Source: Octopus bimaculoides
Lineage: Eukaryota
Length of the DNA stretch: 61,672 bases
Assembly (NCBI RefSeq): GCF_001194135.2
Contig: NC_068990.1
Location: 9,047,814 to 9,109,485 of the forward strand
Direction of reading: 5' to 3'
Part shown: positions 1 through 61,672 of the stretch, in pieces
Position numbering within the stretch: position 1 is the first letter of the stretch
How the letters are laid out: each line of letters starts with the position of its first letter
Position numbers and translations under genes: made by a program
The notes under the pieces: generated by a model
Seen by the model: the letters and a program-made list of their open reading frames with translations, nothing else
What the model was told of the DNA's origin: nothing
Database searches by the model: none

Positions 1-45
<45 letters not shown>

Positions 46-109
46 TGTGTATGTATATATCTTCTGCATCATGAGTATACCGGCTCACAAGCCCAAAGTA
101 AAAGGAACT

Positions 110-650
110 GATTAAGTTTGCTAAATGCGTTCCATGTTTTACACATGCGCTAAAGTTGGTTGGAAAATGCACCGGTGGAATTTGTTAAGAAGCATTAATG
201 TTCATTGAATTTGTACACACATTTTGTGCCTACTGACGAGACCTTCTTTCTTCTATATTAAGTACTCATTTTCCTATTGTGAAAAGAATGCCATCTGCTA
301 CGAGATCTGTTCGTGCAGATGCAACAGAGGCACTTGTTGACAAACAGGTTCGTAGACTACTTTGTGATTGAGTTAGGAAATGGAATAATAGTCTATTGTG
401 AGATTAAGTATCAGTGTTTTTAAGTGGCCAGTCTCGATTTGCAGTCACCAGGCTAAGGCTAAAAATTCTTGCATGGATATATTCAAGCTTTGCCTGTAGC
501 GTAGCTTGGGTTTTAAGTGCCCTGTGCGGGTCCCGATAAGCCTCTTGAAATATGACATATCTTTCGCTACAGCTAACACGTTTATTAAGTGACCGTCCTG
601 TGCAAACCATACTGGTTTATGCAGTCAACGTTTTCAGCGTTTAGCCACCG
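110..650 (+). mobile_element. Degenerate hAT-family transposase fragment
   Basis: AKCVPCFTHALKLVG resembles the hAT C..H.LNL motif and SATRSVRADATEAL resembles TRW..R.DA..A. Multiple stops and frameshifts. Confidence 0.5.
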
Positions 651-2081
651 GTCAGGTCTGACTGTATCATTAGAAACGTTTCATTTGGTTCAAGTTGATT
701 GTATACTCTTTACTCTTTTACTTGTTTCAGTCATTTGACTGCGGCCATGCTAGAGCACCGCCTTTAGTCGAGCAATCGACCCCAGGACTTATTCTTTGTA
801 AGCCTTGTACTTATTCTATCGGTTCTTTTGCGGAACCGCTAAGTTACGGGGACGTAAACACACCAGCATCGGTTGTCAAGCGATGTTGGGGGGACAAACA
901 CAGACACACACATACATACATATATATATAGGTACTACTAAAACAGCGCGGACCCGAACGCGTAGTCGCGCGTCCNNNNNNNNNNNNNNNNNNNNNNNNN
1001 NNNNNNNNNNNNNNNNNNNNNNNNNNNNNNNNNNNNNNNNNNNNNNNNNNNNNNNNNNNNNNNNNNNNNNNNNNNNNNNNNNNNNNNNNNNNNNNNNNNN
1101 NNNNNNNNNNNNNNNNNNNNNNNNNNNNNNNNNNNNNNNNNNNNNNNNNNNNNNNNNNNNNNNNNNNNNNNNNNNNNNNNNNNNNNNNNNNNNNNNNNNN
1201 NNNNNNNNNNNNNNNNNNNNNNNNNNNNNNNNNNNNNNNNNNNNNNNNNNNNNNNNNNNNATATATATATATATATATACGACGGGCCTCTTTCAGTTTC
1301 CGTCAAATTCACTCACAAGGCATTGGTCGGATATAGTTGAAGGTGCCACGCAGTGGGACTGAACCCAGAGCCATGTGGTTGGTAAGCAAGCTACTTACCA
1401 CACAGCCACTCCCGCGCCTAGGATTATATTACACAATTTTTCTTTAAAAAAAAAATGGTAGGATGTGATTTCGAGGGAGGAGATTTGACTGCTATTTCTA
1501 GCGATGTGTACTTATGAGGAGTGATATTGTTGATCAGCAGTAATGGTAAGGAAGTTAGTACATACTACCATATCAGTAACAGTGGTGGTGTCGGTGGAGA
1601 GAAGTCAGTATGTGAACTGATTTAACAGTGCGGGGTTGTAGATGGTGTAGCTGCTGCTGATGATCTCACTCCGACTTAGACTAAAGACCTTTAAAACTTT
1701 GAGTCTTTTTAAAACTGGCGACAGTATTATTAGTATAGTAACGATAATTTTGCACAAGCAAGTTATACGTCTACTTAACATTGTGACGGCTATATAAATA
1801 ACGTTAATAGATAAATATATATTTATAGTAAATCCTGGGATACTCCCCCGCTTCAACTTAGTAAGTATACAAATTATTTGATTTATCAGCATAAAAACTT
1901 GCATCGCCAGTAACCGTAAAATCTTCCCGCAAATGATTTGTAAATGTTATACGCACAAGTTTTGCATACACGTATACAACATGCACATGATTTTATGCCG
2001 GTTTCAAGACACCAACATCACGTCATTTAAATTGTTGCTCTGAAAATATTCCCCTTCCTAAAAATCACACACGAACACATA

Positions 2082-2117
<36 letters not shown>

Positions 2118-3329
2118 TTACCATCAGCAATCTGATGGTAAATATTCAAGTAGAGCGGAATACCGAGTTCATGTTTCCACGTTCATTCTTAAGCCGAATC
2201 TAAAGGCCACTGACTAGCAGCATTTACATAAAGACATTCTTCTAATGTAAAAATTCTAACATATTTTGGTATTTAGCTATTGTTAATATAATTTATGATA
2301 AGCTTGTTTCCTATAACTGGAGTAATTATAAATTTATATTTGTCTCTTTAGTGGCTAAATTTACAGATTTGCGACTTATTAATATAATTGAGAAACAGCA
2401 GAGTTTCAGAACAAGCATCCCCCCCACTCTCGAAAATTTTCTCTTTTTATCTATTTCCGAAAATGTCTTCGGTTCCTCTTTTAAGCATTGGCGTTTAGGA
2501 TTCTGATTCCTTTAATTTACCATTCTATTGCTCCATTCCTCTGTTTTGCAACCGGCTGTATAGTTTCCATATTTTTCGAATAATCATTTAAGCTTAGAAA
2601 ATTACCATTTTCAAAAAAAAAAAAAAATAATCAATTCAATTTTTTTAACACTCCGGCGAGTTAGTAGTACCCCAGATTCCATCTCTCCCGGTGTTTAAAG
2701 ATGTGTGTGTATAAAAATCAAGAAATTTTAAAACATAAGTTACGGTGCTTCCTTCTGAAGTCCTGCCCGAACAAACACCTGTGAGTTCTAAACCACTGTG
2801 AATATATATTTAAGAACTTAAGACAAAGCCTCAACCCAGTTTTTGCCCGATGCCGAGAATATGCATTTCAATTTCCAATAGACAAACATATACTCATGTA
2901 CATGTAAGAATTGACAACTTTTTGTATATCCATAAATATAGTTAACTCGCGCCTGCGTAAACGCACACACCACACGTGTATTTGGTGAGATGGAGTTTAT
3001 TACTGACGTTCGTACAAGTACCAATCGTAGCTGACGTGGTACTATTTCCGTTTGATTGTAATTGGTTTGTTTTGCTTTTTTTTTATTTTTAATTCTTTGA
3101 TTTAGTTAAAATCATAACTAATTGTAACATAGTCGCAAGTTCAGAAATTTAGAACTGCTCGTAGTTGATTAATGAAACCATATTACTGGTACTTTCTCAA
3201 TCGACCCCGAGAGGATGTAAGAATTCATTCCAAAAGATTTGAACTAATAGCTGAAAGGGACGTAACCAAATACCGCAATTCATAATATCCCTTTTTTTCC
3301 CTCCCTCTTAAAGGCGTTGAGGGATAATT

Positions 3330-3384
<55 letters not shown>

Positions 3385-4061
3385 NNNNNNNNNNTATTCT
3401 TTACCTCGGCCTTTTTTTTTTTTCCTCTCAATTCTTTATATCTACCACATGCACACTGCTTGAAATATTCTGGCAGGGGGCTAGTCTATAACGTCAACTC
3501 CAGTGCTCAACTGGTACCTATTTTATCAACCCCAAAGGATTAAAGGCAAAATCGACCATGGCAGAATGTGAATTCATAAAGTAATGAGTTCGTTTTAAGG
3601 AACATATTATTTTAACTACAATGTGAAAAGTGAACAAAATGGTCACAGAATAACTTTTACTACAATGGAATTGTAGGAAACTCTAATTGAAACAGATTTG
3701 CAAGCCCACAAAATATTTGTTGGGAGTCATCGACAGTTATCTCTCCTGATTGAACATTCTAGAATATTCCAGAAAATTCTAGGTGAACATGATTAACTCC
3801 CCCGTTGCTAATGTACTACGCATAACTTCAAAATGACACGCAGGGGGTCACTAGTAGCACATCTCTTATTTAAGCAGCATTCCCGCTTAAATCAGCTTCT
3901 CTCCTCTAACTGCTTCTTCTAGACAGAACAATGTCCACCGCGACCTAGAAAGAACCAGGCACATGAATTCGATATCTGATTTCTTACCAATAGCTCATCA
4001 TGGTATTCTATGTCTGGTGTTTGTGGAAAGTAAATCTCGTAGCTTGATTTATTTCTTATTT

Positions 4062-4288
4062 CTTTATTGCCTACAAGGGGCTAAACATAGAGGGGACAAG
4101 CAAGGACAGACAAACGGATTAAGTCGATTACATCGACCCCAGTGCGTGACTGGTACTTAATTTATCGACCCCGAAAGGATGAAAGGCAAAGTCGACCTCG
4201 GCTGAATTTGAAATCAGAACGTAGCGGCAGATGAAATACCGCTAAGCATTTCGCCCGGCGTGCTAACAATTCTGCTAGCTCGCCACCT
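4062..4288 (-). mobile_element. Abundant SINE family 1 (GGCGGTGAGCTGGCAGAATCGTTAGC...GTTCAAATTCCGCCGAGGTCGACTTTGCCTTTCATCC), representative copy
   Basis: More than 12 recognisable copies, e.g. + at ~8520, 8926, 9201, 11040, 11462, 14503, 14722, 37280 and - at ~3422, 4062, 13310, 16375. Confidence 0.85.
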
Positions 4289-5049
4289 TTAATTTATTTC
4301 TATTTACTCAGTTATCATGGAACATGGCAAGTTGTTCAAAATCTTTCTTCTTCTCAGAAGTCTTTATTGAACATTGTATACTCTCTGTACACATTCATTT
4401 ATCACATGTTGGAATAAAACCTTGAACATGAAGCCATTCACACGGAATGAGTATTATTGTTTTTTACTGCACAGAGGTATTTCACGGTTATTGGATTAAT
4501 GATTCAGTCCAATTATTAAAGTGTTGACATTTTTATTAGCGATTTCCCATGCTAAACGATTCATTTAACTACTTTCTAGTCTTCATGCCAGAATAGATAA
4601 TGGAGTCTAGTTTGGCCCTCAGCCTTACAGGTCAAACTGCCCAACGAATGCCAGCATGGAAAATGGATGTTAAATGATGATGATGCATGTTTGCTACATG
4701 CCTTCACAATGATGCCCTTTAAAGAAAATTATGATATTGTTTATGTTTCTTGCAAATAATACATCACAGGCATGGCTGTATTGCTAAAAAGCTTGCTTCC
4801 TAGCCACATGATTTCAGGTTCAGTCCCACTGCATGGCACCTTGGGCAAGTGTCTTCTGTTATAGCCTTGGGCTGACCAAAGTCTTGTGATTGAATTTGGT
4901 AGGCAGAAGTTATTGTCATGTGTGTGGGTATTTGTGCCTAGTAACAAAGAGGGAAATTGCTTGTTAGTTTAGATGTGTGTAGAGAAAGGAAAAATCTTAT
5001 TTGAAAAATGAGAGTTGACATTCGACCATAGAACACAACTCAAAGAAAC

Positions 5050-5450
5050 CTCATCCAGTCCATACAAGCATGGAAGAAGCAGCCATAAAGACAATGGCTG
5101 TAAAGTAGAGAATTTATAGACCAAATCTTCAACACACTTCTGCATGCAGCAGTGTATTCAAGAGTAACAGTATTCTGCATAGATTTCTCGTAAGAGCAAA
5201 ACCTACCCAAAACTGATCCAAACCAAAGAACTATATCTGTAATTCTCCATAGCATTTGTAAAAGTTGAAGAGACTAATGAAAAAGTCTTTAATGAAATGG
5301 GGAAATAGCAAAGTCAGGAATGAGTGAATATATCGGATGCCACAGGAAATTGTTCAATGAAACTTCTATTATAAAGAATGATGGCGGAAACTCAAAGTAA
5401 TGAAAGTAATTCATGAAACCACTTACCGATAGTAGCAAACATAGCATTGA
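5050..5450 (+). mobile_element. Possible Penelope GIY-YIG endonuclease remnant
   Basis: Fragments VFKSNSILHRFLVRAKP and EIAKSGMSEYI..FNETSII resemble the PLE C-terminal region. Very decayed. Confidence 0.35.
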
Positions 5451-5525
5451 CTTCAGCTCAGTATGAAACCATCACTGAAAAATCAAATGCAAATATCCTA
5501 AACATTCTATATAGATAGATGGATA

Positions 5526-5763
5526 GAGGGTGGCCCAAAAGTAGGTTTACAATTATTCAATTATCTCTTTTGCATTCATATATATATATTAACAGTTTGG
5601 ATCTTAATTATGAAATATGTAGCCATTATTCTATGCTAATTTAGCTAATTTTGTCAAGCCCCCTTTTCAGTTTGTAAGATAGAAATTTAAATGTAATAAA
5701 ATGTTTTAAAAGAGATTTAACGTACCTACGTGATAACTGTAAACCTACATTTGGGCTACCCTG
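5526..5763. mobile_element. Tc1/mariner-type MITE
   Basis: Inverted ends AGGGTGGCCCAAAAGTAGGTTTACA and TGTAAACCTACATTTGGGCTACCCT. Confidence 0.7.
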
Positions 5764-5853
5764 CCTCCTGGTCCAACAGTCCTCAGTCAAATCGTCCAAC
5801 CCATGCTAGCATGGAAAGCAGACGTTAAACGACGACGACGACGATGATGATGA

Positions 5854-5899
<46 letters not shown>

Positions 5900-6244
5900 T
5901 ACAGTTCCAGCAAAAAATGTACTCCATCCAGTGAGAGCTAAATATCATTTAATATATACAATTACAAAACGAACTACTAATAGTTTCATGCTTTAAGATA
6001 CATTAAATTAGCAGATTTATATAATATGGCCATTGATGATGATGATGTATCTCCAAGTATTCTTGGTTTTCTTTCCTTTCTTCTTGTTCCATTCAACCCT
6101 CTGCGTATTTTTTTTTACTTCTCATTTCTTGTCATGTTTTGTCATACTCTAGTGTCCTAGTTTTTAGAAACATTTTACATATGGACTGAGCTTGAAAGAT
6201 TGCTGGGAGATGCTATTAGTAGATCTTTTGTAGTTGTGTATATT

Positions 6245-6282
<38 letters not shown>

Positions 6283-7806
6283 GAATTTAAAACATATAAT
6301 AAATGCACAAACAAAGGGGCAACAGACGCAGATGGTTGCCAACTCCTCATCAGTTATCAGCCAGTGAGTCAATCGCAATTTCACATCTAACCAATAATAT
6401 TGCATCCCCTACTGGCGGTGCTGGTGGAAAACACTGTCAGGAATTGGCACTGCCATCTATCTATATATATATATATAATTATAATTATATGTATTTATTT
6501 TATCCTAATAAATAATAATTCGGATAGAATAAATGGGTTAATAGAAACCAATGTAGCAAAGATCACAAAATAACTGTGGTGTAATTCCTGTTAATGAGGC
6601 AGAAACTCCTTGATATTTTTGGTATTTGAGTATATATAAAAATTTAAGGAATGGAGTAAACGCATGTTATAACTGCATACTTTATTCTGACATATGTTTC
6701 GAAGAATTACAATTTATGCGATCCATAGGAATCGTCGATGTTAAAAATGTAAACTTCTCCTCAGGGAATGTATGGGAACCATCTTAAACGTAAGACATTA
6801 TGACCGAGTATGATAACTATAGCTGGAGAAGGTTATAACGTAATTCATTTGAAAAAACCGTTGGAGATTAGGACGCTACCAGATAGTGCGTTGGACAAGA
6901 AGAGAAGAAAGAAAAGAAAAAAGAAAAAAAGAGAAAGAAAATTCAGAGTGTAGAGTTGGGAGAAGATAGGCTGATATAAATCCGATAAAAATTGGAGAGG
7001 AATGTTATGTAATAAAAAGGCATTATAAATGGTTTTAATCTTGTTTCTACAAAAATATTGAGATGAGTGTATATAATCATTTATACTTATGTGTATGCTC
7101 ATATATACACACAAACAAATCCACATTTAATCCCATAAGTTCATGTATGTATATTTATATACATACCCACATATATATATGTCATATGTCTGTGCATCTA
7201 TTGTTTAAAATGAGCACACTCTAGGGAGATTTTACCTACTGGATTAGTGTGTTAACAATACCTAGTGGATTAGTGTTAATAAACCTCATCGATTTGGTAT
7301 TATTAATACCAGTGATTTAGAAGGTTATGAATTCAAGTCAATGGCTGGATGCCTTTCCTTAACACCAACCACTTTACAGTAGTGCTGGGTGCTTTTAACA
7401 TGTCGTCGGCATGAATATGTATATGTATGTGTTTGTGATTGCCACCCCCACTGCTTGACAGTCAGTGTTGGTTTGTTTATGTCCCTGTAACTTAGTAGTT
7501 TTGGAAAAGAGCCCAATGGAATAAATACCAGACATAAGAATCAGTACTGTGGGTGATAAGTTTTGACCAAACCCTTCAAGTCAGTGCCTAGCATGCCCAC
7601 AGTCCATTGACTGAAAGCGGGGCAAAATAAGAGATTTGATCATTTCTCAAAGGTATACACACAGAATGTATTGAATAATCAAATTAAAGTTTTTCCTAAT
7701 TAAAGCATTTTCCTTTCTATTTAGTCACTCTGTTTTTTCATATAAAACTGTCTTTTGTTTTTATATTTTTATAGAATTGTAACATTTGAAGAATATTAGA
7801 ATCAAA

Positions 7807-7950
7807 ATGATCTTGAAAAACCTTGGTGTCATTTTGGCAGTTATAACTGTGTTGATATCTTATTGGTTATATGAGCCATTGCCCGATTCAGTAGCAGAAC
7901 CTTGGAAGTTACGTACAGTAATAGCAGGAAGTAAAGTCCTACATGCTGTT
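7807..7950 (+). CDS. AADAC: AADAC-like coding exon 1 (signal anchor)
   Basis: Encodes MILKNLGVILAVITVLISYWLYEPLPDSVAEPWKLRTVIAGSKVLHAV with a GTAAGT donor at 7951. A pyrimidine tract plus AG at 7773-7774 implies a further upstream 5'UTR exon. Confidence 0.9.
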
Positions 7951-9158
7951 GTAAGTATATCATTATTCTACATAAATTTTTATTAATATTATTATTATTT
8001 GCATTTGACGGATATTTGTCCTCATCTTGTTTGTTGTTAACACAACGTTTCGGCTGATATACCCTCCAGTCTTCATCAGGTGTCTTGGGGAAATTTCAAA
8101 CCTGGGTTCTCATTCCTAAGGTATTTTTCGATGTTATTATTATTACTATTATTATTATTCAGGTCACTGCCTGGAATCAAACACGGAATCTTGGGGTTAG
8201 TAGCCTGTGTTCTTAACCACTAAGCCATATGCCCATGGTTAAGAGCACAGGCTACTAACCCCAAGATTCTGAGTTCGATTCCAAGCAGTGACCTAAACAA
8301 TAATAATAATAATAACAACATTGAAAAATACCTCAGGAATGAGAAACCAGCTTTGAAATTTCCCCAAGACCCCTGATGAAGGCTGGAGGGTATATCAGCC
8401 AAAACGTTGTGTTAGCAACGAACAAGATGAGGACAAATATCCGTCAAATGTAAATAATGTACATAATTCCTCATCTCTTAAATATAGAACTGTAATATTA
8501 TTATTGTTATTATTAAGTTAGCACTCTGGACAAAATGCTTCGTGGTATTTCGCCCATCGCTACATTCTGAGTTCAAATTCCACCAAGGTCGACTTTGCCT
8601 TTCATCCTTTCGGGGTTGATAAAACAAGGACCAGTTGAACACTGTAATCAACGCAACCCCTACATCCACCAAGCTGCACTTGTGGCAAAAATTTGAAATT
8701 ATAATTATTATTATTATTATTATGCCGGTGGCACATAAAAAGCACCCACTACACTCTCGGAGTGGTTGGCATTAGGAAGGGCATCCAGCTGTAGAAATAT
8801 TGCCAGATCGGATTGGAGCCTGGTGCAGCTTTCTGGCTTGCCAGCCCTCAGTCAAATCATCCAACCCATGCCAGCATGGAAAGCGGACATTAAATGACGA
8901 TGATGGTGATGATGATTATTATTAAGGTGGTGAACTGGCAGAATTGTTAGCAATCCAGGCAAAATGCTTAGTGGTATTCCACCCATCTTTACATTCTGGG
9001 TTCAAATTCCGCCGAGGTTGACTTTGCCTTTCATCCTTTCGGGTCGATAAATCAAGTACCAGTGAAATACTGGGGTCGATGTAATCGACTTATCCCCTCC
9101 CATAAAATGGCTACTCTTGTGGCAAAATTTGAAATTATTATTAGCATTATTATTATTA

Positions 9159-9201
<43 letters not shown>

Positions 9202-12200
9202 GGCGGTGAGCTGGCAGAATTGTTAACAATCCAGGCAAAATGCTTTGTGGTATTTCACCTGAAGTTCAAATTCCGCCGAGGTCAACTTTGCCTTTAATCC
9301 TTTCAGGGTCAATAAATTAAGTACCTGTTGAGTACTGGGATCGATGTAATCGACTTACCCCTCCCCTAAATTTCAGGCCTTGTGCCTATAGTGGTAAAGA
9401 TTATTGTCATTATTATTATTATTATTATTGTTATTATTATTATCATTATTATTATCATAGAAGATGCTTGGCGTAGTGGTTAGGATGTTGCACTCACGAT
9501 CATGAGATCCTGGTTTCAGTTCCTAGACCAGGTGGTGCATTGTGTTCTTGGGCAAAACACTTCATCGCAAGATGCTCTGCCATCACTACGACACCTGACA
9601 TGTGATACACCACACACCTGTTCAGGTAGCGTTGATTTGATGGAGGGAGTGAGCTAATGTACAACACATGCATTTAATCATTATAAGCAAATCATTTGTG
9701 CAGATCGTTCAGCAAAAGCTAAAACACTCTTACGTCGTATTTCAAGGTGGAGAAATCCTTGACCAACGCAGAAGCAGAAGATCAAAATCATGAGAGAATA
9801 GTTGTGTGTCAGCTAGCAAGTGAGCTGCTGAGTAGCCTGCATTGTCAACCATGCTTGTTGCACTCTTGTACACCACTTAGTGCCTGACATGGAGGCCCAC
9901 AGAGGCAATTTGTTGGGTGGGGAGGCAATGACAACTATCTTACCATAAAGCATTCTGTTGCAAACAGAACAGACAACATTGACTTACGATGGATAGGTCC
10001 ATCCATGTATTGTATATATGATGATTTATATGTATAATACATGGACATCAGTTATCTGAAATGCCAGGTTCAATGAATTAACACATAAGCGGTTGAGTGT
10101 ACAACACTGTACACTGAGTGTACAACATTAAGGGTACAACACTGACATATTGTACCCTTGATGTAATTCTGCAGCAGAATCAGCATTACATAGTGTGATT
10201 TGGTTGGGCCTTTTATTCATTGGTACAATCATAATCTTTTGAAGAAAACAGCTTCTTTATCAGTTTGGTCTTATGCTTAATTATTTGTAACTTCTTTAGT
10301 AAATGATATCCAAAAAAAAACCCACATCAGCAGAGTTATAGACTTTAAACCCAAACTTTATCAGGTTAAAGTGCAAAAAAGTGGTCTGATGTTTCAAATT
10401 GGCCATGTGTCTTGTGAGCTTTCAATTAATATATAAACGATGTGATTAGTCTATTACAGAGTAGTCAGAGTTGGTGATAACGTTGAGGTGTAGAAAGTTA
10501 TATACCAACTGCACAGTCCTTATTGTGAATGGTTTTGTGTCCTACAGAGAGCGTATGGGGTGCCAATAAATGTTACTGTTTTCTATGTTGTGCAGTGTGA
10601 ATGTGGTTGTATGGTTATGAAGTTTGCTTCCCACAAGGCTTTAGGTTCATCCCATATTATGTAACACCCTGGGCCATCTTAAGCCTTATGAGTGAACTTG
10701 GTAGACAGAAACTGAAAGAAGCCTGTTGTTGATGTTTGAGAATATCAGAATAATGAAGAAAGCCCAAGATGAAGAGGGGTGGCAAATATTGGTAAAAAAA
10801 AGAGTTCTGAGTGTTCCAACAGAAATGCCAAGAGAATGACTTGACTTAACCTGCCAATCATTCTATGACAATAAGGATAACATTTACTTATATGTGGCTT
10901 GGCAGAATCATTAGAGCATTGGAAAAACAGTGTGTAGTATTTCTTCTAGCACTTCATGTTCTAGGTTCAATTCCTGCAGGAGTTGAGTTTGCCTTTCATC
11001 CTTTTGACAGTGGGAAATAAAGTACCAGTGAAGTATTGACGTCTTTACATTCTGAGTTCAAATTCTGCCAAGATCAACTTTGCCTTTTATCTTTTTGGAG
11101 TCAATGAAATAAGTACCAGTTGAGCACTGGGGTCAATGTAATCGACTAGCCCCATCCCCCAAAATTTAAGGCCTTGTGCCTATAGTAGAAAGGATCATTA
11201 TTATCATTATAATACTGGCAAGCCAGCAGATTGATTAGTATGTCAGATGAAAATGTTAAGCAGCATTTTTTCCAACCTTTTTATGGTCACAGTTCAAATA
11301 ACAAAGTCAATTTTTCCTTTCATCTTTTCAGGTTTCATAAGATAATGTGCCAGTCAAGTACTGGAGTCAATGTAATACTAACTGCTTTCTCTTAAAAATT
11401 GCAGGCCTTGTGCCAAAATTTGAAATTAGATAATAATGATTGATATTACTAAATACCTTCAAGGCAGTGAGCTGGCAGAATCATTAGCATGCCAGGCAAA
11501 ATGCTTACCGTCATTTCATGTCTTTACATTCTGAGTTCAAATTCCGCCAAGGTCGACTTTGCCTTTCATCTTTTCGAGGTCGGTGAAATAAGTTCCAGTT
11601 AAGCACTGGGATCGATGTAATTGAGTATCCTACTCCCTCAAAATTTCAGGCTTTGTATCTATAGTAAAAATATATTAATAAATACCTTCCTGTATTTTAA
11701 TCCTCTTTGTGTTGAACTCAAATTCTATAGAATTTACTTTTCATACAGTGTTAATAAAGATATGTGGTACTAGCTGTTCACCAGTCCTGCAATTTTTTAT
11801 CAAGCTACCTTATCAAAATCTCAAAGCTACAAGATAATGCATGATTAATTCAAAACAAAATGAATAAATAAGGATTACTTTTGACAGAACTATGTGTATG
11901 CTGAAGGGTTTATCTCTTCTGCCAAAAGTTCTCTTCTTTCCATACCAGGTGACACTATTTTCCTCCCTCTCTATATATTACAACTAATTTATTCTCTACC
12001 TCCTTTTTATTTAGTGCAGTATATTCTGCTAACATCACTTTGAGGTCTCTTACTTCATACAGGTCCATTACTTATCTAATTTTCTTGACTAAACTAACCT
12101 CCTTCAATATATCTCAAAAGTGATGTGACCCATGTTTTAATGGCTGTGGACTGATCTTTATTTTCTATCATAGATCTGAACTCTAATTTTTAACCTTTGT

Positions 12201-12838
12201 ACTGAAATATGTATCATTTATCTCTCCAATTCTTCTATATTTACATCCTTCATGTATCTACTTGATTTGTGGTTTCCTTCTCTTATAACTGCATCCCTTA
12301 CTTCCCACCATCTTTCTTCTTTCCTTTATTAAGACTTGACACTTCTTCATCTCAAATCCATTTGAACATCTTTGCTTAATCCAGATACTGCTCACAGTAA
12401 AGAGTCTGTTTGATCTTTCCTTGTGAATAGTTTCAAGTCATCCATAAAGAAGTGATTTCCTTCTTAATAATATAATAGCATTGCTAAAGCTATTATTACA
12501 TGTCATAAAAATCAAATAGCACAAGCTATCACCCTGGAAGATTCTGTTTTTGATATTAATACTTCCTACTTCTTCACCAGTTAGCAATTGTTTCCCATTT
12601 ACTCATACACTTTACAAAGAACTTTCTTATATCCTCCACTATATCTACCATCTCTGAACTTTCTATTACTCAACAATGATGAATCATGATGTAGGTATTT
12701 TCATAATCAATACTATCAATCAATAATTGGTGCGTAATAACTCTACACACCCTTCAGCATTATTTCTTCTCAAGGAGCATTATATATATAATTCATTCTC
12801 TTTATATCGTTGCATACATTTAACTTATACTCTGGCTG

Positions 12839-12886
<48 letters not shown>

Positions 12887-13277
12887 CCCTGGCTGTCTAT
12901 TCATCTATATATATACACACAAGCACACATTTAACTTTTATATAGCCTGTCTCATTTACCTAATCATATGCCTTGGTTGTCATGTATACATTATACTGTT
13001 GTACATCATGGTTCTCTTTTATCTATGCATACATTAGTGGCACTCCATCAGTTATGACGAGTGTTCCAGTTGATCCAGTCGAAGGGGCAGCCAGCTTCTG
13101 AAATTAATGTGCACGTGTCCAATTGTTACCTTTGAGTAGTGAGCCATTTCCTCCTCCATATTTTGAAGTGGTCTTGGGCCAACAGGCTTTGGGATCTGAC
13201 AATACACCATAAAGCTAAACCCTTTATGGATGGGAAACCTAAGGTAATCTCAAAAACTGGCCTTTCCCTTTTTTAAG

Positions 13278-13308
<31 letters not shown>

Positions 13309-16300
13309 TATTTCTTTATTGTACACAGGAGGCTAAACATAGAGGGGACAGACAAAGGGATTAAGTCGATTGCATCAACCCCAGTGCATAACTGGCACTT
13401 ATTTAATCAATCCCGAAAGGATGAAAGCAAAGTCGACCTCAGCAGAATTTGAACTTAGGACATAATGGCAGACGAAATACCACTAAGCATTTTGCCTGGC
13501 GTGCTAATGATTCTACCAGCTCACCGCCCTACACACACATATAGAAAGAGAGAGAGAGTGTGAGAGACACTTAACTATCCTACTTGTCAAAAATGTCCTT
13601 TATTGATAGATATATTATCAGTCTCAAATTGTCAGCTTTTGTCTCTGAGTGCTTTGAACAACTCTTGTGATAAATATAGAATATCATCTAATTTTGTTAT
13701 TTTCCTAAGGCAAGAAATTTCTTTGTTTTAATCAACAGACTTCTAGTTCATGATTAACAGGGGATTTTCACTTGAGTATTTCCCTTTCGTCTTCTACTTC
13801 TTTCAGTCATTAGACTGCGGCCATGCTGGGGCACCACCTTAAGGATTTTTAGTTAAACGAACCAACCATAATACTTTTTTTTTTTTAAGCCTAGTACTTA
13901 TTCTATGGGTCTCTTTGCTGAACTGCTAAGTTACAGGGATGTAAATACACCAATACCAGTTGTCAAGTGGTGGGGGGGGACAAAGACACGCACACAGATA
14001 GGCTTCTTTCAGTTTCCATCTACAAATCTACTCAAGGTTTTGGTCAATCTGAGGCTATAGTAAAAGACATTTTCCCAAATTACTATGCAGTGGGACTGAA
14101 CCCAGAACCATGTAGTTCGGAAGCAAGCATCCTACGACAGAGCCACACTTGTGCCTAAAATGTAATCAACAAGGATTAACTGCAGCTTTCTTTTATCACT
14201 TCTATTATTTCCAAGAATTGGTTGTTAACAGATGTTTACAATTTGGCGAACTTTCTGCAATAATTTAACATATATGTGATGGATCTTTGCAGTTTCTCTA
14301 TTTTCCTCATTTGTTTTTTAGCTTTTTACTTCATGATGTTTATACTGTTCTTTAGATTTTGAGTTCAAATTCTATTATGGTCAACTTCACCTTCCATCTC
14401 TCTGGAGTCAAATATTAGGAGCAATATAATTGACTATTTCGTCCCCAAAATTCCAGGTTTTGTGCCTATGTGAGGAGCAATTATTATTAATGCAGGGTGA
14501 AAGGCAATGAGCTGACAAAATCGTTAGCACGCTCAACGAAATGCTTAGCAGTATTTTGCCTGTCGCTACGTTCTGGGTTCAAATTCCACCGAGCTCAACT
14601 TTGCCTGTCATCCTTTCGAAGTTGGTAAATTTAGTACCAGTGAAGTACTGGGATCAACATAATTGATTATCCCCAATTTCAGGTCTTGTGCCTATTGTAG
14701 AAAGGATTATTAATGTGGGCTGAAAGGCAGTAAGTTGGCAGAACTGTTAGCATGTTGGACAAAATGTCTTTACATACTGAGTTCAAGTTCCACTGAGGTT
14801 GACTATGCCTTTAAAATAAGTACCAGTCAAGTACTGAGGTTGATGTAATCAACTTACCCCTCTCCTCAGAAACTGTGAGACGTGTGCCAAACTGTGAAGC
14901 CATTTTTAGCAGAGAATGGAAAGGTGAATTGGTAGAGCGAAATACTGAATTCTTGACTTTTATCTTTTACTTGATTTAGTCATTAAACTACGGCCATGCT
15001 GGGGCATAGCCTTGAAGAGTTTTTAGTCGAATGAATTGAAACCCAATACTTGATTTTGTTAATCCTTGTACTTATTCTATCAGGCTCTTTTGCCAAACCT
15101 CTATGTTACGAGGATGTAAACACGACTTTAATTGTCAAGTGATGGTGCAGAGACAGACAGACAGACACACGCACACACATAGATATAAGTATATATTTAT
15201 ATAAGCTTTATATATATATATATATATATATATAGATAGATAGATATGAAAATATATATAAATATATTTATATATATTTTCAAATATATAGTGTGTGTGT
15301 TTTTATTGGCTAAACTGGCAACATGACCATCCCCAAATACAACAATATCTGTTTCAACACACGAATTCACATCAAGAATCTTGCAAAATAAATATATATA
15401 GATATATATATATAACATCCACCCCTAGGGGTCAGCCACACTTAAGTGGCAATATACTACACTTTATCGTGCAGTTACTGTTAATACTTCATTTAGAGAA
15501 TTAACATTGCTTGTTTTCACCTTTTCGATATCAGTGAAGAATTTCACTGGAAAAGAAGATATAAGATTGCCAGGTTTTTGTCNNNNNNNNNNNNNNNNNN
15601 NNNNNNNNNNNNNNNNNNNNNNNNNNNNNNNNNNNNNNNNNNNNNNNNNNNNNNNNNNNNNNNNNNNNNNNNNNNNNNNNNNNNNNNNNNNNNNNNNNNN
15701 NNNNNNNNNNNNNNNNNNNNNNNNNNNNNNNNNNNNNNNNNNNNNNNNNNNNNNNNNNNNNNNNNNNNNNNNNNNNNNNNNNNNNNNNNNNNNNNNNNNN
15801 NNNNNNNNNNNNNNNNNNNNNNNNNNNNNNNNNNNNNNNNNNNNNNNNNNNNNNNNNNNNNNNNNNNNNNNNNNNNNNNNNNNNNNNNNNNNNNNNNNNN
15901 NNNNNNNATCATCATCATCATCATCATCGTTTAACGTCCGCTTTCCATGCTAGCATGGGTTGGACGATTTGACTGAGGACTGGTGAAACCGGATGGCAAC
16001 ACCAGGCTCCAGTCTGATTTGGCAGAGTTTCTACAGCTGGATGCCCTTCCTAACGCCAACCGCCATATATATATATATGCACATGCACACACAAACAACC
16101 AGCTTCTTTCAGTTTCTGTGTACCAAATCCACTCACAAGGCTTTAGTCGACCAGAATCTATAGTAGAAGACGCACTCTCAAGGTGCCAAGCAGTGGGGCT
16201 GAACTTGAAACCATGTGGTTGGGAAGCAAGCTTCTTTCCACACTGAATTCAAATCTTGCAATGCTTGTCTTTGCCTTTTATTTATTCATTTATTTATTTT

Positions 16301-17415
16301 TTTGTTTCTGTATTAATATAATAAGTACCAACCAAGTACTATGGTTGATGTAATCAAGTGCATATTCTTTTCTACTCTAGGTAACAAGGCCCAAAATAGA
16401 TCGACCCCAGTGCACAACTGGCACTTAATTTATCGACCTTGAAAGGATGAAAGGCAAAGGCAACCTCAGCAGAATTTGAACTCAGATTGTAAAGACAGAC
16501 GAAATACCGCTAAGCATTTCACCCAGCATGCTAACATTTCTGCCAACTCAAGTACATATTTCTCCAAAAATGTGTGACCTTGTACCCCTGTTAGATATTT
16601 TAATAGCTTATTCCTGCCATCCTCATTTTTCACCATTTTCAAATGACTTATATTCTTTTTCTCTTACCACAGTGTTCTGGATTTGAGATGACTGGATATA
16701 CATCATATTTGAACTGCACAAGACAATTTTCCAATGCGTATATCAGAAATATACAAAGTAACGACAAGATATCAGTAAGAACCTATAAATGAATGTTTCT
16801 TTTGAATTTCAAAATTTTACCTGTCCATTCATTTAACGTCTATTTTTCCATGCAAGTAATTGGTTGGACAGGAACTTGTTCGACAAAGCATTTTATGGCC
16901 TTAACACTTTTGGTACCAACCTGCCTGAAACCGTCTCTAGCTCAGGAGTACATATATCTTATTTTCAAAAGTTCTGAATTAAAATCTTCTACCAAACCTT
17001 AGTCACAATTTATGTTCCTGACACTCACTTAATTATAACTAAGTTATTTTACTAATAAGTACTTGAAAGAAACACAGAGCATCTCAACAGAAATATGGTA
17101 ACAAAAGGGTTAATACCCTCCCTGTAACCAACCCATACCTGTTTTTCCAACATATTAAACAAATAATCAAATAGTTAATTAGATATTTAAGTGATGACTA
17201 ACAATAAGGAAGTGATATTAAACCAGTGTGTGTTGATTATTGTTCCCATAATAATGACCCTCACAAGACAAGATTTTTTTTTTCTATTCAATTCCCTTTT
17301 TGAAAGCACGGAATGACTTCTTGTAATGTGAAAAGAAATGTAAACATCATATCACCATTTTGCTGAGATGGTGATATGCAAGGCTCTGGAATGTGATCTT
17401 ACATACATGTGCCAG

Positions 17416-17447
<32 letters not shown>

Positions 17448-20400
17448 TTTTTTTTTTTCTCTCCTTGTTTCTTTCTGTGGAAGAGTGTAGGCTCAAAACG
17501 TTAAAGACTTTTTCAATTCCTGAGCGTTATACTTATACATCTATTTGTTTTCTACACCACCTGTCTTCGTCTGTTGTTTTTTTGTGAATTCTCCCTATAT
17601 ATATATTTGTATATATATGATTTGAGTTGATTTGATTTGATCTAGTTTCAGCTCATGAGCTGTGGCCATGTAGGGACACTACAATTTGGTGTTGCTACAT
17701 AGTTTTCACTAATTCTTTTTAGAAATTGACATGTGATGCATGAGTGAGTTTGATGCCACTGCCCACATCTGCACCTCCTGCTGTGAAGTTGGTTCATCGG
17801 AGACACTTGACAGTAATAGGTCCAGTTTCATTTTAATGGCACCTAAATCCACCCAATGCAGATCTCTCAAGTCCTTCTGGAGGATATTGAAGAGCTGTAG
17901 TCCCCTGAAGCCCAGACTGTTGCAGTATCTTGTCCTATATCTTGATGGCAAATTTGGAGTCCTTGGCACTATGCAGTGGTGCCCTGTTCTAGTATTTGTG
18001 TAAGTCTTAATGCCAAAGTTTGGGTCAAGACCGCCAGGATTTTCCAGATGTATGTTTATGGCATATCTTTCTCGCCTACACTTTAAGGAATAGAGTCTGA
18101 CATTGCACATCCAGTGGAAAATACCAGCTTCTAGATTTTGCATGTCCTCTAACTATACTGGTAACTGCATAGAAGTTATAGCAATTTTATTCAGAAGTTA
18201 GATCTTCTTGAAGAAACTTGCAATAGTCTTTAGAATGACATTTAAAAAAATCAACTCTAAAGTGATAATGACTAGAATCAAATAACATGTAACTCATATA
18301 CAAATATATGTCAGATATTCATGTTAATGTAATTAAATTAATTGCAGGGAATAATGTTACTGCAGCTATTGGTAGGCAGGCAGATTTAGGATAGAAATTC
18401 ATTTAGCTTTAGTTTAGGATGACATAAGAAAATGAGAGAAAAATATAAATTGTTGCAGCAGTCATTAAGGAATAATTGTTTTAGTTGTTGAGTCCTAATC
18501 AACTCTGCTTGAGCAGATATGTGATATGATTTGAGATAGCTGATATTCCATCAAAAATTTCAATGATCAACATTCTAAATATGACCTCTCCATCGTTATT
18601 ATCAGTTATGCTCTCCTAATATTTAGGATTCCGAGCAGGTGATTTAATAATGTAGTTCCTAATAAATGTCTCTGTGCAACAATGAAGCTCATTGATTATG
18701 CAATTTAGGCTGACACATTGACATTAGCAATCTTTGATCTTTCTAACACACTCAACCAGCTCCAACTAGCTGTAAAAGTATGTTTAGTGAGAAGGTACAG
18801 TATGGTATTGTAAATAGCAATGTAATTTATTGTTTCATGAACTTGCAGTGCTGTGCTCAAATCCTCCCAGTGGTACAATATGTAATAAATGTACTGTATG
18901 TGATGAAGACATGTGCCTGAACCATTTATGGCCATTATAAATCAGTGACTTTTCTGCACAATAATTCAAACTCTCTAGTAAAATATGTTAATGTGTTTTG
19001 TTCAGTGACAGAAAAATAACATTAATTAATTCAGTAACTAATAATATTTTAACCAGTTCAGTAAAGTAGGAGAGACAATTTCGCCTAAAACATTGTATCA
19101 CTTCCATCTATACTCCAAGATGAAAATGCAGCTCAAGGGTCACTGTTTTAACACTGTTGTCGAGATCAAGAGCGAACTGCAGAAAGTCCTCAACTCGCTT
19201 ACAGAAAATGACTTCCAGGCCAGATTCCAAAAGTGACAGGAATGCTGAGACTGGAGTATCGCTGTGCAAGGTGACTATTCTGAAGGAGATGATGTATAAA
19301 TAGATTATTTTTTATTAAATATAACTAGTCCCAGGACTTTTTGATACCACCTCGTACTTTTAGATGTAAACAGAAAAGAAATATCATTTTTAGGGACCCA
19401 AACAATGTCTCATTGTTTTGAAGGTTTTTTTTAAATATCTTTTGTATTGCTTCATAAATTGACAGGTGGTTGATGAAAACTTCAGTGGAGTGAAAGTTAG
19501 AATTTACTATCCAGCTGGAGTGAGTGAGAAAGACAAGACAAAATTATTACCTGGAATTTTGTATTTTCATCCTGGTGGATGGACCTTTGGCAGAATGGGT
19601 AAGTTAGAATGAAAGTTTTAGTTTTTAATTTATGTTTTAAGGAATGTATGAACATCATTTAATGTCTAATTTCCATGCTAGCATGGGTTGGACGATTTGA
19701 CAGGAACTGGTATGGCCAGGGCCACACCAGGCTCCATTATCTGTTCTGGTATGGTTTCTACGACTGGATGCTCTTCTTAATGCCAACCACTTTACAGAGT
19801 GTACTGGGTGCTTTTTATATAGCACCGGTACCAGTGGATGATAAAACATATATTCATGCCTTTTGTAAGAATTAAAGAACCAAATAACTTTACTCTTTCA
19901 CTGCTTTTTTTGGCATTTTGACTGTGGATCCAGTTTAGATGTTAGTTTGTTGGATGTTCATGTCCAGCTTCATGAAAATAAATGCCCTTAACCCTTTCGT
20001 TACTAACCCGGCCGTAGCCGGGCGAANNNNNNNNNNNNNNNNNNNNNNNNNNNNNNNNNNNNNNNNNNNNNNNNNNNNNNNNNNNNNNNNNNNNNNNNNN
20101 NNNNNNNNNNNNNNNNNNNNNNNNNNNNNNNNNNNNNNNNNNNNNNNNNNNNNNNNNNNNNNNNNNNNNNNNNNNNNNNNNNNNNNNNNNNNNNNNNNNN
20201 NNNNNNNNNNNNNNNNNNNNNNNNNNNNNNNNNNNNNNNNNNNNNNNNNNNNNNNNNNNNNNNNNNNNNNNNNNNNNNNNNNNNNNNNNNNNNNNNNNNN
20301 NNNNGAGGAAACAGGGTCTACCCATAGTCTTTCTCAGGAAGCGAAACCTTTAGACTTCTTTTTCATGCTTGTTTGAAATGATTACTGCGGAAACAAATCG

Positions 20401-22937
20401 TTACACAGAATGTAAACAAATCGGAAAAAAAGATAGCTTGCGGTTTCCTGCAACTGTAGATGAAATACGGGCATTTTTTGCCATAAATATTATTATGGGT
20501 ATTAGACAGTTACCCAGAATAACAAATTACTGGAGCGATCAGGAACCTTTTGGCGATGAATATATTTCCAGTATTATGAACGAGTACGATTCGTGAAGCT
20601 GAACCAATATTTACATGTGAGAGACACTAGCAGTACACCCCCACCCAGTACGTGGAGAACTTTGAGACAAAAATCATGCAATAGAATTGATTAAGAACCC
20701 TTTCTTTAATTATGTTCCAAATATCACATTAATATGTTGATAAATAAAAAAGTTACAGGTGTTTAATGAGACTAGTCTAAATTCATGATTATTTTAGAAT
20801 TTAATTGAAACTCATGACGGGTGTATTTTGGTCAGAAATATAGTAACGAAAGGGTTAAGTGGATTTCCATCAAAGTTCAGAGTTAATAGTTATAGCAGCT
20901 GTTTGATGTGATTGTGTGCACTTTTTATTTAAATCATAAGAAGAATGCAATCACTCTTGTTTATCTGTGCATGATTGGACATGCAATTGCAAAAGACTAC
21001 AAGAAATTGATGTAAGCAAACAGGAGCTGTGGCTTTCAAAACCACAAGTGGACTTTGTTTTATTCATTATCAGACAATGCTTGTACTACAATAGGTACTT
21101 GTTTAGTTAATCAGATTGTGTAGTGAGTTGTTATCTGAGGAGCTGGCATACTAATATATTCACCAACTGTAGCACAGATAAAGAAAATGCATTAGGTTAG
21201 AAGAAATTACAGATAAATTGTATTGGACAAGTCATAAAAGTGCAAAAGTAATTTTATGCATGGAGAAAGTGTTTGCATCAGTAGTATATCATGAGAGTGT
21301 GGTGGAGAGTGTGTGTGTGTGTGTGTTAAAGAGAGAGAGAGAAGAAGAGAGTAAAAGAAAGAACAAAGTGATGTGACTTGATGAAACCTTTCAAACTCTA
21401 TCTTCTGTATGACAATTGTTCCCAGCATTACTTAAATAGTTTTGACTTCTGAATTAGATGCCACCTTTACTTAAACTATCCATTTCTCATCCATTTGTCA
21501 CACAAAATGTCTCTCTCTCTCTGCTTCTTGATTATTTTATAAAACATTGATCTAATCATTCTTCTAAAATTAGTAATACCATGCTTTTCATTCCATGGTT
21601 TCTTGACATATGATAAATACATGGTTACAAGCCTGTCTGTAGCCTCGTCTCTCTTTTCAAATCTCAGCTTTTATAATTTATTCAGTAATAAATTCATAAA
21701 TTTTTAGATTTCATTTTTTTTTTCTATATTTTTTATATATAAATTTTACTGTATCCTTTAATAGGTGTTTCTCACAGTTTACTAGAGAGACTGACTCAGG
21801 AGACTGGCGCTGCATTCATTGATGTTGAGTGAGTAATTTCTAAAACATAAAGCCTTATTTTATATCTTTTTGATTAAGTAATTATTTAAATTTGCATTTT
21901 ATTCTATATTAAACTGTTTCTCTCTCTCTCATTCTCTACTATAACTACTCTTTCCAATGGAAATCATCTTTTTTCTTTAGAAAACAGACAGTATAAGACA
22001 TATGTGAACAGTGTGGTTTTATATTTATCTAGTAAAGAATTGCAAATCATCTGCTATGATATCCTCATCATTAAACATCTGTTTTCCATCCTGGCATGGG
22101 TTGGATGGTTTAACAGGAGCAGGTCAGCCAGTGATTCTTTGTTTTGACATGGTTTCTCCAGCTGGATGCACTTCCTAACACCAACCATTTTACAGAGTAT
22201 GCTGGATGTTTTTTACATGCTACCAGCATGGGTGCTTTTATGTGGCACTAGCACAGGTGCAAATGAAGTGTACAATGCACCAGCATGTGTGCATTTTACA
22301 TGTGTGTAATTTGAACGGAAAACATTTGTTTGAGCAGTATAAATTTTAGGAAAGCCTCAGCGTACATACACATAATGTGATGGTGCAATAAAAGCCATTG
22401 ACTGATAAACCCAAGAGTGATAACATCTATTCAGGTACAATGCATAGGTGCAACACACGTTGGGTGAAAGGACGTTGTGAGTTTATTGTAGAAGTTACTT
22501 GTGGTTAAAGTTGTGCTTTGTTTGATCATTTAATGTTTTGTTTTTTCTTTATTTTTTACACTAGCATGGGTTGGGTGAGTAGTTATTTAGGGCAAGATTT
22601 TACTATCAGATCTCGGAGTGGTTGGCGTTAGGAAGGGCATCCAGCTGTAGAAACTCTGCCAAATCAGATTGGAGCCTGGTGTAGCCATCTGGTTTCACCA
22701 GTCCTCAGTCAAATCGTCCAACCCATGCTAGCATGGAAAGCAGACGTTAAATGATGATGATGATGATCCTTTTCTGTCATCAATCTTTTACCTGTTTTTC
22801 AAGTTAAAGATTTTTTTTTAATTAAGAGATCCTTGAAAGCGCTGAGTGATTGGTTATAATGTCAGTATTTTACTCAAGCCAATGACAAGCATGGAATATC
22901 TACATTCATGCACATTTACACACACTCACATACATAT

Positions 22938-22991
<54 letters not shown>

Positions 22992-24942
22992 TTAGGATGG
23001 ACTGCTTTCAGTTTCTATCTGCCATATTTAGTCACAAGGCATAGGAAAAGACACTTGCCAAAGGTGTGCAGTATGTCGGGTAAGTGCCTTCTACATGTGG
23101 GATCGAACCTAAAACCACACGGGTATACTTGTACTTATATGATTATGTCTTAAAAAACAAAACAGACTGGATACTGTCAGTGTGAATATCTTTTATTACA
23201 AGCATTCTTGTGTTCGTTATAGACCTGAGCTAAACAATAACTGATTTGTTTTTGATGAGTGGTCAGCAATGACAATGAGTATCCAACGGTGAAATCATAA
23301 CAAGAAAAAAATAGATTGAAATTTATTTATGAAAGAAAATAAAACCAAAAATATTGTAGAAATTAACTAAAAATAAAGTAAATGTAAACCTTTCTGTTAT
23401 AAATGTTGATTTTAGTTATCAATTTTAATGTAATTTAGTTACCGACTGGCACCAGAACACATTTTCCCAGTTCCTTTCGATGACTGTCTAACAGCAACTG
23501 TACATATCTTGCGGAATGGTAGGGTGTATGGAATTGATAGTTCGCGTATAGCTGTTTCAGGTGAGTAAGCTTTTCTCAGTTGTTGAAAACAAAATCAACT
23601 TTATTTTCATGTTGGAAAACATCAACATTCATGTTATTGTTTTAGTCAGCTGTGAGCATTACAATATTTAATTTCATTACTGTATTCAAAGTTCTGATTT
23701 TTGTTGGAGTTAATGTGACCTAGAATTTCACCCAGAATTATTTCAGTTGTCTTCTCTGGTATGGAAATTGATCTAACACAATTGAGTCCAAATGCGCACG
23801 CTCATACATGTGCACATGTACACATATGTACAAAGAAATTGTCATTATCATGATCAGTCGATGAATTAAGTACCAGTTATGCGCTGGGGTTGATATAATC
23901 GGCTGGTCCCCTTCCCTAAAAATTTCAAGGCTTTGTGCCTAGAGCAGAAATAATTATCATAATAAGTGTATAATACTGTGGTGGAAATGCTAGAGAGATG
24001 GATAAAATACCTTGCAGTATTTCATAATTTTGTGTCACATTTTATGTTGTAATCCTACAAAGACTGCCCACACCTTTTTCTCCACCAGAGTTTATGAAAT
24101 AAGTACCAGTCATACATTGAAGTTGATTCAATCAACTACATTTTTTCTTACAAATGGAAAGTCTTGTGCCTATGATAATAATTATCATTTTATGAATTTT
24201 TTTTCTTGAAAATAATGTCATGCTTTCTTCTATATATCTTATAATCTAACTAACGGCATGATATTAAGTGCATTGTGGCCTTACATGATCAATATTACTG
24301 CATGAAATATAATACATACACTCTAGTGAAAATTAGCTTTTATTTGCAGGAGAATCACTTGGTCATTAGAAATTATGTTGCTAAATGTGACCATCTCACA
24401 TCTGTGCATTACTACCAACACTTCTGTTAGTTACAAGAATTGAATGGACACAGCTACTGCACTGAATACACTTAAACACTGACTTGGTCAAGCATCATCT
24501 TTAATCTGATATACATTATCTATTATTGCTTGTTTATTCATTCAATTAATTATCTTCCTACACGGCAAACAACACTTGTGGCACAATATTGGTGAAGTTG
24601 ATAGGTAAAAAGAAGTAAGATCAAAAATAGTAACTTGGTAATCTTATATGCTGCATGGGTTTTGGTTGTGGGAAAATACTTGAACTTAAAACTACAAGCA
24701 AGCAACCCATTCAATTTTTATGTGAGTTACTTGCTTCTAACAATCATTTCTACTGGTTAGTGGAGGTATGGGTTAGGATTAGGGTTTTGGCTCTGTGGTA
24801 AGTAGCTTGCTTACCAACCACATGGTTTCGGGTTCAGTCCCATTGTGTGGCACCTTGGGCAAGTGTCTTCTGCTGTAGCCTCAGGCCGACCAAAGCCTTG
24901 TGAGTGGATTTGGTAGATGGAAACTGAAAGAAGCCTGTCGTA

Positions 24943-24975
<33 letters not shown>

Positions 24976-27900
24976 GCGTGTGTGTGTGTGTGTGTGTTTG
25001 TCCCCCCCCCCCAACATCGCTTGACAACCGATGGTGGTGTGTTTACGTCCCCGTAACTTAGCAGTTCGGCAAAAGAGACCGATAAAATAAGTATTAGGCT
25101 TACAAAGAATTAGTCTTGAAATATAAAGGGGGTCCGCAAGTCAAAAAGTTTGAAAACCCCTGGTCTAAACAATGAAGATGAGAGGAGTAAATGGTTTAGA
25201 TTAATGAAGCAGTGAAACAGAAAACAAATGCCTTAGAAAGAAATTATGTTTGTACACTCTGTAATGTCTGATAGAAAATTTTAAAGAAGACTTGGCTTTC
25301 ATGACTTGCTTGACAATGCAGGCTAACGAAATGGTTAGAATTAGCATTGAACTCTGTGAGGTACTTGATATATAAGTGTCTTCCAAGGCTCTGATGTTGT
25401 TCTGTTTGTTTTAGTCTTAAAATGACAAGATTTCCACAGAATGTTGGTTTTTACCAACAACTTGGTTCTCATTGCAGAAACTACTGAATGGCTTCTGTCA
25501 ATCAACAATGATCTAAAACTTGTCAAAGTTTTATATACTTTAAATCCAATATACCATCCATTCCAAATAGGAGCTGCAGTTCTTATCAGACAACCATTAC
25601 ATCTATCAACAGAAGATATTTGTCAGATTTCCATTACATGAATACCAAAATACAGATGTTACTTTTTTTCCTTATCTTCTCATAAATTCCAATTTCAATA
25701 TTGTCTTTCTTTCACATACAACTCATCATTTCAAGAGTGCTCTCCTGAAAAACTTATATTCTTAATGTTGTCAGAACTCTAGATCTAAGAGATATTTAAG
25801 TTGTGTACAATTGTTTGCAATATATATTGTCGGAATATATTTGCCTATGTAATTCACTCATTCATTTTACATTGATCTTTTTTTCCATGCTTGCATGTGT
25901 TAAACTGACACATATTATAGAGACATTATTTCTCAGCTTAATGCTCTTTCTGTCATTAACCCTTGCCTGATTTTCGAGTAAGGGTGTTTTCATTCCATTT
26001 GTGTATGAAAAGTATTGAGCTACCAAATGATTTATTGATTGGGAAATGTCAACAGACATCACCATTCACAGCTCAGCAATTTTCATGAAAGGCACAGAAT
26101 ATTATCATTCACGCAAAGACACATGCATATATATATATATATGTATATATATATATGTTTATATATATATGTATATATATATATATATATANNNNNNNNN
26201 NNNNNNNNNNNNNNNNNNNNNNNNNNNNNNNNNNNNNNNNNNNNNNNNNNNNNNNNNNNNNNNNNNNNNNNNNNNNNNNNNNNNNNNNNNNNNNNNNNNN
26301 NNNNNNNNNNNNNNNNNNNNNNNNNNNNNNNNNNNNNNNNNNNNNNNNNNNNNNNNNNNNNNNNNNNNNNNNNNNNNNNNNNNNNNNNNNNNNNNNNNNN
26401 NNNNNNNNNNNNNNNNNNNNNNNNNNNNNNNNNNNNNNNNNNNNNNNNNNNNNNNNNNNNNNNNNNNNNNNNNNNNNNNNNNNNNNGCTTGAAGCAGTCC
26501 TGAATCTCTTGCGAAATGATGCTTTTAACACCTCTGTTGTTTTTTTTTCTTCACTTCTTCCACATCTGCAAAACGTTTTCCTCTAAGGACTCTTTTCATT
26601 TGGGGGAAACAAAAAAATGTTACAGGGTGCATGATCGGATGAATAGGGTGAGTGGGTAAGTGGAGTCGTGCCATTTTTGGTCAGAAACTGTTTCACACTC
26701 AAGGCAGTGTGCACAGGAACATTGTCGTGATGAAACCATCACTCTCCACTTTGCCACAGGTCAGAGTGTTTTCATCTCACCACGTCTTGCAAACGCTTCA
26801 GAACTGCCAAGTAAAATAGCTGGTTAACAGTTTGACCAAGAGGGACAAATTCTATGTAGACAATTCCTTTCACATCGATGAAACAAACCAGTATCGCCTT
26901 GACATGCTTTTTGGGGGCATGGTGACATTGAATGCTTCCTTTGACATCATTCAATGACACCAGTCAGTAGACTTATGCCTGAGGGTCACATCAAGTGGCT
27001 TCTAGTGGCAGAAGCCTGAACTACAATGGGCTTGTCTCACAGAAAACGTTTCCGGTTATTTTGTGGTACCCCCCTCGTATTGATAGATAGTCATGGATCA
27101 ACTTCTACGCAGATTAATCTTTTACTTTATTGAACCTCTAATGATCTCAGTCTGATAATCAGTTCAAAGATAAGCAATATTGATAACAAATCCCAGCATT
27201 ACAGTAACAATCAAGCTTCCTTCCAAAGATGTATATCTTGCTCAAGTAACATAGGTATTGATCATTTTCAATAATGCATTCTGCATATGAGATCATTCCA
27301 CTGAAAAGAAATCGCATCTCAGCAGGCAAAGCTTGTTTACCTAAAATAGCAATACTAGTAGGGGTAAGTCTAAGTCAAACATGAAACACTTAGAATAAAT
27401 TAATAGGAATTAATTCATCTGCAAAGACATTAAGTTTCAAAAGTTAAATGGCAAAAGCAAGAAAAAGGAAAGAAACTGCAGTTAATGTAAGAACAGGCAT
27501 TGCTCAGACAGCAGCAAGTGTCTCCAGATATATCCTCCATATGAAGAATTGTCACAATCAAATTAGTTTAATTTCATCATCATTAGTGTTAGGAAGGGCC
27601 TCCAGCCATAGAAACCAAGCCAAAACAAACTATGGAACCTGGTGTGGCCCCTGGCCTTGCCAATTCCTGTCAAGTCGTCCAACCCATGCCAACATAGAAA
27701 ACAGACATTAAATATCGATGATGCAGAGGATGAGGATCATCATCATCATCATTTTATTGTCCACTTTTCCATGTTCACGTGGGTTGGATGGAATTTGCTG
27801 AAGATACCCTTCCTATCACTAATCCTCACCTCTTTCCAAGCAAGGTAATATTTCCCCCAAGACCAAACATGTTTTCACAGAAAATTGGAGATAATGGACT

Positions 27901-28923
27901 GCTTATATGACATTCATGCAACATCAAGGCAAGGGCACACATACGCACACACACAAAACAGGCTTCTTTCAGTTTCTAACGAATCCCACAAAACTTAGAT
28001 CATCCCAGGGCTATAGTAAAAGACACTTGCCCAAGGTGCCACACAGGGGAGAAAACTTGTCAATCACATTACCATGTCTATACCTTATATATAGTCATTG
28101 AAGTATAACTCTAGAGAATGCACCAAGTCTATTATTATTCTGGGGAGTCTAACTCTGTTTGTGTCCTTGAGCTCAGTGCTGTTAGTTGGTTCAAACTCAT
28201 TTATGATTGTCGTTAAACCAGGTAACAATATTTTTCTCAAGCTGTTTCCTTTTTATGTTTTATTCTTATGCCATTTCAGGTGAAAGTGCTGGAGGGAACT
28301 TAGCTGCTGCTGTTGCACTTCGACTAGCATCCGAAACTACACTTCCTCGTATTAAGAGTCAAATTCTTTTAAGTCCTTTGCTTCAAGCTTTTGATTTGTC
28401 CCTTCCTTCTTATTCTATGCAAAATTTGAGTATTAACTTAATGGACAGAAAATGGATAGCTTCTTATTGGTTGCTTTATGGTGAAGGAAATACTGAAAAC
28501 CTTGATAGTCTTTTAAATGGTAACCACATAAGCCCATCGTTAAAATCTTCAGAGTATGCAAAGTCCGTTTCAATGGACTTACTTCCAGAAGAATTGCGTA
28601 ATCAGCCCCGTGTCAGTGTCAACACAACAAAATATGATGAGAAATTTGCTATTCCATTTGAAAGACTTTTGCTTAACCCTTATTTTTGCCCCTTGTTTGG
28701 AAGAAATCTTAAAAATTCTCCCCCTGTGTATATGATATCATGTACATTTGATGTTGTACGTGATGAAAATTTCTTATATGTACGCAAACTAAAAGATGCT
28801 GGTGTGGAAGTCCAACATGACCATTATGAAGGTGCTGTTCATGGCTTACCAACAATTGAATATTTTGATATAAGTGACACAGTCATAAAGAAGCTTTCAG
28901 AGTATATTCAAAACACTATATAG
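7807..28923 (+). CDS. AADAC: Arylacetamide deacetylase / neutral cholesterol ester hydrolase 1-like gene (HSL-family carboxylesterase), 6 coding exons, 402 aa
   Basis: join(7807..7950,16673..16774,19466..19598,21765..21828,23439..23560,28280..28923) = 1209 nt. All introns are GT-AG with matching phases (0,0,1,2,1). The product has an N-terminal anchor plus YEPLP..EPWK, FHPGGW, DYRLAPEH.FP, GESAGGNLA, FDVVRDE and HG motifs. Exact orthology (AADAC vs NCEH1) is not resolved. Confidence 0.92.
7994..8458. repeat. Long inverted repeat / fold-back (~226-nt arms, 16-nt loop)
   Basis: 7994-8219 is the reverse complement of 8236-8458 at roughly 90% identity by eye. Loop 8220-8235. Confidence 0.92.
11870..12720 (-). 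mobile_element. R4/NeSL-like non-LTR retrotransposon RT fragment
   Basis: Minus-strand IFQGDSL (12521-12542) and FMDDLKL (12429-12449) correspond to RT motifs 4 and 5 of the R4/Dong/NeSL type. Heavily frameshifted. Confidence 0.62.
15908..16062 (+). repeat. Dispersed repeat family 3 ((CAT)n-TTTAACGTCCGCTTTCCATGCTAGCATGGGTTGGACG...GGATGCCCTTCCTAACGCCAACC), representative copy
   Basis: Related copies at ~5770, 8720-8915, 19655, 22070, 22615, 27585 and 35300 in both orientations. Confidence 0.8.
16673..16774 (+). CDS. AADAC: AADAC-like coding exon 2 (not in ORF track)
   Basis: Acceptor ttctttttctcttaccacAG, 34 open codons CSGFEMTGYTSYLNCTRQFSNAYIRNIQSNDKIS, donor GTAAGA. Phase 0/0 fills the expected gap between exons 1 and 3. 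Confidence 0.82.
16905..17109. mobile_element. TTAA-flanked piggyBac-type MITE (second copy at about 40282-40479)
   Basis: TTAA|CACTTTTGGTACCA ... TGGTAACAAAAGGG|TTAA. The subterminal sequence CAACAGAAATATGGTAACAAAAGG recurs at about 40455-40478. Confidence 0.7.
17700..18250 (-). mobile_element. CR1/L2-type LINE 3' fragment
   Basis: ORF 17709-18143: LYSLKCRRERYAI..., RYCNSLGFRGLQLFNILQKDLRDL..., KLDLLLSSVSDEP, typical of the post-RT C-terminus of CR1-group LINEs. Confidence 0.75.
19100..19357 (+). mobile_element. Mariner 3'-end fragment
   Basis: Translates as LTENDFQARFQK*QEC*DWSIAVQGDYSEGD (mariner C-terminus), followed by TIR-like GGACTTTTTGATACCACCTCGTA. Confidence 0.6.
19466..19598 (+). 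CDS. AADAC: AADAC-like coding exon 3 (oxyanion-hole motif)
   Basis: gacAG|VVDENFSGVKVRIYYPAGVSEKDKTKLLPGILYFHPGGWTFGRM(G)|GTAAGT. Confidence 0.92.
19992..20854 (+). mobile_element. Internally deleted piggyBac element
   Basis: TTAA|CCCTTTCGTTACT ... AGTAACGAAAGGG|TTAA. The internal ORF 20369-20596 (ETNRY...DEIRAFFAINIIMGIRQLPRITNYWS) resembles a piggyBac/PGBD transposase. The element spans an N-gap. Confidence 0.88.
21765..21828 (+). CDS. AADAC: AADAC-like coding exon 4
   Basis: atAG|(G)VSHSLLERLTQETGAAFIDV(D)|GTGAGT, phase 1/2. Confidence 0.88.
23439..23560 (+). CDS. AADAC: AADAC-like coding exon 5
   Basis: tttAG|(D)YRLAPEHIFPVPFDDCLTATVHILRNGRVYGIDSSRIAVS(G)|GTGAGT, phase 2/1. Confidence 0.93.
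24788..25117 (+). mobile_element. Abundant SINE family 2 (CCAACCACATGGTTTCGGGTTCAGTCCCA..GTGGCACCTTGGGCAAG), representative copy
   Basis: Related copies or fragments at ~670-1420 (-), 4765, 13790-14160 (-), 16090 (-), 27950 (-) and 37016-37262 (+). Confidence 0.82.
26487..26990 (-). mobile_element. Mariner transposase fragment (catalytic domain), left end in gap
   Basis: Minus-strand translation gives ILVCFIDVKGIVYIEFVPLGQTVNQLFYLAVLKRL, then HHDNVPVHTALSVKQFL and HSPYSSDHAPCNIFLFPQMK. Confidence 0.85.
28280..28923 (+). CDS. AADAC: AADAC-like terminal exon A (complete Ser-Asp-His triad)
   Basis: ccatttcAG|(G)ESAGGNLAAAV...FDVVRDE...AVHGL...NTI*. The Ser codon AGT is at 28285-28287. AATAAA occurs at 29798 and 29819. 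Confidence 0.95.
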
Positions 28924-30110
28924 TGCTTACCTTGTTCCCATTTTGAAATTTACCAAAATATTCCCTCCCACCTCTGCCACTAATTTCTACCAATTTTATG
29001 TGGTTTATTTATTTGGTTTTGCATATTTTCTTTTTGGTTTAATATATAATGAAGATAACTTTATTATTTTTTTGTCTTTACCATTTTATAATCCTTGATG
29101 ACTAGTGTGGTGGTTTATAACAACCTAACAACATTCATTCATAATCCTTAGTCAAATCAAGAACAGTTATGGCATCAAGAAATATTATTTTCAATTCCAT
29201 ACCATTTACCTCTTTTCTATATTTCATCACTACTGTTTCTCTTCTTCTAATCTTCCTAATCCGTTTTACTCAGATCTCTAGAACTCTATTTCTATGCCCA
29301 TGTTTGCCCCAATCCCCAGCAACTCAGATTCTTAGAACACATTTACCAACATTTTGTTTATTGTTCTTGTGTTCTTAGGACTTAAGTTCTCAAGCAAGAA
29401 TCAGTTTGCAGCAGAAGCCTTCTTTTGTTTCTCTTACATCACTAATCTCTTTGTAAAAGGTGAATCATTACAATATTTTCATTTTCTTTTCTTTTTTTTT
29501 TTTTACCGAAAATTCCAAGCTTCTTAGTTAGCACCAAATACAAATAACGCTGCACATATCAAGAAAATAGCTACACACAACTAAATCTTTCTTCCTTGCA
29601 AATAACAAACATAAAACAAACATACTCATTTATAAATGTTGGACTTCACATTCTATAGCAACCTTTTGTGAAAACTAGAAAATATTTCACAAAGGCTGGC
29701 TTTTGCTTTTTCGGAGTTAGAACTAACAACTGCTAGTTACATACAGAGAACAAATACATCATCTACTAAAATACAGTCGACAAACCTTTTACAGTACAAT
29801 AAACATAGGTACATATATAATAAATCTTTGACTGTATTGAATGAAAGAGTTAAAAAAGTAACAATATCTGCCTCATAAACAAAACTTTTCCCTTCAAAAC
29901 ACATCGCTCCTAGTAACCCTCTCCTGCTCAAGTTTTCTCTTTTATGTTTAACCTTCTTGATACCAACCTGTCTGAGACCGCCCTTAGATTTATGATACAA
30001 ATTCTATTTTAAAATGATCTAAATTAAAACCTGCCATCAAAATTTCACATTAGTTTATGTCCTAAATACCAGCTTAATAATGACAAAGTTGTTTCAATAA
30101 GTTTTTCATT

Positions 30111-30494
30111 GTGGAGGCGCAATGGTCCAGTGGTTAGGGCAGCGGACTCGCGGTCATAGGATCGCGGTTTCGATTCCCAGATCGGGCGTTGTGAGTGTTT
30201 ATTGAGCGAAAACACCTAAAGCTCCACAAGGCTCCGGCAGGGGATGGTGGCGAGCCCTGATGTACTCTTTCACCACAACTTTCTCTCACTCTTACTTCCT
30301 GTTTCTGTTGTTCTTGTAATTCAAAGGGTCAGCCTTGTCACACTGTGTCACGCTGAATATCCCCAAGAACTACGTTAAGGGTACACGTGTCTGTGGAGTG
30401 CTCAGCCACTTGCACGCTAATTTCACGAGCAGGCTGTTCTGTTGATCGGATCAACTGAAACCCTCGACGTCGTATGCGACGGAGTGCCAACAAC
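30111..30494 (+). mobile_element. Full-length tRNA-derived SINE with target-site duplication
   Basis: A-box TGGTCCAGTGGTTAGG, B-box GGTTTCGATTCCC, and a 12-bp TSD AAGTTTTTCATT at 30099-30110 and 30495-30506. Confidence 0.88.
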
Positions 30495-31014
30495 AAGTTT
30501 TTCATTATTCTATAACTTAGCTGAAACAAAAGCACTTATATTTAAGTATCATTATGGTAACAAAATGGCTAAGTTGCATGAGGTTTTGGTAAATACTAAC
30601 TAATTTCTGTGCTCTAATTCAAGCATCCATCTTGCTTTTTCATCATCCTTGATGACTTCAATATTCACAACTCCTCTTGACTCTCTCAATCCACACACTC
30701 TGGCATAGAGACTGAAGTTTGCACCATCATGAAGTTTCTTTACCTACCTCTGTCTTATACACTGCTTCTCCAAACATTTCAATTTTTTTCTTCCAAACCC
30801 AGACTTTTGTTGGATTTAATCTGATACAGTTTCAAAACACATTTGAGAAACACTGAGTTGTTGTTCAGTCCTGATCAAGCAGACCTATGGCCAAAGTGTG
30901 CCACTATGACCGTCCCATTTTATTGCTGTGGTTAGAGAAGAATTTTGCTGCTACTTCTAACATGTCGAAGCTCTCTTGTAACTCACGAAATCATTGGGTT
31001 ATTTTTTATACCAG

Positions 31015-31055
<41 letters not shown>

Positions 31056-31629
31056 NNNNNNNNNNNNNNNNNNNNNNNNNNNNNNNNNNNNNNNNNNNNN
31101 NNNNNNNNNNNNNNNNNNNNNNNNNNNNNNNNNNNNNNNNNNNNNNNNNNNNNNNNNNNNNNNNNNNNNNNNNNNNNNNNNNNNNNNNNNNNNNNNNNNN
31201 NNNNNNNNNNNNNNNNNNNNNNNNNNNNNNNNNNNNNNNNNNNNNNNNNNNNNNNNNNNNNNNNNNNNNNNNNNNNNNNNNNNNNNNNNNNNNNNNNNNN
31301 NNNNNNNNNNNNNNNNNNNNNNNNNNNNNNNNNNNNNNNNNNNNNNNNNNNNNNNNNNNNNNNNNNNNNNNNNNNNNNNNNNNNNNNNNNNNNNNNNNNN
31401 NNNNNNNNNNNNNNNNNNNNNNNNNNNNNNNNNNNNNNNNNNNNNNNNNNNNNNNNNNNNNNNNNNNNNNNNNNNNNNNNNNNNNNNNNNNNNNNNNNNN
31501 NNNNNNNNNNNNNNNNNNNNNNNNNNNNNNNNNNNNNNNNNNNNNNNNNNNNNNNNNNNNNNNNNNNNNNNNNNNNNNNNNNNNNNNNNNNNNNNNNNNN
31601 NNNNNNNNNNNNNNNNNNNNNNNNNNNNA
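31056..31629. other. Assembly gap (others at 976-1260, 3385-3394, 15583-15907, 20027-20304, 26192-26486)
   Basis: Runs of N. Confidence 0.99.
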
Positions 31630-31956
31630 AAGCATGTGATTTTTAAAAAAACTTTTGATTTTATTGCTTGTATTTCATTAACCTTACTATTTAATTCCAT
31701 TTTGCCATCTTCTTTCTATCTAATAATGCATAACAAAAAATAAATTGTAAATAAAACATCTAAAAATGAAATGATTTTGTGTATTAATTATGATAAGAAA
31801 AATAATTGATTCTGCATTAAATCTGTTATGAAATATATTTTTTTTCTTCCTGTTTAACTTCATTTTGATGTATTTAGCAGAAGATTTTTTTTTTCTTTTT
31901 CTTTTTTTTTTTTAATTTTTTACAAAATTACTTGTCCTAAAATGCATATTAATGTA

Positions 31957-33107
31957 CAAGGGTTGGCTGAAAAGTTCATAGGCTGACTGAGACGCTCTAA
32001 TAAAATGTGACCAAATGAGGTTTAGGTTTATTTTCAACATGTCCCCCTTGCAGTCCACACAATACTTCCATCAGTGTTGCAGTGCTTGGATCTCATTGGT
32101 AAAGAAGCTTTCATCCTGTTAGTTAAAAAGGATAAGGTGTGAGGGTGGAAGAAAGCAAGTTGCAGTCAGAATTACAGGACAAGTGTTTTTTCATGTTGAG
32201 GAACAGATGATAGTCAGATGGGGCCAAATCAGAACAGAGTGGATGATCAACCAGTTGTCAGTTTTCCTAGGTATTTGGTCTTAATAGCCCTTTGTAACTG
32301 CCCTAAGAAGTTGGCATAATGCTCTCCATTGATGGTGTGGCTTTGTGAAAATAGTCAATAAATGGAATGCTTTTTGCATTCAAAACCTGTGGCCATTATT
32401 TTCACTGCAGATGATACAACCATGACCATCTTTGGGGCAGGTGCAGAGGGATGTTTTCACTGCTTGGATTGTCTCTTTGTCTCTGGATCAAAGTGATGTG
32501 GCCAACACTCATTTGGACTTAGGAGATGTTCAAGGAAACCAGCTGGATCTGGCTCAAGCAATATCAGATTTTGGCATGATCTGAGCAGCCTTTTGTGCTT
32601 TTGATCAAGTGTCAGAAGTCATGGCACCCACTGAGCAGAAACCTTCATTATGCCAAGTTCATTGTGCCAATTATTCCCAAGTCTCTCACAGCATATGCTA
32701 ATAGCATTGACTATTTGATTTATTGTCAATGTTTTCCTTAGTGGTGGCAGTTGCAGGTCATCTTCAAGACTCCCCCTTCCCTTCTTAAATTCAGCTACCC
32801 ACTTTTGCACTATTGATAAAACTGGAGCATTATTCCCTAATATAGCAAGCATATCAGCATGAATGCCCTTGGAAGCTAAACTGTTTTTCTGTAGGTACTT
32901 GATAACACTTCGATGCCAAATTTTGTACATTTTCAAGAGAAGTTGCTACTAGTTACTTTTGAAGTCTTTGAACAGTGACATATCAGTTCACTTGGAAAGA
33001 AACAATGCAGTTGTTAACAAGGAGAGTTGAAATTGATGCGTGCAAGATTTCAAAGCTCAAGCATCACTCCTTAATAGTCAGCTTATGAACTTTTCAACTC
33101 ATCCTCA
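31957..33107 (-). mobile_element. Decayed mariner transposon
   Basis: Imperfect TIRs CAAGGGTTGGCTGAAAAGTTCATAGGCTGAC and GTCAGCTTATGAACTTTTCAACTCATCCTCA with TA flanks. ORF 32619-32936 is a mariner N-terminal HTH (HRSVIKYL..., WVAEFKKGRGSLED, VSAQWVP). Confidence 0.85.
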
Positions 33108-36009
33108 TATAGCCAATAATAAACAATACAATTATTTAGCTTCTGCTGTTATGTATAATCTAATACACATTGTCAAATGTATATAAATGTCTTTTTTTTT
33201 TATGTCTCTATTGACAATTTAAAAAATGACATTCTTTTACATTTGTCTACTTGTATTACATTACACAGCACGAGGATACCTAAAAATCTGTATTGTTTAT
33301 CATTACTTATACCTTTCTACATATTTCAGAGTGTGCAACATAAATTGTTAAGTTCATCCTTAATGGATTAAACATTTTTTTGTCCTTAAAGGGAGGATTT
33401 TGTTTTAGGTTCCAATTCTTAGGCCAAGCAGCCTGCTGGTTAATATGAAGGTTCCAGTGTTTTATAATATTTATTTCTTCTTCATAATTTTTGCTCAATC
33501 ACAGCTGCCTGTGACTGCCCAGTAACAAGTGTATGTTCACAAAGAAAATAACAAAACACATCATTAATTGGTTAAACTCTGAACTTGAGCATGGACATTT
33601 CTAAAGCACTTTATAACAACAAAATACATGCATGGTTTATGTTCTTCTATTTGCATAGTGGTAAGTACTTTAAAACAAAAGGAAAATTCCAGCAACAAGC
33701 ATCTATAATTTGATTCCAGCCATTAACTACACCTATTCTTCTCTTCACATTATCACTAATATCTTTGGGAAAGGCATGAACATCACAGCATTTTTCCCCC
33801 CTTTGCATACTTTAGGAAAAGCATAACAGGAAATAAGTAATTTTCTCCAATTCAAATGCTGTAATACAATAACAAGATTATATCTGGAAAAATTTGTTTC
33901 TTAAAAGTAAAATCATAAGGCACACATTGTACATAGCAATATTATCTTATCTAGCTATTATTTTTATTTCAGATGCTAGTTTTGTTTACTTCTGTTTTAT
34001 TTGTTGGTTTTTCAGCATTTTCTCAATGTCAATCATTGTTTATATAAATGTCACTGAAACGAGTTTGTAGAATAATGAATGAATTTTTTTTTTAAAGGTA
34101 GAAACTTGTTCTAAGAATAGAATATTTGTTAGGAATATAACCTTAGATTATCCATCACTGAATCCTTTGGAGATCACATTCTTAAAGTATAGAACTAATG
34201 TACAAATGTCTTTACTCTCTGGTGTGGATTCACCATTTTGTGCATATTTATTTTTTTCTTATTGGTCTCTCTCTTTGTATGCCTACTCTTAGGTCAAATA
34301 TATAGATATATTCTTTGATCAATGATTTAATTTGCAACTGGAACAATATAGATGTAAACAAGCCCCCATTTGTTTTCTTTTATTTTAATTGGTAAAAGTT
34401 ACAAAGTGATTCAAGAGCCGAGAGCTTTGTGTGTTAGCACTAAACCTAGACCCACATACAAGTATGTGTGGGTTTTTTTGTTAATGATTTCAGAAACTTT
34501 GTAGAGGCGATCATCAGACTCTATTTACATAATAGGAAAGTTTTTTTTAAATTGCTGGGTTTTTAGTAAAACGAGGTGTAAAATTTGATAGCTAAATTTT
34601 ATTCGTCTGCTCTTTATTTACAATAATCTAATAAGCAATATATTTATGGGGAATATTCAAGATGGAATTTATAGAACTAATATATGTAGGTTGGAACACA
34701 GCATAGTAGATTTTTTTACTTTTCTATGATTATTCTTCTATGCAATTCTTGTTCATGGTGATGGCAAATGCCATATAGCTTTATTTGAGTAAGCCCATAT
34801 CCACATGTGAAAGCCCGATTTCCCTCTGAAATTTATATAATTCATCTAAAACCATATGATCCTTGTTTTCATTGTGTCACCTCTGGAAATTACTTTATTG
34901 GGCTTTCTATTGGTAGAAAAGAATTACATACTCAAGTCTTGTTATATTGAGGATATCAGCTTGTGGGCAATTACATAAGATCAGTGGTTCTCAGTCAAGG
35001 TCTATATGGCCCATGGGAGTCTGTATAAGATTTTGTTGTTAAAATTTATCTGCAATAAATCAGTTATATTTCTACAACAGACAAAATATTGTAACAATTT
35101 TTTTAAACATTGAATGGCTATGAGGGCCATCTGAGTAAAATAGGAATCAAAGGGCTCCATAGGTAAAACAAATGGTTGAGAAACACTATGCTGTATACAT
35201 CTGAAATATTCTTGTGTATCATGAGAGTAATCAATATAGAGGTTGATAATTATTCTATACACAACTAAGTAAAAGTTTTAAAATGTTGGTGTTTTCAGCA
35301 TCATCTTCCTTTAATATGTGTTTCTTATGCTGGCATGGGTTGGCTGGTTTAACAGGAACTAGTATGTCAGAAGACAGCCAAACTCTTCTGTTTGCTTTGG
35401 CATGGTTTCTATGGTTGGATGCCTTTCCTAACACCAACCATTAAAAGAATATACTGCAAAACCAGCTGGTGAAAGCATTATAATATAAAGTATACAGTAA
35501 ATCATGTTCTACTTAGTAAGATTAAAAGTAATCAGTAGATATAAAACTAGATGGATACAGTAATGTTGATTATGAGTATTAATGAGAGAGTTGAGGGAAA
35601 ATACCTCAATAGACTATTCCACATTTTTAATGCAAATATTGCAAGGTCTCACAAATTAATTGAAAAACTTTAACTTGCTATGCAATTAGTAGAAAATGAA
35701 AAACTCTCTTTAGTTGTGCTTAAAGGTTAAAAACAACTACAGTAAGAAGTATTACTTGAAAACTTTTAGGAACTATAGACATTGCAATGTAGTCATGTTT
35801 AATATATTATATAGTTTTACTGCAGAATCTAGATGTACTAAAAATTCTTGGCACAATGGTTTATGGTTAGGATTTCTGGCTCGTTAACTGTCATCACATT
35901 CCACTAAACTCACAGTTCAAACAAGTTATAGCTTACAGTTACATAAAAGATACTACATTACATATTGTTAGTTTGACAACTGTTAAAATTTCTGTTTGCA
36001 TACAATATA

Positions 36010-36225
36010 TGAGGGGGGTGCTAAAAAGTTCCTGGCTTTGAGTAAAAGAAAATACAAAGGAATCAGTTAAGTACGATTTTATTCGACGCATTCCCCTCTC
36101 TGATTCACGTACTTATTGCACTGATCCTTCAGTTTACCTAAGCCCTGTAAAAGAACTCAGAAGGTTGAGCCTCTAACCAGGCCTTTTGTGATACCCTTAA
36201 AGCCAGGAATTTTTCAGCACCTGCT
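36010..36225. mobile_element. Mariner-derived MITE
   Basis: Inverted ends GGTGCTAAAAAGTTCCTGGCTTT and AAAGCCAGGAATTTTTCAGCACC with TA flanks. Confidence 0.7.
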
Positions 36226-36299
36226 TAGGAACTTGAATTGACCAATTTATATTTAAACATTCTTTTGATGGAATAAATATCTATAGTGTCTGAGAAGCA

Positions 36300-36790
36300 G
36301 AATGTTTCTCCCTTAGCTGTAATTAAGAGACCCTGTTTAGTCACCAAACTTTCTAATTCCATATGCTCCAAAGACACAAGGAAAAGTCATGGCTGAATCT
36401 TGCAGTGAGGTCATGTCACTATAAAGCAAACATTTTAAGTTGTACAGCTGACCATCAGCCAAAGTTATTGCAGTTGTATCCATTCTCCTTAAAAGGATCT
36501 GAAGGAAAGTGCATGTGAGAAAAAAGGAAGTGGTTTGAAGACGTACTTAAAGGAAGTTTGAAAAACTGAGCACCAGTGAATAACCAACACAAGTGGAGAT
36601 GGACCTCAACAATACTACTTTGACCTGGTATGAATCAGATATCTCACCAATAAAGGCAAACATAGAAAGCAGCACAAAGTGACCAACACTGCATCTCTTC
36701 TCCCACGAGACACCATGGCTGGTCTGCTATTAAACTTGTGGGTCCTGCATTAGCCTACATAGTCAAAAGCAGGTTCATTGAAATTAAAGG
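36300..36790 (+). mobile_element. Possible RTE-type LINE 3' remnant
   Basis: KRKWFEDVLKGSLK resembles the RTE KKRFKDTLKASLK segment. Weak. Confidence 0.35.
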
Positions 36791-38662
36791 TAGCGACTGT
36801 CATTTTCAACTGAAGAATTGCTAACGAAAATTGATCAGAGGTTTATAAACCTAATTGAGTGTTGTGAGATGTAAATCTGTGTGAACATACTTGATCCAAT
36901 CAATAAAGAATCCATCATCCCATTAGTGTTTCTCATAACAGTGAGACTAATATTGGAGTGGTAGACATTTGTTAGCCAACAATAAACTCTCTGTCATTTT
37001 GGAATGTTACTGAAATCAAAGCCTTGTGAATAGATTTGGTAGATGGAAACTGAAAGAAGCCCATCGTATATATGTATGTTTGTCCCCACAACATCGCTTG
37101 ACAACCGATGGTGATGTGTTTACGTCCCTGTAACTTAGTGGTTCGGCAAAAGAGACCGATAGAATAAGTACTAGGCATCCAAAGAATAAGTCTTGGGGTT
37201 GATTTGCTCGACTAAAGGCAGTGCTCCAGTATTGCCGCAGTCAAATGACTGAAACAAGTAAAAGAGTATCGTTCAATGCAGCAAGCTGGCTGAATTGTTA
37301 GCATGCCAAGCAAAAAATTAGCATTATTTCGTCTGCTTTTACATTCTGAGTTCAAATTCCACCAAGGTTGACTTTGCCTTTCATCCTTCCAGAGTAGATA
37401 AAATCAGTGCCTGTTGAGCACTGGGGGTTGATGTAATTGATTTACTCAGTCCCATGAAATTGCTGGCCCTGTACCAAAATTTAAAACCAATATATGGGGA
37501 TTTCAAGCTAGAAGCATCATGTGTCCCTCTTTAAGAGTTTTTGTATTGACTCTTTTTGTCACAGTTTTAAGAGCGGATATGCATATATTTCTGAATAACT
37601 GCAAGGTTTCCTTGTGAAAGATATAAATACTGTGCTCGTTTGCAAATGATTAAGCTTCTGAAAGAGCTAATTCTATCTCTGCTCCAGAATTCTCAACTTT
37701 TTATAACTACTCATCACTGCCATGTATCTCTTATACAGCTAGACACCTGCTCCTGTATCCCTGTTGTTTGGCCTCACAGTACCTAGCACAAAGTCAACTT
37801 TATCAATACTGCAGTGATTTTTCAATCACCATTTTCCTGTATCCATAGCAATTCTGTCTTAGTATGCAGTTGGCCATGGGTACATGTTACTTTCAAAAAA
37901 CCCAAAGAGACAGAAATGTGGATTCAGCATTCTCATCACCCCTGCTTAATGATTTTCGTCTGCTACTGATGTGTTTGTATTTTTAAACAGAGAACGTCCA
38001 TAAGTGACATTGTCTCCTGACGAATACCACAGTTAATTTGCCTTTTGTGCTGTATTTTCATCAAGTATGATACACTGATAGCTGTTTTAATCTTATACCA
38101 ATTCTGTTGTACATAACGGATTTTTATTCAGCCAGACAGCAAGTTGCAACACCAGTAATTTTTCAATTCTTGTTTCCCTACATAAGTATATAAGTATGTT
38201 GCACAAATGGCTGTATGTGTTTGTTTACTGTAAGGTACATTAATTTACCAGTTCTGTTTACATTACAAGCCAGAGATCGCCTATTTTCCTTTAATGACCT
38301 TTGATAACTGATTTATCAGTGTTTTTTCAACTGCTAAATTCTTGTTTTTTTTATTTTTATTTACTGATAAATTTTCCATTTGAAGATGGTAGCGTTGCTA
38401 TTACCCACTTGCAGGAAGTAAATAAAATCGAGAAATTCGATGTAAAAAAAATAATAATTGTCTGATGGAATTAAAGAACACTAATAAATCACTAAAACAT
38501 TTTCAACGTCAAAGTATTAAAATTTTGACAAAATATCCACCACTCGATGGAATTCACAAGATTAAGCGATCTGAACATAGTGTGTTGATTATTTGTCCTG
38601 GCTTAAATACAAGGTGATAACTTTTGCAGTACATATGCATATATATATATAAATATATATAT

Positions 38663-39078
38663 CAAAATTAGCAACAGGATATCAAGAAGTGATGCAGCAC
38701 AACCGTTTCAAGCAACTCCATTTAATTGAATAATGCAATTATTACATCAATTTAAATGCAGGGCTATCCTCAGCTGCATAGATAAATAAATAGAATTTTT
38801 AATCAGTCGGACACATTAATATAATTTTACTCGAATGCTTTAACTGAACAAGAAGATGGAAGAAATCGATGTTGCCACTAATGTAGCTAAGAATATACTA
38901 CACTTCCAAGAAATGTATGAAGTTTGTTGGGGTCATAGCTTGTGAAGGATTGTGGTTCATTTTTAATTTATTAGTCTTTTTATCAACTACTAAATCTAAT
39001 GATTACATTGTTCAATCAAAGGAAGTCGCTTGAAACGGTCGTACTGCATCACTTCTTGATATCCTGTTGCTTATTTTG
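38663..39078. mobile_element. MITE with ~50-bp terminal inverted repeats
   Basis: CAAAATTAGCAACAGGATATCAAGAAGTGATGCAGCACAACCGTTTCAAGC pairs with GCTTGAAACGGTCGTACTGCATCACTTCTTGATATCCTGTTGCTTATTTTG. Confidence 0.7.
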
Positions 39079-39163
39079 GAGTTGTACGGATAATAGCGCA
39101 CTGATTTGGTGTTTCAACTTAAGTACCTAATTCAACAGAATCTCAATTATTTCTTATTTATAA

Positions 39164-39196
<33 letters not shown>

Positions 39197-42100
39197 TACA
39201 CACACAAAGCTTCAGCAGTAAATGAATCGAACCAGACTCACGTAGTTGTGTAACAAACGTAACCACATAACCCTTACCTACACCTTTTATGTTCTGAATT
39301 CAAATACAAGCTGAGGTAGATAAAATAATTACAAGTCAAGTACTGAGGTCAATCTAACCGACTGTATCTGTCCTCGAAATTCATTGTATTGTACATAACC
39401 TAAAAATTGACGGCAGGCATCAAAGGGAATGTCTTAGTTTCCACGTGAAAATACAGAGAGATTTCGAGGTTTTTTTTTTTTTTTTTTTTTTTTTTAGATT
39501 ACGGTCTCACATAAATGTCTAGAAGCTTCTCCCTAAGTTTCAATCCGGAATTTCAACTTCAGGGTTCGTTTTGGTAGTGGCTAAATATTATGTCAATATG
39601 ATCCACGTTATATTAGATAATCTGTGCCTGCCTCTCTCTCTCTCTCTCTCTCTCTTCAAATCGAAGAAAGGAGATTATGCTGTCATCACCATCTTCATGA
39701 TTACAAACTACAATTTCGTGAACTCACAGGATACAACTATTTGCCTTTTATACACACACATGCACGTACGAACACACACAGACACAATAACAACAACAAC
39801 AACAGCCCTTTCAAGAAAATGGACGTTTCAATCTTTTGCTGTGTAAACCTACTGAGCCGTTATGTTCGATATTCACTCTTTGTAACAAACAAAGAAAAGC
39901 AATAAAATGTTTGATTGATGTATGACGACAAATCTCACTTCACTGTTCCTTCGTTCTCGCTTCTGAATGATCCTTAAAATTTTTCTACTTCGTTTCACTT
40001 TAGTCCTTTCATGTCGATAAAATAAAATATTTATTAAGATGATTTATATTGATGCAATGTATTCTAGATGATAATAGGATTATAAAAGAAGAGTATATTT
40101 GATAATTCCTTGCAAGTATTGCTTTTTAAGTTTTGTAAGATAAGAATTGAGAGCTTTCTGGACAGAGGAGTGGAGTGGGGTAGAGGTGTTAAATATTCGA
40201 TGAATCAATAAAATGGAAATGTAGTTTTAAATTTCAAACAATGAGCAAAAATGTTTGAAGACAATATCAAAAGAAATTTAATCCTTTTGATATCAACCCT
40301 CCTGAGATTGCTTCTAGTTCTTTGATACAAACTTCCTGTTTTAAAGCGTTCTAAATTAACATTTTCCTTAAAATTTCATGTTAAATTATGTTCCACTAAG
40401 TTAATGTATTGTATTCTTATTTTCGAAATAAATTGAATGACAGAGGGTGCATTTCAACAGAAATATGGTAACAAAAGGTTCAATCAACGTAAGAAACGAA
40501 ATGTCTTAAAACCATTCTTTATGTAGCCCAGAGAGCTACAACGATGACTGGTGTTGTGTTGTGTACAATTGATGATTTTGTAGTGTACATTTATTTTACA
40601 AGTTACAGTCAGTTGAATTTACTCTAATACGTGATTGATACATATTAAACGAGTCAGAGGAGATTCTACAAGGTTGATAGATTTTCTAGAAATAACAACC
40701 AAATCTCACAAGCCGTACATTTATCGTGTTAAAAGCCACAAAGACACTGGATAATGAAAAAAAAAAGGAAAGAAAAGGTGGGATGGTCAAAACTGGAACA
40801 CTTTGGCCATATGTCTCCTCATTTATGGTTGGCAAACATAATGAAAAAAAATTACTTTATCAATGCCACCAAGCGATATTGGATGGTAAAGTTGATCTTT
40901 GATAGTCTTTGAAGTTTCAATGTGTAGAGATTAAATAATGTCAACACTATCAATCCTCTTCCTCGGCCACACGAAATATTGTGCTTTTGAGTCAAAGAAG
41001 AATATACATTATCGTTATGCTAAAATGGTAGCCAAATCCAGTGATCTAGCGTAGTTTTTTCTAGTTTTTTTTGTTTTTTTGTTTTTTTTTGCCGAGTCTC
41101 TCATTCCACTATTGCAAACACAAGTGTATAAAAGTGGTTATCCTCTGTGGTCCGTACAGCCTGCACACCTCCACCCGACATCACTGGCCAAATCATCTAA
41201 TTTAAAAAGACGCGAGATTGAGGCTGAGTGCGTTTGATTCTAGGCCTCACAGGTCAAAGCTAACCTAGAGCAAAACATTTTGTATTTTGAGTCAAACTAG
41301 GGAGCCTCTACGTGTTTGCTTGGTCTGCTAGAAACAGTAACCAAATCTCCTTCAAGTCACACCGTAATATCGAAATAAAAGGAAAGAAACATTGGAAGAT
41401 ATATACTATGTCTGAAAAAAGACCGGGTAGTCATTGCCAAAATTCTTTTGGCCTTAGGTGTGCTAATGCTGACCTGATGCTGAATAATATCGATCATATC
41501 ATCTGTGTATGATATGATTAATGTGTGAACTTCACTTTGATCTTAGCCAAAAGGCCAAGAAGCGATTTTTGATGTATAAACTTGTTAAAAATGTTCAATA
41601 TAAACATATATTTAACAACAGGAATTGTACTATCTAACCAAACAGAATTATTTAGTTTTGTCTTTGTTCATTGGCAATAGGCATGATGTGTAGTTCTGGG
41701 TTCGATCTCACTGTATAGTACCTTGGATAAATATCATCTATCATGACTTCGAGTCATTCCAGCATTGTAAATAAAACTGGATAGAGAAACTGTGCGGAAG
41801 CCTACTAGACAGGATGTACTTGTGTCATAGTTTCTCTTCACTTTCCCGAACCAGTTTCGATGGCCCACCAGAAGTCATAGACACTGCCCTTCCCTCTTTG
41901 ACTTAGCTATAAAATCATATGGGGTCGGGCTCTGACATTCATGCTTGTAACATTCGATTATATAAGTAGCAGTAATATACTTGGGTAGATTCTAATGAGC
42001 AGATCCCTTTCCATTACGCGCGCGCGTGTGTAGTTTTTATGACGGTCTCTTCGAAGGCAGAATGGTGCTTCTCATTTGAAAAGTGGTTAATCCGTTACGA

Positions 42101-42225
42101 AACATAGTGGGATAATCTCCCAAATTTTTCTGTTTGCAAAAACAATAAGATGCCTTCAAATTTATTTTCTTTCCATAATGTGTTACAAGCTGTAGTTGAA
42201 CTACATTAAATTTATCTTAGATATA

Positions 42226-43431
42226 TCAGGCTGAGTAAAAAGTAAGCAACGTTTTGAAAAAAGGAAATTCATTACAATATATTTCAACAATGCGAAAATT
42301 TTATTCGCCAGAGCAAGTACCATTACAATCAACACATTTTTGCCAACGAGTTACAAGTTTGTTCTAGTAACATAAAAATTTGGAGTTCTGGAGCTGATGA
42401 ACTCTTTGATCGCAATTTCAGCATCGATTTGATTTTTGAACTCCTTCTCTCGCAGGAAATCAAACTGCTTGAAAAAGTGGTAGTCGGTAGGAGAAAGGTC
42501 TGGGGGAGAACTTCGTAGCCAAGTTTCCTCAACTTCTGGAGTGCCATTAGTGAAATGTGTGGTCGAGCATTGTCATGAAGAATGATTGGCCCTCTTCTGT
42601 TGACCATTCTGGGACGGAGGAGTAGCAGTTTTTCTTCATTTTGGCAATTTCATGACAATATGTTTCTGCAGTAATGGTTTTTCCGGGTTTTAAGAAGTTA
42701 TGGTGGATGAGTCCAGCAGTATCCCACCAAAGAGTTACCATAACCTTCTTTTTGAAAAGCTCGGGTTTAGGGAAGGTTTTCGGTGCTTCATTTTGGTCCA
42801 ACCACTGCAAAGAACGTTTTTTTTTTTTTTCCTTTTATTATTATTGTACAGAATCCACTTTTCATCGCAAGTTACAATACGGTCGAGAAATGGATCGGTC
42901 TGGTTACGGAGAAGAAGCTACAGATTTCGTGTCTGCGCATTCAAATCGTATGATACCCATTTGTCGAGCTCTTTTGATTTTCTGATCGCAGGCAGTTTTC
43001 TGGCTAACCTGAAGTTCTTTTGCCAGTTCTCGAGAGGATCTTTCTCAATGACGGTCTTTAATTGACCATCATCGATGACAGATGGGCGTCCACTACGCTC
43101 ACAATCTTCAAGGCTCAGGTTTCCACTGCGAAACCATTTAGACCATTTTTGAACTGACCATTCACTGGTCATTTCTTCACCAAACGTTCTGTTGATATCG
43201 CGAGCAGTTTCAGCTGGGGTTTTTTTTTTAAAGTTGAATAGCAAAATTGCTCGAATATCGCGATTTGGCTGTTCCATTTCAGATGTTTATAACGACGGTG
43301 AAGGGCAAGTCGATATCTGTGTTATCAGACAATTGCAAAAAAAGAATGTTTTTAAAAAATTCAAAATTCTGCAAAATTCCGGTACATATTCTTCATAGTT
43401 CAAAACGTTGCTTACTTTTTACTCAACTTGA
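42226..43431 (-). mobile_element. Full-length decayed mariner (Tc1/mariner) transposon
   Basis: 33-bp TIRs TCAGGCTGAGTAAAAAGTAAGCAACGTTTTGAA and TTCAAAACGTTGCTTACTTTTTACTCAACTTGA (2 mismatches) with TA on both flanks. The transposase is frameshifted across 42918-43277 (HTH, RSGRP), 42547-42810 (KVMVTLWWD..G.IH..FL..G.TI) and 42329-42607 (LHDNARPH). Confidence 0.93.
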
Positions 43432-43470
43432 TATAATGTATTTCATTGTTTTTCTCTTCTTTTTATCCAG

Positions 43471-44117
43471 GTGATGAAGCTGGTGGAAACTTAGCTGCAG
43501 CAGTTTCTCTTAGGCTCGCAGTTGAGACTGCGTTTCCTACTCTAAGAGCTCAAATTCTTATAAGTCCGCCTCTTCAAGCATTTGACTTTCTCACTCCATC
43601 GATGCTGTTTCATGACAAAAGTGTTCCGTTTATAATGAGTCGAAGAATGATCACACAGAATTGGCTCAATTATTACCAAGGTCGCACTAAAAATATTGAT
43701 GAATTTTTGATCAATAACCACACAGCACCTCTTTTGAAAGAATCCGAAGTCTCCCAATTTGTGTCTGTTCGTCAACTACCTGAAAGGTACCAGAAGCAAC
43801 ATACACTTCAAACGTCAACTGACTTTGGTGACGAAAATATTTCTTATGATTTTGAGCCAGTTCTTTTAAACCCATACTTCTGCCCACTGTTGGCACAAGA
43901 TTTCAAAAAGATACCACAAGCATATATTATTTCGGTGGAATTCGATGTTCTAAGAGATGATAGCTTTCTGTTTGTTGAGAGATTGCGTCAATCTGGAGTG
44001 AAAGTATATCACGACCATTTTAACGAAGCCTTTCACGGGATATTAATGTGCGAACATTTTGAAATGAGAGATAAAATCATAGCTTCATTGGTCAGTTTTA
44101 TTAAAGGCAGCATTTAA
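43471..44117 (+). CDS. Duplicate AADAC-like terminal exon B, nucleophile Ser replaced by Glu (alternative last exon or remnant of a paralog)
   Basis: Strong acceptor tttttctcttctttttatccAG in the same phase as exon A. The 647-nt frame is open: (G)DEAGGNLAAAV...LLNPYFCPL...FDVLRDD...FHG...KGSI*. About 98/215 residues are identical to exon A by hand count. Confidence 0.85.
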
Positions 44118-45654
44118 TAGCAATTTTTCTCCATTAAACATTTAATCAATTGATTACACATAATCGTCCGTGCGTATGATTTACGTGTTTATTCGTGAGA
44201 GTGTGTGTATGCATGTACTGACAGCTAATCATTATTTTAAATCAGCAAAAGCACAATTTTTTTATAATTAAAAAAAAATACATGAATAACTATTGTTACT
44301 GTTTTTCATTTAGAGTTTGCATGCTTGGGCGAAATTGAACCACCAGCCAGGTGGTTTGAATCCTACCAGTTACACAGCATTTGGGCCTTGGTTAAGACAT
44401 TTGAATATCATCAACCAAGTCAATCAATTAAAATTTCACATGTAAACCGTGGTAGCACTTTATTATCGATGAGAAGTATCTTGGCTTTCAGTAACCATCA
44501 GAGGAAAACTATCTGAAATGGATATTTTTAACGGAGAACGTAGCCTCTTGTCTGCCAAATAGAACAAAAGTCTGAAATAGCACCATCCTTGTGATTTGCA
44601 AAAAGCTTTATTTACACATAAACTCACGAACGCGTGCGCACACGCATTCACGAATACAAATTATTCTTCCTATATAACTTTCCACATCTCAGCGTCAGCC
44701 TTATGAAACCTAGCCATCTCACATCTAACCTGCTCCGACCCATGAACACAGGCCGCGAGAACATCTCTAAAGTGGTCTTTATAATGTTGCCTCTTTCAGC
44801 AACACAAATACACAATCACTGCAATTATCAAACAAAAAATAGATATATAAATAATGTTACAATCACTCCTAAACACGAACAACTCGATACCCGAACCCTT
44901 GAACACTGGAGTATGTTTTCGGGGTGCGATTTCGTTTGATTATACACATGGGAAACGCAAAAGCAGGCGGCTACATGGCTTTGTGTTCATTGTTGAAAAT
45001 AACGATGTCTCTGCCAATTAGCTGAGCCGTAATCTCAAAACTGTGGCAGCCTATCAAACGAAATCGAACCCGCTAAAGCGTACTCGCAAGTTCAAAGGTT
45101 TAAGGTTGCTACAAATGTTAGGTTTATATGTTTGCATATCGCTCGTTCTTTACATATTGTTTGCTGTTTGTACGCACCCAATACGTACGGCTTATAGCTG
45201 GTCAAGGTGATGTGTAGTGTGACCATCTAATAACGATTCATATCAGAAGGCTGATTTGTACATATAATGTGCCAGTTGGAAAGGAGAGACACAACCGAGT
45301 AGAAGGTTTGGAGAACATTTATTCATATATTTACATGCTTCTGTGTGGGTTATATTTTTGCTGTTAACCATGGTGAGGTATCTCACGAACAGCGCTATGT
45401 TAGAACCTATGCAGTGTTGCTGGTGCTGTGTACGTTGAGATGTTGCTGACGACGTTGGTGAGAGACATGATGGTGGCGACGAAGATGGTGGTCGTTGTAA
45501 TGCTGTTGGACAGGTGTTGTCTGGTGTCGTCGCTGGAACTGGCTGTGTCGTGTGGTTGGTGGCTAGACCTTAAAAGGTCTGGAACCAAAGACCTCGAGAT
45601 AAGGAAAAGTTGAGTTTTTATTAGTAACAGTAAGCTCAAATTGGATTGTGAATA

Positions 45655-45740
45655 GACTGTCTCACGTGATCTTATTTAGGGACTTCGATTGGCTAGGTTG
45701 CATATTGGCGTGATAGAGTAAGGGACAAACCAATCAGAGT
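45655..45740. promoter_or_regulatory. CCAAT-box/E-box cluster (candidate promoter)
   Basis: CACGTG at 45663-45668, ATTGG at 45688 and 45704, CCAAT at 45730, in a locally CpG-rich segment. Confidence 0.4.
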
Positions 45741-46980
45741 GGTGGACACAACAGAGTCCAAACAGCGCCCAAAGATTAGCCGCTACGTTATCATTCGTAA
45801 ATAAGTACCCGAGAGATAGGTTTCACTACACCTTCATTGCAACAGTGGAGGCTTCTTCTGTCGATAACTTGAGTACGTTAAAGACAAGATTGTCCTGGAT
45901 ACGCGTTGAAACATAGGAATACGTCGAAGTCTACTCCCAGGGATGGGGGCTGAGGGGCACGTGCTCCCTCAAGAAAAGAAGCGCACAATTCTAAATAATG
46001 TTATTACGCCCTTTTCTCCTGTAACTGTATTCCCTTCTGACCTTGTGCCTTCCCTTCGAAAAATTCCTGGGATCGACCCTAACTCCAATGTGCTAGTGAC
46101 GAGCTCATTAAACAACTTATTGAATGTTCGGCATGAGTTCTATGCAGGACACTTTCTGTTCTTGCAGAACAAGTATTAGGTTCGTAGACTTGACCAGATG
46201 ATTTTTTTTTTCATGACATAAAGATCTTCCTGCAGCTTGACATGTATCGTAAATATGTATATCTTAGCGGTATGCGTTAATGTATTGCATGTGTTTGAAA
46301 AAAAGCAAGACAGTTACCACAGTTAGTGTCGGCATTAGTCCAAGATTAGGATTAAGAATATAGTTTTAAACTGGGGCTTCGAATCAGAATTAGTATTAAG
46401 ATAAATGTCTGACTATAAAAATATCGTGGGGTGCTATTTAATGACCGTCTTTTTTTCTTTTTTTTTTTTCAAAAATGTACAAGTGTAACGGATGGTATTA
46501 AGTAAAGACTCCTTCTAGTGACTCAATAATTACGTTTTTAGATATAAGCAAGCAGTAAAAAAGAAGTTACATCAATGTATTTATAATAATGATACTAACA
46601 AATGCTTGCACATGCATAGAAATAATAAATGCTGACGCAAGTATAAAATGTTACTTGTAAAACCTATGCACATCAAAGAATTTAGATTCTCTTGCGCAAA
46701 TGAAGTACTACAAGCGCAAGTCAATAACATACTAACAAGTTTGTTGACGAAGCCATAAAACAGTATAGAATATAGAACCAAATTCAATGTAGTAAATATA
46801 TCAAACAGAAAGCGCATCGAGTTAAACATAAGCAAATTACTATGTATCTTGGTTATAGAATATATGTAAATGTTATCAAACAAACTCGTACACCAGGAGA
46901 AGAAAATTAGTAAGCGTTTCACTTAAACGCTTATCATATATTACGGAAACACGAAAATGAAATAAACTCACGAGCAACAA

Positions 46981-47020
46981 CATTGAGCAACATTGAGCAG
47001 CATTGAGCAACATTGAGCAA
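46981..47020. repeat. 10-bp tandem repeat (CATTGAGCA[A/G]) x4
   Basis: Read directly from the sequence. Confidence 0.9.
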
Positions 47021-47827
47021 TGTTGTGTAAAATTTGTAGATCATTCGTAGGAAACAAGGGTTTTTGGATTTTTTTTTCGTATTTCACTTGGCCACTAAGC
47101 TTATCAATACCTACCAATTCGCTTGGATTTTGCAGGAAGGGAGCTGCCACATGACCGCTCGACTTGCTAAAACTACTAACTAAATCTTCGTCAAATTATA
47201 CCGTATCACTGAAAAATAAAGGATACATTGTACGATGCAGCCTGGATTTTAAAATCGATATGGCCACAGCAAGAATGCTTTTGGTCATAGGTCTACTTGT
47301 TCAGGGTAGAGAAAAACGGTAACCGGGCTACGAAATAACAGATCTGCATATAGATCTAAAAATAGCTCACGTCTCATTACTATGAGTCGTACTTCATATA
47401 CATGCAGGGCCGGATTAAGACCCACAGAGGCCCGAATCGTTCAAAATATTTTGGTGTCCCCATATATATGTAATTCAAAATACAAACAATAATAGACCAC
47501 AAAATAAATTTTTATTTTTCAAAATAAAACAAAACTAACAGTAAGATGGAAAATTATGTTTATTTTTTAACACTTCCACAATATTTCTATTTTATAAGTG
47601 TTCTCTTCTTTTTCAATTGCGAAGTATTTGATCAGATCCTCACTATGTTGCCACGAATACTTCGAAATATATCTCCAATCATATAAACCACTTCGAATAT
47701 TATTTTATCAAGTTTAAAGTAATTTCTTTTGTGCCGCAAACCATTTACCATTTCTGTGGTGGCCTCCCCCCCCACTTCCCTTGATGTCCTAAGCACATGC
47801 TTATTTTGCTTAACGATTAATCCAGCG

Positions 47828-47874
<47 letters not shown>

Positions 47875-48569
47875 GTATACAATCTACTCTTCGTTTGTAG
47901 AAAGCCTTGCTGCTAGTAGAGGTAATGGCTTACTGAACTTTTTACAACTTGTCTTTCTCTGGCTGCTTTCAGAGCACCCTCCTCTACTATTGATTATATT
48001 GCCCAGGTAACAGAAGCTGTCTACTACGTCTATAGCACCACCCAAGAATTGAAAGCATTTTATTTTACAACTGATCAGACAATTAAGTATTTTTATACGT
48101 TGACTACATACAAAATCTTTATTCTGTCAGTCTGTCTGTGATTCTAGTTTGTCTTTTGTGTACTCATTGTTCACATTGTAAAAATGAGAAACATTCTCAA
48201 AGAAAAAAAAAAGCCGATTGATTTGCATCCCTGAATACAATCGATCAGATGCACAGTAAAAATTTATATAACACTTCAGGAATTCTCCGGTTGAAATCAT
48301 TGATCTTCAGACAGAATACACTCATACTCACGCACGTAAACAATAATGAAATAGTCATACTTGTGTACTTAGGAGACATGCCCCGCCATTACTACCACAC
48401 AACTAGAGAAGTGCAAGTTTATCATCACGCAAATGCGCACATAAACAGACCAACCAATTCAGATAACCATAAAACCCAAGAGCTCTTTAATACAAAAGAA
48501 CTTTGTCACTTTGTTAGTGACCGGCTTGGATTCTGGAAAGGAAAGACCTCGAATAAATCTCAAAGAAAG

Positions 48570-48621
<52 letters not shown>

Positions 48622-48951
48622 TACATACATACATACATACATACATACATACATACATAAATACATACATACATATCTTTTGAATTTGTTGATGGGAAAC
48701 GTTTTGAATAAGCAAATAAAGCTCTTATTCTATTATGCCAGCCACAGTCTAATGATGCTGACCATCCCAGGAATATGGACTGTCATCTTAAGAGACACGT
48801 AAACTGTGGAAACGCGCGTAGCGATGCTTCATATGTTCATAAATTCCATCCAAGGATTATTGTTATTATTATGACATACATACATACATACATATATACA
48901 TACATACATACATACATACATGCTTTGATGCATACATAAATACATACATAG

Positions 48952-49268
48952 GATAAGAGCACTCCGTCGGTTGCGACGACGAGGGTCCCAACTGATACGA
49001 TCAATGGAACAGCTTGCTCGTGAAATTAACGTGCAAGTGACTGAGCAATCCACAGACACGTGTACCCCTAACATAGTTCTCAGGGAGACTCAGCGTGACA
49101 AGGCCGACCCTTTGAAATACAGGTACTACTCATTTTTGCCAGCTGAGTGCAGTGGAGCAACGTGAAATAAAGTGTCTTGCTCAAGGACACAACGCGTCGC
49201 CGGCAATCGAACTCACGACCTTACGGTCGTGAGCCGAATGCCCTAACCACTAAGCCACACGCCTTCAC
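48952..49268 (-). mobile_element. tRNA-derived SINE inserted in (TACA)n
   Basis: Minus-strand head GGCGTGTGGCTTAGTGGTTAGGGCATTCGGCTCACGACCGTAAGGTCGTGAGTTCGATT. Its tail is shared with the 30111 SINE. Confidence 0.85.
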
Positions 49269-50189
49269 TACATACATACATACATACATACATACATACA
49301 TACATACATACACATATTAGTTCTTCTTTGAAACGTATAACGCGTTTGATAGCTTGCTGATAATTTCCGCATATTGCAGATCTTCGTGTTGAATGCTCAA
49401 GCTATAAATTCTATCCATTATTTGATGCGTATATATAGGTACTGTACAAAACTCGCGAGTTGGACTAAGAAAGAAAGGTTACCAATGGATATTATGACAG
49501 AATAACAAAACTAGGAGAAATGTCGTGAGATATCATGACTAAATGTGCCAGACTGAAGACGAGAAACAGCAACAAAGATATGACAGTTAGGAAAATGATA
49601 CACGTAGTCAGCAATGAGATAGCTGAGTAAAGGAAGTTATCGAAGCGGATGTCATGGAAATTGAACCAGATGAGCCGCGATTCTTCTTGAGAGTGAAACC
49701 CAATGTGCTTCCATCTCCAGCAAATATTTAACGACGAGAGTGAAGTAATCCGTCGATGTAGAGGCTATGCATCGACTGCTGCATATTCTGGCAGCACATA
49801 GATATTTCCCAAAACAAAAATAGTACAGTAGGATTAAAATTATGAAAATCAATACCAATTTGCGCTTTGTTTTCATCAAGGAAAGCTAGAAAGGGCTACA
49901 CAGCAGCATAAACAAAAAGGGATCCAAGATTCAAATTTCTAAATAACAGTAAAAACTAGATGCAGGAGTATTTGGAAGAAGAGCTCTTGTTTCTAAACCA
50001 TACAGTTTTAAAATGCATTGGCTTTATAACGTGATCTAATACGACAAAAACTTAGTGATTATTAAACTGACCGTACCTTGGAAATACAACATGGAGTGGG
50101 CACGTGAAAAGAAATTCCTAAATGACGAAAGACTTGGACGAGTCGTGTGTAGTACAATTCACCAACAGAGGTGGGATATCGTGGGGCGC

Positions 50190-50352
50190 TGCGATATACT
50201 GGTGTGCCACGAGACGTTGCTATGTGTGTTGCAGTGTAACTTGATTATAACTTTTTTCCCCATGCTTTTAGTTATATTTTCAGTTCAGGTGTGCCGCCGA
50301 ATTTTGAAAAGAATGTAAGAGTCCCACAAGTGAAAAAAGGTTGCGGAGCATT
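50190..50352. mobile_element. Dispersed hAT-like MITE segment, second copy at about 61270-61430
   Basis: Shared sequence GCTGCGATA.ACTGGTGTGCCACGA...TTCAGGTGTGCC...CAAGTGAAAAAAGGTTG.GGAGCA at both positions. Confidence 0.6.
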
Positions 50353-50583
50353 GGCTTAGCAGAATAGTTTGTAAAATATAGAGTAAAACAGAGAAATGTT
50401 TCGTCATTGACATGACAACAGAATTAGAGAGGACGATAGCAAAAGACAAATTCCTAACAAGTAGTACAACAAAATTGTTGATGTATGGTTGGTGTGGTTA
50501 CAGCTGTACACGGTATAAATGAAATGAGTTGGGTAAAAAGCATGTTACCGCGTAGGCCAAAAGAGGCTGAGGAGAACAATACA

Positions 50584-50976
50584 GGGTGCCGGTGTAATAT
50601 GTGATCTACATGCCATTGTGATCTGCAGCAACTTAAATCTAGACTAGCTTGTGATTTGCAATTATACTTAGAGGAGTTAAACAGAGTTCATAGCGTCTGA
50701 GAAATTCTATTGCAGCTTCTTCATCTCGAATAACCTGTGTGTAAAATTATTTTGCTCTCATCACAACTTCTTTCAATGGGCTCCGGATAAAAAGTGTATA
50801 AATCATAAAAGTATTTTTTGGTTTATATACCAAACCAACTGGAAGTCGAGTAAATAGATGAATTTTGAATGTAGAACAGAAAGTCGGTGTGGATCACAAA
50901 CTATACCAATTGAACTGATGTAGATCACAAGGTATACCAGAAACATGTATGTAGATCACATACTACACCGGCACCC
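50584..50976. mobile_element. MITE with 28-bp TIRs and subterminal GATCACA repeats
   Basis: GGGTGCCGGTGTAATATGTGATCTACAT and ATGTAGATCACATACTACACCGGCACCC (1 mismatch). Confidence 0.72.
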
Positions 50977-51159
50977 AATACTGTTGAAGGTGCCTAAATC
51001 CTTGTAACAGATGACGAAGTGAATGCTCCAGAGAACAAGTTGTATATGAAATACGATAATAATGTTCATGTGTGTAGGTGTTTTGGAGAGTTTATTTGTT
51101 AATATGAATGCACACCTGAAGAATAACTTAAAACGTTACGTTTGTAAATCCTTCAGCGA

Positions 51160-51210
51160 TTTTTTATGACGTCACGAGCTCTATGGTGATTCGTCATGTC
51201 ACGTAACACT
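51160..51210 (+). promoter_or_regulatory. Candidate FEM1-like promoter elements (CRE/ATF)
   Basis: Perfect TGACGTCA at 51167-51174 and CRE-like TTCGTCA and GTCACGTAA at about 51190-51206, roughly 70-100 nt upstream of the inferred start codon. Confidence 0.45.
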
Positions 51211-51272
51211 TTGTTTTTTGAAACTAATAAGGAGAAACACGAGCAGTTTGGATTTTTACTCTACAAGTCAAC

Positions 51273-51795
51273 ATGGGTAAGCAATATTCATTCTTTTGAA
51301 AATCTCTGAGTTAATTGAGAGGGTTTCAGTAAATAATCTACTGATTAAATTTGATTCCGGCCGGAAATTTAAATTCAGAAAGCGAAGGGGTAAAACTTAA
51401 TGTCTATAATTGTTGCTGTTGTTGTTATTGTTGATGACGTTGTAGCTATTGTTCTTTTTGTACTTTACCCAGTAGTAGAACAATACTTCATGTGTCTGTT
51501 TTGCTTTTAAGATGGTAAGAAGTGATTTGAGAGTGACTAGCTGTTATTTCTAGCAGCTAGAGCTCCCTCGTTAGTTCGTAATTACATAGTCATTTAGAAC
51601 CTTCAGTTTATGTGATTAATTACGGTAATCATTTAAATTGCATGCTGTGTTAATAAAGACTCTTTGGCGCGTGTTGGATCGTTAACACACGATCACTTCA
51701 TTACATCTAAAGATGACCGCTGATAAATAACATTTTGTAATTATATCGAAATATTCTCATCAGATAAATTATCTGTTTGCTATTTGTTTTTCGCG

Positions 51796-51830
<35 letters not shown>

Positions 51831-54538
51831 CTTCTTCTTCTTCTTCTTCTTCTTCTTCTTCTTCTCTCCTACATTTAGCGATATAACAGGATTATAATTC
51901 TTTCGTTTCTGTATTTGGTTTGTAAATTTCGTTGTATCTTAGGAGGGTCATTAGGCCAATAGTAAATACACGCACTGGTTCTATTTCATTTCTTTTATTA
52001 CTATTAGTCAAGTAGTTAACCATTTAACCAATTAGTATATCGATTGATTAATCGTCCGGTCAATCAATCAACCAATCGGATCTTTCTGATTCGGCGGACA
52101 CCATTTTTTATTTATGTTTTATTTAGTGTGTTTTCTACCTATAAATATATTTGCATAATTAAAACAAGATTAACTTTTTAACATAAGGGAAAAGTTATCG
52201 CATTCTGTGTATTTATATGTATGAAATTAATATAAAAATATGTTTTCACAGAATAAATGTGTTTACATAATAGTTTAACTGAAAATATATTGGTAACCGT
52301 ATTCATAAGGTAAGTTTGATATAACGTAAGTCAGAAAGAGAGAAGGAGGATCACATGTTAGTTCGAGTTTTTCTATTGAAAAACGTGTTAGTGTATGTAT
52401 TTCTCTGTTTTGCGGCTAAAAGAGGTTTTGTAGTTGAAGAAAAAATAAAAAAAAGAAAAGAAAACAATCAGATTTAACTAAGTAGGAGCCGGTTCACGCT
52501 GATCTTCAGCCATTGAAACTTTGGGTAATTTTTCCTTACTTAAAAACATGTATGGATTAATGAATAATAATATATTATTTGAATATTTACCATACAGAAT
52601 AAAAGGAAGCGCAGATAAGAATCGGTTATTTTGATTATTTATGAGTAGCCTTTTAAAGAGAATGATGTTGAAAACCATTTTCTTTTATTTATTGTTTACT
52701 CTCCTGTTTTATTTTCAGATCACTCCCTAGATAACCGGCGAAGAATAAAACTGGCGAAAATGATTATGTACCTTATGAAAGAAAATGACACACAGCGAAT
52801 GAAAAAGTTTCTTAGCAGATATACCAAAAAACAAAGACAGGAGATCGTTTCAACAAAATTAAACGGTTCTACTATTTTGTTTAATGCTTCCAATTCAGGA
52901 AATTTCGAACAAGTGTGTTATTTAATTCAAGACTGTAATGCTAATGTGGAACAGAAAGGAAAATATGGCCGTATAAAATGTACTCCATTGTGGATTGCAA
53001 TTCGGCGCAACCATTTCTCAATTGTAATAATGCTTGTAGACTATGGTGCTGATGTAAACACCCACGCCAATGGTGGTCGGAGCGCTCTTAGCATTGGTTG
53101 CAAAAATCTAAAGATTGCTAATTTTTTGTTACGTCGAGGTGCTGATGTTAATTCGATCGACGAACTAGATCGATCATGTTTAATGTATTCAGTGTACCAT
53201 TTGAATATGTGTTGCTTACTTTTATCATATGGTGCTAATATAAGTCAGACAGACATCAGCAGCCGGAGTTCACTCCACTTTGCTGTCAAAAGGGGTCATT
53301 TAAAAATCGTTGAACTCTTTGTCGTCAACAGTGCTGATTTACATCTTGAAGACGTCCAAGGAAACACACCACTACAATTAGCTTCTTTAAAATGTCGTAT
53401 AGCCATTACTGAATATCTTATACAGACAAACGATTACTCGCCAGAACATGTGGCCTGTGCTTACGAGCTTCTCGGTAGCCAACTTCTGATTGTAAGACAC
53501 AACTACCAACGAGCTATCGATTTCTGGTCGAAAGCTCTGCAATTACGCCAGACTAATCCGAATGGCATTCTCAAAAAAAACATGCATCCGGATCATGCAA
53601 ACACGATGTGCATTCTTGGAACTGAATTTGAAACTCTAAGTGATCTTGTAAAAATTACTCAGAATTTAAATGATATGTGGACACAAGCATTACTAGTCCA
53701 ATTCAGAATCCTTGGACCTATGCATTCTACAACGATAAACTCGTTCATTTTAAAAGCGTACGACTTTATAAACCGACAAGATATCAGCTTGGGAGTGGAT
53801 TTACTGACTTGTATATTTTATTTCTTCCAATATTATAATAATCCTTTTAAAGAGGTCATTTTCAACGTGATTGAAACTTTCAGTTCTTTGTTTAAAATTC
53901 GAAACAAAAAAACTCATGATGTACATGTTTCTCATCTCCTCGCATTTTTCCGCTGTATCATCCATCATATAACCACTCGCGTAGCAGTCTTTCTTCAAAA
54001 AATTAAAATTAAATGCAATAAATATAACTCTACAGACGTTGAACGATATCTTGTCGAAACGTTACGATTCACAGATTACATTATGGATTTCGATTTAACA
54101 GCAAATCAATTGCTGAACTTGAAGAAGTTACTATACAGCCTTATTGTCCAACAGCTTCGAGGCATGGGCCAAACGAATATGTTGCATCTCTCAATCCGTA
54201 TGACTTCTTCGACGCGTCTCCTGGCCATTCTCATTGAATGTGGCGAAAACGTCGACGCGACTGATGACAGAGGTAACACGGCCATACATTATGTGATGGA
54301 ACATCACGATTTCTTTCAGAACAGCCTCCTCAGGTGCTTAATCAATTATGGATGCCATGTAGACATGGTGAACAGCGAAGGGCACTGCACACTAGAGTAC
54401 TTGCAGCATTTATTACCTTATCCACTTCAGCACATGAAACTCCAGTGCTTTGCAGCAAGAGTGATTAGACGAAATACTATCCCGTACCAACATTATGTTC
54501 CCAGCCACCTGGAAGAGTTCATTGCTTGTCACGGTTGA
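51273..54538 (+). CDS. FEM1: Protein fem-1 homolog-like (ankyrin repeats, TPR-like region, C-terminal ankyrin and BC/VHL-box; CRL2 substrate receptor family), 607 aa
   Basis: The ORF at 52760-54538 has six N-terminal ankyrin-like repeats plus FEM1-type motifs AYELLGS, FWSKALQLR, QALLVQFRILGPMH and C-terminal LQCFAARVIRRNTIPY..VPSHLEEF. The frame extends upstream to an acceptor at 52717-52718 and joins ATGG|GTAAGC at 51273-51276, giving MDHSLDNRRRIKLAKMIM... The 4-nt first coding piece is inferred. Confidence 0.88.
51796..51864. repeat. Compound microsatellite (TTG)n-(TTC)n in FEM1-like intron
   Basis: Read directly. Many other (TA)n, (CA)n, (TACA)n, (TTA)n and poly-T tracts occur across the window (e.g. 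1-41, 3334-3384, 22937-22990, 48575-48675). Confidence 0.9.
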
Positions 54539-54949
54539 TTTATTAATTGTAGAATTAACAACAACAGCACTAATACTAATATAATAATAATAACAATAAT
54601 AATAATTATGTTCTTTTTATTTGTCAATAGGGCCACAAATTACTGGGTATTATAAGGACAAATTGCAAAACTGTTGCAGTTTAAGCAGAATCAATTAAAG
54701 AACAAAAGCCAATTACAGAAGAAAAAAAAAGAGGGGTTAAGTAGGCCATTCTAATGGAGGACGGTCAGTTCAAGTCAGATACGACCCCTCAGATGTCATA
54801 TTACACTTATTGCCAAGGGTAAGTTTTCTTTCCTGGCTGTATTTTCCGATTCACTTGGGCCATACTTACCACTCTCAGGCAGCTTTCAGAAAATGTTAAG
54901 AGGGCAACAGCTCCTTCTCCACCCTCGCCCCTCTCTCTAAATGGATCTT

Positions 54950-57800
54950 GAAGAAGTTGAGAAGGAATGTGTTAGTCCTCAACCCTTTTCAGTATTGTCC
55001 ATCATCCGGTCTTTATCTCTTCAGCTACCAAACAGAATATATGCCGACTGGCCTTTCCAGCCGAAAAGCGAATAATAAGACCCAGCTTTACACAAAACAA
55101 CTACTGTTCGACGAAATACCACAAAAATCAGCAATGCTCGCACACTAGATAAATATGTGCAGAACAGATTCGTCTCTCTTTGTGCGTCTGAGACAAGCTG
55201 GCGATCCATCTACATCTACAAGATTTATACCGAACAGGCCACACCAGGCTAGGATTTTCTCGAAGTTGTTCATTGTTCCTGCGCTGAAAGTCTTCTAGAA
55301 TAGACTTCACACTTCATCTTCGACGTCCAAAACCTCCCCAAGAGCGTCTTCATTCATGCTCGTCACTACCCTTTATAGATCGCAAGGCATCCACCAATTG
55401 CATTGCCTGACTGGTAGCGGACTGTGAGAATTTGATGATACTGATGCCAGGTGCCCAAACTTGCTCTACATTTTACTCAGAACTGTGCTTTCGTCTTGAA
55501 CACAAACTGTGAGAAAAAGGTACTCACAAACGGCGATCGCACTTACACGCCGCCAAAGGATTTTTGCAAATATCAAAATCTCAGCGTACATGCTTTTGGA
55601 TCATCATCTACGGCATACCGATCCATGGGTATTGGTGCCAGATGAACATTCTGGTATCGGAAAGCATCCCTCTTTCAAAAAGTAAAGGAGCTGTCGCTTT
55701 AATCTGGTCGAATGCAAACTGGAGTAAAGTAAGACAAATGTTAAAATATATAGGGGAAATTTAGGCATTCGCAATATTTTCCATATCTTTTTGGGTTGGC
55801 TACTACGATTATAATCCTATTCCAGTACCATTCCACCTGGAAGTTTGGAAAGTATCAGATCACAACCACTTTAAGGTAAGTTTGTTCAGCGACAGGTTAC
55901 ATCATCGCTACTGATTGGCACGGACTTGCTTTTGAAGTGGCTGGGTTGCAAGCTAACTGACTGGTCAGTGCTTGTTCTTATCCTCTCATATTCCTCCAGT
56001 GTGGTTCTGAATTCCTCAATTTTTGATGTGATCGATACTATGACGATGACGTCATCTTCGTAAGTTGATGCTTCACTCCAAAACGTTTGAGCGGGGTGCC
56101 ACATAACACTTTTATCTTGCACAGAAATAGTTTAAGAATCAAAGCACAAAAGAGCAGTGAACTAACAGATGTGTGTTTCAATTTGGTTCCCATATGAGGT
56201 TATGTAATCTAACCACCGTGCAGATGCAGCTGAACATTGAAACGATCGAGTGCACTCAGTACAGCTGCTAGATAGAGATGGCTGATCTATTCATGCGACT
56301 TCTTGTATAAAATAGTTTGTCATTCATAGATCTTCCCAAGATTGCACAGGTTAGTGAAGACTCGACAATATTAAAGATTACAGCTATCGATCTTTTCGAG
56401 AGCACCTTGACTAAAATGTTGAACTCTGCATGCAAGCAGAGTTATAGGTTTTAAATTAATGTCGATATTTCACTTGTTCTCATCCTTTTCCAGTAGCATT
56501 CTATGACTAGGAATGCTGACAACTACGATAGCGATAAATATCTGCCACTACTGTAAAGAATAAGTATAGCAGTGTTCATAAATTTCATAATGTAAACCAT
56601 CAAAACTCGTCGATTTGCCCCTCACAACCATACTCTGGCAGTCGTATCTCAACTGCTTTCCTCGGCTTTTCACAGCACTCCACTTCCCCTAGAGAGAGTC
56701 ATAGTAGGTAGGTGATGTGTCTGTTGAAGGTTACTTTTGCCGATCCCTCAACTTCCCCCAAAGAAAAGAGGCAGGAGAAATCTCGATATATAATTGTACA
56801 TACTTTCTCGGGGCAAATAGTATGCGTCCTCACTGTCTCTTAAATACTAGTTTGTAGATTGTTTGGCGCACCTTTGCCATCTGATTCACCGAAAGCACTC
56901 CTTCGGCTTATAGCGCGTGTCTTAGCTAAGACAATGCAACGTTCGTACTTCGCATCAAAGAAAAGATGAAGCGCCATTTTCATCGCTTGCACAGTTGTTG
57001 CAAGGTCATTCATGATCACTTATTCTAATCGGCTAAATAGATACCTCTATAATCAACGGTTACCTATGCCACGTCTTAGCTAAATTCCATTAATTCTACT
57101 CTAATGGATCCCTTCAAACATACCTGCCACTGATTGTTAGAGATCGACCTGTTAACTTCACTTTAATTATCTCACCAAGCTTTCTCAGCTTTCATATAGT
57201 GAGTTTCTGTCGATGAAATCGATCTTGGTTGACACCCAGAACACAGACTGTGGTCTCTGCAGTCAATACAAACCTGTGGACTTCTTACGATATCCTTATA
57301 GATACGGTTTATTCAAGATTGTAATTGCAGATTCGGGAAATCCAGTCGGTACATGTGTTTACTGCCCAGAGACCAGTGAGGTCGTGGAGTTTGTTTTTGT
57401 TGATGTTTATCTTCTAATTGTTGGTTTTGTTGTTGCTGTTTATACTGTTATTATTATTTTGTGCTGCCTTTGTTGAGATAGTGCCGGTTTATAGTCCGGT
57501 GTGATCTGTAGCATCGCGTCACTTTCTGTTTTCGGAAAATTGGATGGTCCAGAAAGTTGGCTTCTTTCTTCTCCCTCCTAACGTCAAAAGTTTTGTATCC
57601 TGTCTCTTTCTCTTTCGATAACTAATTGACGAGGACTGAGGAAAGTTGAAAGAAGCGGCCTGATGATATGTGTGGGCTTGTGTTTTGTTTGTGTGTTTCC
57701 CCTCACCACTTCGTTTGACGGTTATCATTGCAAGTGTTTCGTTATTGGTTCAAGTGTCTGCCGATGTTAGTGTGATTTCTTTTGATTGTTAGAGTTGTGT
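54950..57800 (-). mobile_element. Degenerate L1/Tx1-clade non-LTR retrotransposon
   Basis: Broken minus-strand frames: AEFNILVKVLSKR...TCAILGRSMNDKL (~56290-56420, RT start), STYEDDVIVIVS (YADD-like, in ORF 55886-56122), and SPACLRRTKRDESVLHIFI*C followed by LWYFVEQ (~55100-55210, C-terminal CCHC). The right boundary is approximate. Confidence 0.8.
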
Positions 57801-57903
57801 TAGCAGCAGTGCAGATCTTTCTTGATCGGCTTCAGCCACGGGTTGGTGTTGTCATAGGGGTGGCACATGCACCTTCTACTTTACACCACAATGAGCTGTT
57901 GGA

Positions 57904-58129
57904 AATCCTCTTAGCCCCTTGCGGAGCATAAGGCCGGTTTCCATGGCGTATGTGTTCCCCCCTAACTGGACGGGACGCCGGTCCATCGCAGCTTTTTACT
58001 CAAGAAACAGGAAGAAAGAGTGAGAGAAAGTTGGGGTGAAAGAGTACAACAGGGGTTACCACCACCCTCTGCCGGAGCCTCATGGAGATTTAGGTGTTTT
58101 TGCTCAATAAACACACACAACGCCCAGTA
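57904..58129 (-). mobile_element. 5'-truncated SINE with 16-bp TSD
   Basis: Direct repeat ACAATGAGCTGTTGGA at 57888-57903 and 58130-58145. The body matches the 5' part of the 30111 SINE. Confidence 0.82.
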
Positions 58130-59639
58130 ACAATGAGCTGTTGGATGCTGTTTAATAGTATTCGAGACAATGTTTCCATTTCCTCACTATATTGTAATTT
58201 TAATTTTTAGTTAATTAAGATTTCGCAGTTATTACCCCTTTGTCTTGCCTATATTTCCTTAACATTTAATCTGCGTTGCAAGTTCAAATATATAAAGAGT
58301 GAGGTCCAATCAAATCCAGGGACTGAAAGACATCAAGATTAACATATTTGATATGCTTCTTGTAAAACTGCGCCTTTTATAACGGTGCTTTTCTTCCGTA
58401 TGTTAGCTGAGCAACAATGCGGTGAATGGTATTTTTATTAAGTGTTTACATACATTCATGTAGTCTCTACTGAATCTACCGCTGGAACATTAGCAAAAGG
58501 TCTTCCATGTATAAGACGCAGATGTTTCTTACTTTGTTAGTTTCTCTTATAAACACTTGGATCCTTTCAAATTAATGTATACTGTGCCTCTCTACTATAT
58601 GATTTGATAATGTCATGTAATTGCATAAGCATCTTCTATGCTGGTGAACATGTACAAAAATATTTTTAAAAAGACCTTTGGAAAACTAAAGATATGCCTA
58701 AAATACATTTGGTTTTCTATACAACGCACACTCACACACAAATATGCACACGCAGAAAGATGTGTGTGTGTGTGTGTGTGAGAGTGCGTGCGTACATGCA
58801 TGTGCGCATATGTGCATGCGCGCGTGTGTGCATGTGCGTGCGTGTGTGTGTGTGTGTGTGTGTGTGCATGTGCGTATGCGCGCACGCCCGTGTGTTTAAT
58901 GACACAGTAAATTCTGACTAGTTGAGGAGACCAAATTTTGCGGTCCAACTGGTTGATATGTGGTGAGCTAAAACCCATAAATCAGTTTGCGAGGTTCGAC
59001 GTGTATAATGTTATCAGTATAGCTCTCCAGTTTGTTTTCGAGGTAAGCTCTGCGGTCAGTTTGTCTTTCTGATATGTTGAGGCTTGTGGTAAGTCATGAC
59101 TATGAAACAGAGGTGAATTATTTAGTGTACGTGAGTACATGAATGGTAAAACAATGAAATATTGTAATGATATAATGATATAATATTAATTTAATAGTAT
59201 AACATTATTATAAAAAAATAATAATCCAATAATGTACTAATAGAATAATATAGCAATATTTTAAAGTAAAGTATGCAAAATATGATTGGTAGAGCGATGA
59301 AAGATGAAGTAAATTGATGACAGAGAAGTTCTTCTGTATAACATCGAAGGATCAGAACCTATCTCCTTCTGCCCGCACAGACCAAAATACGTAACAAAAC
59401 AAATTAAAATTTGAAGACCACCAGTCCATATACAAAGTGAAAGAGCACTAAAAACAGAATCAACCTCTCTCACACACAAGTACGTATGTGTATTAAAACA
59501 CACACACACACGCACACACACTATACATATACTCATTTTATAAGGAAATTATTAGAGTAGACAATTGCTTAGAAGTTTCGGCTTAGTAGCCGTCATTGGT
59601 CTGTGAATTAGCATATTCTCCCAAACTTTATACTTTTAG

Positions 59640-61150
59640 AGACTGAAGCTTCATCTACTGGATGGATCTAAAGTTTTGCTAAGCAGTAAGGTTCTGCAAA
59701 GTTTCATCAAAAGACCGAGCTGGAAAATTTATTACTAGAATAAAACAAACAGCAAACATCAGCATAAATCCAAAATACGGATTCAAGACAGTCAGATGCC
59801 CATCACCTAATACCTTACTACAATTATTTGATGATCAACTATTTTCAGTGATAGAAAACATAAGTTTTAACACGAGAACGAACACCTTGCAGAATATGCT
59901 CAAGCAGAAAATTAACTAGCTCAAAGCCAAAGCCAATAAAAATTTATCATATTTATAAAGACAGACAACGTCATCTAAAGTCAACTTTCTTTCAGTCAAT
60001 CTCTAACACTAAAACTTAGGTGTCTTTAAACGGTATAAACATTCCACCAAAAAACGTAGCCGCTAACTTGAAAATTAAAGCTAGAGTAGATATCTTAACA
60101 CCTAGAGGCCTATACACCACAGTGAAAGACCATAAGCTTAATATCACGAACAAGCCATTTGTCAGACTAATAAATTCTCCTAAATACGATTTAGGTATCA
60201 TTAGCTAAGAAAATTATTCGCATATTCATATTCAAAATAAAAACACTTGGCTTTATTTCTCTGAAGTAACACATGTGCTTTAATCAAATATTTCAAAAAG
60301 AACCCAAACAGAAATAAGTATCATTTTTACCATTTTGACATTAAGGATTATTAAGCAACGTTATCAGAACCAGCACTTATCGCCCCTCTGAACTTTAGCA
60401 AATCAATTATGATATCAAAGTCTCAGAAATTGAGATTATATTACAAAGTAGAAAATCTCTCCTCTTCCCCGACAGAGCATGGTGGGAAATAAAATAAATA
60501 ACGAACCATTTCAAGTGAGCATGGATAAAAAAAATTTCACACCAAATACCCCCTGATTTCTGGCGTACTTTGTGTTCTGTATTAGACATACGCAAAACGT
60601 AATTCAAAAGATAATGTCACTTAACACAAAGAAAAATGTTTCCCACTAAATGAATTAAGTATTAACAAATGAGGTAACAAAGCAGTCTTAATAGAATTAT
60701 TAGATAAGTGTTCGCTATTTTCCTTTAACAAAAAAGAATTAGGCATATGCAAATGAAGTAAAACATTTTTGTGACTCGAGATAACAGTCAAATGCAGTGT
60801 CATTATTATTATTATTATTTTATTATTATTTTTTTTGCAATGAAAGATCGAACACTTGTAAATGTGATAAAAATGAGATAAAATGTTCATCGTTATCTTC
60901 TTATCCAAGGAAAATTATTTGCAAATGAGGTATAAAGGTGTCTTTGCGAGAAACAGTAGCCAGAATTTCGTTGTTTTTTCACGAAAGAAAATTTAGTGCT
61001 TGGAATATAAAGAAAATATTGTGAATTGAAAAACAATGATTTTTTAAGAAGAATACATAGGCGCGAAATTTCCTCGTTCGACACCAAAGAAGAGTGTGAT
61101 CATATCTTTCGTTAGTTTCCTGTCAACAACTGTCTGTCGGAGTCTTGTCA
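59640..61150 (+). mobile_element. Penelope-like retroelement RT remnant
   Basis: TVKDHK...VRLINSPKYDLGIIS (ORF 60020-60208) and YHFDIKDY (~60328-60351) match Penelope-like RT motifs. Boundaries are approximate. Confidence 0.65.
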
Positions 61151-61672
61151 TAACTACTTTCAAGTGGGAAACGCTTTATTAGCTTCGGAGGGCTCAGATT
61201 AGCACAAAGACAATAATTGCAGAAAGGTTAGGTGAGTCACTTAACTCTCTAAGGCAGCACACCGCAACCAAGATGCTGCGATACACTGGTGTGCCACGAT
61301 GCTAGATGTGCCGCAGTGTAAACTGAATATAATCTTCCCCCTATACTTTTAGTTATAATTTTAGTTCAGGTGTGCCACTGAAGTTTGAAAAGAATGTGTA
61401 CCGCAAGTGAAAAAAGGTTGTGGAGCACTGCTTTAGGGAAAACAAACACAGTTTGACTTAATTTATGTTTGATTCAGAGGTATGTAAAATTACTGATTTG
61501 CGGCAATAAATGAATGAATAAATAAATTGATAAACAAAGCCATTCAGAATTAAATGCGGAGTTAAGTGGTTTAGCGTAAAGTGGTCCGAGGTTTGCGGAT
61601 TATAGGGCCAACGGTCAAGAAAAAAATTTGCTGAAAGAAGACTGTCGTATATATATATATATATATATATAT

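Follow-up and report, generated by a model that had tools for sequence, protein, structure and literature searches.

The AADAC/NCEH1-like gene (Pfam Abhydrolase_3) of Octopus bimaculoides is best explained, with good confidence, as one gene of the AADAC/NCEH1 branch that has a duplicated last coding exon and gives two alternative isoforms. It is the single gene of this type in the window, i.e. the whole 61,672-nt stretch of contig NC_068990.1 that was analysed, and has one set of exons 1–5 followed by the terminal exons A and B (Table 1). The product ending in exon B is an exact match to the RefSeq protein 'arylacetamide deacetylase isoform X1 [Octopus bimaculoides]' (four XP accessions, XP_014769880.1 and three more), and the product ending in exon A is an exact match to isoform X2 (XP_014770186.1). 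An earlier sequence-only reading had proposed one transcription unit encoding two proteins of 402 and 403 residues that share exons 1–5; the same lengths were obtained from the rebuilt model, the match to X1 and X2 of one RefSeq gene is letter for letter, and the interpretation as one unit with alternative C-terminal catalytic halves is supported. A gene model with two endings is already present in RefSeq, so that the finding, although real, adds no new gene model. O. sinensis has the orthologous pair annotated as X1 (XP_029640652.1) and X2 (XP_029640655.1), and its gene table gives two products with the same start and ends at exon A or exon B. The XP records are computational models, and a full-length transcript-derived copy of either isoform was not found, each exact protein being recorded on one contig (genome).

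Table 1. Coordinates of the exons and other features of the locus, numbered from the first letter of the window.
Feature	Position	Strand	Description
Exon 1	7807–7950	+	ATG and N-terminal membrane anchor (MILKNLGVILAVITVLISYWLYEPLPDS...); common to both isoforms
Exon 2	16673–16774	+	102 nt, phase 0/0; common to both isoforms
Exon 3	19466–19598	+	Oxyanion-loop exon
Exon 4	21765–21828	+	64 nt, phase 1 to 2; common to both isoforms; orthologous exons in O. sinensis and Argonauta
Exon 5	23439–23560	+	DYRLAPEH...RIAVSG; common donor for exons A and B
Exon A, proximal terminal coding exon	28280–28923	+	GESAGG; 402-aa isoform X2
Two AATAAA hexamers	29798, 29819 (29798–29824)	+	About 0.9 kb past the exon A stop; candidate poly(A) signals for exon A, sequence match only
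Assembly gap, 573 N	31056–31628	.	Non-coding A–B interval; follows directly on a (TA)n run
Mariner/Mos1-type transposase remnant, degenerate	42329–43277	-	HTH_48 1.2e-12, Transposase_1 1.8e-23; broken frames
Exon B, distal terminal coding exon	43471–44117	+	GDEAGG; 403-aa isoform X1
ATTAAA hexamer	44133–44138	+	16 nt past the exon B stop; identified by its letters alone

Exon 1 shows similarity to the N-terminus of AADAC (tblastn, E = 1e-5), ends with the donor GTT/GTAAGT (slashes mark exon boundaries) and is part of the exact matches to XP_014769880.1 and XP_014770186.1, and its residues 2–21 form a helix in the AlphaFold model. Exon 2 is the sole listed open AG..GT segment of the required length, and both its orthologues in O. 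sinensis and Argonauta and the exact match obtained for the full product confirm it. The 3' end of exon 5 reads ..GCTGTTTCAG/gtgagt, and its donor (CAG/GTGAGT), kept in O. sinensis and Argonauta, splits the first Gly codon at the nucleophile elbow; the rebuilt exon ends at 23560 with one G of that codon left over (phase 1), just as had been read from the letters.

Both downstream exons can complete this codon, and the two acceptors and reading frames were verified, each exon encoding a whole C-terminal half as originally described. The acceptor of exon A (..gccatttcag/) is followed by G/GT GAA AGT GCT GGA GGG (G-E-S-A-G-G), with the frame open to a TAG stop at 28921–28923 and the triad residues at Ser191 (AGT, 28285–28287), Asp346 (28750–28752) and His376 (28840–28842). 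The acceptor of exon B (..ttttatccag/) is followed by G/GT GAT GAA GCT GGT GGA (G-D-E-A-G-G), with the frame open to a TAA stop at 44115–44117; here the nucleophile position is Glu191 (GAA, 43476–43478), and Asp347 (43944–43946) and His377 (44034–44036) are retained. Exons A and B share 45% identity across about 213 aligned residues, in agreement with the earlier estimate, and neither is interrupted by a stop or a frameshift. The matching phase is not evidence of joint splicing, since a phase-1 intron in the first Gly codon of GxSxG is found at each of the four other AADAC-like loci examined (L001, L002, L006 and L011); the match is inherited from the family. The two AATAAA hexamers reported after exon A are present, and besides the ATTAAA close to the exon B stop there are further candidate distal poly(A) hexamers at 44267 and 44427, making a coupling to alternative polyadenylation plausible.

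Tblastn searches of the window, using as queries the gene's own exons, P0009 and human AADAC, gave no second copy of exons 1–5. When the six-frame translation of the window was searched with a profile HMM built from 94 N-terminal halves, only e5 (2.5e-14), e3 (4.6e-11) and e4 were matched, with no second copy within 28.9–43.5 kb, where the best match had E = 8. As a positive control the exon queries recovered exons of the homologue L002 (E = 2e-7, 5e-5 and 5e-13), which is more distant, its last exon being only 38–40% identical. The absence of a second front half between A and B, noted by eye in the sequence-only reading, is thus borne out by two methods with a working control.

Gene A and exon B are located on two contigs whose only join is the gap, which starts about 2.1 kb past the exon A stop and is crossed by no reading frame. 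The sizes of gaps are unreliable here, since a second one (26192–26486) stands for about 2.5 kb of O. sinensis sequence, and exon B might on these grounds belong to a complete second gene with exons 1–5 hidden in the gap or lost by mis-scaffolding. In O. sinensis, however, the interval between A and B is continuous without any N and colinear on both flanks, and the counterpart of the gap (L009 39038–40107, 1,070 bp) is made up of TA/TG microsatellite and a SINE-like repeat, in which no esterase or coding homology was found. The Argonauta hians locus is entirely free of N, and A and B are separated there by only 5.4 kb. Hidden upstream exons were absent from both the O. sinensis A–B interval and the Argonauta locus, and in addition e1–e5 are joined to B in products annotated for O. 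bimaculoides, O. sinensis and A. hians. A hidden second gene is accordingly the least probable of the explanations considered.

The layout e1–e5, then A, then B, is repeated in O. sinensis and Argonauta hians with acceptors and donors conserved, and the concatenated exons translate exactly to the annotated proteins. Compared with O. sinensis, dN/dS is 0.23 for the N-terminal half, 0.145 for exon A and 0.174 for exon B, the latter with 20 synonymous and 14 nonsynonymous differences (p = 2e-6), and compared with Argonauta the values are 0.12, 0.157 and 0.119 respectively, exon B being the most conserved part of the gene with 81% amino acid identity. Exon B is under purifying selection, with a dN/dS similar to or below that of exon A and not about 1. 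Between A and B synonymous sites are saturated (pS 0.75, pN 0.37), and the two exons were already separate before the Octopus/Argonauta split, which upholds the proposal of an old duplication kept under selection. These data bear on the possibility that exon B was left behind when an earlier tandem gene copy lost its 5' exons, and is now an untranscribed or non-functional relic. The C-terminal exon alone is duplicated, any duplicate would inherit the phase match, and the transposase remnant lies directly upstream, ending about 190 bp before exon B, though this remnant is intronic filler outside the gene product. Against such a relic stand the low dN/dS of exon B at dS of 0.16 and about 1.0, indels limited to one codon across both species comparisons, and the same orphan layout in Argonauta with an intact ORF and acceptor. 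A relic could not have survived so long, and this explanation, already contradicted, is scarcely credible.

Two models in public databases show exon B in other company. A UniProt model of 253 aa (UniRef100 A0A0L8IHX4) joins it to an exon antisense to the transposon (42851–42949), which has a phase-1 GT donor, and an O. vulgaris model of 689 aa contains A, a piece of the 3'UTR of A and B in series, the corresponding piece (29379–29458) having AG and AAG/GTGAAT boundaries. Exon B might from these be expressed mainly from its own transposon-derived start or by read-through of A and B, and not joined to exon 5. The lone C-terminal half, however, would be without the oxyanion loop and strands one to five and cannot form the domain, in conflict with the strong selection on the whole of exon B, and the transposon-derived exon is only 72% identical in O. 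sinensis with a 6-residue indel. For the read-through product, the frame of the linker exon is broken in O. bimaculoides, and the O. vulgaris model spans 112 kb with an unrelated N-terminus. Expression of this kind as the main use of exon B is very improbable.

The Ser codon is AGT in exon A and in three homologues (P0001, P0121 and P0002) and GAA in exon B, differing in all three bases, while the flanking G-D-x-A-G-G-N-L-A-A-A-V of exon B is intact and GDEAGG is retained in O. sinensis, O. vulgaris (protein model) and Argonauta. In an alignment to EST2 (1EVQ), E191 corresponds to the Ser of GDSAGG, D347 to the Asp of DPLRD and H377 to the His of HG. The AlphaFold model of isoform X1 (pLDDT 91.3, pTM 0.92) has the strand–elbow–helix at residues 180–206, and its best structural matches are esterases of the HSL family. 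Isoform X2, with a canonical Ser-Asp-His triad, is probably an esterase, but the oxyanion motif shared by both isoforms is HPGG (codons at 19568–19579), HYGG in Argonauta, instead of the HGGG of relatives, and even X2 may not be a typical one. Isoform X1 most likely keeps its fold and its pocket but is non-hydrolytic or altered in its chemistry. The change of Ser to Glu tips the balance towards a loss of esterase activity, but a Glu at this position might still support some chemistry, and the term pseudoenzyme is not established for X1.

The same gene architecture could contain an X1 that is not dead, in which Glu191, Asp347 and His377 support a different reaction, for example with a carboxylate nucleophile or general base as in the Asp-nucleophile alpha/beta hydrolases, or a dehydratase-type activity. 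The elbow, the Asp, the His and every invariant family column except the Ser are retained, no part of the gene is more constrained than exon B, and acidic or other non-Ser residues recur at this elbow position in relatives (GDDAGG in Lineus, GDNAGG in Haliotis). An Asp at the elbow is used by haloalkane dehalogenases and epoxide hydrolases, but no alpha/beta hydrolase is known to us in which a Glu at the elbow serves as the nucleophile. Related proteins with Gly variants (GDGAGG) cannot have a nucleophile at this position, which suggests that a non-catalytic role is viable in the family. A different reaction by X1 is on balance unlikely.

In the preferred explanation of one gene with two endings, the locus is a single member of the AADAC/NCEH1 branch within the hormone-sensitive-lipase (Abhydrolase_3) family, and the large last coding exon underwent tandem duplication before Octopus and Argonauta separated. 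Exons 1–5 encode the membrane anchor, the oxyanion loop and the initial strands of the core sheet, and stop one base into the elbow Gly codon. From the donor at 23560, splicing would lead to exon A or, with exon A and its poly(A) sites skipped, to exon B some 20 kb further downstream. The outcome would be two full-length single-domain alpha/beta-hydrolase proteins with a common N-terminal half and different C-terminal halves, X1 having Glu in place of the nucleophile Ser in an otherwise retained elbow with Asp and His. Use of A and B in vivo is very probably mutually exclusive, and proximal splicing and polyadenylation may compete with distal splicing.

The N-terminal signal anchor, the Abhydrolase_3 domain (PF07859), the GxSAGG elbow, the Asp of DxLRD, the His of HG and a large last exon beginning at the elbow are shared with the membrane-anchored serine esterases AADAC and NCEH1 (AADACL1) of vertebrates, and the closest annotated relatives are named 'arylacetamide deacetylase' or 'neutral cholesterol ester hydrolase 1-like'. 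The octopus gene differs from the vertebrate ones by HPGG in place of HGGG and by the second terminal exon with Glu for Ser. We know of no comparable isoform pair in vertebrate AADAC or NCEH1. In Haliotis cracherodii and H. rufescens, 'arylacetamide deacetylase-like' X1/X2 (L011) also have one N-terminal exon set and two last exons, both entered via a phase-1 intron in the Gly codon, in H. cracherodii a proximal one with GDSAGG, giving 413 aa, and a distal one with GDNAGG, giving 406 aa ('isoform X2'). The replacement is thus Asn there and Glu in the octopus, and the two Haliotis exons are 33% identical. In a tree they group with each other, although weakly (37%), and not with octopod A or B, indicating that the Haliotis duplication is probably independent of the octopod one.

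Among human tandem duplicated exon substitutions, C-terminal swaps are the most over-represented class (77 of 236 events), and the single catalytic residue discussed, that of KHK, is the same in its two isoforms (PMC9741552, PMC8373072). TPM1, Tm1 and lev-11 resemble the octopus gene in having homologous adjacent exons in one gene that substitute for each other in otherwise identical isoforms, with an ancient origin and purifying selection on both copies (PMC9741552, PMC8373072). In the octopus, by comparison, about half of one catalytic domain is swapped (214 of 403 residues) and the whole triad lies within it, A and B have different residues at the nucleophile position, and we infer the exclusivity.

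Like inactive pseudoenzymes of the same fold, the serine-less form retains the fold and the pocket with a triad residue replaced and purifying selection, a use in binding being presumed. Inactive alpha/beta-hydrolase homologues include the neuroligins and other cholinesterase-like adhesion proteins, and the gibberellin receptor GID1 of the HSL/carboxylesterase family. Neuroligins and GID1 are encoded by separate genes, whereas the serine-less form of the octopus is one of two isoforms and has half of its domain in common with the active form, and the choice between the two would therefore lie in RNA processing.

The window, AT-rich eukaryotic DNA interrupted by six N runs, carries on its + strand one AADAC/NCEH1-like gene of the hormone-sensitive-lipase (HSL)/AADAC family, whose exon coordinates were rebuilt from homology and splice signals (see table). 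The Gly codon in which e5 breaks off after its first base can be completed by either of two downstream terminal exons, the proximal exon A and the distal exon B; both have a phase-1 acceptor, and the single e5 donor is compatible with both. The spliced products are 402 aa with A and 403 aa with B, and the two exons are 45% identical. The N-terminus, a candidate type II membrane anchor, is hydrophobic (LGVILAVITVLISYWLY), with a modelled helix 2–21, and resembles the AADAC N-terminus. Candidate polyadenylation signals by sequence match are AATAAA after exon A at 29798 and 29819 and ATTAAA after exon B at 44133, 44267 and 44427; hexamers of this type are frequent in AT-rich DNA. The sequence-only reading had proposed an enzyme/pseudoenzyme switch by alternative last-exon choice, and its factual elements, including the two AATAAA hexamers, were all correct when re-read in the sequence. 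The phase-matched acceptor is no evidence that B is spliced to e5 because any duplicate would inherit the phase-1 intron of the family, and a phase-1 intron in the first Gly codon of the elbow is also present in three other AADAC-like loci (L001, L002 and L006) and in the abalone Haliotis cracherodii (L011).

Coordinates of exons and other features in the window and in the related loci (A and B, proximal and distal terminal coding exons)
Locus	Feature	Position	Strand	Remarks
Window	e1	7807-7950	+	ATG, putative membrane anchor
Window	e2	16673-16774	+	
Window	e3	19466-19598	+	oxyanion loop, HPGG
Window	oxyanion motif	19568-19579	+	
Window	e4	21765-21828	+	
Window	e5	23439-23560	+	..YRLAPEH..RIAVSG; donor CAG/GTGAGT
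Window	gap in intron 5	26192-26486		295 N
Window	exon A	28280-28923	+	acceptor ..gccatttcag/; G-E-S-A-G-G; open to TAG
Window	piece in exon A 3'UTR	29379-29458	+	AG acceptor, AAG/GTGAAT donor
Window	gap in A-B interval	31056-31628		directly after (TA)n run
Window	mariner/Mos1 remnant	32619-32936	-	
Window	mariner/Mos1 remnant	42329-43277	-	
Window	exon of 253-aa model	42851-42949	+	phase-1 GT donor
Window	exon B	43471-44117	+	acceptor ..ttttatccag/; G-D-E-A-G-G; open to TAA
Window	ankyrin-repeat ORF	52760-54538	+	intronless, 592 aa
O. sinensis L009	e1	3001-3144		
O. sinensis L009	e2	15299-15400		
O. sinensis L009	e3	24871-25003		
O. sinensis L009	e4	27724-27787		
O. sinensis L009	e5	28170-28291		
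O. sinensis L009	counterpart of intron 5 gap	31919-34413		about 2.5 kb
O. sinensis L009	exon A	36469-37112		
O. sinensis L009	exon B	56152-56798		
Argonauta hians L010	A-type exon	11133-11776		GESSGG
Argonauta hians L010	B-type exon	17199-17842		GDEAGG; A-B spacing 5.4 kb
H. cracherodii L011 (JAJLRC010000007.1)	gene	6001-21078		one N-terminal exon set, two last exons
H. cracherodii L011	proximal last exon	15824-16516		GDSAGG, 413-aa product
H. cracherodii L011	distal last exon	20419-21078		GDNAGG, 406 aa, 'isoform X2'

By exact look-up the 403-aa product is XP_014769880.1, XP_014769955.1, XP_014770034.1 and XP_014770105.1, 'arylacetamide deacetylase isoform X1 [Octopus bimaculoides]', and the 402-aa product is XP_014770186.1, 'isoform X2'; the corresponding pair in O. 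sinensis is XP_029640652.1 (X1) and XP_029640655.1 (X2). The two-isoform model therefore agrees with the annotation made by the NCBI pipeline independently in two species, and as a gene model it is hence not new. Alternative variants are put forward by this pipeline on the basis of aligned transcripts or RNA-seq, and the use of A and B in separate mRNAs is predicted by annotation models, which comprise both X1 and X2 for the two Octopus species and X1 for Argonauta. Nothing relevant to the gene, its accessions or a serine-less splice isoform of the AADAC family was found in the searchable literature. The gene models are already in RefSeq, and the enzyme/serine-less contrast is undescribed in that literature. 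A protein search with exons A and B returned nothing above 53% identity, although the O. bimaculoides, O. sinensis and Argonauta proteins are in the collection, and its negatives do not mean absence.

Two older models of the locus are probably wrong. The 253-aa UniProt model (UniRef100 A0A0L8IHX4) joins to B an exon that lies antisense to a mariner remnant; the same piece is only 72% identical in O. sinensis, with a 6-residue indel, and it is probably a prediction artefact, or could be a minor transposon-driven start. The 689-aa O. vulgaris model CAI9729225.1, which extends over 112 kb, links A to B through a piece of the exon A 3'UTR whose frame is broken in O. bimaculoides by a 1-nt difference; the piece is either artefactual or perhaps a genuine exon without coding function. 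The mariner/Mos1 transposase remnants of the A-B interval (HTH_48, Transposase_1) are degenerate, and one of them stops about 190 bp upstream of the exon B acceptor.

If exon B belonged to a second gene, that gene should have its own front half. When the window was searched by tblastn using as queries the exons of the gene itself, the full-length relative P0009 and human AADAC (as a probe only), exons 1, 3 and 5 were found once each, and nothing credible as a second N-terminal half was detected in 28.9–43.5 kb, in 44.1–61.7 kb or upstream. A profile HMM built from 94 N-terminal halves and run against the six frames recovered e5 (2.5e-14), e3 (4.6e-11) and also e4, and its best match within 28.9–43.5 kb had only E = 8. 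In a positive control, the short exon queries also found the exons of L002, the last exon of which is 38–40% identical, at 2e-7, 5e-5 and 5e-13; since the control succeeds on this more distant locus, a 45%-identical copy would have shown up. The earlier scan by eye, which had seen no second copy of exons 1–5, is thus borne out in the window, and no such copy is present in O. sinensis or Argonauta.

Hidden exons or mis-scaffolding could also give the observed layout, as the gene with A lies on one contig and exon B on another, joined by scaffolding only. The gap between them is located in non-coding DNA about 2.1 kb past the exon A stop, and no reading frame spans it. In O. sinensis its flanks are colinear and its place is taken, over 1,070 bp, by TA/TG microsatellite and SINE-like repeat sequence, in which no esterase homology was found. 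Both explanations are excluded as far as the O. sinensis and Argonauta loci allow. The gap in intron 5 is under-sized or reflects an indel, judging from its longer O. sinensis counterpart, and the coding sequence is unaffected.

The O. sinensis locus around fem-1 was found through the neighbouring ankyrin-repeat ORF, which is 96% identical to the O. sinensis 'protein fem-1 homolog C-like' and 71% identical to the Argonauta hians counterpart; the O. sinensis protein is annotated with 607 aa and an additional upstream coding exon, and the 592-aa ORF itself had no exact match on look-up, the annotated product being longer. This locus (L007) is syntenic with 43449–60705 of the window and its gene table has an Abhydrolase_3 product of 403 aa whose end coincides with that of the exon B orthologue. 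The gene table of the full esterase gene (L009) gives one start and two products, ending at A (402 aa) and at B (403 aa). All splice sites are kept, and the concatenated exons translate exactly to the annotated O. sinensis proteins. The sole N run of L009 is in the e2-e3 intron, and its continuous 19-kb A-B interval contains no second N-terminal half. In Argonauta hians the esterase gene (L010) has no N and shows the same exon order in a compact 12.8 kb, and the annotated protein GAB1603097.1 ('isoform X1', 402 aa) corresponds to e1–e5 joined to B. Both species thus carry a single e1–e5 set followed by A and B. There is no esterase exon within 10 kb of the Argonauta fem-1 gene (L008) and the esterase gene is on another contig, therefore the fem-1 synteny is not conserved in Argonauta. 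The closest non-octopod relative, L001 (P0001, GDSAGG), has its exon-5 homologue 1.4 kb upstream, and the 10 kb downstream contain no further last exon; it shows no synteny with the window, and this single-last-exon layout says little.

Between A and B the synonymous sites are saturated (pS 0.75, pN 0.37), indicating that the duplication is old. Against O. sinensis, dN/dS is 0.23 for the N-terminal half, 0.145 for exon A (p = 4e-8 against neutrality) and 0.174 for exon B (20 synonymous and 14 nonsynonymous changes, p = 2e-6, no indels). Against Argonauta, at a depth expressed as a dS of about 1.0–1.4, the values are 0.12 for the N-terminal half, 0.157 for exon A (72% aa identity) and 0.119 for exon B (81% aa identity, dS about 1.0), B being the more conserved of the two exons. 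Both terminal exons are under purifying selection across these species, as expected from the proposal of an old duplication kept under selection, and with the two values for B its interpretation as a relic is untenable. The constraint on exon B is thus no weaker than that on A, and B is the best-conserved part of the gene. Raw bit scores and dN branch lengths placed B nearer to the outgroups than A, and this was rejected as the trimmed distances are practically equal (1.37 vs 1.38). An alpha/beta-hydrolase domain cannot fold from one half only, and no other N-terminal half is present in the three genomes (O. bimaculoides, O. sinensis and A. hians), therefore B should be joined to e1–e5; we infer that this is the only arrangement explaining the constraint on it. 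A shared e1–e5 with alternative catalytic halves, as the sequence-only reading suggested, is thereby supported by the RefSeq X1/X2 pairs, the orthologous loci and dN/dS, and appears probable from these sequence data.

Both products match Pfam PF07859 Abhydrolase_3, with 180.9 bits for A and 164.3 bits for B (gathering score 25), and among solved structures the best relatives are esterases of the HSL family (EST2 1EVQ, E = 4e-34), the triad of EST2 being Ser155, Asp252 and His282. The Ser of the GxSxG elbow is present in X2 only (GESAG, Ser191), and in X1 the elbow GDEAG has Glu191 aligned to the Ser of GDSAGG in 1EVQ. The catalytic Asp (DxLRD) and His (HG) are found in both, Asp346/His376 with A and Asp347/His377 with B, the latter aligned on the Asp of DPLRD and the His of HG in 1EVQ. 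Across 108 aligned sequences the Asp and the His are invariant, and Ser occupies its column in at least 90%, B being an exception. Exon A and the homologues P0001, P0121 and P0002 encode the Ser by AGT, where B has GAA; since all three bases are changed and the twelve residues around Glu191 are intact, this is neither a sequencing error nor recent decay, and GDEAGG is common to O. sinensis, the O. vulgaris model and Argonauta. AlphaFold predicts X1 as a single confident domain (pLDDT 91.3, pTM 0.92) with strand-elbow-helix at 180–206, and the closest structural matches of the model are HSL-family esterases. X1 is therefore a conserved homologue of active enzymes that itself lacks a key catalytic residue (Ser to Glu, dN/dS 0.12–0.17), and it may be a pseudoenzyme or an enzyme with a different chemistry. 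At the oxyanion motif Octopus has HPGG and Argonauta HYGG, with the last two Gly retained and the first replaced, and the relatives L002 and Haliotis have HGGG; HPGG/HYGG is unusual, so that 'active esterase' is an assumption for X2 as well. This change is located in exons common to both isoforms, with a possible effect on how active the Ser isoform is as well.

The human tandem-duplicated exon substitutions, 77 of 236 of which swap C-terminal regions, are of the same class as the octopus gene, with homologous alternative 3' exons; tropomyosin genes with duplicated 3' exons are among the cases described, and for KHK one catalytic residue is discussed that is conserved in both isoforms (PMC9741552). 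The octopus gene differs in that the nucleophile is not the same in the two exon copies. It is a well-supported new case of a known alternative-exon event, already in RefSeq.

AADAC-like proteins without the Ser are not uncommon in animals: the representatives matched by exon B include some with GDGAGG, GDDAGG, GDNAGG, GDGSGG and other elbows. The serine-less proteins P0198, P0278, P0261, P0250 and P0229 cover Lineus longissimus (GDDAGG), Potamilus streckersoni (GDGAGG) and a 414-aa GDGAGG protein found in many Logan assemblies. Loss of the nucleophile Ser is, as judged from these motifs, recurrent among lophotrochozoan AADAC-like proteins. The most striking parallel is Haliotis cracherodii, where the proximal last exon likewise has the Ser and the distal one has not; an 'isoform X2' of 406 aa from H. 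rufescens falls into the same cluster at 90% identity. Neighbour-joining gives 100% support to each of the octopod clades, A and B, and 60–80% to their sister relationship, and the Haliotis exons group together weakly (37%); from this grouping, independent duplications in octopods and Haliotis would be the better guess.

For annotation the gene is of less practical value, as both isoforms are in RefSeq already. The gene is a clean conserved case in which the choice of last exon replaces half of one catalytic domain, nucleophile included, and to our knowledge isoform-level enzyme/pseudoenzyme pairs are seldom documented with evolutionary support. Such support is given here by a dN/dS of about 0.12–0.17 for both halves over a deep divergence, and by an abalone gene of the same layout. 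A tentative and rather speculative idea is that molluscan AADAC-like genes contain a regulated enzyme/non-enzyme toggle in RNA processing, where the distal exon would supply a serine-less half with anchor and pocket kept, giving a lipid- or ester-binder that may sense, sequester or compete with the active isoform, kept since before the Octopus/Argonauta split and re-arisen in abalone. If the toggle is true, its long retention in octopods and its second origin in abalone would point to a recurrent selective advantage.

What the first reader, a model, noticed from the sequence alone, without database searches (positions are those of the whole stretch)
43471..43490. Catalytic nucleophile replaced by Glu (GDEAGG) while triad Asp and His are kept
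Seen: GT GAT GAA GCT GGT GGA encodes (G)DEAGG, versus (G)ESAGG in exon A and the GDSAGG typical of the family. GAA differs from any Ser codon at two or more positions, so a single sequencing error is unlikely. FDVLRDD (acid) and FHG (base) remain. Established: HSL-family hydrolases need this Ser, non-catalytic HSL-fold proteins can act as ligand receptors (plant GID1), and some alpha/beta-hydrolases (epoxide hydrolases, haloalkane dehalogenases) use an Asp nucleophile. Inference: exon B encodes a lipid or small-molecule binder, a dominant-negative partner, or an enzyme with altered chemistry.
Basis: partly seen in the sequence, partly recalled or inferred. Interest (0 to 1): 0.72.

Follow-up and report, generated by a model that had tools for sequence, protein, structure and literature searches.

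The report
Octopus esterase isoform with glutamate nucleophile
One octopus esterase-like gene makes two proteins by choosing between two alternative last exons: one keeps the catalytic serine and the other carries a glutamate there, and that second version has been kept by selection since before octopuses and argonauts split, so it is a real, probably non-esterase, variant and not an error.

Summary
Window 43471-43490 opens a 647-bp terminal exon (B, 43471-44117) that reads (G)DEAGG. Glu191 (GAA, 43476-43478) sits where the family has its nucleophile Ser. Asp347 and His377 are kept.

The window is the Octopus bimaculoides arylacetamide-deacetylase-like gene. Exons 1-5 plus B give RefSeq isoform X1 exactly. 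Exons 1-5 plus A (28280-28923, GESAGG) give isoform X2.

O. sinensis and Argonauta hians have the same A-then-B layout, the same GAA codon and conserved splice acceptors. Exon B is under purifying selection (dN/dS 0.12-0.18, dS about 1 to Argonauta), at least as strong as on exon A. In a neighbour-joining tree, B groups with cephalopod-like sequences that carry Ser, so Ser-to-Glu arose on the octopod branch.

Among about 207 relatives, only the octopods have Glu. Gly, Asp, Asn and Ala occur elsewhere, mostly with Asp and His kept. Abalone and a nemertean independently have the same gene design, with a non-Ser terminal exon.

Best reading: a selected isoform that is not a serine esterase (a pseudoenzyme or binding variant). 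A catalytic carboxylate is not excluded. No biochemical or transcript data were available here.

The parts
7807..7950 (+). Exon 1 coding part (Met1 to about residue 48; N-terminal helix 2-21, the likely membrane anchor). The 3' boundary is approximate to a few bases.
   Evidence: Exact match to P0015 and P0286 residues 1-48. Helix 2-21 in the AlphaFold model.
16673..16774 (+). Exon 2 coding part (about residues 49-82). The 5' boundary is approximate.
   Evidence: Exact match to P0015 and P0286.
19466..19598 (+). Exon 3, shared by both isoforms. It encodes VVDENFSGVKVRIYYPAGV...YFHPGGWTFGRM(G). The oxyanion-loop motif is HPGG instead of HGGG (Pro118 codon 19571-19573).
   Evidence: Pro118 aligns with Gly82 of the EST2 HGGG motif. 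The first Gly is invariant in 75 non-octopod relatives of alignment A1 and in 168 relatives with a recognisable motif.
21765..21828 (+). Exon 4, encoding (G)VSHSLLERLTQETGAAFIDV(D).
23439..23560 (+). Exon 5, encoding (D)YRLAPEHIFPVPFDDCLTATVHILRNGRVYGIDSSRIAVS(G). Its phase-1 donor G|gtgagt is used by both terminal exons.
28280..28923 (+). Terminal exon A (isoform X2). Reads GESAGG with Ser191 (AGT, 28285-28287); acid motif FDVVRDE; His in AVHG; stop TAG at 28921-28923. AATAAA signals at 29798 and 29819.
   Evidence: Orthologues in O. sinensis and Argonauta.
43471..44117 (+). Terminal exon B (isoform X1). Reads GDEAGG and runs to the stop TAA at 44115-44117. ATTAAA signals at 44133 and 44267.
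   Evidence: Orthologues in O. sinensis and Argonauta with a conserved acceptor and phase.
43476..43478 (+). GAA codon for Glu191, at the nucleophile-elbow position that holds Ser in the family.
43944..43946 (+). GAT codon for Asp347, the triad acid in FDVLRDD.
44034..44036 (+). CAC codon for His377, the triad base in AFHG.

Best explanation
Exon B is a genuine alternative 3'-terminal exon of the octopus arylacetamide-deacetylase/NCEH1-like gene, and it has been kept by selection for a long time. Splicing exon 5 to exon A gives a protein with the usual Ser-Asp-His triad. Skipping A and its polyadenylation site and splicing to exon B swaps the whole C-terminal half, from the nucleophile elbow to the C-terminus, for a version with Glu at the nucleophile position. 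All of this is shown. The rest is inferred. Isoform B (RefSeq X1) keeps the same N-terminal anchor, the same fold and an otherwise intact pocket, but it cannot work as a serine esterase. It most likely acts without hydrolysing esters, as a pseudoenzyme isoform. It could bind or sequester the lipid or ester ligands that isoform A hydrolyses, or it could bind a partner protein. This would resemble other alpha/beta-hydrolase-fold proteins that lost the nucleophile (DPP6 with Asp, DPP10 with Gly, ABHD5 with Asn, neuroligins). The Glu carboxylate probably pairs with His377 and/or sits in the oxyanion hole. That would explain why the Glu itself is kept rather than drifting.
For: Gene structure. There is one set of upstream exons and two terminal exons 14.5 kb apart, with no second copy of exons 3 or 5 between them. 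Both RefSeq isoforms are encoded exactly. X1 carries four XP accessions in O. bimaculoides and three in O. sinensis, against one each for X2. Conservation. The A-then-B order, the polypyrimidine/YAG acceptors, phase 1 and the GAA codon are the same in O. bimaculoides, O. sinensis and Argonauta hians. Selection. dN/dS for exon B is 0.175 (bimaculoides-sinensis) and 0.12 (to Argonauta, dS 0.95-1.04). For exon A the values are 0.145-0.166. B evolves more slowly at the protein level (dN 0.115 against 0.197). Fold. The AlphaFold model has pLDDT 95.3 and pTM 0.94, and its best structural matches are HSL-family esterases. Glu191 equals EST2 Ser155. Origin. B groups with cephalopod-like GDSAGG sequences at 90-97% bootstrap. 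S191E is the only one of 18 fixed B-specific differences that falls at a strongly conserved column. Precedent within the family. Independent non-Ser variants (Gly 9, Asp 5, Asn 1, Ala 1) mostly keep Asp and His. Haliotis cracherodii has terminal exons GDSAGG then GDNAGG in one gene, and Tubulanus polymorphus has GDDAGG, GDSAGG and GDSAGG. Asn and Gly cannot be nucleophiles, so a nucleophile-less isoform seems to be what is repeatedly favoured. Precedent outside the family. DPP6 has Asp and DPP10 has Gly in place of Ser, both keep His and Asp, and both are non-catalytic channel modulators (PMC4350108).
Against: No enzyme assay, ligand, partner or transcript/protein evidence was available here. 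Expression of isoform B rests only on RefSeq gene models. Glu, like the Asp seen in five other lineages, is a potential nucleophile or general base. Acidic residues make up 7 of the 18 non-Ser cases. The rest of the catalytic machinery (Gly119, Gly120, Ala192, Asp347, His377) is untouched in B over a divergence of dS about 1. That is also what a working active site would look like. Only three octopod species could be compared.
Confidence: 0.55

Rival explanations
1. Altered chemistry. Glu191 is a catalytic carboxylate. It could be a nucleophile whose ester or anhydride intermediate is hydrolysed by water activated by the His377-Asp347 pair, as in epoxide hydrolases and haloalkane dehalogenases. 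It could also be a general base for direct water attack. Either way isoform B would have a substrate class different from isoform A.
For: The carboxylate sits exactly at the nucleophile elbow. His, Asp, the two oxyanion glycines and Ala192 are all kept. The GAA codon is identical in three species across dS of about 1. Asp at the same position (GDDAGG) arose independently in nemerteans and other lineages. Asp is an accepted nucleophile in this fold (PMC3531081). A Ser-to-Glu change needs at least two base changes, and Asp is one plausible intermediate (inference from the genetic code).
Against: No alpha/beta hydrolase with a Glu nucleophile turned up in the literature searches. Asp and His are kept just as well in relatives with Gly, Asn or Ala, where no nucleophile exists, so their retention is not diagnostic. 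The protein belongs to Abhydrolase_3, not to the epoxide-hydrolase/dehalogenase families. It has HPGGW, not the HGXP motif of epoxide hydrolases (that motif is quoted from my own knowledge). Only one conserved-site change accompanies S191E, whereas engineered esterase-to-epoxide-hydrolase conversions needed more than a nucleophile swap (own knowledge).
Confidence: 0.22
2. Exon B is used from its own promoter. Transcription would start in the transposon-derived sequence just upstream, and the product would be only the C-terminal half of the fold. This matches the old gene model A0A0L8IHX4. On this reading the link to exons 1-5 is an annotation choice.
For: UniProt A0A0L8IHX4 (P0285, 253 aa) starts on the + strand inside the mariner remnant and joins exon B through a donor near 42948. 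The remnant ends about 200 bp upstream of exon B.
Against: The phase-1 acceptor of B matches the phase-1 donor of exon 5 in all three species. Argonauta and O. sinensis gene models also join the upstream exons to B. Half an alpha/beta-hydrolase fold would not be expected to fold on its own, yet the exon is under strong purifying selection over its whole length.
Confidence: 0.05
3. Exon B is a decaying or functionless duplicate (pseudo-exon) that gene predictors include by homology. On this reading the Glu is a neutral lesion.
For: No direct transcript or protein evidence could be retrieved here. The clusters that hold the X1 proteins contain no transcriptome-derived members.
Against: The 215-codon frame is open in three species despite 54% protein divergence from exon A. 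dN/dS is 0.12-0.18 and dN is lower than for exon A. Splice acceptors are conserved. B is closer to outgroup sequences than A is.
Confidence: 0.04
4. Sequencing, assembly or base-calling artefact at the codon.
For: The window comes from a gapped draft assembly with six runs of N.
Against: The same GAA codon is present in three independent assemblies of three species. At least two base changes are needed to reach any Ser codon.
Confidence: 0.01

Closest known systems
Arylacetamide deacetylase (AADAC) / neutral cholesterol ester hydrolase 1 (NCEH1), the animal membrane-anchored branch of the hormone-sensitive-lipase (HSL) family (Pfam Abhydrolase_3)
   Same: The best named relatives are all AADAC or NCEH1-like. 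The Pfam match is Abhydrolase_3. The model has an N-terminal helix followed by an HSL-type alpha/beta fold. The GDxAGG elbow, DVLRDD acid and HG base motifs are in the usual places. Isoform A keeps the full Ser-Asp-His triad.
   Different: Isoform B has Glu instead of the nucleophile Ser. Both isoforms have HPGG (HYGG in Argonauta) instead of the invariant HGGG. The C-terminal half, which carries all three triad residues, comes in two alternative exon versions.
DPP6 (DPPX) and DPP10, non-catalytic alpha/beta-hydrolase-fold proteins of the prolyl-oligopeptidase S9B family
   Same: The nucleophile Ser is replaced (Asp in DPP6, Gly in DPP10) while the triad His and Asp and the elbow conformation are kept. 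Both are single-pass type II membrane proteins that act by binding, as Kv4 channel modulators (PMC4350108).
   Different: They belong to a different family and have a beta-propeller domain. They are separate genes, not isoforms of an active enzyme. The replacing residue is Asp or Gly, not Glu. No partner is known for the octopus protein.
Epoxide hydrolases and haloalkane dehalogenases (alpha/beta hydrolases with an Asp nucleophile)
   Same: A carboxylate sits at the nucleophile elbow and is backed by a His-acid pair (PMC3531081, for the dehalogenases).
   Different: These enzymes use Asp, not Glu. They belong to different Pfam families, have a different oxyanion motif and use cap-domain residues (Tyr or Trp) that polarise the substrate (own knowledge). 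None of these features was shown here.
Plant gibberellin receptor GID1 (an HSL-family member that acts as a ligand receptor)
   Different: GID1 keeps the Ser and Asp and lost the His (own knowledge). The octopus isoform keeps His and Asp and lost the Ser. GID1 is a separate gene, not an alternative isoform.
AADAC-like genes of Haliotis cracherodii (abalone) and Tubulanus polymorphus (nemertean), found here
   Same: Each has one set of upstream exons followed by two or three alternative terminal exons that encode everything from the nucleophile elbow onward. One copy lacks Ser: GDNAGG in Haliotis, GDDAGG in Tubulanus. Asp and His are retained.
   Different: The replacing residues differ (Asn and Asp against Glu). 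The non-Ser exon comes first in Tubulanus and second in Haliotis and the octopods. The tree shows that the Tubulanus copies are a lineage-specific duplication and that octopod B groups with Ser-bearing cephalopod-like sequences. The Ser losses therefore look independent.

Membership tests
HSL family / Pfam Abhydrolase_3 (PF07859) | Significant match to the family profile | tested here: met
   PF07859 E = 4.2e-48, 164 bits against a cut-off of 25.
HSL family / Pfam Abhydrolase_3 (PF07859) | Alpha/beta-hydrolase fold closest to solved HSL-family esterases | tested here: met
   AlphaFold pLDDT 95.3. Top Foldseek matches are HSL-family esterases, E about 1e-23 to 1e-20, TM (target) 0.72-0.86. phmmer against PDB gives EST2 1EVQ at E = 4e-34.
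HSL family / Pfam Abhydrolase_3 (PF07859) | HGGG oxyanion-loop motif | tested here: not met
   HPGG in Octopus and HYGG in Argonauta. The first Gly is 100% conserved in 75 other relatives of alignment A1 and in 168 relatives with a recognisable motif. The two glycines that align with EST2 Gly83 and Gly84 are kept.
HSL family / Pfam Abhydrolase_3 (PF07859) | Nucleophile Ser in GxSxG (GDSAG) | tested here: not met
   Isoform B has GDEAGG; Glu191 aligns with EST2 Ser155. Isoform A meets this feature (GESAGG).
HSL family / Pfam Abhydrolase_3 (PF07859) | Triad Asp (DxLRD motif) and His (HG/HxF motif) | tested here: met
   Asp347 aligns with EST2 Asp252 and His377 with EST2 His282. Both columns are 99-100% conserved.
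HSL family / Pfam Abhydrolase_3 (PF07859) | Carboxylesterase/lipase activity | not testable with these tools
   Needs recombinant protein and assays.
Animal AADAC/NCEH1 subfamily | Closest named relatives are AADAC/NCEH1, and the protein has an N-terminal hydrophobic anchor of about 20 residues | tested here: met
   Named hits. Helix 2-21 (MILKNLGVILAVITVLISYWL). Membrane topology itself was not tested.
Non-catalytic alpha/beta-hydrolase-fold proteins (pseudoenzymes such as DPP6, DPP10, ABHD5, neuroligins) | Nucleophile replaced while the fold is retained and under purifying selection | tested here: met
Non-catalytic alpha/beta-hydrolase-fold proteins (pseudoenzymes such as DPP6, DPP10, ABHD5, neuroligins) | Demonstrated lack of catalysis and a defined binding partner or ligand | not testable with these tools
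   No assay or interaction data were available.
Carboxylate-nucleophile alpha/beta hydrolases (epoxide hydrolase / haloalkane dehalogenase type) | Asp at the nucleophile elbow | tested here: inconclusive
   A carboxylate is present, but it is Glu, one methylene longer than Asp.
Carboxylate-nucleophile alpha/beta hydrolases (epoxide hydrolase / haloalkane dehalogenase type) | Membership of those sequence families | tested here: not met
   Only Abhydrolase_3 and BD-FAE match. All of the top 50 Foldseek matches and the 60 listed PDB sequence matches are esterases or lipases.
Carboxylate-nucleophile alpha/beta hydrolases (epoxide hydrolase / haloalkane dehalogenase type) | Substrate-polarising cap residues (two Tyr, or Trp/Asn for halide) | not tested
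   Would need model coordinates or a solved structure.
GID1-type HSL-fold receptors | Ser and Asp kept, His lost; N-terminal lid closing over the ligand | tested here: not met
   The pattern here is the opposite: His377 kept, Ser lost. The GID1 pattern is quoted from my own knowledge.
Alternative 3'-terminal exons of one gene | A single set of upstream exons; both terminal exons have acceptors in the same phase as the shared donor; the arrangement is conserved in other species | tested here: met
Alternative 3'-terminal exons of one gene | Transcripts showing both the exon 5-A and the exon 5-B junctions | not testable with these tools
   Only RefSeq predicted isoforms X1 and X2 in two Octopus species and an Argonauta model are available. 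No transcriptome-derived members were found in the clusters.

The most novel reading that the evidence does not exclude
Glu191 is a working catalytic carboxylate in an HSL-family active site. It could be a nucleophile that forms an ester or anhydride intermediate resolved by His377/Asp347-activated water, or a general base. By choosing a terminal exon, the octopus gene would then switch between a serine esterase and an enzyme with a different chemistry. The Asp variants (GDDAGG) in nemerteans would be parallel inventions of the same thing. This would be the first natural alpha/beta hydrolase known to me with a Glu nucleophile.
Probability: 0.2. Interest if true: 0.85.

Novelty: new variant of a known kind. 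Interest (0 to 1): 0.55.

Why it matters
Alpha/beta-hydrolase proteins that have lost their nucleophile are well known, but they are usually separate genes. Here a single gene offers both states. One terminal exon gives a Ser-Asp-His esterase and the other gives a Glu-Asp-His protein with the same anchor and fold. Both have been kept by selection since before Octopus and Argonauta diverged.

The same design, with different replacing residues, appears independently in an abalone and a nemertean. That suggests a recurring advantage in co-producing a nucleophile-less partner of this lipid/xenobiotic esterase. It also provides natural matched pairs for testing what such pseudoenzymes do.

If the Glu turns out to be catalytic, it would add a new nucleophile to one of the best-studied enzyme folds. 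For genome annotation there is a practical point: both isoforms are named 'arylacetamide deacetylase', and that name is probably wrong for one of them.

Tried and rejected
1. Second gene copy. I looked for a second set of upstream exons between A and B with tblastn, using exons 3 and 5 and foreign full-length proteins. None was found in the window, in O. sinensis or in Argonauta. The A-B interval has no N in the latter two assemblies. The window has one gap in that interval (31056-31628).

2. Neutral pseudo-exon. Rejected by dN/dS and the intact frames.

3. Private allele or sequencing error. Rejected by the three genomes.

4. RNA editing restoring Ser. A-to-I editing of GAA can give only GGA, GAG or GGG (Gly or Glu), never a Ser codon (genetic-code reasoning). 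Rejected as a rescue route.

5. An ancient shared non-Ser exon across molluscs and nemerteans. The neighbour-joining tree places octopod B with Ser-bearing cephalopod-like sequences and makes the three Tubulanus exons monophyletic, so the losses look independent. Deep nodes are poorly supported and only neighbour joining was available.

6. Literature. Searches for octopus or cephalopod AADAC, for a GXEXG motif and for a catalytic serine replaced by glutamate in esterases found nothing relevant.

7. First protein search. The search with exon B alone missed the RefSeq isoform because of the word index. The isoform was recovered through the upstream exons and the exhaustive search.

8. Other loci. 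Pomacea and Patella could not be fetched.

9. Active-site geometry. Model coordinates are not returned by the tools, so Glu-His and Glu-oxyanion distances could not be measured.

10. Identity of P0001 and P0017-P0019. These Ser-bearing sequences, the closest relatives of exon B, could not be named. They are called cephalopod-like only by similarity, including the shared N-terminal (W)LYEPL motif (WLHEPI in P0019).
Full report
**Observation**

An intron with a long polypyrimidine tract ends in ...ttttatccag at 43470. The exon opens GT GAT GAA GCT GGT GGA. With the single G left over from the previous exon this reads G-D-E-A-G-G. The open frame runs 215 codons to TAA at 44115-44117.

A second copy of the same kind of exon starts at 28280, after ...gccatttcag, with GT GAA AGT GCT GGA GGG, which reads G-E-S-A-G-G. 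It ends at TAG 28921-28923. The two copies are 46% identical as protein. FDVLRDD and AFHG are present in exon B. FDVVRDE and AVHG are present in exon A.

**What the locus is**

tblastn with foreign full-length relatives, followed by exact mapping, shows one gene on the + strand:

- exon 1, 7807-7950
- exon 2, 16673-16774
- exon 3, 19466-19598
- exon 4, 21765-21828
- exon 5, 23439-23560
- terminal exon A or terminal exon B

Exons 1-5 plus B reproduce, residue for residue, RefSeq 'arylacetamide deacetylase isoform X1' of Octopus bimaculoides (P0015; XP_014769880.1 and three further accessions). Exons 1-5 plus A reproduce isoform X2 (P0286; XP_014770186.1). So the window is O. bimaculoides, and the Glu isoform is already an annotated model. 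I found no paper that discusses it.

There is no second copy of exon 3 or exon 5 between A and B. The exon 5 donor (G|gtgagt, phase 1) fits both acceptors. Polyadenylation-type hexamers follow each terminal exon.

**Conservation and selection**

O. sinensis (L004) and the argonaut Argonauta hians (L002) have the same order: upstream exons, then A, then B. The A-B spacing is 19.0 kb in O. sinensis and 5.4 kb in Argonauta, with no assembly gaps in that interval. All three species have GAA at the nucleophile codon of B and a Ser codon in A (AGT, AGT, AGC). The acceptor sites are conserved.

| Comparison | Exon | dN/dS | dS | dN |
|---|---|---|---|---|
| O. bimaculoides vs O. sinensis | B | 0.175 | 0.161 | 0.028 |
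| O. bimaculoides vs O. sinensis | A | 0.145 | 0.195 | 0.028 |
| O. bimaculoides vs Argonauta | B | 0.121 | 0.95 | 0.115 |
| O. bimaculoides vs Argonauta | A | 0.160 | 1.24 | 0.197 |

These are Nei-Gojobori estimates. Against O. sinensis, the Argonauta comparison gives dS 1.04 for B and dN/dS 0.166 for A. Exon B is therefore under purifying selection at least as strong as exon A, and it changes more slowly at the protein level.

**Where the Glu came from**

In neighbour-joining trees of the terminal-exon proteins, the three B exons group with four unnamed cephalopod-like sequences, at 90.5% and 97% bootstrap. Those four are P0001 from an ENA contig and P0017-P0019 from Logan transcript-length contigs. 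All four carry GDSAGG, and of the three full-length sequences P0017 and P0018 carry HGGG while P0019 has HGVG; P0001 has no N-terminal part. The A exons fall outside this group.

The contig that carries P0001 has exon 5, one terminal exon 1.4 kb later and nothing similar in the next 10 kb. So B is the counterpart of the ordinary Ser-bearing terminal exon. The Ser-to-Glu change happened on the octopod branch before Octopus and Argonauta split. Whether A is an octopod-specific, fast-evolving duplicate or an older copy lost elsewhere is not resolved, because only neighbour joining was available and A sits on a long branch.

Only 18 positions are fixed in B and differ from residues fixed in the four Ser-bearing relatives. 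S191E is the only one at a strongly conserved column.

**Structure**

With a 78-sequence alignment, AlphaFold gives a very confident model of isoform X1 (mean pLDDT 95.3, pTM 0.94). It has an N-terminal helix (2-21) and an alpha/beta core. Glu191 lies between strand 180-190 and helix 192-206, the nucleophile elbow. The nearest solved structures are all HSL-family esterases or lipases.

In the phmmer alignment to EST2 of Alicyclobacillus (1EVQ), the correspondences are:

- Glu191 aligns with Ser155
- Asp347 aligns with Asp252
- His377 aligns with His282
- His117-Pro118-Gly119-Gly120 aligns with His81-Gly82-Gly83-Gly84

Pfam places the protein in Abhydrolase_3.

**How unusual it is**

An exhaustive HMMER search of 1.84 billion cluster representatives with exon B found 2859 relatives. 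I combined the best 150 of these with the hits of the other searches. In the set whose alignment covers the site, the nucleophile column holds Ser 189, Gly 9, Asp 5, Glu 2, Asn 1 and Ala 1. The two Glu cases are the Octopus and Argonauta proteins. Glu is thus unique to octopods in this sample, but loss of Ser is not rare in this family.

Nearly all the non-Ser relatives keep the triad Asp (16 of 16) and His (15 of 16), including those with Gly, Asn or Ala. This matters for interpretation. Keeping Asp and His does not by itself indicate chemistry. The ESTHER database paper says the same of alpha/beta hydrolases in general, and it lists Ser, Cys and Asp as the accepted nucleophiles (PMC3531081).

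**A recurring gene design**

Some non-Ser relatives are annotated as 'isoform X2', so I fetched two loci.

- In the abalone Haliotis cracherodii (L005), one set of upstream exons is followed by a GDSAGG terminal exon (19836-20495) and a GDNAGG terminal exon (24419-25051). Two annotated products share the start.
- In the nemertean Tubulanus polymorphus (L006), exon 5 is followed by three terminal-exon copies: GDDAGG (14916-15557), GDSAGG (18033-18689) and GDSAGG (19384-20019).

The three Tubulanus copies are each other's closest relatives (100% bootstrap), and octopod B groups with Ser-bearing cephalopod-like sequences. The Ser losses therefore look independent. In at least three lophotrochozoan lineages an AADAC-like gene offers a choice of C-terminal halves, one of which lacks the serine.

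**A second departure, in both isoforms**

The shared exon 3 encodes HPGGW in Octopus and HYGGW in Argonauta. The first glycine of HGGG is invariant in 75 non-octopod relatives of the alignment and in 168 relatives with a recognisable motif. The two glycines that align with the EST2 oxyanion glycines are kept (that Gly83 and Gly84 form the EST2 oxyanion hole is my own knowledge). Whether isoform A is a fully competent esterase with this loop is therefore an open question too.

**Interpretation**

Shown:

- Exon B is a conserved, selected alternative terminal exon.
- It gives an intact HSL-type fold.
- Glu sits exactly at the nucleophile position.
- The rest of the catalytic signature in that exon is unchanged.

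Inferred: what the isoform does. I think the most likely reading (about 0.55) is a non-esterase isoform that works by binding. Four observations point that way. Every characterised member of the family needs the Ser. No Glu-nucleophile alpha/beta hydrolase turned up in the literature searches. Lineages with the same gene design use Asn or Gly, which cannot be nucleophiles. There are also good precedents outside the family for nucleophile-less members that keep His and Asp and act through binding. DPP6 (Asp) and DPP10 (Gly) are both type II membrane proteins (PMC4350108), and ABHD5 and the neuroligins are further cases from my own knowledge.

Both isoforms share the N-terminal anchor, so they would sit in the same membrane. 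Isoform B could hold the substrate, or a partner, without turning it over. A carboxylate that bridges His377 and the oxyanion amides would explain why the Glu itself is conserved. That step is inference, because I could not inspect coordinates.

The main rival (about 0.2) is that the carboxylate is catalytic, in the manner of the Asp of epoxide hydrolases and haloalkane dehalogenases. The unchanged His, Asp and oxyanion glycines, the invariant GAA and the independent Asp variants are all compatible with this. Against it, the protein shows no other feature of those enzyme families.

Minor rivals are weak or refuted. These are a separate promoter in the upstream transposon remnant (old model A0A0L8IHX4), a decaying pseudo-exon, and a sequence error.

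**Limits**

- Expression of either isoform rests on predicted RefSeq models. No transcript-derived sequences of isoform B were present in the protein clusters.
- Only three octopod species were available.
- The phylogeny is neighbour joining on about 213 columns.
- The identity of the Ser-bearing sister sequences is inferred from similarity alone.
- No biochemical data exist.

**Verdict**

The feature is a functional, conserved isoform, already present in RefSeq as a predicted model but, as far as I could find, not described. It is a new variant of a known kind: an alpha/beta-hydrolase protein without its serine. Two points are uncommon. The replacing residue is Glu, and the active and serine-less versions are alternative terminal exons of one gene, a design that recurs in other lophotrochozoans. 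I rate it moderately interesting (0.55). It would rate much higher if the Glu proved to be catalytic.

Noticed in passing
window 19466-19598 (Pro118 codon 19571-19573): The shared exon 3 encodes HPGGW instead of HGGGW. Argonauta has HYGGW. The first Gly is invariant in 75 non-octopod relatives of alignment A1 and in 168 relatives with a recognisable motif. The change affects both the Ser isoform and the Glu isoform, so it is uncertain whether isoform A is a standard esterase.
   Followed up: partly
L005 19836-20495 and 24419-25051 (Haliotis cracherodii); L006 14916-15557, 18033-18689 and 19384-20019 (Tubulanus polymorphus): AADAC-like genes of an abalone and a nemertean also have one set of upstream exons and two or three alternative terminal exons. 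One copy has lost the Ser: GDNAGG in Haliotis, GDDAGG in Tubulanus. The tree suggests these losses are independent. L006 also has an annotated 410-aa product ending at 25833 whose last exon I did not locate.
   Followed up: partly
window 42329-43277, minus strand: A degenerate Mos1/mariner transposase remnant (HTH_48 and a partial DDE Transposase_1, broken into three ORFs) ends about 200 bp upstream of the exon B acceptor. A weaker HTH_48-like remnant lies at 32619-32936 (minus strand), also in the A-B interval.
   Followed up: partly
window about 42700-42948, + strand, joined to 43471: The older UniProt model A0A0L8IHX4 (253 aa) starts inside the transposon remnant on the + strand and splices from a donor near 42948 into exon B. 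This is either an annotation artefact or a possible alternative promoter. No transcript data were available to decide.
   Followed up: no
window about 29378-29464 (within the likely 3' UTR of exon A): The O. vulgaris model CAI9729225.1 (689 aa) chains most of exon A, a small exon that matches this stretch, and exon B into one protein with two C-terminal halves. In O. bimaculoides the small exon is not in one frame with that model, so this is probably a prediction artefact.
   Followed up: partly
window 976-1260, 3385-3394, 15583-15907, 20027-20304, 26192-26486, 31056-31628: There are six runs of N (assembly gaps). One of them lies between exons A and B. The gap-free O. sinensis and Argonauta intervals show no extra homologous exon there.
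   Followed up: yes
window 21765-21828 (exon 4): Octopods have IDVD where the family has (V)SVD. The Ser at this column is 93% conserved in other relatives and is Asp in all three octopod sequences compared. The significance is unknown.
   Followed up: no
L002 28928-32842 (Argonauta hians): The next gene downstream of the Argonauta AADAC-like gene is a splicing factor 3A subunit 3 (SF3A3) homologue. I did not check whether the window's 3' part (after 44117) holds the same neighbour.
   Followed up: no
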